Shown here in pieces: positions 1 to 64,000 of a stretch of 64,000 bases of DNA. Under the pieces are notes generated by a model, which did not search any database, was not told the origin of the DNA, and saw only the letters and a list, made by a program, of their open reading frames with translations. A program made the position numbers and the translations under genes. Source of the stretch: Mustelus asterias (taxonomy: Eukaryota); the NCBI RefSeq assembly GCF_964213995.1, contig NC_135830.1, forward strand, positions 14,322,001-14,386,000. The letters are read 5' to 3'. Position 1 is the first letter of the stretch; the number at the start of each line of letters is the position of its first letter.

Positions 1-110
1 TGTGTGTCACTGTGTGTGTGATCATGTGGCTGTCAGTGTGCATTACTGTGTATGTGTCTGTGTGTATCACTGTGTGTGTGTGGATCAGTTTGTATCACTG
101 TGTGTGTGCA

Positions 111-143
<33 letters not shown>

Positions 144-946
144 AGGTGTGTGTGTCAGTGTGTATCACTGTGTCTGTGTGTCAGTGTGTATCACTGTGTG
201 TGAGTGTGTCAGTGTGTATCACTGTGTGTGGATCAGTGTGTATCACTGTGTGTGCGTGTGTGTGTGCGTGTCACTGTGTGTGTGCGGGGGCAGTGTGTAT
301 AACTGTGTGTGCGTGTGTCAGTATGTATCACTGTGCGTGTGTGGGTCAGTGTGCATCACTTTGTGTCTGCTTGTCAGTGCGTATCACTGTGTGTGCGTGT
401 TTCAGTGTGTATCATTGTGTGTGTGTGGGTCAGTGTGTATCACTGTGTGTGTGTGTGATTTAAGAGTCAGTGTGGATCACTTTGCGTGTATGTCTTTGTC
501 TGGAGGTGTTTGTGTGTGTGTCAGTGTGCATCACGGTGTGTGTGTGGGTCAGTGTGTATCACCGTGTGTTTTTGTGGGTCAGTGTGCATCACTGTGTGTG
601 TGTGGGTGGGTGGGTTAATGTGCATCACTGTCTGTGTGTGTCAGTGTCTAGCAGTGTGTGTGAGTGGGTTAGTGTGTATCACTGTGTGTTTGTGTGGGTC
701 AGTGTGCATCACTCTGTGTGTATCTGTGGATCAGTGTGCATCACTGTTTGTATGCGTGTGTGTGTCAGTGCGTATCACTGTGTGTGTGTGGGTAAGGGTG
801 TACCACTGTGTGTGTGTGTCAGTGTGAATCAATGTGTGTGTGTGTGTCAGTGTGTATCACTGTGTGTGTGTGTGTGTGTCCGTGTGCATCACTGTGTGTG
901 TGTGTGTCAGTGTGCATCACTGTGTGTGCGTGGGCCAGTGAGTATC

Positions 947-1018
<72 letters not shown>

Positions 1019-1201
1019 AGTGAGTGTCACTGTGTGTGTGTGTGGGTCAGGTTGTACCACTGTGTGGGGGGGGGGGGTCAGTGTGCATCACTGGGTGTGT
1101 GTGGGTCAGTGTGTATCACTGTGTCTTTTTGTGGGTCAGTGTGCATCACTCTGTGTGTGTGTCAGTGTCTATCACTGTGTGTGTGTGGATCAGTGTGTAT
1201 C

Positions 1202-1239
<38 letters not shown>

Positions 1240-1351
1240 AGTGTGTGTCACTGTGTGTGTGATCATGTGGCTGTCAGTGTGCATTACTGTGTGTGTGTCA
1301 GTGTGTATCACTGTGTGTGTGTGGATCAGTTTGTATCACTGTGTGTGTGCA

Positions 1352-1384
<33 letters not shown>

Positions 1385-1448
1385 GTAGGTGTGTGTGTCA
1401 GTGTGTATCACTGTGTGTCTGTCGATCATTGTGCATCACTGTGTCTGT

Positions 1449-1480
<32 letters not shown>

Positions 1481-2436
1481 CAGTGTGTATCACTGTGTGT
1501 GTGTGTGTCAGTGTGTATCACTGTGTGTGTGCGGGTCTGTGTGTATCATTGTCTGTGTGTGTCAGTGTGTATCACTGTGTGTGTGTGTGGGCCAGTGAGT
1601 ATCACTGTGTGTGTGTCAGTGTGTATCAGAGTGTGTGCGGATCAGTGTATCACTGTGTGTGTGTGTGCATGTCAGTGTGTGTCACTGTGTGTGTGTGTAT
1701 GTGGCTGTCAGTGTGTATCACTGTGTATGTGTGGGTCAGTGTTTATCACTGTGTGTGCGTGTGTCAGTCTGTATCACTGTGCGCGTGTAGGTCTGTGTGC
1801 ATCACTTTGTGTCTGCTTGTCAGTGCGTATCACTGTGTGTGCGTGTGCCAGTGTGTATCACAGTGTGTGTGTGTGTGTGTCTGTGTCTGTGTCTGTGTCA
1901 GTATGTATCACTCTGTGTGTGTGGGTCAGTGTGTATCACAGTGTGTGTGTGTGTGGGTCAGTGAGTATCACTGTGTGTGTGGGCCAGTGTGAATCACTGT
2001 GTGTGTGTCAGTATGTATCACTGTGTGTGTGTGGATCAGTGTGTTTCACTGTGTGTGTGTGTGAGTCAGCGTGGATCACTGTGCGTGTGTGTCTGTGTGT
2101 GTAGGTGTGTGTGCCTGTGTGTCAGGGTGCATCGCTTTGTGTGCGTTGGTCAATGTGTATCACTGTGTGTGTGTGTCTGTCAGTGTGTGTCACTGTGTGT
2201 GTGTGGGTCAGGGTGTACCACTGTTTGTGTGTGGGTCAGTGTCGATCGCTGTGTTTGNNNNNNNNNNNNNNNNNNNNNNNNNNNNNNNNNNNNNNNNNNN
2301 NNNNNNNNNNNNNNNNNNNNNNNNNNNNNNNNNNNNNNNNNNNNNNNNNNNNNNNNNNNNNNNNNNNNNNNNNNNNNNNNNNNNNNNNNNNNCTGTGTGT
2401 GTGTGGGTGGGGGGTGTGTCATTGTGCATCACTGTG

Positions 2437-2467
<31 letters not shown>

Positions 2468-5284
2468 TTGTGTTTGCGTCAGTGTGTATCACTGTGTGTG
2501 TGGGTCAGTGTGTATCACTGTGTGTCTGTGTGTCAGTGTGTATCACTGTGTGTGTGTGTGACAGTGTGAATCACTGTGTGTGTGTGTGTGTGTGTCAGTG
2601 TGTATCACTGTGTGTGTGTGTGTGTCAGTGTGCATCACTGTGTGTGTGTGCGTCAGTGTGCATCACTGTGTGTGTGTGTGCGTGTGTGTCAGTGTGTATC
2701 ACTGTGTGAGTGTGGGTCTGTGTGTATCATTGTGCGTGTGTGTGCATCACTGTGTGTCTGCTTGTCAGTGTGTATCACTGTGTGTGTCTGGGTCAGTGTG
2801 CATCACTGTTTTTCGGAGTGTCAGTGTGGATCACTGTGTGTGTGTGTGTGTATGTGAGTGTCAGTGAGTGTCACTGTGTGTGTGTGGGTCAGGTTGTACC
2901 ACTGTGGGGGGGGGGGGTCAGTGTGCATCACTGTGTGTGTGTGGGTCAGTGTGTATCACTGTGTCTTTTTGTGGGTCAGTGTGCATCACTCTGTGTGTGT
3001 GTCAGTGTCTATCACTGTGTGTGTGTGGATCAGTGTGTATCACTGTGTGTGTGTGTGTGTGTGTGCGTGTTAGTGTGTGTCACTGTGTGTGTGATCATGT
3101 GGCTGTCAGTGTGCATTACTGTGTGTGTGTCAGTGTGTATCACTGTGTGTGTGTGGATCAGTTTGTATCACTGTGTGTGTGCATGTGTGTGTGTGTTTGT
3201 GTGTGTGTGTGTAGGTGTGTGTGTCAGTGTGTATCACTGTGTGTTTGTGTGGGTCAGTGTGCATCACTCTGTGTGTGTGTGTGTGCCACTGTGTAACACT
3301 GTGTGTGTGTGGGCCAGTGTGGATCACTGTGTGTGTGTCAGTGTGTATCACTGTGTGCGTGCGGGTCTGTGTGTACCATTGTGTGTGTGCGTGTGTGTCA
3401 GTGTGTCACACTGAGTGTTTGTGGGCCAGTGTGGATCACTGTGTGTGTGTCAGTGTGTATCACTGTGTGTGTGTCGATCATTGTGTATCACTGTGTCTGT
3501 GTGTGTGTGGGTCAGTGTGTATCACTGTGTGTGTGTGTGTGTCAGTGTGTATCACTTTGTGTGTGATGGTCTGTGTGTATCATTGTCTGTGTGTGTCAGT
3601 GTGTATCACTGTGTGTGTGTGTGGGCCAGTGAGTATCACTGTGTGTGTGTCAGTGTGTATCAGTGTGTGTGCGGATCAGTGTATCACTGTGTGTGTGTGT
3701 GCATGTCAGTGTGTGTCACTGTGTGTGTGTGTATGTGGCTGTCAGTGTGTATCACTGTGTATGTGTGGGTCAGTGTTTATCACTGTGTGTGCGTGTGTCA
3801 GTCTGTATCACTGTGCGCATGTAGGTCTGTGTGCATCACTTTGTGTCTGCTTGTCAGTGCGTATCACTGTGTGTGCGTGTGCCAGTGTGTATCACAGTGT
3901 GTGTATGTGTGTGTGTGTGTGTCTGTATGTATGTGTGTGTGTGTCTGTGTCAGTATGTATCACTCTGTGTGTGTGGGTCAGTGTGCATCACAGTGTGTGT
4001 GTGTGGGTCAGTGAGTATCACTGTGTGTGTGGGCCAGTGTGAATCACTGTGTGTGTGTCAGTATGTATCACTGTGTGTGTGTGGATCAGTGTGTTTCACT
4101 GTGTGTGTGTGTGAGTCAGCGTGGATCACTGTGCGTGTGTGTCTGTGTGTGTAGGTGTGTGTGCCTGTGTGTCAGGGTGCATCGCTTTGTGTGCGTGGGC
4201 CAATGTGTATCACTGTGTGTGTGTGTCTGTCAGTGTGTGTCACTGTGTGTGTGTGGGTCAGGGTGTACCACTGTTTGTGTGTGGGTCAGTGTCGATCGCT
4301 GTGTTTGNNNNNNNNNNNNNNNNNNNNNNNNNNNNNNNNNNNNNNNNNNNNNNNNNNNNNNNNNNNNNNNNNNNNNNNNNNNNNNNNNNNNNNNNNNNNN
4401 NNNNNNNNNNNNNNNNNNNNNNNNNNNNNNNNNNNNNNNNNNNNNNNNNNNNNNNNNNNNNNNNNNNNNNNNNNNNNNNNNNNNNNNNNNNNNNNNNNNN
4501 NNNNNNNNNNNNNNNNNNNNNNNNNNNNNNNNNNNNNNNNGTGTGTGTGGGTCAGTGTGTATCACTGTGTGTCTGTGTGTCAGTGTGTATCACTGTGTGT
4601 GTGTGACAGTGTGAATCAATGTGTGTGTGTGTGTGTGTGTCAGTGTGTATCACTGTGTGTGTGTGTGTCAGTGTGCATCACTGTGTGTGTGTGCGTCAGT
4701 GTGCATCACTGTGTGTGCGTCAGTGTGCATCACTGTGTGTGTGTGCGTGTATGTCAGTGTGTATCACTGTGTGAGTGTGGGTCTGTGTGTATCATTGTGC
4801 GTGTGTGTGCATCACTGTGTGTCTGCTTGTCAGTGTGTATCACTGTGTGTGCGTGTGTCAGTGTGTATCACTGTGTGTGTGTGGGTCAGTGTGCATCACT
4901 GTTTTTCGGAGTGTCAGTGTGGATCACTTTGTGTGTGTGTGTGTGTGTGTGTGAGTGTCAGTGAGTGTCACTGTGTGTGTGTGTGGGTCAGGTTGTACCA
5001 CTGTGTGGGGGGGGGGTCAGTGTGCATCACTGGGTGTGTGTGGGTCAGTGTGTATCACTGTGTCTTTTTGTGGGTCAGTGTGCATCACTCTGTGTGTGTG
5101 TCAGTGTGTATCACTGTGTGTGTGTGGATCAGTGTGTATCACTGTGTGTGTGTGTGTGTGTGTGTGCGTGTTAGTGTGTGTCACTGTGTGTGTGATCATG
5201 TGGCTGTCAGTGTGCATTACTGTGTGTGTGTCAGTGTGTATCACTGTGTGTGTGTGGATCAGTTTGTATCACTGTGTGTGTGCA

Positions 5285-5317
<33 letters not shown>

Positions 5318-5373
5318 GTAGGTGTATGTGTCAGTGTGTATCACTGTGTGTCTGTCGATCATTGTGCATCACT

Positions 5374-5425
<52 letters not shown>

Positions 5426-5805
5426 CAGTGTGTATCACTGTGTGTGTGTGTGTCAGTGTGTATCACTGTGTGTGTGCGGGTCTGTGTGTATCATTGTCTG
5501 TGTGTGTCAGTGTGTATCACTGTGTGTGTGTGTGGGCCAGTGAGTATCACTGTGTGTGTGTCAGTGTGTATCAGAGTGTGTGCGGATCAGTGTATCACTG
5601 TGTGTGTGTGTGCATGTCAGTGTGTGTCACTGTGTGTGTGTGTATGTGGCTGTCAGTGTGTATCACTGTGTATGTGTGGGTCAGTGTTTATCACTGTGTG
5701 TGCGTGTGTCAGTCTGTATCACTGTGCGCGTGTAGGTCTGTGTGCATCACTTTGTGTCTGCTTGTCAGTGCGTATCACTGTGTGTGCGTGTGCCAGTGTG
5801 TATCA

Positions 5806-5844
<39 letters not shown>

Positions 5845-8800
5845 TGTGTCAGTATGTATCACTCTGTGTGTGTGGGTCAGTGTGCATCACAGTGTGTGTG
5901 TGTGGGTCAGTGAGTATCACTGTGTGTGTGGGCCAGTGTGAATCACTGTGTGTGTGTCAGTATGTATCACTGTGTGTGTGTGGATCAGTGTGTTTCACTG
6001 TGTGTGTGTGTGAGTCAGCGTGGATCACTGTGCGTGTGTGTCTGTGTGTGTAGGTGTGTGTGCCTGTGTGTCAGGGTGCATCGCTTTGTGTGCGTTGGTC
6101 AATGTGTATCACTGTGTGTGTGTGTCTGTCAGTGTGTGTCACTGTGTGTGTGTGGGTCAGGGTGTACCACTGTTTGTGTGTGGGTCAGTGTCGATCGCTG
6201 TGTTTGNNNNNNNNNNNNNNNNNNNNNNNNNNNNNNNNNNNNNNNNNNNNNNNNNNNNNNNNNNNNNNNNNNNNNNNNNNNNNNNNNNNNNNNNNNNNNN
6301 NNNNNNNNNNNNNNNNNNNNNNNNNNNNNNNNNNNNNNNNNNNNNNNNNNNNNNNNNNNNNNNNNNNNNNNNNNNNNNNNNNNNNNNNNNNNNNNNNNNN
6401 NNNNNNNNNNNNNNNNNNNNNNNNNNNNNNNNNNNNNNNNNNNNNNNNNNNNNNNNNNNNNNNNNNNNNNNNNNNNNNNNNNNNNNNNNNNNNNNNNNNN
6501 NNNNNNNNNNNNNNNNNNNNNNNNNNNNNNNNNNGTGCGTCAGTGTGCATCACTGTGTGTGTGTGTGCGTGTGTGTCAGTGTGTATCACTGTGTGAGTGT
6601 GGGTCTGTGTGTATCATTGTGCGTGTGTGTGCATCACTGTGTGTCTGCTTGTCAGTGTGTATCACTGTGTGTGTCTGGGTTAGTGTGCATCACTGTTTTT
6701 CGGAGTGTCAGTGTGGATCACTGTGTGTGTGTGTGTGTGTGAGTGTCAGTGAGTGTCACTGTGTGTGTGTGTGGGTCAGGTTGTACCACTGTGGGGGGGG
6801 GGTCAGTGTGCATCACTGTGTGTGTGTGGGTCAGTGTGTATCACTGTGTCTTTTTGTGGGTCAGTGTGCATCACTCTGTGTGTGTGTCAGTGTCTATCAC
6901 TGTGTGTGTGTGGATCAGTGTGTATCACTGTGTGTGTGTGTGTGTGTGTGTGCGTGTTAGTGTGTGTCACTGTGTGTGTGATCATGTGGCTGTCAGTGTG
7001 CATTACTGTGTGTGTGTCAGTGTGTATCACTGTGTGTGTGTGGATCAGTTTGTATCACTGTGTGTGTGCATGTGTGTGTGTTTGTGTGTGTGTGTGTAGG
7101 TGTGTGTGTCAGTGTGTATCACTGTGTGTTTGTGTGGGTCAGTGTGCATCACTCTGTGTGTGTGTGTGAGCCACTGTGTAACACTGTGTGTGTGTGGGCC
7201 AGTGTGGATCACTGTGTGTGTGTCAGTGTGTATCACTGTGTGCGTGCGGGTCTGTGTGTACCATTGTGTGTGTGCGTGTGTGTCAGTGTGTCACACTGAG
7301 TGTTTGTGGGCCAGTGTGGATCACTGTGTGTGTGTCAGTGTGTATCACTGTGTGTGTGTCGATCATTGTGTATCACTGTGTCTGTGTGTGTGTGGGTCAG
7401 TGTGTATCACTGTGTGTGTGTGTGTGTCAGTGTGTATCACTTTGTGTGTGATGGTCTGTGTGTATCATTGTCTGTGTGTGTCAGTGTGTATCACTGTGTG
7501 TGTGTGTGGGCCAGTGAGTATCACTGTGTGTGTGTCAGTGTGTATCAGTGTGTGTGCGGATCAGTGTATCACTGTGTGTGTGTGTGTGTGTGCATGTCAG
7601 TGTGTGTCACTGTGTGTGTGTGTATGTGGCTGTCAGTGTGTATCACTGTGTATGTGTGGGTCAGTGTTTATCACTGTGTGTGCGTGTGTCAGTCTGTATC
7701 ACTGTGCGCATGTAGGTCTGTGTGCATCACTTTGTGTCTGCTTGTCAGTGCGTATCACTGTGTGTGCGTGTGCCAGTGTGTATCACAGTGTGTGTATGTG
7801 TGTGTGTGTGTGTCTGTATGTATGTGTGTGTGTGTCTGTGTCTGTATGTATCACTCTGTGTGTGTGGGTCAGTGTGCATCACAGTGTGTGTGTGTGGGTC
7901 AGTGAGTATCACTGTGTGTGTGGGCCAGTGTGAATCACTGTGTGTGTGTCAGTATGTATCACTGTGTGTGTGTGGATCAGTGTGTTTCACTGTGTGTGTG
8001 TGTGAGTCAGCGTGGATCACTGTGCGTGTGTGTCTGTGTGTGTAGGTGTGTGTGCCTGTGTGTCAGGGTGCATCGCTTTGTGTGCGTGGGCCAATGTGTA
8101 TCACTGTGTGTGTGTGTCTGTCAGTGTGTGTCACTGTGTGTGTGTGGGTCAGGGTGTACCACTGTTTGTGTGTGGGTCAGTGTCGATCGCTGTGTTTGNN
8201 NNNNNNNNNNNNNNNNNNNNNNNNNNNNNNNNNNNNNNNNNNNNNNNNNNNNNNNNNNNNNNNNNNNNNNNNNNNNNNNNNNNNNNNNNNNNNNNNNNNN
8301 NNNNNNNNNNNNNNNNNNNNNNNNNNNNNNNNNNNNNNNNNNNNNNNNNNNNNNNNNNNNNNNNNNNNNNNNNNNNNNNNNNNNNNNNNNNNNNNNNNNN
8401 NNNNNNNNNNNNNNNNNNNNNNNNNGTGTGTGTGGGTCAGTGTGTATCACTGTNNNNNNNNNNNNNNNNNNNNNNNNNNNNNNNNNNNNNNNNNNNNNNN
8501 NNNNNNNNNNNNNNNNNNNNNNNNNNNNNNNNNNNNNNNNNNNNNNNNNNNNNNNNNNNNNNNNNNNNNNNNNNNNNNNNNGTGCGTCAGTGTGCATCAC
8601 TGTGTGTGTGTGCGTGTGTGTCAGTGTGTATCACTGTGTGAGTGTGGGTCTGTGTGTATCACTGTGCGTGTGTGTGCATCACTGTGTGTCTGCTTGTCAG
8701 TGTGTATCACTGTGTGTGCGTGTGTCAGTGTGTATCACTGTGTGTGTGTGGGTCAGTGTGTATCACTGTGTGTGTGTGGGTCAGTGTGTATCACTGTGTG

Positions 8801-9305
8801 TGTGTGTGATTTAAGAGTCAGTGTGGATCACTTTGCGTGTATGTCTTTGTCTGGAGGTGTTTGTGTGTGTGTCAGTGTGCATCACGGTGTGTGTGTGGGT
8901 CAGTGTGTATCACCGTGTGTTTTTGTGGGTCAGTGTGCATCACTGTGTGTGTGTGGGTGGGTGGGTTAATGTGCATCACTGTCTGTGTGTGTCAGTGTCT
9001 AGCACTGTGTGTGAGTGGGTTAGTGTGTATCACTGTGTGTTTGTGTGGGTCAGTGTGCATCACTCTGTGTGTATCTGTGGATCAGTGTGCATCACTGTTT
9101 GTATGCGTGTGTGTGTCAGTGCGTATCACTGTGTGTGTGTGGGTAAGGGTGTACCACTGTGTGTGTGTGTGTCAGTGTGAATCAATGTGTGTGTGTGTGT
9201 CAGTGTGTATCACTGTGTGTGTGTGTGTGTGTGTGTGTCAGTGTGCATCACTGTGTGTGTGTGTGTCAGTGTGCATCACTGTGTGTGCGTGGGCCAGTGA
9301 GTATC

Positions 9306-9343
<38 letters not shown>

Positions 9344-10414
9344 AGTGTGTGTCACTGTGTGTGCCTGTGGCTGTCAGTGTGTATCACTGTGTGTGTGTGG
9401 GTCAGTGTGCATCACTGTGTGTGTGTGTGGATCAGTGTGCATCACTCTGTGTGTGTGTGTGTGTCAGTGTGTATCACTGTGTGTGTATGGGTCAGTGTTC
9501 ATCACTGTGTGTGCATGTGTCAGTCTGTATCACTGTGCGCGTGTAGGTCAGTGTGCATCACTTTGTGACTGCTTGTCAGTGCGTATCAATGTGTGTGCGT
9601 GTGTCAGTGTGTATCACTGTGTGTGTGTGTGTGTGTCAGTGTGTATCAGTTTGTGTGTGTGTTTGTGTGTGTGTCAGTGTGTATCACTCTGTGAGTGGGG
9701 GTCATTGTGCATCACAGTGTGTGTATGTGTGTCAGTGAGTATCACTGTGTGTGTGCGTGTGTGTGCGTGTGTCACTGTGTGTGTGTGGGGGGGGGGCAGC
9801 GTGTATCACTGTGTGTGTGTGGGTCAGTGTGTATCACTGTGTGTGTGTATGTGTGTCAGTGTGCATCACTGTGTTTGTGTGCGTCAGTGTGCATCACTGT
9901 GTGTGTGTGCGTGTGTGTCAGTGTGTATCACTGTGTGAGTGTGGGTCTGTGTGTATCATTGTGCGTGTGTGTGCATCACTGTGTGTCTGCTTGTCAGTGT
10001 GTATCACTGTGTGTGCGTGTGTCAGTGTGTATCACTGTGTGTGTGTGGGTCAGTGTGCATCACTGTTTTTCGGAGTGTCAGTGTGGATCACTGTGTGTGT
10101 GTGTGTGTGTGTGTGTGAGTGTCAGTGAGTGTCACTGTGTGTGTGTGTGTGGGTCAGGTTGTACCACTGTGGGGGGGGGGGGGGTCAGTGTGTATCACTG
10201 TGTGTGTGTGGGTCAGTGTGTATCACCGTGTGTGTGAGTCAGTGTCTATCACTGTGTGTGTGTGGATCAGTGTGTATTACTGTGTGTGTGTGTGTGCGTG
10301 TCAGTGTGTGTCACTGTGTGTGTGATCATGTGGCTGTCAGTGTGCATTACTGTGTATGTGTCTGTGTGTATCACTGTGTGTGTGTGGATCAGTTTGTATC
10401 ACTGTGTGTGTGCA

Positions 10415-10447
<33 letters not shown>

Positions 10448-11250
10448 AGGTGTGTGTGTCAGTGTGTATCACTGTGTCTGTGTGTCAGTGTGTATCACTG
10501 TGTGTGAGTGTGTCAGTGTGTATCACTGTGTGTGGATCAGTGTGTATCACTGTGTGTGCGTGTGTGTGTGCGTGTCACTGTGTGTGTGCGGGGGCAGTGT
10601 GTATAACTGTGTGTGCGTGTGTCAGTATGTATCACTGTGCGTGTGTGGGTCAGTGTGCATCACTTTGTGTCTGCTTGTCAGTGCGTATCACTGTGTGTGC
10701 GTGTTTCAGTGTGTATCATTGTGTGTGTGTGGGTCAGTGTGTATCACTGTGTGTGTGTGTGATTTAAGAGTCAGTGTGGATCACTTTGCGTGTATGTCTT
10801 TGTCTGGAGGTGTTTGTGTGTGTGTCAGTGTGCATCACGGTGTGTGTGTGGGTCAGTGTGTATCACCGTGTGTTTTTGTGGGTCAGTGTGCATCACTGTG
10901 TGTGTGTGGGTGGGTGGGTTAATGTGCATCACTGTCTGTGTGTGTCAGTGTCTAGCAGTGTGTGTGAGTGGGTTAGTGTGTATCACTGTGTGTTTGTGTG
11001 GGTCAGTGTGCATCACTCTGTGTGTATCTGTGGATCAGTGTGCATCACTGTTTGTATGCGTGTGTGTGTCAGTGCGTATCACTGTGTGTGTGTGGGTAAG
11101 GGTGTACCACTGTGTGTGTGTGTCAGTGTGAATCAATGTGTGTGTGTGTGTCAGTGTGTATCACTGTGTGTGTGTGTGTGTGTCCGTGTGCATCACTGTG
11201 TGTGTGTGTGTCAGTGTGCATCACTGTGTGTGCGTGGGCCAGTGAGTATC

Positions 11251-11320
<70 letters not shown>

Positions 11321-14300
11321 AGTGTGTGTCACTGTGTGTGCCTGTGGCTGTCAGTGTGTATCACTGTGTGTGTGTGGGTCAGTGTGCATCACTGTGTGTG
11401 TGTGTGGATCAGTGTGCATCACTCTGTGTGTGTGTGTGTGTGTGTGTCAGTGTGTATCACTGTGTGTGTATGGGTCAGTGTTCATCACTGTGTGTGCATG
11501 TGTCAGTCTGTATCACTGTGCGCGTGTAGGTCAGTGTGCATCACTTTGTGACTGCTTGTCAGTGCGTATCAATGTGTGTGCGTGTGTCAGTGTGTATCAC
11601 TGTGTGTGTGTGTGTGTCAGTGTGTATCAGTTTGTGTGTGTGTTTGTGTGTGTGTCAGTGTGTATCACTCTGTGAGTGGGGGTCATTGTGCATCACAGTG
11701 TGTGTATGTGTGTCAGTGAGTATCACTGTGTGTGTGCGTGTGTGTGCGTGTGTCACTGTGTGTGTGTGGGGGGGGCAGCGTGTATCACTGTGTGTGTGTG
11801 GGTCAGTGTGTATCACTGTGTGTGTGCCAGTGTGTATCACTGTGTGTGTGTGTGTGTGTGTCAGTGTGCATCACAGTGTGTGTGTGTGGGTCAGTGAATA
11901 TCACTGTGTGTGTGTGGGCCAGTGTGAATCACTGTGTGTGTGTCAGTATGTATCACTGTGTGTGTGTGGTTCAGTGTGTTTCACTGTGTGTGTTTGTGAG
12001 TCAGCGTGGATCACTGTGCGTGTGTGGCTGTGTGTGTAGGTGTGTGTGCCTGTGTGTCAGGGTGCATCGCTTTGTGTGTGTGAGTCAATGTGTATCACTG
12101 TGTGTGTGTGTGTCTGTCAGTGTGCGTCACTGTGTGTGTGTGGGTCAGGGTGTACCACTGTTTGTGTGTGTGGGTCAGTGTCGATCGCTGTGTTTGGGTG
12201 GGTCAGTGTGCTTCAAAGTGTGTGTGTGTGTGTGTGTGTCAGTGTGTATCACAGTGTGTGTGTGTGCGTTTGTGTGTATCACTCTGTGTGTGTGTGTCAG
12301 TGTGCATCACTGTGTGTGTGTGGGTGGGGGGTGTCATTGTGCATCACTGTGTGTGAGCGTGTGTGTGTGTGTGTCTGTGTCAGTATGTATCACTCTGTGT
12401 GTGTGGGTCAGTGTGCATCACAGTGTGTGTGTGTGGGTCAGTGAGTATCACTGTGTGTGTGGGCCAGTGTGAATCACTGTGTGTGTGTCAGTATGTATCA
12501 CTGTGTGTGTGTGGATCAGTGTGTTTCACTGTGTGTGTGAGTCAGCGTGGATCACTGTGCGTGTGTGTCTGTGTGTGTAGGTGTGTGTGCCTGTGTGTCA
12601 GGTTGCATCGCTTTGTGTGCGTGGGTCAATGTGTATCACTGTGTGTGTGTGTCTGTCAGTGTGTGTCACTGTGTGTGTATGGGTCAGGGTGTACCACTGT
12701 TTGTGTGTGGGTCAGTGTAGATCGCTGTGTTTGTGTGGGTCAATGTGCTTCAAAGTGTGTGTGTGTGTGTGTGTCAGTGTGTATCACTGTGTGTGTGTGT
12801 GCGTTTGTGTGTTAGTGTGTATCACTGTGTGTGCGTGTGTGTCAGTGTGCATCACTGTGTGTGTGTGGGTGGGGGGTGTGTCATTGTGCATCACTGTGTG
12901 TGCGTGTGTGTGTCTGTGTGTGTGTGTGTTTGTGTGTGCGTCAGTGTGTATCACTGTGTGTGTGGGTCAGTGTGTATCACTGTGTGTCTGTGTGTCAGTG
13001 TGTATCACTGTGTGTGTGTGTGACAGTGTGAATCACTGTGTGTGTGTGTGTGTGTCAGTGTGTATCACTGTGTGTGTGTGTGTGTCAGTGTGCATCACTG
13101 TGTGTGTGTGCGTCAGTGTGCATCACTGTGTGTGTGTGCGTGTGTGTCAGTGTGTATCACTGTGTGAGTGTGGGTCTGTGTGTATCATTGTGCGTGTGTG
13201 TGCATCACTGTGTGTCTGCTTGTCAGTGTGTATCACTGTGTGTGCGTGTGTCAGTGTGTATCACTGTGTGTGTGTGGGTCAGTGTGCATCACTGTTTTTC
13301 GGAGTGTCAGTATGGATCACTGTGTGTGTGTGTGTGTGTGTGAGTGTCAGTGAGTGTCACTGTGTGTGTGTGTGGGTCAGGTTGTACCACTGTGGGGGGG
13401 GGGGTCAGTGTGCATCACTGTGTGTGTGTGGGTCAGTGTGTATCACTGTGTCTTTTTGTGGGTCAGTGTGCATCACTCTGTGTGTGTGTCAGTGTCTATC
13501 ACTGTGTGTGTGTGGATCAGTGTGTATCACTGTGTGTGTGTGTGTGCGTGTCAGTGTGTGTCACTGTGTGTGTGATCATGTGGCTGTCAGTGTGCATTAC
13601 TTTGTGTGTGTCAGTGTGTATCACTGTGTGTGTGTGGATCAGTTTGTATCACTGTGTGTGTGCATGTGTGTGTGTGTTTGTGTGTGTGTGTGTCAGTGTG
13701 TATCACTGTGTCTGTGTGTCAGTGTGTATCACAGTGTGTGTGTGTGTCAGTGTGCATCACAGTGTGTGTGTGTGGGTCAATGTGTATCACTGTGTGTGTG
13801 TGTGACAGTGTGAATCACTGTGTGTGTGTGTGTGTCAGTGTGTATCACTGTGTGTGTGTGTGTGTGTCAGTGTGCATCACTGTGTGTGTGTGCGTCAGTG
13901 TGCATCACTGTGTGTGTGTGCGTGTGTGTCAGTGTGTTTCACTGTGTGAGTGTGGTTCTGTGTGTATCATTGTGCGTGTGTGTGCATCACTGTGTGTCTG
14001 CTTGTCAGTGTGTATCACTGTGTGTGCGTGTGTCAGTGTGTATCACTGTGTGTGTGTGGGTCAGTGTGCATCACTGTTTTTCGGAGTGTCAGTGTGGATC
14101 ACTGTGTGTGTGTGTGTGTGAGTGTCAGTGAGTGTCACTGTGTGTGTGTGTGTGGGTCAGGTTGTACCACTGTGGGGGGGGGGGGTCAGTGTGCATCACT
14201 GTGTGTGTGTGGGTCAGTGTGTATCACTGTGTCTTTTTGTGGGTCAGTGTGCATCACTCTGTGTGTGTGTCAGTGTCTATCACTGTGTGTGTGTGGATCA

Positions 14301-15508
14301 GTGTGTATCACTGTGTGTGTGTGTGTGCGTGTCAGTGTGTGTCACTGTGTGTGTGATCATGTGGCTGTCAGTGTGCATTACTTTGTGTGTGTCAGTGTGT
14401 ATCACTGTGTGTGTGTGGATCAGTTTGTATCACTGTGTGTGTGCATGTGTGTGTGTGTTTGTGTGTGTGTGTGTCAGTGTGTATCACTGTGTCTGTGTGT
14501 CAGTGTGTATCACAGTGTGTGTGTGTGTCAGTGTGCATCACAGTGTGTGTGTGTGGGTCAGTGAGTATCACTGTGTGTGAGTGTGTCAGTGTGTATCACT
14601 GTGTGTGGATCAGTGTGTATCACTGTGTGTGCGTGTGTGTGTGCGTGTCACTGTGTGTGTGCGGGGGCAGTGTGTATCACTGTGTGTGTGTGAGTCAGTG
14701 TGTATCACTGTGTGTGCATGTGTCAGTATGTATCACTGTGCGTGTGTGGGTCAGTGTGCATCACTTTGTGTCTGCTTGTCAGTGCGTATCACTGTGTGTG
14801 CGTGTTTCAGTGTGTATCACTGTGTGTGTGTGGGTCAGTGTGTATCACTGTCTGTGTGTGTGTGTGTGTGTGAGAGTCAGTGTGGATCACTTTGCGTGTA
14901 TGTCTTTGTCTGGAGGTGTTTGTGTGTGTGTCAGTGTGCATCACGGTGTGTGTGTGGGTCAGTGTGTATCACCGTGTGTTTTTGTGGGTCAGTGTGCATC
15001 ACTGTGTGTGTGTGTGGGTGGGTGGGTTAATGTGCATCACTGTCTGTGTGTGTCAGTGTCTAGCACTGTGTGTGAGTGGGTTAGTGTGTATCACTGTGTG
15101 TTTGTGTGGGTCAGTGTGCATCACTCTGTGTGTATCTGTGGATCAGTGTGCATCACTGTGTGTGTGTCTGTGGGTGGGTGGGTTAATGTGCATCACTGTC
15201 TATGTGCCAGTGTCTAGCACTGTGTGTGAGTGGGCTAGTGTGTATCACTCTGTGTTTGTGTGGGTCAGTGTGCATCACTCTGTGTGTATCTGTGGATCAG
15301 TGTGCATCACTGTTTGTATGCGTGTGTGTGTCAGTGCGTATCACTGTGTGTGTGTGGGTAAGGGTGTACCACTGTGTGTGTCAGTGTGAATCAATGTGTG
15401 TGTGTGTGTCAGTGTGTATCACTGTGTGTGTGTGTGTGTGTCAGTGTGCATCACTGTGTGTGTGTGTCAGTGTGCATCACTGTGTGTGCGTGGGCCAGTG
15501 AGTATCAC

Positions 15509-15542
<34 letters not shown>

Positions 15543-17861
15543 AGTGTGTGTCACTGTGTGTGTGCCTGTGGCTGTCAGTGTGTATCACTGTGTGTGTGTG
15601 GGTCAGTGTGCATCACTGTGTGTGTGTGTGGATCAGTGTGCATCACTCTGTGTGTGTGTGTGTGTGTGTCAGTGTGTACTACTGTGTGTGTATGGGTCAG
15701 TGCTCATCACTGTGTGTGCATGTGTCAGTCTGTATCACTGTGCGCGTGTAGGTCAGTGTGCATCACTTTGTGACTGCTTGTCAGTGCGTATCAATGTGTG
15801 TGCGTGTGTCAGTGTGTATCACTGTGTGTGTGTGTGTCAGTGTGTATCAGTTTGTGTGTGTGTTTGTGTGTGTGTCAGTGTGTATCACTCTGTGAGTGGG
15901 GGTCATTGTGCATCACAGTGTGTGTGTGTCCGTGAGTATCACTGTGTGTGTGCATGTGTGTGCGTGTGTCACTGTGTGTGTGTGTGGGGGGGGGGGCAGC
16001 GTGTATCACTGTATGTGTGTGGGTCAGTGTGTATCACTGTGTGTGTGAGCCAGTGTGTATCACTGTGTGTGTGTGTGTGTGTGTCAGTGTGCATCACAGT
16101 GTGTGTGTGTGGGTCAGTGAATATCACTGTGTGTGTGTGGGCCAGTGTGAATCACTGTGTGTGTGTCAGTATGTATCACTGTGTGTGTGTGGTTCAGTGT
16201 GTTTCACTGTGTGTGTGTGTGTGTGTGTCAGCGTGGATCACTGTGCGTGTGTGTCTGTGTGTGTAGGTGTGTGTGCCTGTGTGTCAGGGTGCATCGCTTT
16301 GTGTGTTTGGGTCAATGTGTATCACTGTGTGTGTGTGTCTGTCAGTGTGTGTCACTGTGTGCGTGTGGGTCAGGGTGTACCACTGTTTGTGTGTGTGGGT
16401 CAGTGTCGATCGCTGTGTTTGTGTGGGTCAGTGTGCTTCAAAGTGTGTGTGTCAGTGTGTATCACAGTGTGTGTGTCTGCGTTTGTGTGTTAGTGTGTAT
16501 CACTTTGTGTGTGTGTGTCAGTGTGCATCACTGTGTTTGTGTGGGTGGGGGGTGTCATTGTGCATCACTGTGTGTGTGCGTGCGTGCGTGTGGGTGTGTG
16601 TGGGTGTGTGTGTTTGTGTGTGCGTCAGTGTGTATCACTGTGTGTGTGGGTCAGCGTGTATCACTGTGTGTCTGTGTGTCAGTGTGTATCACTGTGTGTG
16701 TGTGTGACAGTGTGAATCACTGTGTGTTTGTGTGTCAGTGTGTATCACTGTGTGTGTGTGTGTGTCAGTGTGCATCACTGTGTGTGTGTGCATCAGTGTG
16801 CAGCACTGTGTGTGTGTGCGTGTGTGCCAGTGTGTATCACTGTGTGTGTGTGGGTCTGTGTGTATCATTGTGCGCGTGTGTGCATCAATGTGTGTCTGCT
16901 TGTCAGTGTGTATCACTGTGTGTGCGTGTGTCAGTGTGTATCACTGTGTGTGTGGGGGTCAGTGTGCATCACTGTTTTTCCGAGTGTCAGTGTGGATCAC
17001 TGTGTGTGTGTGTGTGTGTGTGTGAGTGTCAGTGAGTGTCACTGTGTGTGTGTGTGGGTCAGGTTGTACCACTGTGTGTGTGTGGGGGGGGGTCAGTGTG
17101 CATCACTGTGTGTGTGTGTGGGTCAGTGTGTATCACTGTGTCTTTTTGTGGGTCAGTGTGCATCGCTCTGTGTGTGTGTCAGTGTCTATCACTGTGTGTG
17201 AGTCGGTCAGTGTGTATCACTGTGTGTTTGTGTGGGTCAGTGTGCATCACTCTGTGTGTGTGTGTGAGCCACTGTGTAACACTGTGTGTGTGTGGGCCAG
17301 TGTGGATCACTGTGTGTGTGTCAGTGTGTATCACTGTGTGCGTGCGGGTCTGTGTGTACCATTGTGTGTGTGCGTGTGTGTCAGTGTGTCACACTGAGTG
17401 TTTGTGGGCCAGTGTGGATCACTGTGTGTGTGTCAGTGTGTATCACTGTGTGTGTGTGTGGATCATTGTGTATCACTGTGTGTGTGTGGGTCAGTGTGTA
17501 TCACTGTGTGTGCGTGTGTCAGTGTGTATCACTGTGTGTGTGCGGGTCTGTGTGTATCATTGTGTGTGTGTGTCTATCACTGTGTGTGTGTGTGGGCCAG
17601 TGAGTATCACTGTGTGTGTATCAGTGTGTGTGCGCAACAGTGTATCACTGTGTGTGTGTGTGTGTGTGCGTGTCAGTGTGTGTCACTGTGTGTGTGTGTA
17701 TGTGGCTGTCAGTGTGTATCACTGTGTGTGTGTGGGTCAGTGTTTATCACTGTGTGTGCGTGTGTCGGTCTGTATCACTGTGCGCGTGTAGGTCTGTGTG
17801 CATCACTTTGTGTCTGCTTGTCAGTGCGTATCACTGTGTGTGCGTGTGCCAGTGTGTATCA

Positions 17862-17908
<47 letters not shown>

Positions 17909-20144
17909 AGTATGTATCACTCTGTGTGTATGTGTCAGTGTGCATCACAGTGTGTGTGTGGGTCAGTGAGTATCACTGTGTGTGTGGGCCAGTGTGAATC
18001 ACTGTGTGTGTGTCAGTATGTATCACTGTGTGTGTGTGGATCAGTGTGTTTCACTGTGTGTGTGTGTGTGTGTGAGTCAGCGTGGATCACTGTGCGTGTG
18101 TGTCTGTGTGTGTAGGTGTGTGTGCCTGTGTGTCAGGGTGCATCGCTTTGTGTGCGTGGGTCAATGTGTATCACTGTGTGTGTGTGTGTCTGTCAGTGTG
18201 TGTCACTGTGTGTGTGTGGGTCAGGGTGTACCACTGTTTGTGTGTGTGGGTCAGTGTCGATCGCTGTGTTTGGGTGGGTCAGTGTGTTTCAAAGTGTGTG
18301 TGTGCGTGTGTGTGTCAGTGTGTATCACAGTGTGTGTGTGTGCGTTTGTGTGTTAGTGTGTATCACTCTGTGTGTGTGTGTCAGTGTGCATCACTGTGTG
18401 TGTGTGGGTGGGGGGTGTCATTGTGCATCACTGTGTGTGAGCGTGTGTGTGTGTGTGTGTGTCTGTGTCAGTATGTATCACTCTGTGTGTGTGGGTCAGT
18501 GTGCATCACAGTGTGTGTGTGTGGGTCAGTGAGTATCACTGTGTGTGTGGGCCAGTGTGAATCACTGTGTGTGTGTCAGTATGTATCACTGTGTGTGTGT
18601 GGATCAGTGTGTTTCACTGTGTGTGTGAGTCAGCGTGGATCACTGTGCGTGTGTGTCTGTGTGTGTAGGTGTGTGTGCCTGTGTGTCAGGGTGCATCGCT
18701 TTGTGTGCGTGGGTCAATGTGTATCACTGTGTGTGTGTGTCTGTCAGTGTGTGTCACTGTGTGTCTGTGGGTCAGGGTGTACCACTGTTTGTGTGTGGGT
18801 CAGTGTAGATCGCTGTGTTTGTGTTTGTCAATNNNNNNNNNNNNNNNNNNNNNNNNNNNNNNNNNNNNNNNNNNNNNNNNNNNNNNNNNNNNNNNNNNNN
18901 NNNNNNNNNNNNNNNNNNNNNNNNNNNNNNNNNNNNNNNNNNNNNNNNNNNNNNNNNNNNNNNNNNNNNNNNNNNNNNNNNNNNNNNNNNNNNNNNNNNN
19001 NNNNNNNNNNNNNNNNNNNNNNNNNNNNNNNNNNNNNNNNNGTGTGTGTGGGTCGGTGTGTATCACTGTGTGTCTGTGTGTCAGTGTGTATCACTGTGTG
19101 TGTGTGTGACAGTGTGAATCACTGTGTGTGTGTGTGTGTGTCAGTGTGTATTACTGTGTGTGTGTGTGTGTCAGTGTGCATCACTGTGTGTGTGTGCGTC
19201 AGTGTGCATCACTGTGTGTGTGTGCGTGTGTGTCAGTGTGTATCACTGTGTGAGTGTGGGTCTGTGTGTATCATTGTGCGTGTGTGTGCATCACTGTGTG
19301 TCTGCTTGTCAGTGTGTATCACTGTGTGTGCGTGTGTCAGTGTGTATCACTGTGTGTGTGTGGGTCAGTGTGCATCACTGTTTTTCGGAGTGTCAGTGTG
19401 GATCACTGTGTGTGTGTGTGTGTGTGAGTGTCAGTGAGTGTCACTGTGTGTGTGTGTGGGTCAGGTTGTACCACTGTGGGGGGGGGGTCAGTGTGCATCA
19501 CTGTGTGTGTGTGGGTCAGTGTGTATCACTGTGTCTTTTTGTGGGTCAGTGTGCATCACTCTGTGTGTGTGTCAGTGTCTATCACTGTGTGTGTGTGGAT
19601 CAGTGTGTATCACTGTGTGTGTGTGTGTGCGTGTCAGTGTGTGTCACTGTGTGTGTGATCATGTGGCTGTCAGTGTGCATTACTTTGTGTGTGTCAGTGT
19701 GTATCACTGTGTGTGTGTGGATCAGTTTGTATCACTGTGTGTGTGCATGTGTGTGTGTGTTTGTGTGTGTGTCAGTGTGTATCACTGTGTCTGTGTGTCA
19801 GTGTGTATCACAGTGTGTGTGTGTGTCAGTGTGCATCACAGTGTGTGTGTGTGGGTCAGTGAGTATCACTGTGTGTGAGTGTGTCAGTGTGTATCACTGT
19901 GTGTGGATCAGTGTGTATCACTGTGTGTGCGTGTGTGTGTGCGTGTCACTGTGTGTGTGCGGGGGCAGTGTGTATCACTGTGTGTGTGTGAGTCAGTGTG
20001 TATCACTGTGTGTGCATGTGTCAGTATGTATCACTGTGCGTGTGTAGGTCAGTGTGCATCACTTTGTGTCTGCTTGTCAGTGCGTATCACTGTGTGTGCG
20101 TGTTTCAGTGTGTATCACTGTGTGTGTGTGGGTCAGTGTGTATC

Positions 20145-20182
<38 letters not shown>

Positions 20183-22392
20183 AGTCAGTGTGGATCACTT
20201 TGCGTGTATGTCTTTGTCTGGAGGTGTTTGTGTGTGTGTCAGTGTGCATCACGGTGTGTGTGTGGGTCAGTGTGTATCACCGTGTGTTTTTGTGGGTCAG
20301 TGTGCATCACTGTGTGTGTGTGTGGGTGGGTGGGTTAATGTGCATCACTGTCTGTGTGTGTCAGTGTCTAGCACTGTGTGTGAGTGGGTTAGTGTGTATC
20401 ACTGTGTGTTTGTGTGGGTCAGTGTGCATCACTCTGTGTGTATCTGTGGATCAGTGTGCATCACTGTGTGTGTGTCTGTGGGTGGGTGGGTTAATGTGCA
20501 TCACTGTCTATGTGTGCCAGTGTCTAGCACTGTGTGTGAGTGGGTTAGTGTGTATCACTCTGTGTTTGTGTGGGTCAGTGTGCATCACTCTGTGTGTATC
20601 TGTGGATCAGTGTGCATCACTGTATGCGTGTGTGTGTCAGTGCGTATCACTGTGTGTGTGTGGGTAAGGGTGTACCACTGTGTGTGTGTGTGTCAGTGTG
20701 AATCAATGTGTGTGTGTGTGTGTCAGTGTGTATCACTGTGTGTGTGTGTGTGTGTGTGTGTCAGTGTGCATCACTGTGTGTGTGTGTCAGTGTGCATCAC
20801 TGTGTGTGCGTGGGCCAGTGAGTATCATTTGGTGTGTGTGTGTGTGTGTGTCAGTGTGTGTCACTGTGTGTGTGCCTGTAGCTGTCAGTGTGTATCACTG
20901 TGTGTGTGTGGGTCAGTGTGCATCACTGTGTGTGTGTGTGGATCAGTGTGCATCACTCTGTGTGTGTGTGTGTGTCAGTGTGTACCACTGTGTGTGTATG
21001 GGTCAGTGCTCATCACTGTGTGTGCATGTGTCAGTCTGTATCACTGTGCGCGTGTAGGTCAGTGTGCATCACTTTGTGACTGCTTGTCAGTGCGTATCAA
21101 TATGTGTGCGTGTGTCAGTGTGTATCACTGTGTCTGTGTGTGTGTCAGTGTGTATCAGTTTGTGTGTGTGTTTGTGTGTGTGTCCGTGTGTATCACTCTG
21201 TGAGTGGGGGTCATTGTGCATCACAGTGTGTGTGTGTGTGTGTCAGTGAGTATCACTGTGTGTGTGCATGTGTGTGCGTGTGTCACTGTGTGTGTGTGTG
21301 GGGGGGGCAGCGTGTATCACTGTGTGTGTGTGGGTCAGTGTGTATCACTGTGTGTGTGAGCCAGTGTGTATCACTGTGTGTGTGTGTGTCAGTGTGCATC
21401 ACAGTGTGTGTGTATGTGGGTCAGTGAATATCACTGTGTGTGTGTGGGCCAGTGTGAATCACTGTGTGTGTGTCAGTATGTATCACTGTGTGTGTGTGGT
21501 TCAGTGTGTTTCACTGTGTGTGTGTGTGTGTGTGTCAGCGTGGATCACTGTGCGTGTGTGTCTGTGTGTGTAGGTGTGTGTGCCTGTGTGTCAGGGTGCA
21601 TCGCTTTGTGTGTGTGGGTCAATGTGTATCACTGTGTGTGTGTGTGTGGGTCAGTGTGTATCACTGTGTCTTTTTGTGGGTCAGTGTGCATCGCTCTGTG
21701 TGTGTGTCAGTGTCTATCACTGTGTGTGAGTGGGTCAGTGTGTATCACTGTGTGTTTGTGTGGGTCAGTGTGCATCACTCTGTGTGTGTGTGTGAGCCAC
21801 TGTGTAACACTGTGTGTGTGTGGGCCAGTGTGGATCACTGTGTGTGTGTCAGTGTGTATCACTGTGTGCGTGCGGGTCTGTGTGTACCATTGTGTGTGTG
21901 CGTGTGTGTCAGTGTGTCACACTGAGTGTTTGTGGGCCAGTGTGGATCACTGTGTGTGTGTCAGTGTGTATCACTGTGTGTGTGTGTGGATCATTGTGTA
22001 TCACTGTGTGTGTGTGGGTCAGTGTGTATCACTGTGTGTGCGTGTGTCAGTGTGTATCACTGTGTGTGTGCGGTCTGTGTGTATCATTGTGTGTGTGTGT
22101 CTATCACTGTGTGTGTGTGTGGGCCAGTGAGTATCACTGTGTGTGTATCAGTGTGTGTGCGCAACAGTGTATCACTGTGTGTGTGTGTGTGTGTGTGTGC
22201 GTGTCAGTGTGTGTCACTGTGTGTGTGTGTATGTGGCTGTCAGTGTGTATCACTGTGTGTGTGTGGGTCAGTGTTTATCACTGTGTGTGCGTGTGTCGGT
22301 CTGTATCACTGTGCGCGTGTAGGTCTGTGTGCATCACTTTGTGTCTGCTTGTCAGTGCGTATCACTGTGTGTGCGTGTGCCAGTGTGTATCA

Positions 22393-22457
<65 letters not shown>

Positions 22458-23416
22458 AGTATGTATCACTGTGTGTGTGTGTGTCAGTGTGCATCACAGT
22501 GTGTGTGTGTGGGTCAGTGAGTATCACTGTGTGTGTGTGGGCCAGTGTGAATCACTGTGTGTGTGTCAGTATGTATCACTGTGTGTGTGTGGATCAGTGT
22601 TTGTCACTGTGTGTGTGTGTGTGTGAGTCAGCGTGGATCACTGTGCGTGTGTGTCTGTGTGTGTAGGTGTGTGTGCCTGTGTGTCAGGGTGCATCGCTTT
22701 GTGTGCGTGGGTCAATGTGTATCACTGTGTGTGTGTGTGTCTGTCAGTGTGTGTCACTGTGTGTGTGTGGGTCAGGGTGTACCACCGTTTGTGTGTGTGG
22801 GTCAGTGTCGCTCGCTGTGTTTGTGTGGGTCAGTGTGCTTCAAAGTGTGTATGTGTGTGTGTGTGTCAGTGTGTATCACTGTGTGTGTGTGTGCGTTTGT
22901 GTGTTAGTGTGTATCACTGTGTGTGTGTCAGTGTGCATCACTGTGTGTGTGTGGGTGGGGGTTGTGTCATTGTGCATCAGTGTGTGTGTGCGTGTGTGTG
23001 TCAGTGTGTATCACTGTGTGAGTGTGGGTCTGTGTGTATCATTGTGCGTGTGTGTGCATCACTGTGTGTCTGCTTGTCAGTGTGTATCACTGTGTGTGCG
23101 TGTGTCAGTGTGTATCACTGTGTGTGCGTGTGTCAGTGTGTATCACTGTGTGTGTGTGGGTCAGTGTGCATCACTGTTTTTCGGAGTGTCAGTGTGGATC
23201 ACTGTGTGTGTGTGTGTGTGTGTGAGTGTCAGTGAGTGTCACTGTGTGTGTGTGTGGGTCAGGTTGTACCACTGTGTGTGTGTGGGGGGGGGTCAGTGTG
23301 CATCACTGTGTGTGTGTGGGTCAGTGTCTATCACTGTGTCTTTTTGTGGGTCAGTGTGCATCAATCTGTGTGTGTGTCAGTGTCTATCACTGTGTGTGTG
23401 TGGATCAGTGTGTATC

Positions 23417-23468
<52 letters not shown>

Positions 23469-24845
23469 AGTGTGTATCACTGTGTGTGTATGGGTCAGTG
23501 TTCATCACTGTGTGTGCATGAGTGAGTCTGTATCACTGTGCACGTGTAGGTCAGTGTGCATCACTTTGTGACTGCTTGTCAGTGCGTATCACTGTGTGTG
23601 TGTGTCAGTGTGTATCAGTTTGTGTGTGTATTTGTGTGTGTGTGTCAGTGTGTATCACTCTGTGTGTGGAGGTCATTGTGCATCACAGTGTGTGTGTGTG
23701 TCAGTGAGTATCACTGTGTGTGTGCGTGTGTCACTGTGTGTGTGTGGGGGGGGGTGGCAGCGTGTATCACTGTGTGTGTGTGTGGGGGTCAGTGTGTATC
23801 ACTGTGTGTGTGTGTGTGTGCCAGTGTGTATCACTGTGTGTGTGTGTGTGTGTGTGTGTCAGTGTGCATCACAGTGTGTGTGTGCGGGTCAGTGAATATC
23901 ACTGTGTGTGTGGGCCAGTGTGAATCACTGTGTGTGTGTCAGTATGTATCACTGTGTGTGTGTGTGGGTCAGCGTGGATCACTGTGCGTGTGTGTCTGTG
24001 TGTGTAGGTGTGTGTGCCTGTGTGTCAGGGTGCATCGCTTTGTGTGTGTGGGTCATTGTGTATCACTGTGTGTGTGTGGGTCAGTGTGTATCACTGTGTG
24101 TGTGTGTGTCAGTGTGTATCACTGTGTGTGTGCGGGTCTGTGTGTATCATTGTGTGTGTGTGTCAGTGTGTATCACTGTGTGTGTGTGTGGGCCAGTGAG
24201 TATCACTGTGTGTGTATGGGTCAGTGTTCATCACTGTGTGTGCATGAGTCAGTCTGTATCACTGTGCACGTGTAGGTCAGTGTGCATCACTTTGTGACTG
24301 CTTGTCAGTGCGTATCACTGTGTGTGTGTGTGTCAGTGTGTATCAGTTTGTGTGTGTGTTTGTGTGTGTGTCAGTGTGTATCACTCTGTGTGTGGGGGTC
24401 ATTGTGCATCACAGTGTGTGTGTGTGTCAGTGAGTATCACTGTGTGTGTGCGTGTGTCACTGTGTGTGTGTGTGGGGGTGGCAGCGTGTATCACTGTGTG
24501 TGTGTGGGTCAGTGTGTATCACTGTGTGTGTGCGTGTGTGTCAGTGTGCATCACAGTGTGTGTGTGTGGGTCAGTGAATATCACTGTGTGTGTGTGGGCC
24601 AGTGTGAATCACTGTGTGTGTGTCAGTATGTATCACAGTGTGTGTGTGTGTGGGTCAGCGTGGATCACTGTGCGTGTGTGTCTGTGTGTGTAGGTGTGTG
24701 TGCCTGTGTGTCAGGGTGCATCGCTTTGTGTGTGTGGGTCAATGTGTATCACTGTGTGTGTGTGTCTGTCAGTGTGTGTCACTGTGTGTGTGTGGGTCAG
24801 GGTGTACCACTATTTGTGTGTGTGGGTCAGTGTCGATCGCTGTGT
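1..24845. repeat. Complex (TG)n-based satellite with core TCAGTGTGTATCACTGTG and higher-order repeats
   Basis: Core motif (t/g)CAGTGTG(T/C)ATCACTG recurs roughly every 25-35 bp between variable TG tracts. Diagnostic variants recur at about 2 kb and at 10.3 kb. All ORFs here are Cys/Val low-complexity artefacts. Contains N-runs 2258-2392, 4308-4540, 6207-6533, 8199-8425, 8454-8581 and 18833-19041. Confidence 0.97.
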
Positions 24846-25250
24846 TCCAAATATAGCCGCCAGGGACACTGGGAAGTTCCCTGATCTCCCACATCGAGCA
24901 GGAGAAACATATCACGGCCCTAACTGCCATCTCTGCACTAGGACACTGAAAAAAAATAAAAGAAGAAGAATCTTACTTGCTTTTGACAAAGAGGGACATT
25001 CCCAAACTCTGGGTGGCAACAGCCAGAGGGGTCGCGGGACGAGATTCTGGGGTCGGGAGCTCCGAGGCAGCGATAACTATGGAACCTCGACTGAATGTTC
25101 ACAGCTTCCCGCTACCTTTAGATTCTCGAGATTTATTTTAAACAATGGGCGTGGCCTAAATTGACGACGTTCGGGCCTGATGTCTTTCAGTTCAGCTCTG
25201 AGATCCAGTGTCCCAGAGGAGTCCAGCTCTGCAGTCTCCAGCTCCCCGTC

Positions 25251-25257
25251 ATATAAA
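25251..25257 (+). promoter_or_regulatory. TATA-like box of the NAR-TCR V promoter
   Basis: ATATAAA about 30 bp upstream of the leader ATG at 25282. Confidence 0.5.
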
Positions 25258-25281
25258 CCATCAGCTCCGGGCAGCAGAGCG

Positions 25282-25324
25282 ATGGGCATTCTTCTTGTTT
25301 TCAGCCTGTGTGTCTATTTACCCA
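25282..25324 (+). CDS. Leader exon of NAR-TCR V (MGILLVFSLCVYLP)
   Basis: Hydrophobic signal peptide with phase-1 donor A|GTGAGT; splices in frame to the acceptor at 25472. Confidence 0.9.
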
Positions 25325-25472
25325 GTGAGTACTGATCACACTAAACTACATTGTGTGGATTGAATATAAAGCTGCCCCAGTCCATCCCAATTACAGACAT
25401 TGTCTGGAGTTTTAGCCCCGTTGTGTGGTTCAGCTCTGATGGGCCTTTAAACTCTCTGTGTTTAATTTCCAG

Positions 25473-25761
25473 GATCTTTCAGTCAGTCAGTGGTACAGAG
25501 CCCGGCAGCGGTGACCAGAAAGGAATGTCAGTCCCTCACCATCACCTGTGTTTTCTATGGTGGATTCTACGCTCGTGCTTTGGAGAGGGCGGAATTCTTC
25601 AGGCAAACACAGGCTGGGACAGAGCGGGAGCGGATCTCCGGCGGAGGGAGATTTGTTGAGTCGGTGAATAAAGCAGAAAAGACATTTTCGTTGGAAATTC
25701 GGGATGTGAGAGTTGAAGACGCCGCCACCTATTACTGTAAAGCTCATTACAAAGGAGACGG
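25473..25761 (+). CDS. NAR-TCR V segment (IgNAR-like V domain)
   Basis: SVVQSPAAVTRKECQSLTITC...FFRQTQAGTERERISGGGRFVESVNKAEKTFSLEIRDVRVEDAATYYCKA. It has the IgNAR-type short FR2 with no CDR2, an extra FR1 Cys, an open frame and a following RSS. Confidence 0.93.
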
Positions 25762-25799
25762 CACAGTGATGTGTCTCGGCTTCCCGCCATACTAAAACT
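25762..25799 (+). other. 22-bp-spacer (23-type) RSS of NAR-TCR V
   Basis: CACAGTG + 22 nt + ACTAAAACT. Confidence 0.9.
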
Positions 25800-26124
25800 C
25801 TCACTGAAGATTTTCACATAAACAAATGAAAAAGCGGAGTTAATCTTCCCTGACACCCGCACAGTTCCATCGCACACCGTCAATCCCACAGTCAAGTTTC
25901 TCATGAGGATTTGATTATTACCGTTAACATTCTGAGTGTTGTAAACATGAAGTGTGTGCGGAAGCTGATATCTTTCCGGGATCAGCGGTGATGAATGAAG
26001 AATGGAAATGACTGATCCCAGTTACAAACCCAAACAAAAGATGGGATCATCGTCTCTCAGCTGGAACTGGGAACCGCAGTCCCCGCTGTTTAATTAATGT
26101 CCCTACATCTCACACAGTATATGG

Positions 26125-26196
26125 GGTTTTGATGCTGAATTATAACACTGTGTAGTGGTTGGGACAGTCACAGTGAAAAGGAGCTGAGCAAATACC
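26125..26196 (+). other. NAR-TCR D segment (coding 26153-26168, TAGTGGTTGGGACAGT) flanked by two 12-RSS
   Basis: GGTTTTGAT-12-CACTGTG, then 16 nt, then CACAGTG-12-GCAAATACC. This 12/12 configuration is compatible with V(22) and J(22). Confidence 0.9.
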
Positions 26197-26506
26197 TGTG
26201 CACAATTACCTTATACATTCGCAGGGCCCAGAGAGAGAATTATGGGTTGATGTTATTAGCGCTGCAATCTGGATTAATTACATTGCACTTTCCATCACTC
26301 ACATCTTTCTTTGATATTTTTCTCAGTTAATATGAAGCGACTATCTCCTACCTGGGGATATTTACTGAGAACGCGGGGCCTCAAAAAGAACAGTTTGAAC
26401 TGACAGAGACTTCAAAACATTGAATAATATTTATTGATTTAAATCCCCCGAATAATGGGAACTTCCAAATGACTGTGATGATTTCCCGTCAAGTTGAGCA
26501 GTCGGT

Positions 26507-26544
26507 AGTTCTTGTACGGGGAGACTGAGATCGGTATCAGTGTG
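26507..26544 (+). other. 22-bp-spacer RSS of NAR-TCR J
   Basis: AGTTCTTGT-22-CAGTGTG. Confidence 0.85.
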
Positions 26545-26597
26545 TACGACCTGGTATGAAGCCGATGGATCAGGGACGGTGGTGACTGTCACAGCCG
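26545..26597 (+). CDS. NAR-TCR J segment (TTWYEADGSGTVVTVTA)
   Basis: GxGT-x-VTV motif with phase-1 donor G|GTAAGT. Confidence 0.9.
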
Positions 26598-26754
26598 GTA
26601 AGTTACTCCAACCCCGCCGTGTTACAAAATGTATCGTGTAACGCTCACCGTCATTTTATTATCGTGATCTGTATCGTTTCAGTCCAATTGATACGGATAA
26701 GGATCTGTTTACAGATCCGTTACAGATTTTGATTTGGGGGCAGGACGTGATTTG

Positions 26755-26900
26755 GGAGTCACTCATCTGAAGAAGGGGCTTGCAGCTCCGAAAGCTTGTG
26801 TGGCTTTTGCTACCAAATAAACCTGTTGGACTTTAACCTGGTGTTGTTAAACTTCTTACTGTGTTTACCCCAGTCCAACGCCGGCATCTCCACATCATGA
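26755..26900 (+). mobile_element. Penelope-like element terminal repeat fragment with a hammerhead-like core
   Basis: CTGAAGAAGGGGCTTGCAGCTCCGAAAGCTT...AATAAACCTGTTGGACTTTAACCTGG, recognised as a common shark repeat end. Confidence 0.55.
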
Positions 26901-27332
26901 CGGGTGTATCTAGGCAGACATCAGTGAGTTAGGCCGAATTGCCTGTTCCTCTTCTGCAGTTTCTATACAATGTAAAACTTAGAGAAAATTCCGCCCAGAG
27001 AGAGCAGAAGAGAATCAGTTAAAGAGCAAAAAAAGAATTGAAATTGTCAGAGAGCCAGAAGAGGCAGTTCCCAGTGAGTAACTGTAAAACCACTGCAGGA
27101 ACTGAACAGAATAAACCCAACTGACAACTGAGAGACTTTGGGAGAACTTTCCACAATTGCAACGAACCCAAACAGCGCAAAATAAATGTTGAAACAAAAT
27201 AAAACTGACTGTAAATATTTCCAAGTAAAGAGAAAAGGAGAAAAGATGTTCCTGATAGTTAGATAGCAGAAGAAAACCAAATAGATGAATAAACAGAGAT
27301 TCCCGGGAAGTGTTAAACAGATATAAAGGAAA

Positions 27333-27675
27333 GGGCGGCACGGTAGCACAGTGGTTAGCACTGCTGCTTCACAGCTCCAGGGTCCCGGGTTCGATTCCCG
27401 GCTCGGGTCACTGTCTGTGTGGAGTTTGCACATTCTCCTCGTGTCTGTGTGGGTTTCCTCCGGGTGCTCCGGTTTCCTCCCACAGTCCAAAGATGTGCGG
27501 GTTAGGTTGATTGGCCAGGTTAAAAAATTGCCCCTTAGAGTCCTGGGATGTGTAGATTAGAGGGATTAGTGGGTAAAATATGTGGGGGTAGGGCCTGGGT
27601 GGGATTGTGGTCGGTGCAGACTCGATGGGCCGAATGGCCTCCTTCTGCACTGTAGGGTTTCTATGATTTCTATGA
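27333..27675 (+). mobile_element. HE1-type tRNA-derived SINE
   Basis: A/B boxes (GGTAGCACAGTGG; GGTTCGATTCC), V-SINE core GGAGTTTGCACATTCTCC...GGGTTTCCTCCGGGTGCTCCGG and a (TTTCTATGA)n tail. Confidence 0.9.
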
Positions 27676-28270
27676 CATTTGAGCACCGATGTTCAACATC
27701 ATTCCATCCCCATTGGAGCTGATGAATCACAGTCATTCCCTGTTGGATCTTGCTGTGCGCTTCGACGTAGCGCAGCTGGGTTAGTCACTTGGAACGGATT
27801 ACCTCACTGATAATAAAATGTTCCCTCGTGTCTGTCTCTTAGGAAGGGAAATAGAAAGTGAAATGTAACATACATCATTGAATCCTGGAGAGCGAAAGGG
27901 TGACATTCGGCCCCTCGAGTAGATGCAGCCCTTTATAAGTGAAATCCAGTTCTTCCCCTCAGTCATGAATTTTCCCCATAACCCTGTTTTATTCCTGTTC
28001 CGGCGCTTGACTATTCCCGTGTGTTTGTCACTGTTGATTCAGCTCCCACCATCATTCTGACATTGCATTCCAGACCGTTGGACCTTGTTGTGTAAAGAAA
28101 ACCTCATTTTCCACTGGTTTACAATAATAATAACAGTGAATACAGTTCCATCAGATTTAAAGTGATAATAACACCGAATAAAACTGAGCTACTCCCGCAA
28201 TTGACACATTCCCCTGGTAAACAATGACTGAAACACAGAAGAAAACGCTGTTTCTTTTTTTATCCTCCAG

Positions 28271-28576
28271 ATTCTAGTTCCCTGGTGTCGAAAAATCCGC
28301 CTCTCCAAACCTCTGCTGCTGGTGACACGGTTGCTTTAAGCTGTGAATATTCAGGGTTCTGTCAGTACACAGTACACTGGTACAGTCAGTCCGCAGGGCA
28401 GGCTCTGAAATACCTGCTTCAGACACACACTTCAGGAGAGGAGAATAAAGAAAATGCTGCCGGGGGGAGAATTTCTGCTTCTATCGATTCTGCCGAGAAA
28501 ATCAGCTGGTTAAAGATCTCCAAACTGGAACTGAGCGATTCCGCTGTGTATTACTGTGCACTGAGTCGGAGCACAG
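28271..28576 (+). CDS. Leaderless supporting TCR-delta V of the NAR-TCR cassette
   Basis: Acceptor at 28270 is in phase with the NAR J donor. DSSSLVSKNPPLQTSAAGDTVALSCEYSGFCQYTVHWYSQ...DSAVYYCALSRS has an extra CDR1 Cys. No leader exon found between J and this V. Confidence 0.92.
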
Positions 28577-28737
28577 CACAGTGATACAGAACATGGAGAG
28601 AGCTGTACAAAAACCTGGACATGGTGCGTATTACAGACACAGTGATACAGAACACAGAAAGAGCTGTACAAAAAAATGAACATGGTGAAAATCACAGACA
28701 TAGTGATACAGAACACAGAGAGAGCTGTACAAAAACC
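28577..28737 (+). repeat. Three tandem 61-bp copies of a 23-RSS
   Basis: CACAGTG-23-ACAAAAACC (28577-28615), CACAGTG-23-ACAAAAAAA (28638-28676) and CATAGTG-23-ACAAAAACC (28699-28737). Confidence 0.95.
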
Positions 28738-28749
28738 TTAAAATGGTGA

Positions 28750-29660
28750 GGTCTGCAGTGAGTAAATTGTTAGAAGGTATTCTGAGAGACAGGATCTACA
28801 GGCATTTAGAGAGCACGGACTAATAAGGGACAGTTACCATGGCTTTGTGAGTGGAAAATCATATCTCACGAAATTGATTGAATTTTTTGAAGGAGTAACC
28901 AAGATGGTAGATGAGGACAATGCAGTGGATGTTGTCTACATGGACTTTAACATGGGGCGGCACGGTAGCACAGTGGTTAGCACTGCTGCTTCACAGCTCC
29001 AGGGCCTGGGTTCGATTCCCGGCTCGGGTCACTGTCTGTGTGGAGTTTGCACATTCTTCCTGTGTCTGCGTGGGTTTCCTCCGGGCGCTCCGGTTTCCTC
29101 CCACAGTCCAAAGATGTGCGGGTTAGGTTAATTGGCCATGCTAAATTGCCCCTTAGTGTCCCGGGATGCGTAGATTAGCGGGTAAATATGTGGGGATATG
29201 GGGATAGGGCCTGGGTGGGATTGTGTTCGGTGCAGACTCGAGGGGCCGAATGGCCTCTTTCTGCACTGTAGGGTTTCTATGATTTCTATGGTACCACATG
29301 GTGCATTGCTGCATAAGGTTCAATCTCACGGGATCCACGGCGAAGTAGCCAATTGGATGCAAAATTGGCTTGATGAGAGAAGACAGGGGGTGGTTGGAAA
29401 GGGTTGTTTTTCAAACTGCAAAATGGTCCAGAGTGCATTTTTCTCACTCAGAGGCTGGTGAGTGTCTGGAAAGATCAGCCAGAGGTAGTAGTGGAGGCGG
29501 GGACAATTTTTACTTTTAAAAAGCATTTAGATACTTCCATGGGTAAGATGCGTATAGAGGGATATGGGCCAAATGCGGGCAATTGGGACTAGCTTAGTGG
29601 TAAAACCTGGATGGCATGGACAAGACGGGCCGAAGGGCCTTTTTTCAACGCTGTAAAGCT
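28750..29660 (+). mobile_element. CR1 LINE RT/3' fragments interrupted by an HE1 SINE (28955-29290)
   Basis: [32 protein letters not shown] and VPHGALLHKV are CR1 RT motifs. Confidence 0.85.
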
Positions 29661-29959
29661 CCATGACTCGAGAGCATTAACACTCCAGTACCGCAGGAGG
29701 AAACTGTTACACTGGTACCGACTCATCCTGAATCATGCTGGAACCAGCGTCTTGGCAAATCACACAGCTAGGGCTGCAGATATGGCATTTAACTGAATAA
29801 TGGGGCAGGGGGGAGACAAGGACCTGTTGCATGAAAAATCTTTAAAAATCGAAGATGAAGGAGAAGGTTGGACTGCAGGTGAGCGAACATGAAGGCACAG
29901 AACATGTGAACATCATATTGCACCAAAATCGTGCAAGAATGGGGAAATTTGAAAACAGA

Positions 29960-32835
29960 ACAAACTTCAGGGCTTTGTATCTTTGAATGCGTGAAACATT
30001 CTGAATAAAATTAATGAGTTAACAGCACAATGAGAGACAAATGGACATGACTTAGTAGCGATTCCTGAGGCGTGGTTGCAATGAAAACCAGATTTTGGAA
30101 TTGAAGATCCAAGGGCGCTCAATACTTCAGACGGATAGACAGAAAGGAAAATGAGATGGTGGAATAATGTATATGTCCCCAAACAGTCGGTCTGTAGTTG
30201 GGCACAGGAGAAATAAGGAGATTTTGGGGGCTTGTGAGAAAGGTGTTGCAATAATTATGGATTATTTTAATATGCATATACATTGGATTTAACAAATTGG
30301 CAAGGCAAGCCCCGAGGGAGAGTTCACTGAATGCATTAGGGATTGTTTGCTGCAACAATATGTTGTGGAACCAATTAGGGAGCATTCCAATCGTGGATTT
30401 CCACCCACTGTGGTGGACAGGGCTCTTAGCCATGTCCGACTCATCTCCAGGGCTACTGCTCTCAGCCTCTCTCCTCCCTCCCAAGACCAGGATATTGTCC
30501 CCTTTGCCTTCGCTTTTCAGCTCATCAACGTCCTCATTAAAAGAATTATCATCTGCCATGTTTGCCAACTCCAGCATGACGCCACCATTCAAGCTATCTT
30601 CCCTTCACTCTCCCTGTCAGTACTCCACAGGCACCGCTGCCTCCATGACACCCGTGTCCACTTCTTCATCACACCTAACAACTCACCTATCGCCAATGGC
30701 AATCGTAGAAGGTGCTGCACCTGCCCCTTCACTGCTACCTCCTCGGCATCCCAGGGCCCAAACATTCTTTTCAGGTGAAGCAACGCTTCATGTGCACTTC
30801 CTTTAATCTGGTCTATGGCATTCGCTGCTCCCGATGCGATCTCATCTACATTGGAGAGTCAAATGCAGACTGGTTGAACGCTTTGCAGAATACCTATGGT
30901 CAATCTGCATGCAAGACCCAGACATTTCTGTCGCTTATCGTTTGAACACACCACCCTGGTTGCCTCTCCACAGGTCATTTCTTTGTTTTGCAAAATTCCA
31001 GTGAAGCCCAACGTAAACTGGGCGAACAGCATCGCATTTTCAGATGAGGCACTTTACAGACTTCTGGACTGAGCATTGTATTCCACAAATTCAGGGCATG
31101 ACCTTTCGCCTCCACCTCCACTCCCTTTCCATTTATTTTATCTAATTTCTTCTTTTCATCATATTCGTCCATTTTTATAACTTTATTTTCTTATTTTTAG
31201 TTTTCAACTTCTAAAATCTCGTTTTCAATCCTGCTTCATCTCTCCCCCAAACCCATCCTCCCCATCCCAATGGGGACAACAGTTACATTCATATACTCTG
31301 CAATCTCTGTTTTGCCATTTATCCATCGCAATCTCTTAATGGACACTCTCAGCACCATTCTCAGCCTTTATCATCACATTTACATTCATTTTGTTGTTCT
31401 CTCTATGCCATTCGTTTCAACTACATACCGCCCCCCCCCCACCCCCCCCCCCCCCCCCCCCCCACCACCACCAGAAAACAAACCCATCCTCCCAGTACAA
31501 ATCTTGTCTAGATTTCCTTGTCTTCAACTCTGAGGAAGGGTCATCCTGACTCTAAATGTTGGCTCGATTCTCTCTCTACATATGCTATCAGACCTGCTGA
31601 GAGTTTTCAGCATTTTCTGTTTTTCTTTCAGATTCCTGCATTTGCAGTACTTTGCTATTATTATAGGGAGCAAACTGTTCTGGATTTGGTATTGTGTAAT
31701 GAGCAGGGATTAATTGATGACCTCATAGTTAAGCATCCTCGAGGGAAGAGTGATCTTAGCATGATATAATTCCAAATTCAGTTTGAGGACGAGAAACTCA
31801 AGTCCCACACTAGACTTCTCGTGTTAAGCACAGGGAATTACGTAGGCATAAGGACAGAATTGGCCCGAGTGGACTGGGCAAGCAGACTGAAAGGTAAGAC
31901 AGTTGATGATCAGTGGCAAATGCTGAAGGAGGCAAACAATTCCTCCCAGCTAAAATACATTGGTGAGACGAAGAAAGATTGTAAGAGGGGAAGAAACATC
32001 CATGGCTAAGCAAGGAAGTTAAAGACAGCATAAAGAGAATATCTAATGCATACCATATTGCAAGGGCAAGTGGCAGACTGGAAGATTGAGAAACTTTTAA
32101 AGATCAACAAATGGTTACTAAAAAGTAAGAAAAAGATCAATGTTAAATTGTGAAAGAAAACTCGCACGGCGTTAAAGAAAACGTGCAGCAAAGGCATCTG
32201 TAAGAATCTAAAAGTGAGGAGTGGAGCTAAGGTGATTGCTGGACACTTGGAGTATTCCACTGGGGAGTTAACAGTGGGGAGAACAGAAAAGGTGGAAACG
32301 CTTCATCGATATTTTGCCTCAGTTTTCACGCTGGACAACACGAGTACCATCACAATAGTAACAGATAATGCAGAGGTAATAGAAAGGAAGGGATTTCGAA
32401 CAATTATGATCAATAGGGAAAAAATGTTGATCGAACAATTGAGATTGAAGGTAGTCAAGTTCCCAGAGCCAGATGGCTAATATCTTATTGTCTTAAAGGA
32501 ACCGGTAGTGGGGATAGTGGGTACATTGGTTATAATAATCCAAAATGTCTTGGATGCTTGAAATGTTCCAGTGGTTTGGAATAAATGATAATATAATGCC
32601 CATATTCAAAAAGAGAGGGAGGCAGAAGGTGTTAAACAAGACACCAACTAGTTTGACATCTGTCTTTGGAAAATTGTTAGAATCCGTTATTAAGATTGTA
32701 GTAACGGGACATTTAGAATGCCACAAGGCAATTCATTAGAGTCAGCATTGTTTTACGAAGGGCAAATAATTTTGACTAATTTGCATGGAATTCTTCGAAG
32801 ATGCAACAAATAAAGTGGACAATGGGGATCCTGTA
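29960..32835 (+). mobile_element. Degenerate CR1 LINE ORF2 (endonuclease to RT), host of the Penelope and ERV insertions
   Basis: Remnants of LNA, LDLVLCNE, ELARVDW and PTSLTSVFGKLLE. The sequence GGGGATCCTGTA|GATGTGG resumes after the ERV at 43437. Confidence 0.8.
30385..31663 (+). mobile_element. 5'-truncated Penelope-like element (GIY-YIG domain)
   Basis: RGFPPTVVDRAL and LVYGIRCSRCDLIYIGE motifs; 9-bp TSD TAGGGAGCA (30376-30384 and 31664-31672). Confidence 0.85.
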
Positions 32836-33543
32836 TGAAGACGGGAATGGGTTAATGAACTTGTAACACTTAAACATTGAGACACGAGCTCTGTGATTTT
32901 GTGATAAACACTGTAGAGCTTATGTTTACGTTAGGGCTCAGTGTTTTCATGTCTGTGGAATTTGTTTTCATGTATCCAAACCAGATAAGAGAGACAGCTG
33001 TCCTTGCTGTTCCCAGCTAATTGCGTATCAGGAATGTGGCTAAGCAGAATTAGCTAAGCAGACTCCATTTTATGTTCCTTTCTATTATGTACCTTTGTTT
33101 AACACGGTGGAGCTGACATGTATACCTTCTGTCATTGTATCACAATAGATTCATATATATTCATTATATATGCTGTTCATCTGCACTATTTATACTGATA
33201 TAAAGTGCTACGTAGGCACCTGTATCTTAGTTAACCTGTTTATGCAAACTTATAATGTTGTGTGATGGATAAACAACGCACAGGTGGCGACAAAACAGAC
33301 ATTCGCAGCCTTGAGGATGGCCACGGTTACACGGAAAAGACGGAACTTGCCGAGACAGCAATAATCGTGGGAAGATGAGGACGTGACCAGGGGCGAAAAT
33401 ATATGTATAAATGTTTGCTCTTGACCTGAATTCAGTAAGAAGTCTGAGACCGTGTTAGGGAGGACCTCTTCCACAATTGTGCAAATAAACCAATGTACTT
33501 TGACTCTAAAACTAGTCTCAGAGATATTATTTTACCTACAACA
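32836..33543 (+). repeat. ERV 5' LTR
   Basis: TGAAGACGGG...TACAACA; colinear with 42730-43436; TATAAA and AATAAA present. Confidence 0.95.
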
Positions 33544-33545
33544 AT

Positions 33546-33563
33546 TGGTGCCGAAACCCGGGA
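33546..33563 (+). promoter_or_regulatory. Primer-binding site, tRNA-Phe
   Basis: TGGTGCCGAAACCCGGGA is complementary to the 3' end of vertebrate tRNA-Phe(GAA) and lies 2 nt after the LTR. Confidence 0.9.
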
Positions 33564-34189
33564 TCTGATTACGGGTCCGGTCGAATGGCCACGACCGGGA
33601 CACCGGAATAGATTACCGAACTTAATACAGTGGGTCAAAGTACAGTGGGTGATCATCTGTGATGAGAGGTTGTCTGAACTAATGAAAGATGGCTGAACTG
33701 ATCACATATGGACAAGGAGGCAATTGACTCTAACACCCAGCCTTAGATTGAATGTTAAGAGGTGAAATCTCCCACGCTGAGAGCAGGATTTGAAATGGGT
33801 GTTAGGGTCTAGAAAAAGGTTGCCTGAGGTGTGACGTTCAGACGTGAGTGAGAAAGAAACTGTCTGAGTGATCGCCGAAGTTGAAGGAAAAGCCTTCATG
33901 TGAAAGCCGGCTTAATAAAAGTATAGTATAAGTGGTGGTACGGAGGGATCTGATCACCCCTGACAGGTATCACCGAACTCGGATAAGAGCAACCTAGGAG
34001 GGGGAGAGTGAGAAAGGAGAATAGAAGACTCCAGGTGGTGAGTATAAATTTATCGATGTTATGGCGGGACAAGGACAATGGGGGGCCCCGGGGTCCCTGA
34101 TAAACGAATATATGGCTAAGAGGGACAAAGTCATTAAACAGATGAACAAAGGGGGTGGGATTTAGACCACCGACTAGATCAACAACGAA

Positions 34190-35210
34190 AATGGTTGAAA
34201 AAGGAAAAGAAAGACAGAAAGACGGAATAATTGAATAGGTCGCAGTCTTGGGTAAGAAATGGGCTGATGACAAAGCGAAAAGAGAATTAGAAAATAGAAA
34301 CTAATGTTTAGAGGGCCCCGGCTGGGGATCCTTGCCTCCCTATGGGCCGGTCGTAGAACTCACGGCACCAGTGGGAGACCCCGATGAGGAAGAGGTCCAT
34401 GATCTCGGCCCATAACTCGGGGCGGGACATTACAGAGTCCCACTGCCCGATACAAACCCTTCACCCCAGGAGAAAGTCAACATGTTTTGGCATCTCTGGG
34501 AAGGCTCCATTTACATTTGCAGGATATACACCAGTTGATACGGGCCGCTTGCCCACAGGATAAGTGGAGACTGAGTTACGGAGCGGGTAACGCACCAACC
34601 AATTGGTCCAGAATTACCCATATTAAACGTTAAAGGGGTGAAGGAGCCTCCGAATTTGGGGAGCGACTCTTTCGAGTATACCATGAATGTTCGGGGATGC
34701 CCAAAACTGCCCGAACAGAGAGAGCCTTTTTAAAACATTTAAAGATGGGCGGTCGCCAGCTCACCAAAAAATCCTTAAAATGGGAGTTCTCAATACCCAG
34801 ACTTATGATGAATTAGTAGAATGGGCATCTGGAATTAGAGACGGACCAGATGAGAAACCATACCCACAAATAAAAGAGGAAAATGTTAGTGCAAACAGTG
34901 GAGGAGCTAAACCAAAGGATGCGTGCTATAACTGTGGGAAACCGGGTCACTTTGCCAGAGTCTGTGGGGTTCCAAAGGGAGGTAGAAGGAAGGACCCTGC
35001 CGGCCAGTTTTGCAATAAGTTGGGGGGGGGGGGGTGGGTGATGCAGAGGGGCAATAAGGGGCCCCCGCAAGTTAGTGTAGGAAGGAAGGTAGAATCTACG
35101 TGTCTGCACTGGTAGGGGAGCCTCCATATCTATCACTGACCTACCCTTACCCATAACGAATAAAATGATCTATGTGAAAGGAATTAACGGACAGAACACC
35201 CCTGCCTACT
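34190..35210 (+). pseudogene. gag: ERV gag/protease remnants
   Basis: Zinc knuckle CYNCGKPGHFARVC (~34924-34965) and protease-like GASISITDLPLPITNKMIYVKGING; multiple stops and deletions. Confidence 0.75.
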
Positions 35211-37639
35211 AAAGAGAAACAAAACAAAGAAGATAGGAGTATTCTTAATACATCAGTTAGCTGGACTAATTGAGCAAGATAAAGAAAAGATTAGAGAGTT
35301 AGAATCCAGAAGAAGGGAACAAGAGAAACAAAACCACGTATTAGAAGACAAGCAATGGAGAGGGGAAAGTGCTCCTCTACCTCCTAATGAGTCCATACAA
35401 CAGGGACCAACCGCTCCTCCAGAGGAGTAGGAAGTGCTAGAACACAACTTAGTGCCAATACCCCGAAGGGGAACAGATGCGCAGCCAAAAGCAAATTATA
35501 AACCCTTCACCCAGTTTAAAACAGAGACTCAGAGGGAATGCTCCCACTTACTGGAGCAGAATTACCACAACAAAACAGTTAAGAGGGGGGAAGAATGCAC
35601 GCAGAAGAGGGATCAATGTATGTGATAATGAGGGAAACCCTAAGACTTGGGAAATGTTGAAATGGGAATGTGAGAAGAATGAGAAGGACAAAAGAGATAG
35701 AGCAGAACAGGAAAGACTGCAAAGGAAAGATAAAAACCCGGAAGTATCTGGCTTGCCAATGTTGTTGCAAACTACCGATACAGATGAACAGGAGGGGGAT
35801 TGGTGGAATCGACCCAGTGTAGATAATTACCAGAAATCTAAGGTAGCCGTCATTGCCCCGATTATAATAACGCGCCAGTGCCGCTGCAAAGACAGAAGGG
35901 ACTCAAATCAGGTAAACTTGGTTCGCTTGAAGCATGATCGAACAAAGAGGGGAGTAAAGGGTCAAAAGGAAACAAGCTGTACGATTCTGTATGGTACAGA
36001 GTGAGACAGAGAGGATGTAATTGTGCAATCGAGAGCCTCATGTGATGGAATAGTGTATAGCAGATCAAAGTGAATTGCTTCTCTGTGTGCGAGTTTAATA
36101 AATTATTTTCGGGGAAGTGTTAAAACTGTGAGAGATTAAAGTGATAAGATTTCTTGAATTTACTTCTGTTTTGAATTTAATTACAGTTTGGAAGACAGAA
36201 GAATAAAAGCGAATGTTAATCAACGTTCTGTATTGTCAAGTGTTTTCCTTTCATCGCAGTTTAAGATGTTAAGTTTGAATGAATGTTGGAAGCTTCCATG
36301 TGTATCCATATTTAACAAAGTGGATGTTTTGTTGTTGTTTGCTTTAATGTTTTAATGTTAAGGAAGGAGTTAAACCTTGGAAGGACCATGTGCTCTTTCC
36401 TTTGACTTGAAGTTGAAATTATAAAAGAGTTAGTTGAGAGAAGAAAATAAGTAAATTTGTGGAGAAGTAGAAAAGCAGGAACAAAAGAATGAGGTGAATA
36501 TATTGTCTATGCGTCAGTTTAAAGTATATCAAGTTAGTGAAATGAATCGTAATTCTGATTACTCCAAGTTCCAGCGGGAGATTAATTGATTAAAACCTCA
36601 GTTGTCAATGCAGATAAAGATGTTGTCATTGAATATGTTTAATCTGCATTTGTTGCCAACCATTGAACACCATGATCTGTTGGAACTTGAGTTGCCAGTT
36701 AGTTCTAAATAACATTTGGACCAATATGAAATGCAAGGCTTGTATGATGTTGTTTCGTTAACATGCAACAAATTACATCATCTGACATTGACGATAGTTC
36801 TGGCTAGCCCATCCAGAGGAAAACCTGACTACAGTACTAACTTCTGGAGACCAATACCAATACAAATTGCCCAGTAAGAATACAGTATTAAGATCCACAG
36901 AATAAAGTGATTTACGAACGTCTGATAGTTTAGTATTCTGCAACTGGTTAAAATTATAAACTGCCTTTAGAATTTCATGTGCCTTCTATTATTCAAGGTT
37001 TCCCAAATATAAAAACACTGCAGAGCTTAAAGACTAGCCAGTTAAAAATCAAACCAAAACATTTCTAATCAATTAACTATTGTTATTGTTATATGTATTG
37101 TGCCTGTTATTTTTCTAAAAATGCAGGGATTTTAATCTGGAACTCAGTTTAAAAATAGACAAGACATAAATTAAAAGGGTTTGGATATCACAGTTATGAT
37201 ATATAAAGTGGCATGATATAACTGCCGCTCGATTATTATACAGTATAAGCACTGCCATGTAGACCCGAGAATAAAATCAAATCCTGAAAGGCCTTAACCA
37301 GTTTTATGGTATATATTGTGTATTGATAAAACATAATTCTGTAGGAGAAAAGGCGATTTATTCCAAGCTAAATGTTTGTGTTTTAGTGGTACTTTGTGAA
37401 GTACTATAATGCTTATGCGCAACGAAATTATCAAAATAAATCTAATGAAAGTATACATCACATAAAACTCAGAGCTGTATGGCATGTGATTTTAATGGAG
37501 AAAGCGATGTCTTTTGATAGGATTATATACAAATGAATGGATGTCCAGCTGCAGCCAGTGCAAAGTGTAATTTGATTCAAACTGAGCTTTCTATGGAAGG
37601 GGGACATGTAATTAAATGTATAATGCACGAGCTAAAGCC

Positions 37640-38043
37640 ATACAGACATTGGGAAAAATGTGGACAAATGTATTGCCCACCATACTAACCACAAACGGGA
37701 TAACCGGATTAACCCCTTATGAACTAATGACAGGACGGGTGATGCAATTACCAGAAAACATCGTAACAGGTGGGACTGATGTTGGTCCGCTCAAAGATAA
37801 AATCAGGAGATATGATTTGGAACTAAGCACCCAACTAAAAGGAATGTGCAAATTGGTAAAAGACAATCAGGAAATAAGAGACGCAGAGAGAGATCTTGAA
37901 ATGCTCCCTGACGTCCCAACAGTGCGACGTCCTAGTGAAAACATTACCTGACAAACCAGGGTTTGCACCAAAATGGAATGGGCGATATGAAGTTATAATT
38001 AGTGGAGTCACCTGTGCCTCATAGACATAAGAGGGAAAGGTAT
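37640..38043 (+). pseudogene. pol: ERV integrase C-terminal remnant
   Basis: WTNVLPTIL...TGLTPYELMTGR and GFAPKWNGRYEV (GPY/F-like). It resumes as WKH after the nested LINE at ~41090. Confidence 0.8.
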
Positions 38044-41000
38044 ATAAGAACATAATAAATAGGAGCAGGAGTAGGCCATCTAGCCCCTCGAACCTGCCCC
38101 CCCATTCAACAAGATCATAGCTGATCTGAAGCGAATCAGTTTCACTTACCCGCCTGCTCCCCATATCCCTTAATTCCCTTATCGATCAGAAATCTATCTA
38201 CCCGTGATTTAAACTTATTCAACGAGGTAGCCTCCACCACTTCAGTGGGCAGAGAATTCCAGAGATTCACTATCCTCTGAGAGAAGAAGTTCCCCCTCAA
38301 CTCTGTTCGGAACCGACCCCCACTTATTTTGAGGCTGTGCCCTCTCGTTCTGGATTCCCTTCCAAGTGGAAAGAATGTCTCTACCTCTACCCTATCCAGC
38401 CCCTTCATTATCTTATAGGTCTCTATAAGATCACCCCTCAGCCTTCTAAACTCCAACGAGTACAGACCCAATCTGTTCAATCTCTCCTCATAAGCTACAC
38501 CCCTCATCTCCGGTATCAACCTGGTGAACCTTTTCTGCACTCCCTCCAAGGCCAATCTATCCTTTCCCAAATAAGGGGACCAAAACTGCACACATTACGC
38601 CAGTTGCGGCCTCACCAGTGCCTTGTATAGTGGCAGCAAGACCTCCCTGCTTTTATATTCTATCCCCCTCGCGATAAAGGCCAACATTCCATTCGCCTTC
38701 TTGATCACCTGCTGCACCTGCAGACTGAGTTTTTGCGATTCGTGCACAAGGACCCCCAGGTCCCTCTGCACAGTAGCATGATGTAATTTTTCTCCATTTA
38801 AATAATATTCCAATTTACTATTATTTCTTCCAAAGTGGATAACCTCACATTTGCCAACGTTATATTCCATCTGCCAGATCCTCGCCCACTCGCTCAGCCT
38901 ATCCAACTCTCTCTGCAGACTTACCGCTTTCCCATTCATCTTCGTGTCATCAGCAAACTTTGATACCCTACACTCAGTCCCCTCCTCCAGATCATCTATG
39001 TAAATGGTAAACATTTGAGGCCCCAGCACCGATCCCTGCGGCACGCCACTCGTCACCAACTGCCAACCAGAAAAGCACCCACTTATTCCAACTCTCTGCT
39101 TCCTGTTAGATAGCCAATCCCCAATCCAAGCCAACACATTACCCCCAACTCCGTGTACCCCAATCTTCTGCAGCAACCTTTTGTGAGGCACCTTATCGAA
39201 TGCCTTCTGGAAATCAAAAAACACCACATCCACTGGTTCCCCTCTGTCAACCGCACGAGTCACATCTACATAAAAATCCAGTAAATTCGTCAAACACGAC
39301 TTTCCCTTCATGAATCCATGCTGCGTCTGCTTGATTGAACCATTCTTATCCAGGTGCTCTGCTATTTCCTCTTTAATGATGGACTCCAGCATCTTCCCAA
39401 CTACGGACGTCGAGCTAACCGGCCTGTAGTTACCCGCCTTTTGTCTACTTCCTTTTTTTAAACGGCGGCATAACAGTAGCTGTTTTCCGATCAGCCGGCA
39501 CTACCCCAGAGTCCAGCGAATTTTGATAAATAACTACTAACGCATCTGCTATTACCTCAGCCATTTCTTTCAGTACCCTGGGATGCATTCCATCCGGGCC
39601 TGGTGACTTGTCTACCTTCAGTCCCATTAGTCTACCAAGCACTACCTCTTTAGTAGCAGTAATCGTATTAAGGACCTCAACTCCCACCATTAAGGACCTC
39701 ACCTCCCTCTCGATCTCTAATATTCGGTAAACTATTTGTGTCTTACACCGTGAAGACCGACACAAAGAACTTATTTAAAGTCTCAGCCGTTTCCTCGTTT
39801 TCCATTATTAAATCCCCTCTCTCGTCCTCCAAGGTTCCAACATTCACTCTAGCCACTCTATTCCTTTTTGTATATTTGTAAAAACTTTTACTGTCATTTT
39901 TTATATTTTGAGCTAGTTTAGTTTCATAATCTATCTTTCCTTTCTTCATCGCTTTCTTAGTCGTTCTTTGTTGTTTTTTTTAAAGTTTTCCCAATCCACT
40001 AATTTGTTTTCATTTTAATACTCTCCTTTATTTCCTTCGTTATCCATGTCTAGTTATCCCTTTTCTTACAGTCCTTCTTTATCACCGGAATATATTTTTG
40101 CTGAGTACTTAAAAAAATCTCCTTAAAAATCCTCCACTGTTCCTCAGCTGTCCTACCTACCAGTCTGCTCGCCCAGTCTACATTAGCCAATTCCGCCCTC
40201 ATCTTATCGTACTCCCCTCTGTTCAAGCAGAGGACACTGGTTTGGGACCCTACTTTCTCACCCTCCATCTGTATCAGAAATTCAACCATATTATGATCAC
40301 TCAACCCAAGAGGATCCCTCGCCAGAAGATCCTTAATTCTACCTGTCTCATTACACAGTACCATGCCTAAGATAACTCGCTCTCTCGTAGGTTCTGTAAC
40401 ATGCTGTTCAATGAAACTATCCCGACAGCATTCTAAGAACTCTTCCTCAAGCACTCCATGTCCAATTTGAGTCGACCAATCAATATGCAGGTTCAAATCC
40501 CCCATGATTATTGCCATTCCGTTTTTGCACGCATCCATTATTTGCTTGTTTGTAGCCCTTCCCACCTCTAAGTTATTATTTGGGGGCCAATAGACCACGC
40601 CTACCAGTGTCTTTTCCCCTCTACTCTTCCTTATCTCCACCCACAACGATTCCACGTTTTGCTCCTTAGAGCCTATGTCGTCTCTCACTACCGTCCTGGT
40701 ATTATCCTTTATTAAAGAGCTACCCCACCTCCTTTTTCTACCTCTCTATCCTTCCTAAATGTCTGATACCCGTGGATATTCAGTTCCCAGTCCCGGTCAC
40801 CATGCAACCACGTTTCTGTGATGGCCACTAGATCATAGTCATTTGTATGGATTTGTGCCATCAAGTCATTTACTTTGTTTCGAATGCTTCGTGCATTCAG
40901 GCAAAGTGTCTTTATGCCAGTCTTTATCTGGACCCGGTTGGTTGAAACGCTACTAACATCTCCCGAGCCCTCTACTCCTTTAACTCGTTGAATGTCCTCA

Positions 41001-41088
41001 ACATTAACCTGCACTTGTACTCTCTCCTTTACCTTCGATTTTGTAATTCCCCTTACCCCTACACCCTCCCCCCGATTTAATAGTTTAA
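38044..41088 (-). mobile_element. CR1 LINE (ORF2 endonuclease + RT) nested in the ERV integrase
   Basis: Minus-strand ORFs [42 protein letters not shown] and KFADDTK, with a few frameshifts and stops. Confidence 0.93.
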
Positions 41089-41255
41089 ATATGGAAACAT
41101 TAAACTCTGCTGAAAGAATATGCTGAAACTAATTGGGAAAATATGTGATATACTCCCATTGCAGGAATGTACAGACAACGACTGACCTCCAAGCAAGCTG
41201 AACGGGTTCGCGGGAAGTTGTATAACGGTCGCGCGGGTTATTAGTAAGAGATAAG

Positions 41256-42678
41256 ATGCTTTTCACGCTGCTTCTCACGACCCTGGCCCTGTCAACCATC
41301 GCGGGAAAGTATAGATGGAATTATGAGGATTTAGGGGTAAAGCACAGTGATCATCTCTGTAATGATGACTCTGTCTATTGTATGAACACCTTTGTGTATA
41401 TGTCTTATCTGTATGCATCACAATCGAATCTGAGCAAGTGCTGGGTCTGTTCACACATTCCCATGCACGGAAGAAAGGGAGGAATTCCTTTATTCCCTAT
41501 CCCTTTATCAGCTCTGGAAATAAAGAATGTATTTTAAATCAGAATGGAACCCAGGAATGGAAAAGGAAACTACATTTAAAACCCCATCGGGTACCACCAT
41601 GCAGGACACGTTTAATATCAGCAACAGTGATGTTGTTTTCGGGCTAGGGGGCGGAGGGTGCACTTTATCGACCTTTAAGAAATATTACCAACCCAGCTAC
41701 GACAGATCAGGATCTCCACCCTACTTCGTTGTGAAAAATCAACAAAGGGGATCTACCTGCCTGACAAGAAATGGAACGATACCTGCTGGCCGTCGCTACT
41801 GTATACAAGAGACTGATATCACGAATGACACTTGGGCCATGGTACAGGTCACAATCCAGTGCCCCACAGCCACCGTCCCGGTTAGTCTCTCCTCCGCTTA
41901 TGTGAGCAGGATGACTGCATATAATGGTACCTATTTTGTCTGTGGAACCAATGCCTATCCATGGCTTCCCTGGAATTGGGCAGGATCATGCTACTTGGCA
42001 TATGTGGTGCCTCATATTCACCATTACACTGACTTACGGGACCACCCCGAGATACACCTGCTTAGGGCTAAGCGAGCCATTAGTGAGACAGAACGGTTCT
42101 TCATGATAGCCTACCCACTTTATGGGACAGAAAAGGCTGCACAGGAACTGATACGGATGGCCTCGACCCCAGAGAGAATTGCAAATGAGACTAAAGATGG
42201 GTTCGAGGAGGTGAGCACGGCCATCTCTGAAATATCAGCAGAGGTCGTAGCTATTCGGACTGTGGCGTTACAGAACCGATTGGCACTCGATTATGTGCTC
42301 GCCTCCCAAGGAGGAACATGTGCTATAGTTGGCTCCGAATGCTGTACGTATGTTCCCGATGCTTCGGAGAATATAACTCGCTTGGCAGATCACATTAAAC
42401 ATGTGGCGAAAACAATGCAGGATGAGGGGAACCAATATCACAATTATAACCCTCCGGGATGGCTGGGGCAATGGTTTGGGTCGTGGTGTGCATAGCTGAT
42501 GCATGGATTGATTGTATTAATTGTAATTGTAATTACCTGCTATGTTTGTATGGCATTGTTGAACACCTGTTGCAAAATAGGAACAGCGCGGATTATGCCG
42601 GGCACAAGTGTACAGGCAGAGGGGGCAGACCACCTGACAAAGGAGGTAGGCCCATTCGCTGATAACATATGGTTCTGA
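41256..42678 (+). pseudogene. env: ERV env, gamma-type, disrupted
   Basis: Signal peptide, CWVC motif, RAKR furin site, and ISD plus CX6CC (LQNRLALDYVLASQGGTCAIVGSECC). Frameshift(s) near 41520-41600 and a TAG at 42493 just before the membrane anchor. Confidence 0.9.
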
Positions 42679-42729
42679 ATTGGTCATGGGGCCATGTTTG
42701 GACCATGTTGTCCGACCAACAGGGGAGAG

Positions 42730-43436
42730 TGAATACGGGAATGGGTTAATGAACTTTGTAACACTGAAGCATTGAGACACGAACTCTGCAATGTTGTGAG
42801 AAATACTGTGGAGCTAATGTTTACGTTAGGGCTCGGTGTTTTCATGTCTGTGGAACTTGTTTTCATGTATCCAAACCAGATAAGAGAGACAGCTGTCCTT
42901 CCTGTTCCCAGCTAATTGCGTATCAGGAATGTGGCTGAGCAGAATTAGCTAAGCAGACTCCATTTTATGTTCCTTTCTATTATGTACCTTTGTTTAACAC
43001 GGTGGAGCTGACATGTATGCCTTCTGTCATTGTATCACAATAGATTCATATGTATTGATTATATGGTATTCATCTATCCTATTTATACTGACATAAATTG
43101 CTATATACGCTCCTGTATCTTAGTTACCTTGTTTATGCAAACTTATAGTCTTGCGTGATGAATAAACAATACACAGGTGGCGACAAAACAGACATTCGCA
43201 GCCTTGAGGATGGCCACGGTTACACGGGAAAGACGGAACTTGCCGAGACAGCAATAATCGTGGGAAGATGAGGACGTGACCAGGGGTGAAAATATATGTA
43301 TTAATGTTTGCTCTTGACCTGAATTCAGTAAGAAGTCTGAGACCGTGTTCGGGAGGACCTCTTCCACAATTGTGCAAATAACCCACTGTACGTTGACTCT
43401 ACAACTAGTCTCAGAGGTATTATTTTACCTACAACA
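42730..43436 (+). repeat. ERV 3' LTR
   Basis: TGAATACGGG...TACAACA followed by TSD CTGTA. Confidence 0.95.
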
Positions 43437-43510
43437 CTGTAGATGTGGGATAACTTTATTTTCAGAGGACGTTTGTTGAGGTACCGCGCCTTGAAATGAA
43501 AGAGTGTGTC

Positions 43511-43541
<31 letters not shown>

Positions 43542-43774
43542 GAAATAAAGAGAGGGTCCAACAGATGGAGATGGCTGGAAGTGGGAGACTCTGTCTGTGT
43601 CCACTCTTGTTAGCTATGTTTTGGTAACACCTCGTGTACAAACAAGCTGGATTTATTGTTCCTATTTCGGTGGAAGCCTAATAACTGCACTTCCTCTTCG
43701 GTTCTGCTTATCACTATAAAGAAGCAAGTCAAGATATATTGCACTATTCTAACCACTGCAAATACAATTTGCAG

Positions 43775-43826
43775 ATGGATCACCCACGAGAGTTAAATGT
43801 TTTCATTCTAGCAGCAATCATCTCAG
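43775..43826 (+). CDS. Probable leader exon (MDHPRELNVFILAAIIS) for the V at 45401
   Basis: Hydrophobic core, phase-1 G|GTGAGT donor and an upstream TATAAA; in phase with the next V exon. Confidence 0.7.
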
Positions 43827-43939
43827 GTGAGTAACACTTCAGATTCGCATTGATTACCTCGCAATAAAAACTTTTATTCTTCCACATTTAATGTTGCTTT
43901 TTGGAGAAAAACTAGAGCAATATTCGCAGTTGTTGAATT

Positions 43940-44235
43940 GGCGGCATTTTGACATAATGTTTAGCATTGCTGCCTCACAGCGCCAGGGACCCGGATTCGA
44001 TTACCGGCTTGGGTCACTGTGCAGAGTCTGCATGTTTCTCCCATGTCTACATGAGTTTCTTCTGGGTGCTCTGGTTTCCTCCTGCAGTCCGAAAGATGTG
44101 CTGATTAGGTGCACTGGCCGTGCTGATCTCTCCCTCAATGTAACCGAACAGGCGCTGGAGTGTGGCGACTCGGGGATTTTTACAGTAACTTAATTGCAGT
44201 GTTAATATAAACCTTGTGACACTGATAAATCAACT
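43940..44235 (+). mobile_element. Diverged HE1/V-SINE in the leader intron
   Basis: CTCACAGCGCCAGGGACCCGG...GGTTTCCTCC...AGTCCGAAAGATGTG. Confidence 0.75.
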
Positions 44236-45400
44236 TAACTGAATTATTCTCATTGATTTCCTTTCAGGAAATTATTTTACATTCTTATATTTAATGTTGA
44301 TCTTACGAGACAAGTGCACAACAATATTACTGGCGACTGATTTTTTTTAATTATTGGGATTTTACAAATAGTTGTTTAAAAGCTTCAGCAGTGAGAAAAG
44401 GCAAACCTATCATAGATATGAACAGTTCACCAAACACATCTTCGACATACCTTCCAGACCCAAAACATCCAGCACTTGGAAGGAAATTTGCTGCTGATGG
44501 ACACGAAAAGCATCGCCTGCAGTATTCCCTCCGATCCACACATATCCATGAAGCTAGAATCACCTTTCTATGACTGTCGCTGTGTTAAAACCATTGGGGA
44601 CACCACCTTCCCTCTGAAAGTACTGTTGAGTGTGCCTTGTGCATCTGCACACGCAGCACTCCAGGAAAACAGTTCCACACTCTCTTCTCAAGGGCGGCAA
44701 ATTAGCATGGGCAGAAATCCTGGCTCAGTCTCGCGACTCTCATATCCCAGGACAGAATAAATCACAGAGTCGTTAGTGTGGGATTTAGGCGAAGCCTTTT
44801 TATTTCCTTAAGTGAATGGTGAGAACGTGGAACTGTTGAACATGGAATATGTGACGTGAACGGTGTTTATGTATTTCAGGGGGCTATCAGGTGGAGAGAA
44901 AGAGTAATAGGCGGCTAATCTCATAGTGTGAGAAGAAGTGGGGTTGGGGTGAATGAACACCAGCAAAAGCCCATGGGCCGAATGGCCTGCTACTGCGTTA
45001 ACAAATTTGAAATGATTCTATCTAATTAAAAACATGGCCTGTTATCAACTCAAATTGCATCCCACGCCTCATTAGGTTTTGGATACATGTTGCAGATATT
45101 GACCTCGCCAGATCTTAAATCTCCAAGTCTCTGGCCAGGCGGCACACCAAGAGGCTGGAGACGCATCACCCTGTGCCTGCAGCACCGCCCTCCAGCTCAG
45201 CTTCGTGCAATGGTACTGATGCACTCACAGGGCAAAATCGCGACTGCTGGCTAACTCCAAGGGCAGCACGATGCCTACAGGCGGAACTGGGGCCGCCCTC
45301 CATTGGGCCCACGATCCTCCCCCTCCCCCGCGCCTCCCCAGTTTCAAATCGACATAGTGCCTGGAACCTCCACTTAATTCTAATTTTCTCTACCCTTCAG

Positions 45401-45720
45401 GTAGCCTGGCTGCATCCGCAGTCATACACCAGCCAGAGGCAGAAGTGATGGTCCAGCAGGGAGCCACCACGACAATCACCTGCTCCTACACAGAGGTGGA
45501 GAGGGCTTGCTTGGTCTGGTACCGGGAACCTCTCCACCCAGCCATGGGAGGGAGTCCCGAGTATATTCTCGTCCGCTGCACCGACGGTTTCAGCGACAGC
45601 GCCACATTTTCCAGGCGTCGCTTTTCCTCCTCCCTGAGCAAAACTTACAGAAGCATCAGTCTGACAGTTGCACCCGTGACAGCTGAGGACTCCAGGAAAT
45701 ACTTCTGCGTCTTAAACACA
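45401..45720 (+). CDS. TCR alpha/delta-type V segment with extra CDR1 and CDR2 cysteines
   Basis: AVIHQPEAEVMVQQGATTTITCSYTEVERACLVWYRE...ILVRCTDG...AEDSRKYFCVLN; open frame with canonical C, W and C. Confidence 0.88.
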
Positions 45721-45759
45721 CACACTGGCATATTCCGGGCAGCAGTCTCTGCATAAACT
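45721..45759 (+). other. 23-RSS
   Basis: CACACTG-23-GCATAAACT. Confidence 0.82.
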
Positions 45760-45849
45760 GCAGGTTCCTCTCCCAGGCAATGGAAGGTCTCGGCATGATG
45801 TGTAGTCCCATTGTCCAATGTCGGTGTTGTAGAATTGCAGCATCAACAC

Positions 45850-46160
45850 AGAGATGGACAGGCAAACAGATGTGAATTAGATTCTTAGACACATCAGCTG
45901 ATTCAGTAACACATAAAACAGATATATGGTCACTGGACAGCTAGCAAGATAGATTGATAGACACAGGAACTGATGCATTAACACACAAGGCAGAAATATG
46001 GTCACCGGACAGTTAGATAGATGTATAGACACACGAACGGATGAATTAACAGAAAACAAATAAATGGTCACTCGATAGTTAAATGGATAGATTCATAGAC
46101 AGAGCTAGACTAACATACAAAACATATACATGGACACGAAGACGTTAGATAGTTTGGAGC
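45850..46160. repeat. Degenerate ~65-70 bp tandem repeat
   Basis: ATGGTCAC...GATAG...TAGACAC recurs about four times. Confidence 0.55.
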
Positions 46161-46324
46161 CACATCAACTGCTGGACGAGCAGGCAAAATGGATACATGG
46201 TGACTAGCTTACTTGAAACTAACTTACAGGTGATGAACATACAAATAAGCAGGAAGGCACAGTGTGATCAGCTCTGAACAACAGATGGATACACGCAGAC
46301 TTTTAGACATGAAGAGAGACTACG

Positions 46325-46760
46325 AAGGATGTGATTACACTAGAGAGGGTGCAGAGGAGACTCACCAGGATGTTTCCTGGGCGAGATCGTTTCAGCTATG
46401 AAGGGAGGCTGGTTAGGCTGGGGTTGTTTTCCTTAAAGCAGAGATGTGGGAGGGACCTGATTGAGGTGTACAGAATTACGAGGGATATCGATATTGTGAC
46501 TAGAAAGGGACATTTCCCCTTAGTTCGGAAGTCAATAACGAGGTGACATAAATTTAAGGTAGGGGGCAGCAGATTTAGTGGGGATTTGGGGTCAAAGCAC
46601 TTTCATCCAATGGGTGGTGGGAATCTGGTACTGACTGCCTGATGAGACGGCGACCCCTCACAACATTTAAGAAGCATTCAGGTGAACACTCGACACGCCG
46701 TAGCATGCAAGTCTACGGACCAAGTGCTGGGAAATTCGACTAGAATAGCTGGGTGTTTGG
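46325..46760 (+). mobile_element. CR1 LINE 3' fragment
   Basis: LERVQRRLTRMFPG...SYEGRLVRLGLFSL. Confidence 0.8.
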
Positions 46761-46900
46761 TGATCCTCAACCACAGTTCTTGCCTGCAGATTGGAATGTC
46801 GCCTTTCGTATCCAGTGGACAGCGGCCAGTGGCAATGTCGGCCAAGGATTTGCGTCGCCTTGACTTTCCCCAGTACAATGCCCATGGATTGAAAACAGGA

Positions 46901-46931
<31 letters not shown>

Positions 46932-47559
46932 CCTGTGTGTGTTAGTATGTGTCTGTGTGCGCGGCGCAGTGAGTTCTGTCAATTATTTGTCACAATCATC
47001 ATGACCATTGACATTGTAATTGATGCCGCTCCCCGCTGCTGCTGTGGATAAATTTAAATCCAAGCTAAGCACAGCTGCTGATCGTTCCGCACAGTTGGAT
47101 ATGAGGCACCTCAGTGACCCTTTTTTCAATGTGGATTGTAACACAAACAGGTTATTTACCAGGCTTGGGTAGGATTGGATTAATGAACGTTGTGTCAGTC
47201 CATCGGCCATCTCGGCCTCTGCACACAGTACAACTGGAACCAATGTGTGTGAGGTCCTCAGCACAAGGACAAGAGTCATTTTGTTTTCACGAAGACTGTT
47301 GCACTTAGTCCCTTAGCATATTGCTGGCGTGATCCGACTGAGTGCCACTATTGCTGAGGGGAAGCGGCGAATCTCGAGGTGCTAGAGACAGGAATCAAAT
47401 TTGCTGCATAAATGAACATTTGTAACATTGAAATGATTCAAGTCTTGGCACTTGCTGCTAATAGAGAAGGCACCATTATTAATGGTTCTAAAGATTGTTA
47501 TTTATTGCAAGTTCTGGTATTGTTCTTGCAAGAATACTATTGTTGTTGCAAAGGGTCAT

Positions 47560-47930
47560 TGGTGTCCTCCCACACCAGTTACTGAAAGCAAGAATGCAGC
47601 GTCAGCAAGTAGTTAGAAAGGCATATGCTATGTTGGCCTTCATTGCAAGGATGTATTCATACAGCTGTATCGGGCCTTGGAGAAACCATACCTGGAGTAT
47701 TGCATGCAGTTTGGTCTCCTTATCTAATAAAGGATATACATACCATAGAGGGATTGCAGCAATGGTTGACCAGACTGGTTCCTGGGAGAGAACGATTGTC
47801 ATATGAGGAAGTGATTGAGTCTACTGGGCCTATGTTCACTGAAATTTAGATGAATGAAAGGGCATCTCACGGAAACGTATAAAAGTCTAAAAGAGCTGGA
47901 CAGCCAGATGCAGGGATGTTGTATTCCCTC
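47560..47930 (+). mobile_element. CR1 LINE fragment
   Basis: QQVVRKAYAMLAFIAR. Confidence 0.75.
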
Positions 47931-48264
47931 TGAAACGATTATTAATAACCCACAAGTGCATAGAACCAATGATCGTGTCTTCAACACACACACACACATC
48001 TGTGACACAGATTGGTGAGTAAAGGATCTTTTCAGTCTGCGATATTCGATGGTGATTCCTGCCCTTTTATGCAAACTTTACAACATGCATGAAATCCATT
48101 CCATTTCTCCTCCTTTTCTTGGCCATGGCCAACAATGTTAATCAGTCTATTGGAGGATTCCATATGCAGAGTGGCTTGACAATTCTCCCAATGCCTCGTG
48201 TGTGTGTGTGTGTTTGTGTTTTCCACTGTGCCTCAACTCAGTGGTGTTAAACCGGCAGGAGTCA

Positions 48265-48561
48265 TCATAGAATCCCTACAGTGCAGAAGTCTGCACCCAG
48301 ATCCACAACCCGCCCTTTCCCCTAACTTCGCCAATCAAACAATCTAAACGTCTTGGGACACTAAGGAGTAATTGAGCATGGCCAATCCACCAAAACTTCA
48401 GACATGTTTGGACTATGGGAGGGAACCGGAGCACCGAGAGGAAACTTACACACACACGGGGAGACCGTGCAAACTCCATATAGTCAGCCAAGGCTGGAAT
48501 CGAAACCTGTTCTGTCGTGTAATGCGGCAGCAGTGTCAACCAATGTGCTACCGTGTCGCCC
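48265..48561 (-). mobile_element. HE1-type SINE
   Basis: Reverse complement of GGGCGACACGGTAGCACA...GGAGTTTGCACGG. Confidence 0.8.
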
Positions 48562-48595
48562 TTCACCATGACTGATGTCTCTCTAACTTTAACAG

Positions 48596-48884
48596 ATGTC
48601 AAGTTGGAAGTATCGCTGACGCAGTCAGAAGCAGAGATGGGGCTCCCAGGGTAGTTCCTGCCCCTAGCCTCCAAAACCAGTTGCTTCGACTTCAGTGGCC
48701 AGTGGCCATATTAGAACCAGAAGAGTACCGGGAAGAGGCAGGACCAGCTAAATATCCAACAGTGAGGAGTCTGAAGGAAGAGTCACTGCTTCCAATGACC
48801 TTACACACAATATATTTGCTTTCGATGTCAGGAGGGTGACAATGGAGGACACCCTGCTTATGTCAGTGCACAGCTAACACAGTG
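48596..48884 (+). pseudogene. IgH-like V pseudogene with residual heptamer
   Basis: DVKLEVSLTQSEAEMGLPG*FLPLASKTSCFDF...GRVTASNDLTHNIFAFDVRRVTMEDT aligns to the V at 49403. It has stops and has lost the Cys/Trp. CACAGTG is at 48878 with no nonamer. Confidence 0.82.
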
Positions 48885-49231
48885 AGGCTAAAGCAACATG
48901 AAATCGGTCACCTAGTGAAACAATATTCCAAATGGTAATGTTAACGGGAACATCAGGAATAGGGTTCAATTCATCGTGAGTAACAGTGAGTCTGTGCAGA
49001 CTTAATTAACAATGAAGATTTGTTGACGCCCATTCTGTATTAAGGTGGGTGTCATCATGTGATGACAGCGTCTTCCATTCCAGGCAGCCAATAGTCGTTG
49101 TCTTGTCAAGGCCTTCCCCCGCCCATTGCACAAATCCTTGTGACTGACGATCAGAATCTAACGATCAGCTTAGTACGTTGTTCAGTGAGTGACTGGAGGT
49201 TCTGTCGGGTGTCTAATTTAACACAGGCTCC

Positions 49232-49283
49232 ATGAGCATGATGCTAGCGATATTTCTCTGTGTGTTCCTTGTCATCTTATCTT
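49232..49283 (+). CDS. Leader exon of the IgH-like V (MSMMLAIFLCVFLVILS)
   Basis: Phase-1 T|GTGAGT donor; splices to give the SCVQS cleavage site typical of shark VH. Confidence 0.9.
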
Positions 49284-49402
49284 GTGAGTAGTTGGATATT
49301 ATCAGAAAATTTGCACAGTTTCTGTTTGACATCAATCATTCCCTGTGCAGTGACACAAACTGGATTCACCTCACCATAATTATTGTTTCTTCTCTTTAGC
49401 AG

Positions 49403-49707
49403 GCGTCCAGTCGGATGTGGTGTTGACCCAGCCAGAGGCAGAAACGGGGGTAGTAGGGCAATCCCTGACCCTAACCTGTAAAACCAGCGGATTTGATATT
49501 GGGAGCTTCATCATGCTCTGGTACCGGCACAGTCCTGAGACGGGACTGGGATGGCTGCTTTGGTACAATAATGAAAATAGCAAGGATTACAATCAGGAGC
49601 TTGGTGGACGATTCATTGCATCCAAGGACCTTTCCAACAACGTATTCGATCTCTCTGTCAGCACGTTAACAATAGCAGACAGCGCGACGTATTACTGTGC
49701 ACAGCAG
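49403..49707 (+). CDS. IgH(M)-like V segment in a TCR locus (TAILV-like)
   Basis: DVVLTQPEAETGVVGQSLTLTCKTSGFDIGSFIMLWYRH...GRFIASKDLSNNVF...DSATYYCAQQ; shark VH framework motifs and an open frame. Confidence 0.9.
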
Positions 49708-49746
49708 CACACTGATATAGATCACATCCAGACTTGTACAAAAACC
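49708..49746 (+). other. 23-RSS
   Basis: CACACTG-23-ACAAAAACC. Confidence 0.92.
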
Positions 49747-50312
49747 CACAAGAGGAATTGCAGCCATTTCCCTGCTTTTCTTTCCATTCATGGGATGCCC
49801 ACGCTTAATTTTCCATGAATTGAATGGTTTCTTAGGTCATTTCAAATGGTGCTTGAGAGTCAACCGCATTGTTGCGTGGATATGCCGTCACATGTAAGCA
49901 AGATCAAGTAAGGAAGGCAGATTTCCTTCCATAAAACGACATTCGTGAATCAGATTATTCTTCACGACAATCGACAATGGTTTCATGGTCATCATTAGAT
50001 CTTTGCTTTCAGATTTTTATTGAATTCAAATTTCAGCATCTGCCTTTGTGGGATTCAAGCCCCATTTGCACAGTAATTATTCCATTGCTCTGTGGTTCTT
50101 ATGTGGAACTTGCTACCACAGGGAGTAACTAAGGCAAATCGCACAGATGCATTTAAGGCGAATCTAGTTAAGCATACGAGGGAGAAGGAAACCTAAAAAT
50201 ATATTGATCGGATTGGATGAAGAGCATTGGAGGAAAGGCCATCCGCGGCAATAATATCAGTATGTTGGAACGACCGAAAGACCAGCGTCTGTGTGTCGAT
50301 TCTATGAGTCGA

Positions 50313-50351
50313 TGTTTCTGTTGCATTGATGAGTGCGTTCTGTTCACTGTG
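50313..50351 (-). other. Orphan 23-RSS
   Basis: Minus strand CACAGTG-23-ACAGAAACA; no V or J recognisable at the coding flank. Confidence 0.6.
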
Positions 50352-50959
50352 CCACCAGAGAGCATTGGGAGAGCAATGACAATGAGAGCATTGACAAATA
50401 CATAGATTAGCTACCGTTTTTTCTTCCACTATTGAGCAAAGGTATACACGCGAGACGAATGAAACAACCGAGAAGCGCGACTGACCCTTCCTGTTCCAGT
50501 CTGACAGAATTACACAGAGCTGTTGGTGAAGGACACTCACGCGGAGTTCAGGCCAGATAGCTGATCATTGAATGTGGATGCACCCTGTGAATCTTGACCA
50601 GGACCAGAATAGACGAAAGAAAAGCAAGTTTCTCCTGAAACTGAGAAATTCGAAAGGTTATTCCTTACTGCTAAACATGCGGATTATGTATTGAAACGTT
50701 TCTGATTGTCAGACGCAATGTGACAATGTGTGCTCTTCACTAATACTAAGTAACTGAAAGCAGCAGATTATTTCGATGGCTATTGAGATAATCATTGTCG
50801 CAGTGTGAACTTACGTTCGCTCACAATAGTGGGTCCATGCGCATCCTTTTAGCCACATGCTTAATGTTAATTTCACATGGCGCATATTTCATGCACGGTT
50901 GTTTCAAACATAAAAACTGCGCAAATACCTGCTCACAAAGCTGTTTTGATTTGCCCAGG

Positions 50960-51430
50960 ATGGAACAATACAACAAAACTTGCAAACATTGCTTCCTTCA
51001 TACCATCAAATGGTTAGAAGTGGGGATCTCTGCTTATGACTGCACAATGCTTAGCATCATTCGCAACTCCTCAGATGCCGACGCACTCTATGTCCAAATG
51101 CAACAAGACCTGGACAATATCCAGGCTTGAGCTGGCAGGTCACAACAAAACATTTAAGCTGCACAAGTGCCAGGCAATGACCATCTCCAACAAGAAAGAG
51201 TCGAACAGTCGCCCTTAAAAATTCAACCGCATTACCATTACTGAATCTCATTCAACATTCCCCTCCAAGCTTCTCACCATCCTGGCTTGGAAATGTATCA
51301 CCATTCCTTCATTGTGGCTGAGTCAAAATCATGGGACTCCCTCCCTCGCATCACGGTGGGTGTAATTACACCACATGGACTGCAATGGTTCAAGTTGGTA
51401 CTTCACCGCCACCTTGGACAATAAATGCTT
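50960..51430 (+). mobile_element. CR1/L2-type LINE 3' fragment
   Basis: DCTML...QMQQDLDNIQA and HKCQAMTISNK remnants. Confidence 0.65.
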
Positions 51431-51859
51431 CGCGACCCAGTAACACGCACAAACCTATAAATAAACAATAAAAAGTTGGAACATGAAATTCTTTGCAAAC
51501 GAATCTCTCATACCCTCCACCTTATCTCAGATTTTGTACTTTATTTTCTTCCCGCTTTGCCCATTCAGTTGCTCAAAGCCTATTAGATTTCTAACTCTCC
51601 TGATGCAAGGTCACAGTCAAAAACTGGGAACTCTCTTTCTATCTCCAAACTGTTGTCTGACCTGCTAAATATTCCCAATATTTTCTGCTTCGATTTCAGA
51701 TTTGGTCGTGCACACCAGATTCATAGAATCACTAAAGTGCAGAAGCAGTTATGAGGCCCATGAAATCTGTATCGACTCTCTCACAGACTATCCCTTGCCA
51801 TCCCATGCAACCCAACGCATTTCCAACGCAGGTTGTAGCGAAAGGTCAACTTAATATGA

Positions 51860-52610
51860 GTTAGGTCCATTCAAAGGTCTGACAGCAGCAAGGAAGAAGC
51901 TGCTTTTGAGACGGTTGATACGTAACCTCAGACTTTTGCATCTCTTCTCGACGGAAGAAGGTGGAAGAGAATATGCCCTGGGTGCGTGTGGTCCTTGATA
52001 ATGCTGGCTGCTTTGCCGAGGCAGTGGGAAGTGTAGACAGAGTCAAAGGATGGGAGGCTGGTTCGCTTTCGCGAACTGGGCTTCGTTTACGATCGTTTGT
52101 AGTTTCTTGTGATCTTGGACAGAGCAGGAGCAAGCCGTGATAGAGCCAGAAAGGATACTTTCTATGGTGCACCTCTAAAGGTTGGTAAGAGTCGCAGCGG
52201 ACATGCCGAATGTCCTTAGCCTCTTGAGAAAGTGAAGGCGTTGGTGGGCTTTTTTTAACTGCAGCCTCGGCGTGGAGAGATAAGACGGGTTGTTGGTGAT
52301 CCGGACACCGAGAAACCTGAAGCTCTTGAGTATTTCCACTTCATCCCGTTGATGTCGACAAGGGCGTGTCTTCCATCACGCTTCCTGAAGTCGATGACTA
52401 GGTCATTTGTTTTGTTGACACTGAGGGAGAGATTATTAGCATCGCATCAATTCACCAAATTCTCTCTATCTTTCCTGTGCTCTGTCTAATCATTGTCTGA
52501 GATCCGCCCTACTACAGTGGCGTCTCAGCAAAGTTGCAAATCGAGCTTGAGGGGAATTTGGCCACAGAATCTTAGGTGTATGAGGAGTAAAGTAAGGGGC
52601 TGAGGACACA
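51860..52610 (-). mobile_element. Degenerate LINE RT/3' fragment (L2/Rex1-like)
   Basis: Minus-strand remnants such as KFAE(D)ATVVG and VIDFRK; family not resolved. Confidence 0.55.
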
Positions 52611-53724
52611 GACTCGTGTCGAGAATAATGAACACCTTGAATATATTCCATTCTCAACGAAAGTCATCACTCAGGAAACATCCAACACCCATCCATGTCT
52701 CACCCTTCAGAGCAAAGCTATGTAAGAATAACATCCTGCAATTATGTGTGGAGTCTTGAGAAACTGAGCTGACACAGAATATTCGCCATCCAAATTCGTA
52801 TTTATATGGAATACCCAAGGAGAGATAATTGCATTGGCAGGAAGGCAGGTGTCAAAATCACGCAGATTTAAATGATTTGCACTCGTTTCTGGTTGTTCAG
52901 GAGCCAAATAGTTAGAGTGGGGGAGCCGGTTCGTTAGTGATTTTCAAAGGGGAGTACGTTCAGTATTTACAATGTCAACATTGTAAATATTATGTGTTAA
53001 TTGCAGGGAGGTGGAAACATGTCGAAAAGGGGTTGAGTGATGGAATCTTCCATCCTGGTAGAACAGAAGGTTTATAGGAAGAACATCACTTAGGACTTCA
53101 TCTCCATTTCTGATCTCATCCTGACCTAACAACATGTGTCCGCTCATTGATGGTTGTGGGTTTTCAATACTGGGATATGGGCAGTTGATAGCCCACTGGT
53201 ATTGACACTAGATTAGCGACTCAAGGACCCAGGTTACTAAGTCGGGCGGGTACCCAAGTTCAAATCCGAACAAGGCAGATGATGAAATTTGAAGTAAATA
53301 AAAAAACCATTGAGACCATTGTCGATTGTTGTCAAAACCCATCTTGTTTACTAATGCCCTTTTAGGGAAGGAAATGTGCCTAAATGTGACTCCAGAAACA
53401 CAGCAATATGGTTGACTCTTAAAGGTTTCTGGTCAATGGTTGCCCCCAGGATTTTCCAGCTATGAAAGAAGCATTTCGATGACCACCTGACACGCATTAT
53501 ATACAAGGTTATGGACCAAGAGCTGGAAGATGTGATTGGAATGGTTACATGTTTGATGGCTAGCACAGACAAGATGGGCCGAAGGTCTGTAGAAGTTTAT
53601 GACTCTTTGACTAACTCGACAGCTCCCCTTTCAAATCAGCCACGGGACATTAAACGCCCAACAGACAAGGCAGATTATTTGATACCTCATCTAAACATTG
53701 ATGAGTGATATTGCAGAACTTCCT

Positions 53725-53915
53725 CAACACAAACAGAAAATGCTAGAAAATCTCACAGCTCTGACAGCATCTGTGGGGAGCGAATAGTGCACACGTTTCG
53801 AGTCTAGATGACCTTTCGCTAGCTCTGACGAAGGGTTCTCTAGGCTCGAAGCAAAAACAGAAAATTCTGGAAAATCCCAGCATCTGTGGAGAGAAAATTG
53901 AGTCAAGGTTTTGAG
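53725..53915. mobile_element. Penelope-like terminal repeats in inverted arrangement
   Basis: TTTCGAGTCTAGATGACCTTTCG facing CTGACGAAGGGTTCTCTAGGCTCGAA. Confidence 0.55.
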
Positions 53916-54775
53916 GCTGGATAACAGAACCAAGCTTACCTGATCTGACTCCAGATGCACAGCAATGGCTTGCCATCTGGAATGATCTAACAATTGTCCG
54001 GTTTCTCCTACAGTCCGAAAGACGTGCTGGTTAGGTGCCTTGACCATGCTAAATTGTCCCTCAGTGTACCCGAACAGGTGCCAGAGTGTGGCGACGGGGG
54101 GATTGTCACAGTAACTTCACTGCAGTGTTAATGTAAGCCCAGCTGTTGCACTAATTAATAAACTTTAAACAATCCATTCAATTCAGGGCAATTAGGGATG
54201 TGAGCGAAGTCCTCACCCCTTGAGATGATAAATAAAACCAAAACCGATTCACCTACTTCTCATCAAATCCTTCGATGGATGCCCTTCTCAACGTCTCTGG
54301 AATCGTCTCCAACCTGTGTTCTTTTTCAATCTGTTGTTTCTATAGTTTTTGCCTTTTGAAAGTGCCCCTAATTCTTTTCGCCCCTCAATCCGCAACTGTG
54401 CCTTCAATTGCCTTCTTCCTGAGCTGGGGAATTCTCGAGGTTAATTCCTCACCTTCCCGCCTGCCCGCCCCCCCTCCCCCAATCCCCCCTCCCTCATCCC
54501 CGCCCACTTTTCCACCTCAGCTTCCTTACCTCCGTTCTTTTAACAATTTTCCTGAAAAATTACCCCAACCGCAGAACATCCTGCTGGTTATCTAACCCCT
54601 ACAGGTGTGCTGTGCCAAATATTTTTAGCCAGTGCTCATGTGAAATCACATGGACGGTTTTAATCGGGTGCGTTGCTTCATGGGAGTGGAATTGATAGTT
54701 GCATCAATCAGCGACATTCTGCTGTCGCAGCTGAGATGATACATGCGACAGCAGTAGCAGCAACAGCTGCTGAAG

Positions 54776-54842
54776 AGTTTTTGTGCTGGCATGTATCACT
54801 GTGCACAGCGTTAGATTAAAGGTAAAACCCCGTACAAAAACC
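54776..54842. other. Precise 12-RSS/23-RSS signal joint (or zero-length D)
   Basis: AGTTTTTGT-12-CACTGTG|CACAGCG-23-ACAAAAACC with no intervening bases; the junction creates GTGCAC (ApaLI). Confidence 0.93.
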
Positions 54843-54997
54843 TCAGCGAGTATTTACAGCTCCATTAAGTTTCCTCCTGCGCGAATGGTTTGACCCGGCT
54901 TCAAGAAGACAGTCATTTCTAATTAGGGTAGAGCCGACGGGATGATTGGATATCACCTGAAGACTCTGTCAGCAATAAGCCAATAAGCAGATGGTGT

Positions 54998-55506
54998 TGT
55001 GGTGAACCATCGTTGGTTCCCACTAGGTAGTACTGAGCCAGGGTCTGGCCAGTACGACGAGTCTGTATATATGTTGCTGTTGGGATTAGGGATGGGTTGT
55101 TCTATTTGTTACTGTTGGGGTTAGGGTTGGGCTGTTACACCTGTATTATAGTTATTATGGTACATCCCAGTCGGGCTCCACCTCCTGGGAGAGGTATAAA
55201 GGTCACTGCTCTGCTTGGGACCCCTCAGTCTGGGATCGTGTACTATATATGGTAGCTTCGTTGTAATAGTAAATAAAAGCCTTTATTTCCTTGAGCATAT
55301 CAAGCCTCGTGAGTGATAACGCGCATCAATTTTATTTACTATTAATTAAACTCTCGTCGTTAAACAAAAAGGAAAATGATACAGAGAGTATGGAACAAGT
55401 AGAACAACCCATCCCTAACCCCAACAGCAACATATATACAGACTCGTAGTACTGTCCAGACCCTGGCTCAGTACTACCTAGTGGGAACCAACGATGGTTC
55501 ACCACA
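54998..55506. mobile_element. LTR-derived element with 113-bp terminal inverted repeats
   Basis: TG...CA termini and 5-bp TSD GGTGT. 54998-55110 is the reverse complement of 55394-55506 with about 4 mismatches. The left 330 bp resembles a full LTR (TATAAA, AATAAA, ends GCATCA). Confidence 0.85.
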
Positions 55507-55666
55507 GGTGTTATCTAATATTCTCTTAATTCTCGATCCAGTGATCTCAGCTCTTCCTCCCATTGATTCTGTAGGATGTGACATCCACTGCTCTCAGCTT
55601 TATCTCGTTCGATATTCTGCAACTTTCGGAGACACAAGTCCCGGGAATCCAGGAGCAGCAGCAGCG

Positions 55667-55712
55667 ATGCGGTGCTCCCTTCTCGCTGTTTTCTGGGTGA
55701 CATTCATTGTCG
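55667..55712 (+). CDS. Leader exon (MRCSLLAVFWVTFIV) of a truncated TCR V
   Basis: Hydrophobic, with phase-1 G|GTAAG donor. Confidence 0.78.
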
Positions 55713-56454
55713 GTAAGAAGTTTGAAACTTGAAAAAGAGTAAAAGGGAGTTTAATTTATGGAGGAATAAGTTTGAAAAGCAGGACTTTCGTGTTAAACAA
55801 GTATTAGACCTGCCTTAGAGCACAAATGAATCTTTGTTTGTGGCTTTGGTCTTTTGGAGGACAGATTCTAAAAGCGCACAGCAAAGGCGATTTAAAGAGA
55901 TGGTACCAGGATTGGAAGATGAGAGCTATCAGAAAGCATTATAAAAATTATGATTGCTCTCTCTCTGGACGAGAAGACAATCAGGTAATCTGACTGATTT
56001 CTGGACAATGATGATCAAATCAATTTAAATAATAATAAATCAAATCAAAGAGATTTAGTGTGCTGGACGGGTAGAGGATGATTCCATTTGGGGAGTATTA
56101 CATATCTGTGTCCCATAAATCTAAGTGAAACAAAAAGATCAACTGGGAATTACAGAGAAATTTTTTTTGAAAGAGTTCTGTAGAAGTGACTCACACTGAC
56201 ACAATGAACTGTTGAGGAGAGGATTAACGATGCATTGGAGGGCAAACTAGAGAAACCGCTGAGGTAGAAAGGGATAGAGGTATTTGAGATGAGGCAGGAG
56301 GGAGGATTCTCCGAGGGATTGTGAAAGGGGACAGAGATCAGTTGGAGTGAATGTGTTAGAATTTAATACCTTCTTTTATGTTGCACTGATTTTTCACCCT
56401 CGCTTCAAGTGAACTTTTAATCAATGACTTTTGTTTGTTAACCTTGTGTTCTCG

Positions 56455-56588
56455 ATCTGAACGATGGAGATTCTGTTACTCAGCTGGAATCCTCACTCAC
56501 ACAGACAGAGGGAGAAGATGTCACTTTAATCTGCACCTATACCGACGATGCTTATTATTTATTCTGGTATTGTCAATACCCAGGCAGA
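56455..56588 (+). pseudogene. TCR alpha/delta-type V pseudogene truncated by CR1
   Basis: [44 protein letters not shown], then LINE sequence. The expected acceptor reads CTCG (no AG); the 3' half and RSS are absent. Confidence 0.85.
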
Positions 56589-57670
56589 CATCCCTCCAAA
56601 CTATCCACAACACCATCAACTTTCGTGTCGTCGGCAAACTTACCAACCCATCCCTCCACTTCCTCATCCAGTCATTTATGAAAATGACAAACATCAAGGG
56701 TCCCAGAACAGATCCCTGGGGCACTCCACTGGTGACCGACCTCCATTCAGAAAAAGTCCCATCTACAACCACTCTCTGCCTTCTGCAGGCAAGCCAGATC
56801 TGAATCCACAAGGCAACAGCCCCTTGGATCCCATGCCCTCTCACTTTCTCGAGAAGTCTTGCATGGGGGACCTTATCGAATGCCTTGCTGAAGTCCATGT
56901 AAACCACATCTACCGCTTTTCCTTCGTCAATGTGTTCAGTCACATTTTCAAAGAACTCCACCAGGCTCGTAGGACACGATTTGCCTTTGACAAAGCCGTG
57001 CTGACTACTTTTGAGCATACTAAACTTCTCAAAATGTTCAGAAATCCTGTCACTCAGGATTTTCTCCATCAACTTACCAACCACTGAGGTTAGACTCACC
57101 GGTCGGTAATTTCCTGGGCTATCCCTATTCCCTTTCTTCAATATAGGAACCACATCCGCAATCTTCCAATCCTCCAGAACCTCTCCCGTCTCCATTGATG
57201 ATGCAAAGATCATCGCCAGAGGCTCTGCAATCTCTTCCCTCGCCTCCCATAGTAACCCGGGGTACATCCCACCCGGTCCCAGCAACTTATCTATCTTGAT
57301 GCTATTCAAAATTTCCAACACACCCTCTTTCTTAATGTCCTCATACTCAATCTTTTCAGTCCACCTCAATCCTGTAGTACAACCACCCAGGTCTTTTTCC
57401 ACCGTGAATACCGAGGTAAAATATTCATTAAGCACCTCTGCTATTTCTTCCAGTTCTGTACAGACTTTCTCACCTTCACATTTTATAGGTTCTATTCCTT
57501 CACATCTCATCCTTTTACTCTTCACGTATTTATAGAACGCCTCAGGCATCTCCTTAATCTTACCTGCCAAGGCCTTCTCGTGACCCCTTCTTGCTCTCCT
57601 AATTTCTTTCTTAAGTCCCTTCCTACAAGCCGTATACTCATCTAGATCCCTATCATCGCCTCGCTCTCTT
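56589..57670 (-). mobile_element. CR1 LINE ORF2 fragment
   Basis: ORF 56521-57795(-): [24 protein letters not shown] and [11 protein letters not shown]. Confidence 0.92.
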
Positions 57671-58445
57671 TTATGAACTCTCTGAATATTCACTTTCGAA
57701 TGAGGAGATGCATAATAAGTAAATGTATTGATGTTAAATGTTGAATAATGAAACAAATACCTAGTAAAATAGATTGAGAATGATGCATTTACCACAGTGG
57801 TTCATTTTCAGTTTTTGTTTCAGATTCCAGCATCCACAGTTTTTTGCTTTTATTTATTCGCTCTGACCTGGGCCTCAAAATTCATTCAGGGCGATCTGAA
57901 ATACTGGATTTTCATGAGAAGAAAAAGAGGAGCATGTTCTCCAGGAGCACCTGGAGAACGTGCAGACTCCGCCCAGACAGCCACCCAAGCCGAGAAACAA
58001 ACCTGAGTCCCTGGTGCTATAATGGTTGTCCACAGGGAGAATGTGGACAGCCATTAGCAGTCTTTTCCCCTGGTTTCTGTGGCTATGGCTCATCTTTCAT
58101 TCCCTCACCCTGCAGTATAAATATCTCCCAATTCTTTTTGCTTTGATAAAGGGTCATCTGGACTCAATATTGCAAATATCGCTGACATTAAGTGATGTCC
58201 ATCTTTGTGCGGGGCAAACGTGCTCCATTTGGACAGAAGGTGAAGGGCCGGAACAGATGTGCCCCTAAAAAAGATGACGACGATGTGGGGGCGGGGCTTT
58301 GGGCGGTGCACGCAGAACGCAGAGGCGGTTGGGCTTGCACATGCGCATTGCAGCGGGAGTGTTTTGTTGACGGAAGCGCGCGGCTTCTTCTCTTGATCTG
58401 AATCAGATTTGAAAGGGGGGACGGTTAACGGTCGGCGGCGTTGTC

Positions 58446-58525
58446 ATGGCTGCAGGGGCGGGGCTTGTCAACCGGGCGCGCTGGCACAAGTGGACCCTCG
58501 AGCTTAACCTGAGTGGCAGCAGCAG
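58446..58525 (+). CDS. EMC4: EMC4 exon 1
   Basis: MAAGAGLVNRARWHKWTLELNLSGSSR in a CpG-rich region, with phase-2 donor. Confidence 0.88.
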
Positions 58526-59176
58526 GTGCGGAGGCCGCGCGGGGTGCCGGGGGCTCGAGTAGGAGGCAAGCCGGGTCAGCCCGTCTCTCCCGAGGGGAGG
58601 CCACCGCACACTGACCCGGGGATGTGGCACCAACCCAAAACTTCCCAACCCCGGGTTTTTCACGCCTCTTTTACCCCTCACCGAGCTCCTCATCACAAAG
58701 CAGCCCCTCAAATCCTCCAGAAACCACTCAGACCCCACTTGGCATCTTTTCCCCAGGTCATGACCCTGAGATGCCCTTTTGGTTTCAGCCCCTCCACCTG
58801 ATCAGGTGCCAACTGCGGTGGTGGTTGGAGGAACGATTGCTGGTTTCCAGGGCCCGGTGCTGAACTGGATCTCTCTCAATGTCCCGCAGTGTTTGTTTTC
58901 AAGATACAATTTGGTACATCTGGTGATTTGTCACTTTGTCCCGAAATGGAGGGCAACTGGATTGGCACCCTGATTATCAATTGGCACTAATCCACTTCTG
59001 CCACCCTCCATTCCCGTGGCAGTTCAGTGGACACAACGGCAGTGTGTGTCCGAGGTTTGCCCAAGCTTTAGTTCATGTTGGCACTATTGTCACCATGTTG
59101 GGTCCTCAACAGAGAGACTCCCTCTTTAAAGAAGGTCTTGAAAGGGTGACCAATTTATGTTTTCTGTTTCTCACAG

Positions 59177-59288
59177 GAGCCGTGATCAACAGTGTGGCCA
59201 GAGAGACTCCATGTACCCAGTCGCATATTCGGACAAACAGCTACCGGACATCTGCGTCCAAGAAACAGACCGGATCCTGGTTGAGAAA
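59177..59288 (+). CDS. EMC4: EMC4 exon 2
   Basis: [37 protein letters not shown]; AG/GT flanks and consistent phases. Confidence 0.95.
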
Positions 59289-59494
59289 GTAAGTTGGATT
59301 TGAATGTGTCTTTAGTGTGTGGCTGACAACGCCCCTGGTTTGTCCACGGTGGTGAAGTACCTTGGTGAACCACAGCAGCCTGTGTGATAAAGGGTTAATC
59401 ATCATGCTTACTTCAAGGCCTGGATATAAGATCAGCATATGGCCTCCCCTAACCGGCCCCCTTTACTGATACCCTGCTCACTTTCTGTTTTCAG

Positions 59495-59648
59495 CGCTGC
59501 TGGGACATCGCCTTGGGCCCATTGAAACAGCTGCCCATGAATCTGTTCATCATGTACATGGCTGGCAACACCATCTCCATCCTCCCTATCATGATGGTGT
59601 GCATGATGGCCTGGAGACCCATACAGGCCTTGATGTCCATGTCTGCAA
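59495..59648 (+). CDS. EMC4: EMC4 exon 3
   Basis: [51 protein letters not shown]. Confidence 0.97.
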
Positions 59649-59729
59649 GTGAGTATTGTATCGAATCTGCAGCTCAGAAACAGCTCTGAACCGGCATCAC
59701 TTGACTGTAGCTTAGAATAGAGTTCTGGG

Positions 59730-60730
59730 AGTTGGGTAATTAAGGGAGTTAGAGAAGAAAGGGAAAGGGGTGCTGTTTTGCTTTCTAACTTTCTCAGCCG
59801 TCAGGAAGTGATCTTACTCTTCTACAGGAGAAGAAGCTAGATTTTTGGTGAGGATCTGCTAAGTGACTACGGTTTATTCTATTATTAAGGATTAAAATAG
59901 TACAGCAACTGGTGGTAAGGTTAATAAAATACTTAAAAACTAAAATACTTGAAAACAAAAATAAAATATGTAATTAGGTAAAATAATTAAACAGTTTATT
60001 CGCACACATTAAAGATGTGTCACAGCTGCAGCATGTGGGAGCTCCTGGCTGTCAGTTTGATCCAGGGCAACCATGTCTGCAGTCAGTGAAGTTCGAGCAG
60101 CTCTGGTTCAGAGTTTATGAGCTGGAGGCTGAACTACAGACACTGCAATGCATCAGGGAGGGGGAAAGTTACCTGGATTCTTTGTATCAGGGAGCAGTCA
60201 CACCTCTTGGCCCAGGGTCTGCTGATTTGGTCAGTGGTCAGGAACAGGAAAGTGAGGCAAACTTGTCCAGCCAGTTTGAGGTATTTTCAGCTTGTTTGGA
60301 TGAATGGGAGCTGCAGGATGGATGAGCCAATTACCCATGGCACTGTGGTACAGGAAGCCATTCTAGTGAGGGGAGCAAAAAGGATTGCAGTGATAATGGG
60401 GGACAGTATAGTCAGAGGGATTGGCACATTCTCTGCAGTAAAGAATGTGAATCCAGGCGGCTGTGGTGCCTGTCTGGGGCCAGTGTTCAGGACATCTGAT
60501 CAGGGCTGGAGAAGAAATTTCAGTGGGGAGGGGAAGGTTCCAGTTGTCCTCATCAATGTAGGTATAAACAACAGAGATAAAGAAGGAGGTTTTCAGTGTC
60601 GATATGAGGACCTAAGCACTAAATTAAGAAGCAGAACCTCAATGGTTATAATCTCTGAATTATTACCTGAGCCACATGCTAATAGGTATAGGACAGATCA
60701 GATCGGAGGGATGAATGCGTGACTGAAAGG
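59730..60730 (+). mobile_element. CR1 LINE 5' UTR/ORF1 remnant in EMC4 intron 3
   Basis: Coiled-coil RVYELEAELQTL and esterase-like VIMGDSIVRGI. Confidence 0.75.
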
Positions 60731-60759
60731 CTGCGTTAAAGTTTATTTATTAGTATCAC

Positions 60760-61335
60760 AAGTAGGCTTACGTTAACACTGCAATGAAGTTACTGTGAGA
60801 ATCCCCGAGTCGCCACACTCCAGTACATGTTCGGGTACAATGAGGGAGAATTTAGCGTGGCCAGTGCACCTAACTAGCACGTCTTTCAGACTGGGAGAAA
60901 ACCGGAGCACCCGGAGAAAACCCACACAGATACAGGGTGAACGTGCAAACTCTGCACAGATAGTGACCCAAGGGGTGGCACAGTGGTTAGCACTGCTGCC
61001 TCACAGCGGCAGGGACCCAGGTTCGATTCCAGACTCGAGTGACCGTGTGTGTGGAGTATTCATGTTCTCTGTCTATCTCCGGGTCCTCCGGTTTCCTTCC
61101 ACAGTTCAAAGATGTGCGGGTTAAATTGATTGGCTATGGTTCGTTGTCCCATAGTGTCAGGGGGACTAACAGAGTAAATACATTGTGTTACAGGGATAGG
61201 GCCTGGGTGGGATTATGGTCGGTGCAGAAGCGATGGGCTGAATGGACTCCTTCAGAATTGTAGGGATTCTAAGCCAGTATAGAACCGAGTCCCTGGTGTT
61301 GTGCGGCAGCAGTACTAACCACTGTGCCGCCCTAA
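60760..61335. mobile_element. Nested HE1-type SINEs (plus-strand copy ~60973-61270 inside a minus-strand copy)
   Basis: V-SINE cores on both strands. Confidence 0.75.
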
Positions 61336-61784
61336 CTGGTGTGGGAGGTGGGTTCTGGTTCATGGGACACTGACATCAGTACTGGGTAAAGTGGGATCTG
61401 TACCATTGGGACAGTCTACATCTGAACTGTGCTGGGGCCGGTGTTCTTGCGAACCCCATGATGAGGAAAATAGAGACGGTTTCAAACTAAATAGTGGAAA
61501 AGGAATCAAATTTGAGGCAAGGAATGAAATTTATATGAATGACTGGATGAAGGGATGTTTGGCAAATTTGCCGATGACACACAGATAGATGGGAAAGTAG
61601 GTTGTGAAGAGGACATACAGAGAGTACAGAAAGATAGAAAGGTTAAGTGAGTGGGGAAATATCTGGCAAATGGAGTAGAATGTGGGCAAATGTGAGATTG
61701 TCCATTTCGGCAGGAAGAATGAAAAATAAGCATTTTGTCTAAATTTTGAGAGATTGCAGAGCTCAGAGATTCAGAGGGATAGAG

Positions 61785-62625
61785 TCATAGAGGTTTACAG
61801 CATGAAAACAGGCCCTTCGGCCCAACTTGTCCATGCCGCCCTTTCTTTTTTAAAACCCCGAACCTAATCCCAATTGCCCGCATTTGGCCCATATCCCTCT
61901 AAACCCATCGTACCCATGTAACTATCTAAATGCTTTTTAAAAGACAAAATTGTACCTGCCTCTGCTACTACCTCTGGCAGCTTGTTCCAGACACTCACCA
62001 CCCTCTGTGTGAAAAAACTGCCCCTCTGGACACTTTTGTATCTCTCCCCTCTCACCTTAAACCTATGCCCTCTAGTTTTAGACTCCCCTACCTTTGGGAA
62101 AAGATATTGACTATCTAGTTGATCTGTGCCCCCTCATTTTATAGACCTCTAGAAGATCATACCTCAGCCTCCTACGCTCCAGAGAAAAACGTCCCAGTCT
62201 ATCCAGCCTCTCCTTATAACTCAATCCATCAAGTCCCGGTAGCATCCTGGTAAATCTTTTCTGCACTCTTTCTAGTTTAATAATATCCTTTCTATAATAG
62301 GAACTGCACACAGTATTGCAAGTGCGGCCTTACCAATGTCTTGTAAAACTTCAACAAGACATTCCAACTCCTGTATTCAATATTCTGACCAATGAAACCA
62401 AGCATGCTGAATGCCTTCTTCACCACTCTGTCCACCTGTGACTCCACTTTCAAGGAGCTATGAACATGTGCCCCTAGATCTCTTTGTTCTGTAACTCTCC
62501 CCAACGCCCTACCATTAACTGAGTAAGTCCTGCCTTGGTTCAATCTACCAAAATGCATCACCTCGCATTTGTCTAAATTAAACTTCATCTGCTATTCGTC
62601 AGCCCACTGGCCCAATTGATCAAGA
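61785..62625 (-). mobile_element. CR1 LINE 3' portion
   Basis: MKFNLDKCEVMHFGR and LERVQKRFTRMLPGL. Confidence 0.9.
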
Positions 62626-62819
62626 TCTGGGTGTCTGAGTGCATAAATCACAAAAGGCTAATATGCAGGTACAGCAAGTAATTAGGAAAACTAATAGAAT
62701 GTTATCATTCATTGTGATGGAAATTAAATACAGAACTAGGGAGGTTATGCTTCAGTTGTACAGGTCACTAGTGAGACCACATCTGGAGTACTGTGTGCAG
62801 TATTGGTCAGCTTATTTAA

Positions 62820-63166
62820 TCATAGAAATCATAGAAACCCTACAGTGCAGAAGGAGGCCATTCGGCCTATCGAGTCTGCACCAACCATAATCCCACCCAG
62901 GCCCTACCCCCACATATTTACCCGCTAATCCCTCTAACCTACACATCTCAGGACTCTAAGGGGCAATTTTCTTTTTAACCTGGCCAATCAACCTAACCCG
63001 CACATCTTTGGACTGTGGGAGGAAACCGGAGCACCCGGAGGAAACCCACGCAGACACGAGGAGAATGTGCAAACTCCACACAGACAGTGACCCAAGCCAG
63101 GAATTGAACCCAGGTCCCTGGAGCTGTGAAGCAGCAGTGCTAACCACTGTGCTACCGTGCCGCCCC
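62820..63166 (-). mobile_element. HE1-type SINE within a plus-strand CR1 fragment
   Basis: Near-identical to 27333-27675 in reverse. Confidence 0.9.
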
Positions 63167-63333
63167 TTGTGTTAAGGAAGTGTTCAAGTATGCTGGATAT
63201 CAAGTATGTTCAAGTATGCTGGAGACAGTTCAGAGACGGTTTACCAGACTAATACCTAAAATGGATGGGCTGTGTTATGAGGGAAGGCTCTCACATGTTC
63301 CTGAACTTCCTGCTTTTCCATTCTCGCTCTCAG

Positions 63334-63494
63334 TCTTTAGGGTCCTGGGGAATTCGAATCAGCACTGGCTGCAGCGTCTCATCTACTTCATCGGCAACCT
63401 GCTGGGGTTGGCCCTGGCCATCTACAAGTGCCAGGCAATGGGGCTGCTGCCCACACATGCCTCTGACTGGCTGGCATTCATCCAGCCACCCCAG
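63334..63494 (+). CDS. EMC4: EMC4 exon 4 (last exon beyond window)
   Basis: [53 protein letters not shown] with phase-0 donor. Confidence 0.96.
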
Positions 63495-63844
63495 GTGAGA
63501 TCCGCACTCTGTATGTGAGGGGGAGCCAGGAAAATAGGAAGAGGAAACCATTCAGGGCTGTGGAGCCTGAGAGGTTGAGTAGATTGGGCCCAATTCTTTT
63601 TATTCATTCGTGGGACATGGGCATCACTGGCTGGTCAGCATTTATTGTCCATCCCTGGTTGCTCTTGAAGGGCAGTTGAGAGTCAACCACAGGAAATCTG
63701 CCGCCCTTACCTGGTCTGGCCTGCATGTGACTCCAGAGCCACAGCAACGTGGTTGACTCTCAACAGCCCTTGGGCAACTAGGGATGGACAATAAATGCTG
63801 GCCAGTCAGAGACGCCCATATCCCACGAATGAACAAAAACAAAT

Positions 63845-64000
63845 GAGGGATGGGGGAAGAGTGCAGGGAAAGTGGGGATGTCTTTGGGAATTGAGAGATA
63901 GGAGGAAGAGTGTGGGGAAAGTGGTGATATCTTTGGGAATTGAGGGATGGGGGAAGACTGGGTAAAGTGGAGATATCTTTGGGAATTGAAGAATGAGGAG
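63845..64000. repeat. ~48-bp purine-rich minisatellite
   Basis: Three copies ending GAT(G/A)TCTTTGGGAATTGA. Confidence 0.75.

What the first reader, a model, noticed from the sequence alone, without database searches (positions are those of the whole stretch)
54776..54842. Precise V(D)J signal joint apparently fixed in the genome
Seen: a near-consensus 12-RSS (AGTTTTTGT-12-CACTGTG) is fused heptamer-to-heptamer, with zero intervening bases, to a 23-RSS (CACAGCG-23-ACAAAAACC). The junction creates GTGCAC. Established: this is the exact product of RAG signal-end joining (the ApaLI site is the standard diagnostic). Cartilaginous fish carry germline-joined Ig genes, and signal joints can be re-cut by RAG. 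Inference: this is a fossil of germline RAG activity in a TCR locus, by inversion, D excision or re-integration of an excision circle. The right spacer ends GT-ACAAAAACC like the V RSSs at 28577 and 49708, which hints at a V origin. Alternatively it works as a zero-length 12/23 D: upstream 23-RSS V segments could join to it, making it a relay or deleting element.
Basis: partly seen in the sequence, partly recalled or inferred. Interest (0 to 1): 0.92.

Follow-up and report, generated by a model that had tools for sequence, protein, structure and literature searches.

The report
Inherited RAG signal joint in shark TCR locus
Two recombination signals of the kind that guide antigen-receptor gene assembly sit fused head to head with nothing between them in a shark T-cell-receptor locus, which is most simply read as an inherited scar of the recombinase having once cut and rejoined this DNA in the germ line.

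Summary
At 54776-54842 a 12-spacer RSS (AGTTTTTGT-12-CACTGTG) abuts a 23-spacer RSS (CACAGCG-23-ACAAAAACC) with no base between the heptamers. It has 2 mismatches to the 32 consensus positions, and 0 of 100 shuffles gave a match.

The window is a shark TCR alpha/delta V region. It holds a NAR-TcR V-D-J cassette, its supporting V and a VH-like V upstream. The leader of another V lies 0.8 kb downstream, or about 0.3 kb without a recent transposon.

My best reading (about 0.7) is a germ-line RAG signal joint kept on the chromosome. The most likely route is a deletion between a 12-RSS and a downstream 23-RSS whose coding sides faced each other. That reaction is documented somatically at TRB and TRD D-D pairs.

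- No coding-joint partner, inverted V or J lies in the window.
- The flanks show no provenance.
- Public contigs from two samples of the species and from two differently labelled organisms cover the site at several times the flank depth. This suggests a small family of copies, and other first-stage notes report similar joints elsewhere in this genome. No bridging read was shown.

Function as a zero-length D or relay is untested. I found no printed report of a germ-line signal joint in sharks.

The parts
54776..54803 (-). 12-spacer RSS. Read heptamer-first on the minus strand it is CACAGTG-ATACATGCCAGC-ACAAAAACT. On the plus strand the order is nonamer 54776-54784, spacer 54785-54796, heptamer 54797-54803. 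Its coding side points right.
   Evidence: 0 heptamer and 1 nonamer mismatch, spacer exactly 12.
54804..54842 (+). 23-spacer RSS: heptamer CACAGCG 54804-54810, spacer 54811-54833, nonamer ACAAAAACC 54834-54842. Its coding side points left.
   Evidence: 1 heptamer mismatch (position 6) and 0 nonamer mismatches, spacer exactly 23.
54803..54804 (.). The junction: heptamer joined to heptamer with zero intervening bases. It lies at the centre of GTGCAC (54801-54806).
   Evidence: The rows shown list no inserted letters at this place (12 of 56 insertion or deletion rows were shown).
49417..49746 (+). Nearest upstream V. This is a VH-like V exon (49417-49707) with its own 23-RSS (49708-49746), about 5 kb upstream of the joint.
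   Evidence: The best PDB sequence matches are antibody heavy-chain V domains.
54999..55506 (.). Recent transposon between the joint and the next V. It has 113-base terminal inverted repeats (96% complementary) and is flanked by the 6-base duplication GGTGTT (54993-54998 and 55507-55512). It is not part of the joint, but it inflates the distance to the next V.
   Evidence: One search shows contigs of X1, X3 and X9 that skip it (empty site).
55667..55712 (+). Leader exon of the next V (MRCSLLAVFWVTFIV, then a GT donor at 55713). It lies 825 bases after the joint, or about 315 bases without the transposon.
   Evidence: read from the sequence.
56470..56600 (+). First half of that V exon ([44 protein letters not shown]). 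V-like sequence stops near 56600, where the LINE reverse-transcriptase ORF on the minus strand begins. The end coordinate is approximate.

Best explanation
This is a genuine V(D)J signal joint carried in inherited DNA.

**Proposed mechanism (inferred)**
- In a germ cell of an ancestor, RAG paired a 12-RSS that preceded a D- or J-type segment with a 23-RSS further downstream that followed a V or D.
- The coding sides of the two signals faced each other. The DNA between them therefore left as the coding product.
- The two blunt signal ends were ligated precisely on the chromosome.
- The exact fusion fits a cell without terminal transferase.

**Later history**
- The product was inherited.
- It was probably copied with short flanks to a few other places.
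- It now sits in the V array about 0.3 kb (before a recent transposon insertion) upstream of a V leader.

**Present state**
- It is most likely inert today.
- Both signals keep the features RAG needs (CAC, the A-tract nonamer, 12 and 23 spacers), so thymocyte RAG could still cut it.

**Shown:** the structure, its statistical improbability and its TCR alpha/delta context.

**Inferred:** RAG as the agent, the germ line as the place, and deletion rather than inversion as the route.
For: **Structure**
- The anatomy is exact and 0 of 100 shuffles matched.
- The pair obeys the 12/23 rule, and spacer lengths are exact on both sides.

**Context**
- A NAR V has VNAR structures as its best PDB hits, E 3e-20.
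- It has its own D flanked by two 12-RSSs, and a J with a 22-spacer RSS.
- The supporting V has a 23-RSS, and a VH-like V is present.
- So 12-RSSs exist inside this V array as possible partners.

**Precedent for the reaction**
- The same reaction is documented in thymocytes. The 5' 12-RSS of TRB D1 joins the 3' 23-RSS of D2 to give an intrachromosomal RSS junction.
- The commonest form of that junction (about 25%) has no added bases. The same is seen at TRD.
- Source: bioRxiv 10.1101/2023.04.21.537904, abstract and section 7 read.

**Route**
- No inverted V or J lies in the window. This favours deletion over a local inversion.

**Reads**
- Contigs of two samples of organism A and of organisms B and C cover the bin 54764-54860.
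- Summed depths there are 562, 130, 190 and 69.
- Single contigs beside it have depths of about 56-85, 5-12, 19-58 and 4-6.
- Among the rows shown, no inserted letters appear at the junction.
- The only listed change inside the joint is a 1-base loss at 54824.

**Prior knowledge**
- Germ-line RAG activity in cartilaginous fish is established through germ-line-joined genes and hybrid-joint inversions (PMC2193153, passages read).
Against: - No reciprocal product was found.
- No flank homology shows where either RSS came from. All 18 flank comparisons fell inside the shuffle range, the best at z 3.6 with a score below the null maximum.
- The read evidence is contigs only. No listed contig bridges 54803/54804.
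- Only 40 of 405 substitution rows and 12 of 56 insertion or deletion rows were shown.
- Tissues and the independence of samples are unknown, and the best holder may be the assembled sample itself.
- Near-consensus RSSs in what looks like a multi-copy element could instead mean selection for a function.
- The left half overlaps in sequence with the Tyr-Tyr-Cys-Ala end of V genes.
Confidence: 0.7

Rival explanations
1. A working zero-length D, relay or deleting element. Whatever its origin, the 12/23 pair would be kept by selection. Upstream V 23-RSSs could join its 12-RSS, and its 23-RSS could join downstream D or J 12-RSSs. That would add a round of untemplated junctional bases, or delete intervening V segments as delta-Rec does in mammals.
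For: - Both RSSs remain near consensus.
- The bin holding the joint has several times the depth of its flanks in all 4 runs laid, including two other organism labels.
- None of the 40 substitution rows shown falls inside 54776-54842, while 4 fall within about 60 bases of it: 54736, 54755, 54876 and 54899.
- Somatic junctions of this kind recombine further with V and J in mammals (abstract).
- First-stage notes list other such joints in this genome (unchecked).
Against: - No rearranged product was looked for or seen.
- The element lies inside the V array with a V leader just downstream and no J within the next 9 kb.
- V 23-RSSs can already join D 12-RSSs directly, so a relay adds little.
- Cutting one signal makes the other the coding end. 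Normal end trimming would then destroy it (inference).
- The depth figures sum all contigs at 80% likeness or more, and most difference rows were not shown.
Confidence: 0.13
2. The 3' end of a decayed V gene followed by its own 23-RSS. On this view CACTGTG is the heptamer embedded in the Tyr-Cys-Ala codons, and the left 'nonamer' is a chance match.
For: - GTATCACTGTGCACAGC matches the end of the VH-like V (GTATTACTGTGCACAGC) at 16 of 17 bases.
- It also aligns with the end of the supporting V.
- In the Cys frame the stretch reads LLKSFCAGMYHCAQR.
Against: - Any signal joint contains CACTGTGCAC. That is one base from TACTGTGCAC, so most of the match is built in.
- The GTAT before it is the usual start of an RSS spacer, seen also in the 23-RSS at 28577.
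- No V-set similarity lies upstream of 54785. Four V queries by tblastn at E up to 10 gave nothing in 54100-54800.
- Local DNA alignments upstream are at null level.
- All three frames carry stops.
- An 8-of-9 nonamer at exactly 12 bases has a chance of about 1 in 10,000 (my arithmetic).
- The V coding end would have to stop one base after the Cys codon.
Confidence: 0.05
3. An ordinary D segment whose coding bases were lost through a small deletion unrelated to RAG.
For: The layout (12-RSS on the 5' side, 23-RSS on the 3' side) is that of TCR-type D segments.
Against: - The loss would have to remove every coding base and touch neither heptamer.
- The heptamers are inverted, not direct, repeats, so they offer no microhomology for such a deletion (inference).
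- The site is not between the V array and a J cluster in this window.
Confidence: 0.05
4. An assembly or somatic artefact. Either a lymphocyte-derived rearrangement or a collapsed D was taken into the reference.
For: - Only contigs could be laid.
- The best holder may be the sample that was assembled.
- No bridging record was listed.
Against: - The site is covered in two samples of organism A and in runs labelled as two other organisms. No insertion at the junction appears among the rows shown.
- A polyclonal somatic event would not reach consensus (inference).
- Other notes report similar joints on other pieces of the genome (unchecked).
Confidence: 0.05

Closest known systems
Somatic intrachromosomal RSS junctions at TRB D1-D2 and TRD D2-D3 ('short' D-D rearrangements; bioRxiv 10.1101/2023.04.21.537904, abstract and section 7 read)
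   Same: - The product is the same: a 5' 12-RSS of one segment fused to the 3' 23-RSS of a later one, kept on the chromosome.
- It often has no added bases.
- It obeys the 12/23 rule.
   Different: - Those arise in thymocytes and are not inherited.
- They lie in the D-J region.
- Here the joint is in the assembled genome, inside the V array, and its parent segments are unknown.
Germ-line-joined Ig genes and hybrid-joint inversions of cartilaginous fish (PMC2193153, passages read)
   Same: These are inherited footprints of site-specific RAG action in germ cells of sharks.
   Different: - Those are coding joints or exchanged RSSs.
- That commentary proposed signal joints with junctional insertions as the source of new D segments. 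It stated that only the other two classes had support from sharks.
- This would be the third class, and with zero insertion.
Signal joints on excision circles (TRECs)
   Same: Precise heptamer-to-heptamer fusion of a 12-RSS and a 23-RSS, and the ApaLI site.
   Different: - Those are extrachromosomal and are diluted out.
- RAG-mediated re-insertion, as I recall it from the literature, opens the joint rather than preserving it.
Isolated deleting elements (delta-Rec / psi-J-alpha, kappa deleting element); named from recall, no call
   Same: RSS without a usable coding segment inside an antigen-receptor locus, able in principle to delete what lies between it and a partner.
   Different: - Those are single RSSs with known partners and known products.
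- Here there are two fused RSSs, and no product is known.

Membership tests
V(D)J signal joint | Two RSS heptamers fused head to head with no, or very few, bases between | tested here: met
   CACTGTG|CACAGCG with zero bases between.
V(D)J signal joint | One 12-spacer and one 23-spacer RSS, each with the CAC of the heptamer and an A-rich nonamer | tested here: met
   spacers are exactly 12 and 23, with 1 mismatch in each RSS.
V(D)J signal joint | More than chance | tested here: met
   1 match in the window, 0 matches in 100 shuffles.
V(D)J signal joint | Reciprocal coding joint, or identifiable parent segments | tested here: not met
   - No inverted V and no J lie within the window.
- The flanks match nothing beside other RSSs.
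- A deletion would leave no partner, so this does not exclude membership.
V(D)J signal joint | Made by RAG | not testable with these tools
   Inferred from the structure only.
Germ-line (inherited) RAG footprint | Present in non-lymphoid DNA of several individuals | tested here: inconclusive
   contigs of 2 samples of organism A and of organisms B and C cover the bin. Tissues are unknown, and no bridging record is listed.
TCR-type D gene segment | 5' 12-RSS and 3' 23-RSS with coding sides facing inward | tested here: met
TCR-type D gene segment | Coding bases between the RSSs | tested here: not met
   zero bases between the RSSs.
TCR-type D gene segment | Lies between the V array and a J-C cluster | tested here: not met
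   A V leader lies 0.8 kb downstream. No J motif with an RSS lies in 54843-64000. The window ends at 64000.
TCR-type D gene segment | Used in rearranged receptors | not tested
   No RNA or thymus DNA run was available; no listed holder is on record as RNA.
V gene 3' end with embedded heptamer | V-set coding body immediately upstream | tested here: not met
RAG/Transib-type transposon insertion | Heptamers at the outer ends of the insert facing outward, with a short target duplication | tested here: not met
   the heptamers face each other at one point.

The most novel reading that the evidence does not exclude
The head-to-head 12/23 pair is a conserved, multi-copy working element of shark TCR alpha/delta loci. 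It would be a D segment of zero length, or proto-D, that RAG still uses as a relay or deleting element. It would be the living intermediate of the old proposal that D segments were born from germ-line signal joints that later gained junctional bases.
Probability: 0.13. Interest if true: 0.88.

Novelty: new variant of a known kind. Interest (0 to 1): 0.62.

Why it matters
Germ-line RAG activity in cartilaginous fish is so far inferred from coding joints (VD-J and VDJ-joined genes) and from exchanged RSSs. The third expected product, a signal joint kept on the chromosome, was proposed in 2000 as the raw material from which D segments arose. That proposal lacked evidence from sharks (PMC2193153, passages read).

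An inherited, exact 12/23 signal joint in a shark TCR locus would be that missing class of footprint. It would also give a concrete object to test:
- whether it is still cut in thymocytes,
- whether it is conserved across elasmobranchs,
- whether copies with a few inserted bases exist.

If it is only a neutral scar, it remains a useful marker of when and where RAG acted in the germ line.

Tried and rejected
**Provenance of the flanks**
- BLAST of the left flank (53800-54803) and the right flank (54804-55000, 55000-55700) against the window found only a SINE-like repeat (53997-54168) and the transposon's own inverted ends.
- I made 18 local alignments of the flanks against the intervals beside every RSS in the window, and against V upstream regions. 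All were within the shuffle range.

**Local inversion**
- tblastn with 4 V queries found no V on the minus strand.
- A J-motif scan on both strands found only the NAR J at 26564.

**V-gene 3' end**
- Rejected for the reasons given under rivals.

**Inverted duplication of one RSS**
- Rejected because the spacers differ in length and are not complementary.
- A 10-base inverted match between 54737-54746 and the 12-spacer (pair I8) sits in a CAG/CTG-rich, hairpin-prone stretch. About one such pair is expected in 1.4 kb, and I did not build on it.

**Relatives from protein databases**
- The search for homologous proteins with the VH-like V gave no candidate, so no orthologous locus could be fetched.

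**Earlier notes**
- A search by sequence was blank.

**Literature**
- Seven full-text searches found no report of a germ-line chromosomal signal joint in a shark Ig or TCR locus.
- The held library lacks most subscription papers.
- The NAR-TcR paper (PMC1458790) and the 2021 Immunogenetics review (PMC7909615) were not held.
- Supplements were not opened.

**Not done**
- I did not search a joined leader-plus-V model; the exons were only read separately.

Full report
**1. The observation**

One search shows, at exactly the reported coordinates, AGTTTTTGT (54776-54784), twelve bases, then CACTGTG (54797-54803). This is followed at once by CACAGCG (54804-54810), twenty-three bases, then ACAAAAACC (54834-54842). 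No base separates the heptamers.

My own scan (heptamer up to 2 mismatches, nonamer up to 2, spacers 11-13 and 22-24) scored the halves as follows:
- Left half: 0 heptamer and 1 nonamer mismatch.
- Right half: 1 heptamer and 0 nonamer mismatches.

The whole consensus pattern, with up to 3 mismatches allowed, matched once in the window, here, with 2 mismatches. It matched in none of 100 shuffles.

The parse is unique. No other CAC lies between the junction and the right nonamer, and no better heptamer lies left of the junction. The two spacers differ in length and are not complementary, so this is not an inverted copy of one RSS.

**2. The surroundings**

Bases 1 to about 24,900 are a TG-rich satellite with a 28-base unit. 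On the minus strand that unit itself looks like heptamer-12-'nonamer': 157 matches at up to 3 mismatches against 5.7 expected.

The V array then follows:
- **NAR-TcR cassette.**
  - A leader lies near 25282.
  - The NAR V exon ends at 25761. Its best matches among solved structures are shark VNAR domains, E 3e-20. It carries a 22-spacer RSS.
  - The D lies at 26153-26168 between two 12-RSSs.
  - The J (DGSGTVVTV) lies behind a 22-spacer RSS.
- **Supporting V** at 28285-28576. Its 23-RSS is repeated three times with a 61-base period.
- **A V-like ORF** at 45445.
- **A partial V** at 48610.
- **A VH-like V** at 49417-49707 with a 23-RSS. Its best PDB matches are antibody heavy-chain V domains.

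The joint lies 5 kb after that V. After the joint:
- A 508-base element with 113-base inverted ends and a 6-base target duplication starts 155 bases later.
- A V leader (55667-55712) follows that element.
- The first half of that leader's V exon (from 56470) runs into LINE-derived sequence.

Without the transposon, the joint would sit about 315 bases upstream of that leader's ATG. The locus is therefore the V region of a shark TCR alpha/delta locus. The joint is intergenic, between two V segments of the same orientation.

**3. Is it in real DNA?**

The look-up of sequencing runs listed 12 runs, 11 of which hold the stretch or a part of it:
- Four runs of organism A, from three samples of one study, hold 0.41-0.55 of the sampled words.
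- Runs of two other organism labels (B and C) hold 0.06-0.08.

All runs are kept as contigs. I laid X1 and X3 (organism A, two samples), X5 (B) and X9 (C) on 53600-56500 at 80% likeness.

| Run | Summed depth in bin 54764-54860 | Depth of single contigs listed beside it |
|---|---|---|
| X1 | 562 | about 56-85 |
| X3 | 130 | about 5-12 |
| X5 | 190 | about 19-58 |
| X9 | 69 | about 4-6 |

Further results:
- At 54824, inside the 23-spacer, the depth of all contigs is 520, 88, 188 and 88.
- A 1-base loss at that place appears in 2, 1, 1 and 0 contigs. That loss would make a 22-spacer.
- Listed flank contigs end at 54785 (X1) and 54803 (X3), and one starts at 54835 (X9). Each is about 30 bases from a flank variant (54755 is listed). 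With 31-letter words this is what copies that share the core and differ outside it would give. This is my inference.
- A 453-base contig of X1 matches the left flank at about 88% identity.
- No row among those shown puts letters in at 54803/54804.

**4. Limits of the read evidence**

- No listed record bridges the junction.
- Only 40 of 405 substitution rows and 12 of 56 insertion or deletion rows were shown.
- Depth sums every contig at 80% likeness or more.
- Tissues are unknown.
- The best holder may be the assembled sample.

So the joint is present in assemblies of more than one sample. It probably exists in several copies in three organism labels. Uniform presence in germ-line DNA is not shown.

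**5. Other joints in this genome**

First-stage notes on other pieces of the same genome, all unchecked, list further head-to-head joints:
- 12/22 and 12/23 joints.
- One 'between an unrearranged V and J'.
- One in 'a conserved block'.
- A NAR-TcR cassette with an inversion that keeps both joints.

This agrees with the multi-copy signal and with the 22-spacer variant. I could not read those places.

**6. How it most likely arose**

A signal joint stays on the chromosome in two cases.

The first is inversion. A local inversion would leave a coding joint at the other end of the inverted piece. No inverted V and no J lie in the 30 kb before or the 9 kb after the joint.

The second is deletion, when the coding sides of the two RSSs face each other so that the coding DNA between them is lost. 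This needs only a 12-RSS that preceded a D or J and a later 23-RSS that followed a V or D. It leaves no partner.
- The reaction is documented in thymocytes. The 5' 12-RSS of TRB D1 joins the 3' 23-RSS of D2.
- Its commonest form, about a quarter, has no added bases.
- TRD D-D pairs behave alike, and the products recombine further (bioRxiv 10.1101/2023.04.21.537904, abstract and section 7).
- In this V array the only 12-RSSs seen are those of the NAR D. Its 5' 12-RSS and the supporting V's 23-RSS are a permitted pair of exactly this geometry.

The flanks of the joint show no similarity to that cassette or to any other RSS flank in the window. The parents therefore remain unknown.

The similarities I did find are too small to use:
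- The 12-spacer shares 7 of 12 bases with the NAR D 5' RSS.
- The 23-spacer shares its last six bases with the NAR J RSS.

Re-insertion of an excision circle by RAG would, as I recall the literature, cut the joint open, so I rank it low. Precise fusion fits a cell without terminal transferase (inference).

**7. Rivals**

- **V-gene 3' end.**
  - The left heptamer and the start of the right one read TAT CAC TGT GCA CAG. That is one base from the end of the VH-like V.
  - Any signal joint contains CACTGTGCAC, and the preceding GTAT is the usual start of an RSS spacer.
  - No V body lies upstream, and all frames have stops.
  - An 8-of-9 nonamer at exactly 12 bases would be a 1-in-10,000 accident.
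- **Non-RAG loss of a D's coding bases.** The loss would have to be exact on both sides.
- **Artefact.** This is unlikely given several samples. It is not excluded, because no raw reads were seen.
- **A working zero-length D or relay.**
  - This is compatible with the same origin.
  - The near-consensus RSSs, the excess depth over the core in three organism labels, and the lack of listed variants inside the core lean that way.
  - The position inside the V array counts against it.
  - So does the fact that cutting one signal exposes the other as a coding end.
  - No rearranged product has been seen.

**8. Comparison with what is known**

Germ-line RAG footprints in cartilaginous fish are known as coding joints and as exchanged RSSs. 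Lewis and Wu (PMC2193153, passages read) proposed that signal joints with junctional insertions could have created D segments. They stated that only the other two classes had support from sharks.

Seven full-text searches found no report of an inherited signal joint in a shark Ig or TCR locus. The library is incomplete, two key papers were not held, and supplements were closed.

I file the finding as a new variant of a known kind. It works like the somatic D-D signal junction and looks like a D of zero length. It fails two defining tests of a D segment: it has no coding bases, and it does not lie between the V array and J.

**9. Verdict**

- The germ-line signal-joint reading is the best supported (about 0.7).
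- The route, the age, the number of copies and any present use are open.
- Interest 0.62. A specialist would find it notable rather than shocking, and it makes an old hypothesis on the origin of D segments directly testable.

Noticed in passing
window 1-24900: A TG-rich satellite with a 28-base unit, with assembly gaps that I left alone. On the minus strand the unit reads like heptamer-12-'nonamer' (CACAGTGATACACACTGACACACACACA). It gave 157 matches at up to 3 mismatches against 5.7 expected. It abuts the NAR-TcR cassette.
   Followed up: partly
window 25282-26598: NAR-TcR V-D-J cassette with an IgH-like RSS layout: V with a 22-spacer RSS, D (26153-26168) with 12-RSSs on both sides, and J with a 22-spacer RSS. 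The D's two 12-RSSs permit inversional joins with the J and with the supporting V's 23-RSS.
   Followed up: partly
window 28577-28737: The 23-RSS behind the supporting V is repeated three times with a 61-base period (0, 2 and 1 mismatches). Another first-stage note (s1-890515) also flags this.
   Followed up: no
window 54993-55512: A 508-base element with 113-base inverted ends (96%) and a 6-base target duplication GGTGTT. Contigs of two samples of organism A and of organism C skip it, so the insertion is recent, polymorphic, or absent from paralogues.
   Followed up: partly
window 56470-57795: A TCR alpha/delta V exon loses its V-like reading near 56600, where a LINE reverse-transcriptase ORF on the minus strand (56521-57795) begins. 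No 3' half or RSS of this V was found downstream.
   Followed up: no
window 34687-42495: Retrovirus-like ORFs on the plus strand, judged by eye only. One is gag-like with a CCHC knuckle (34687-35115) and one is envelope-like with a CX6CC motif (41527-42495). Minus-strand LINE ORFs lie between them (38142-41014).
   Followed up: no
window 55570-55590: GTGACATCC lies about 85 bases before the V leader's ATG. It resembles the CRE-like decamer of TCR V promoters. The motif is recalled from memory, and no call tested it.
   Followed up: no
window 54719-54754: An 11-base perfect inverted repeat with a 14-base loop, in a CAG/CTG-rich stretch just left of the joint. The loop and 3' arm contain a 10-base inverted match to the 12-spacer (54737-54746 against 54789-54798). 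About one such pair is expected by chance in 1.4 kb.
   Followed up: partly
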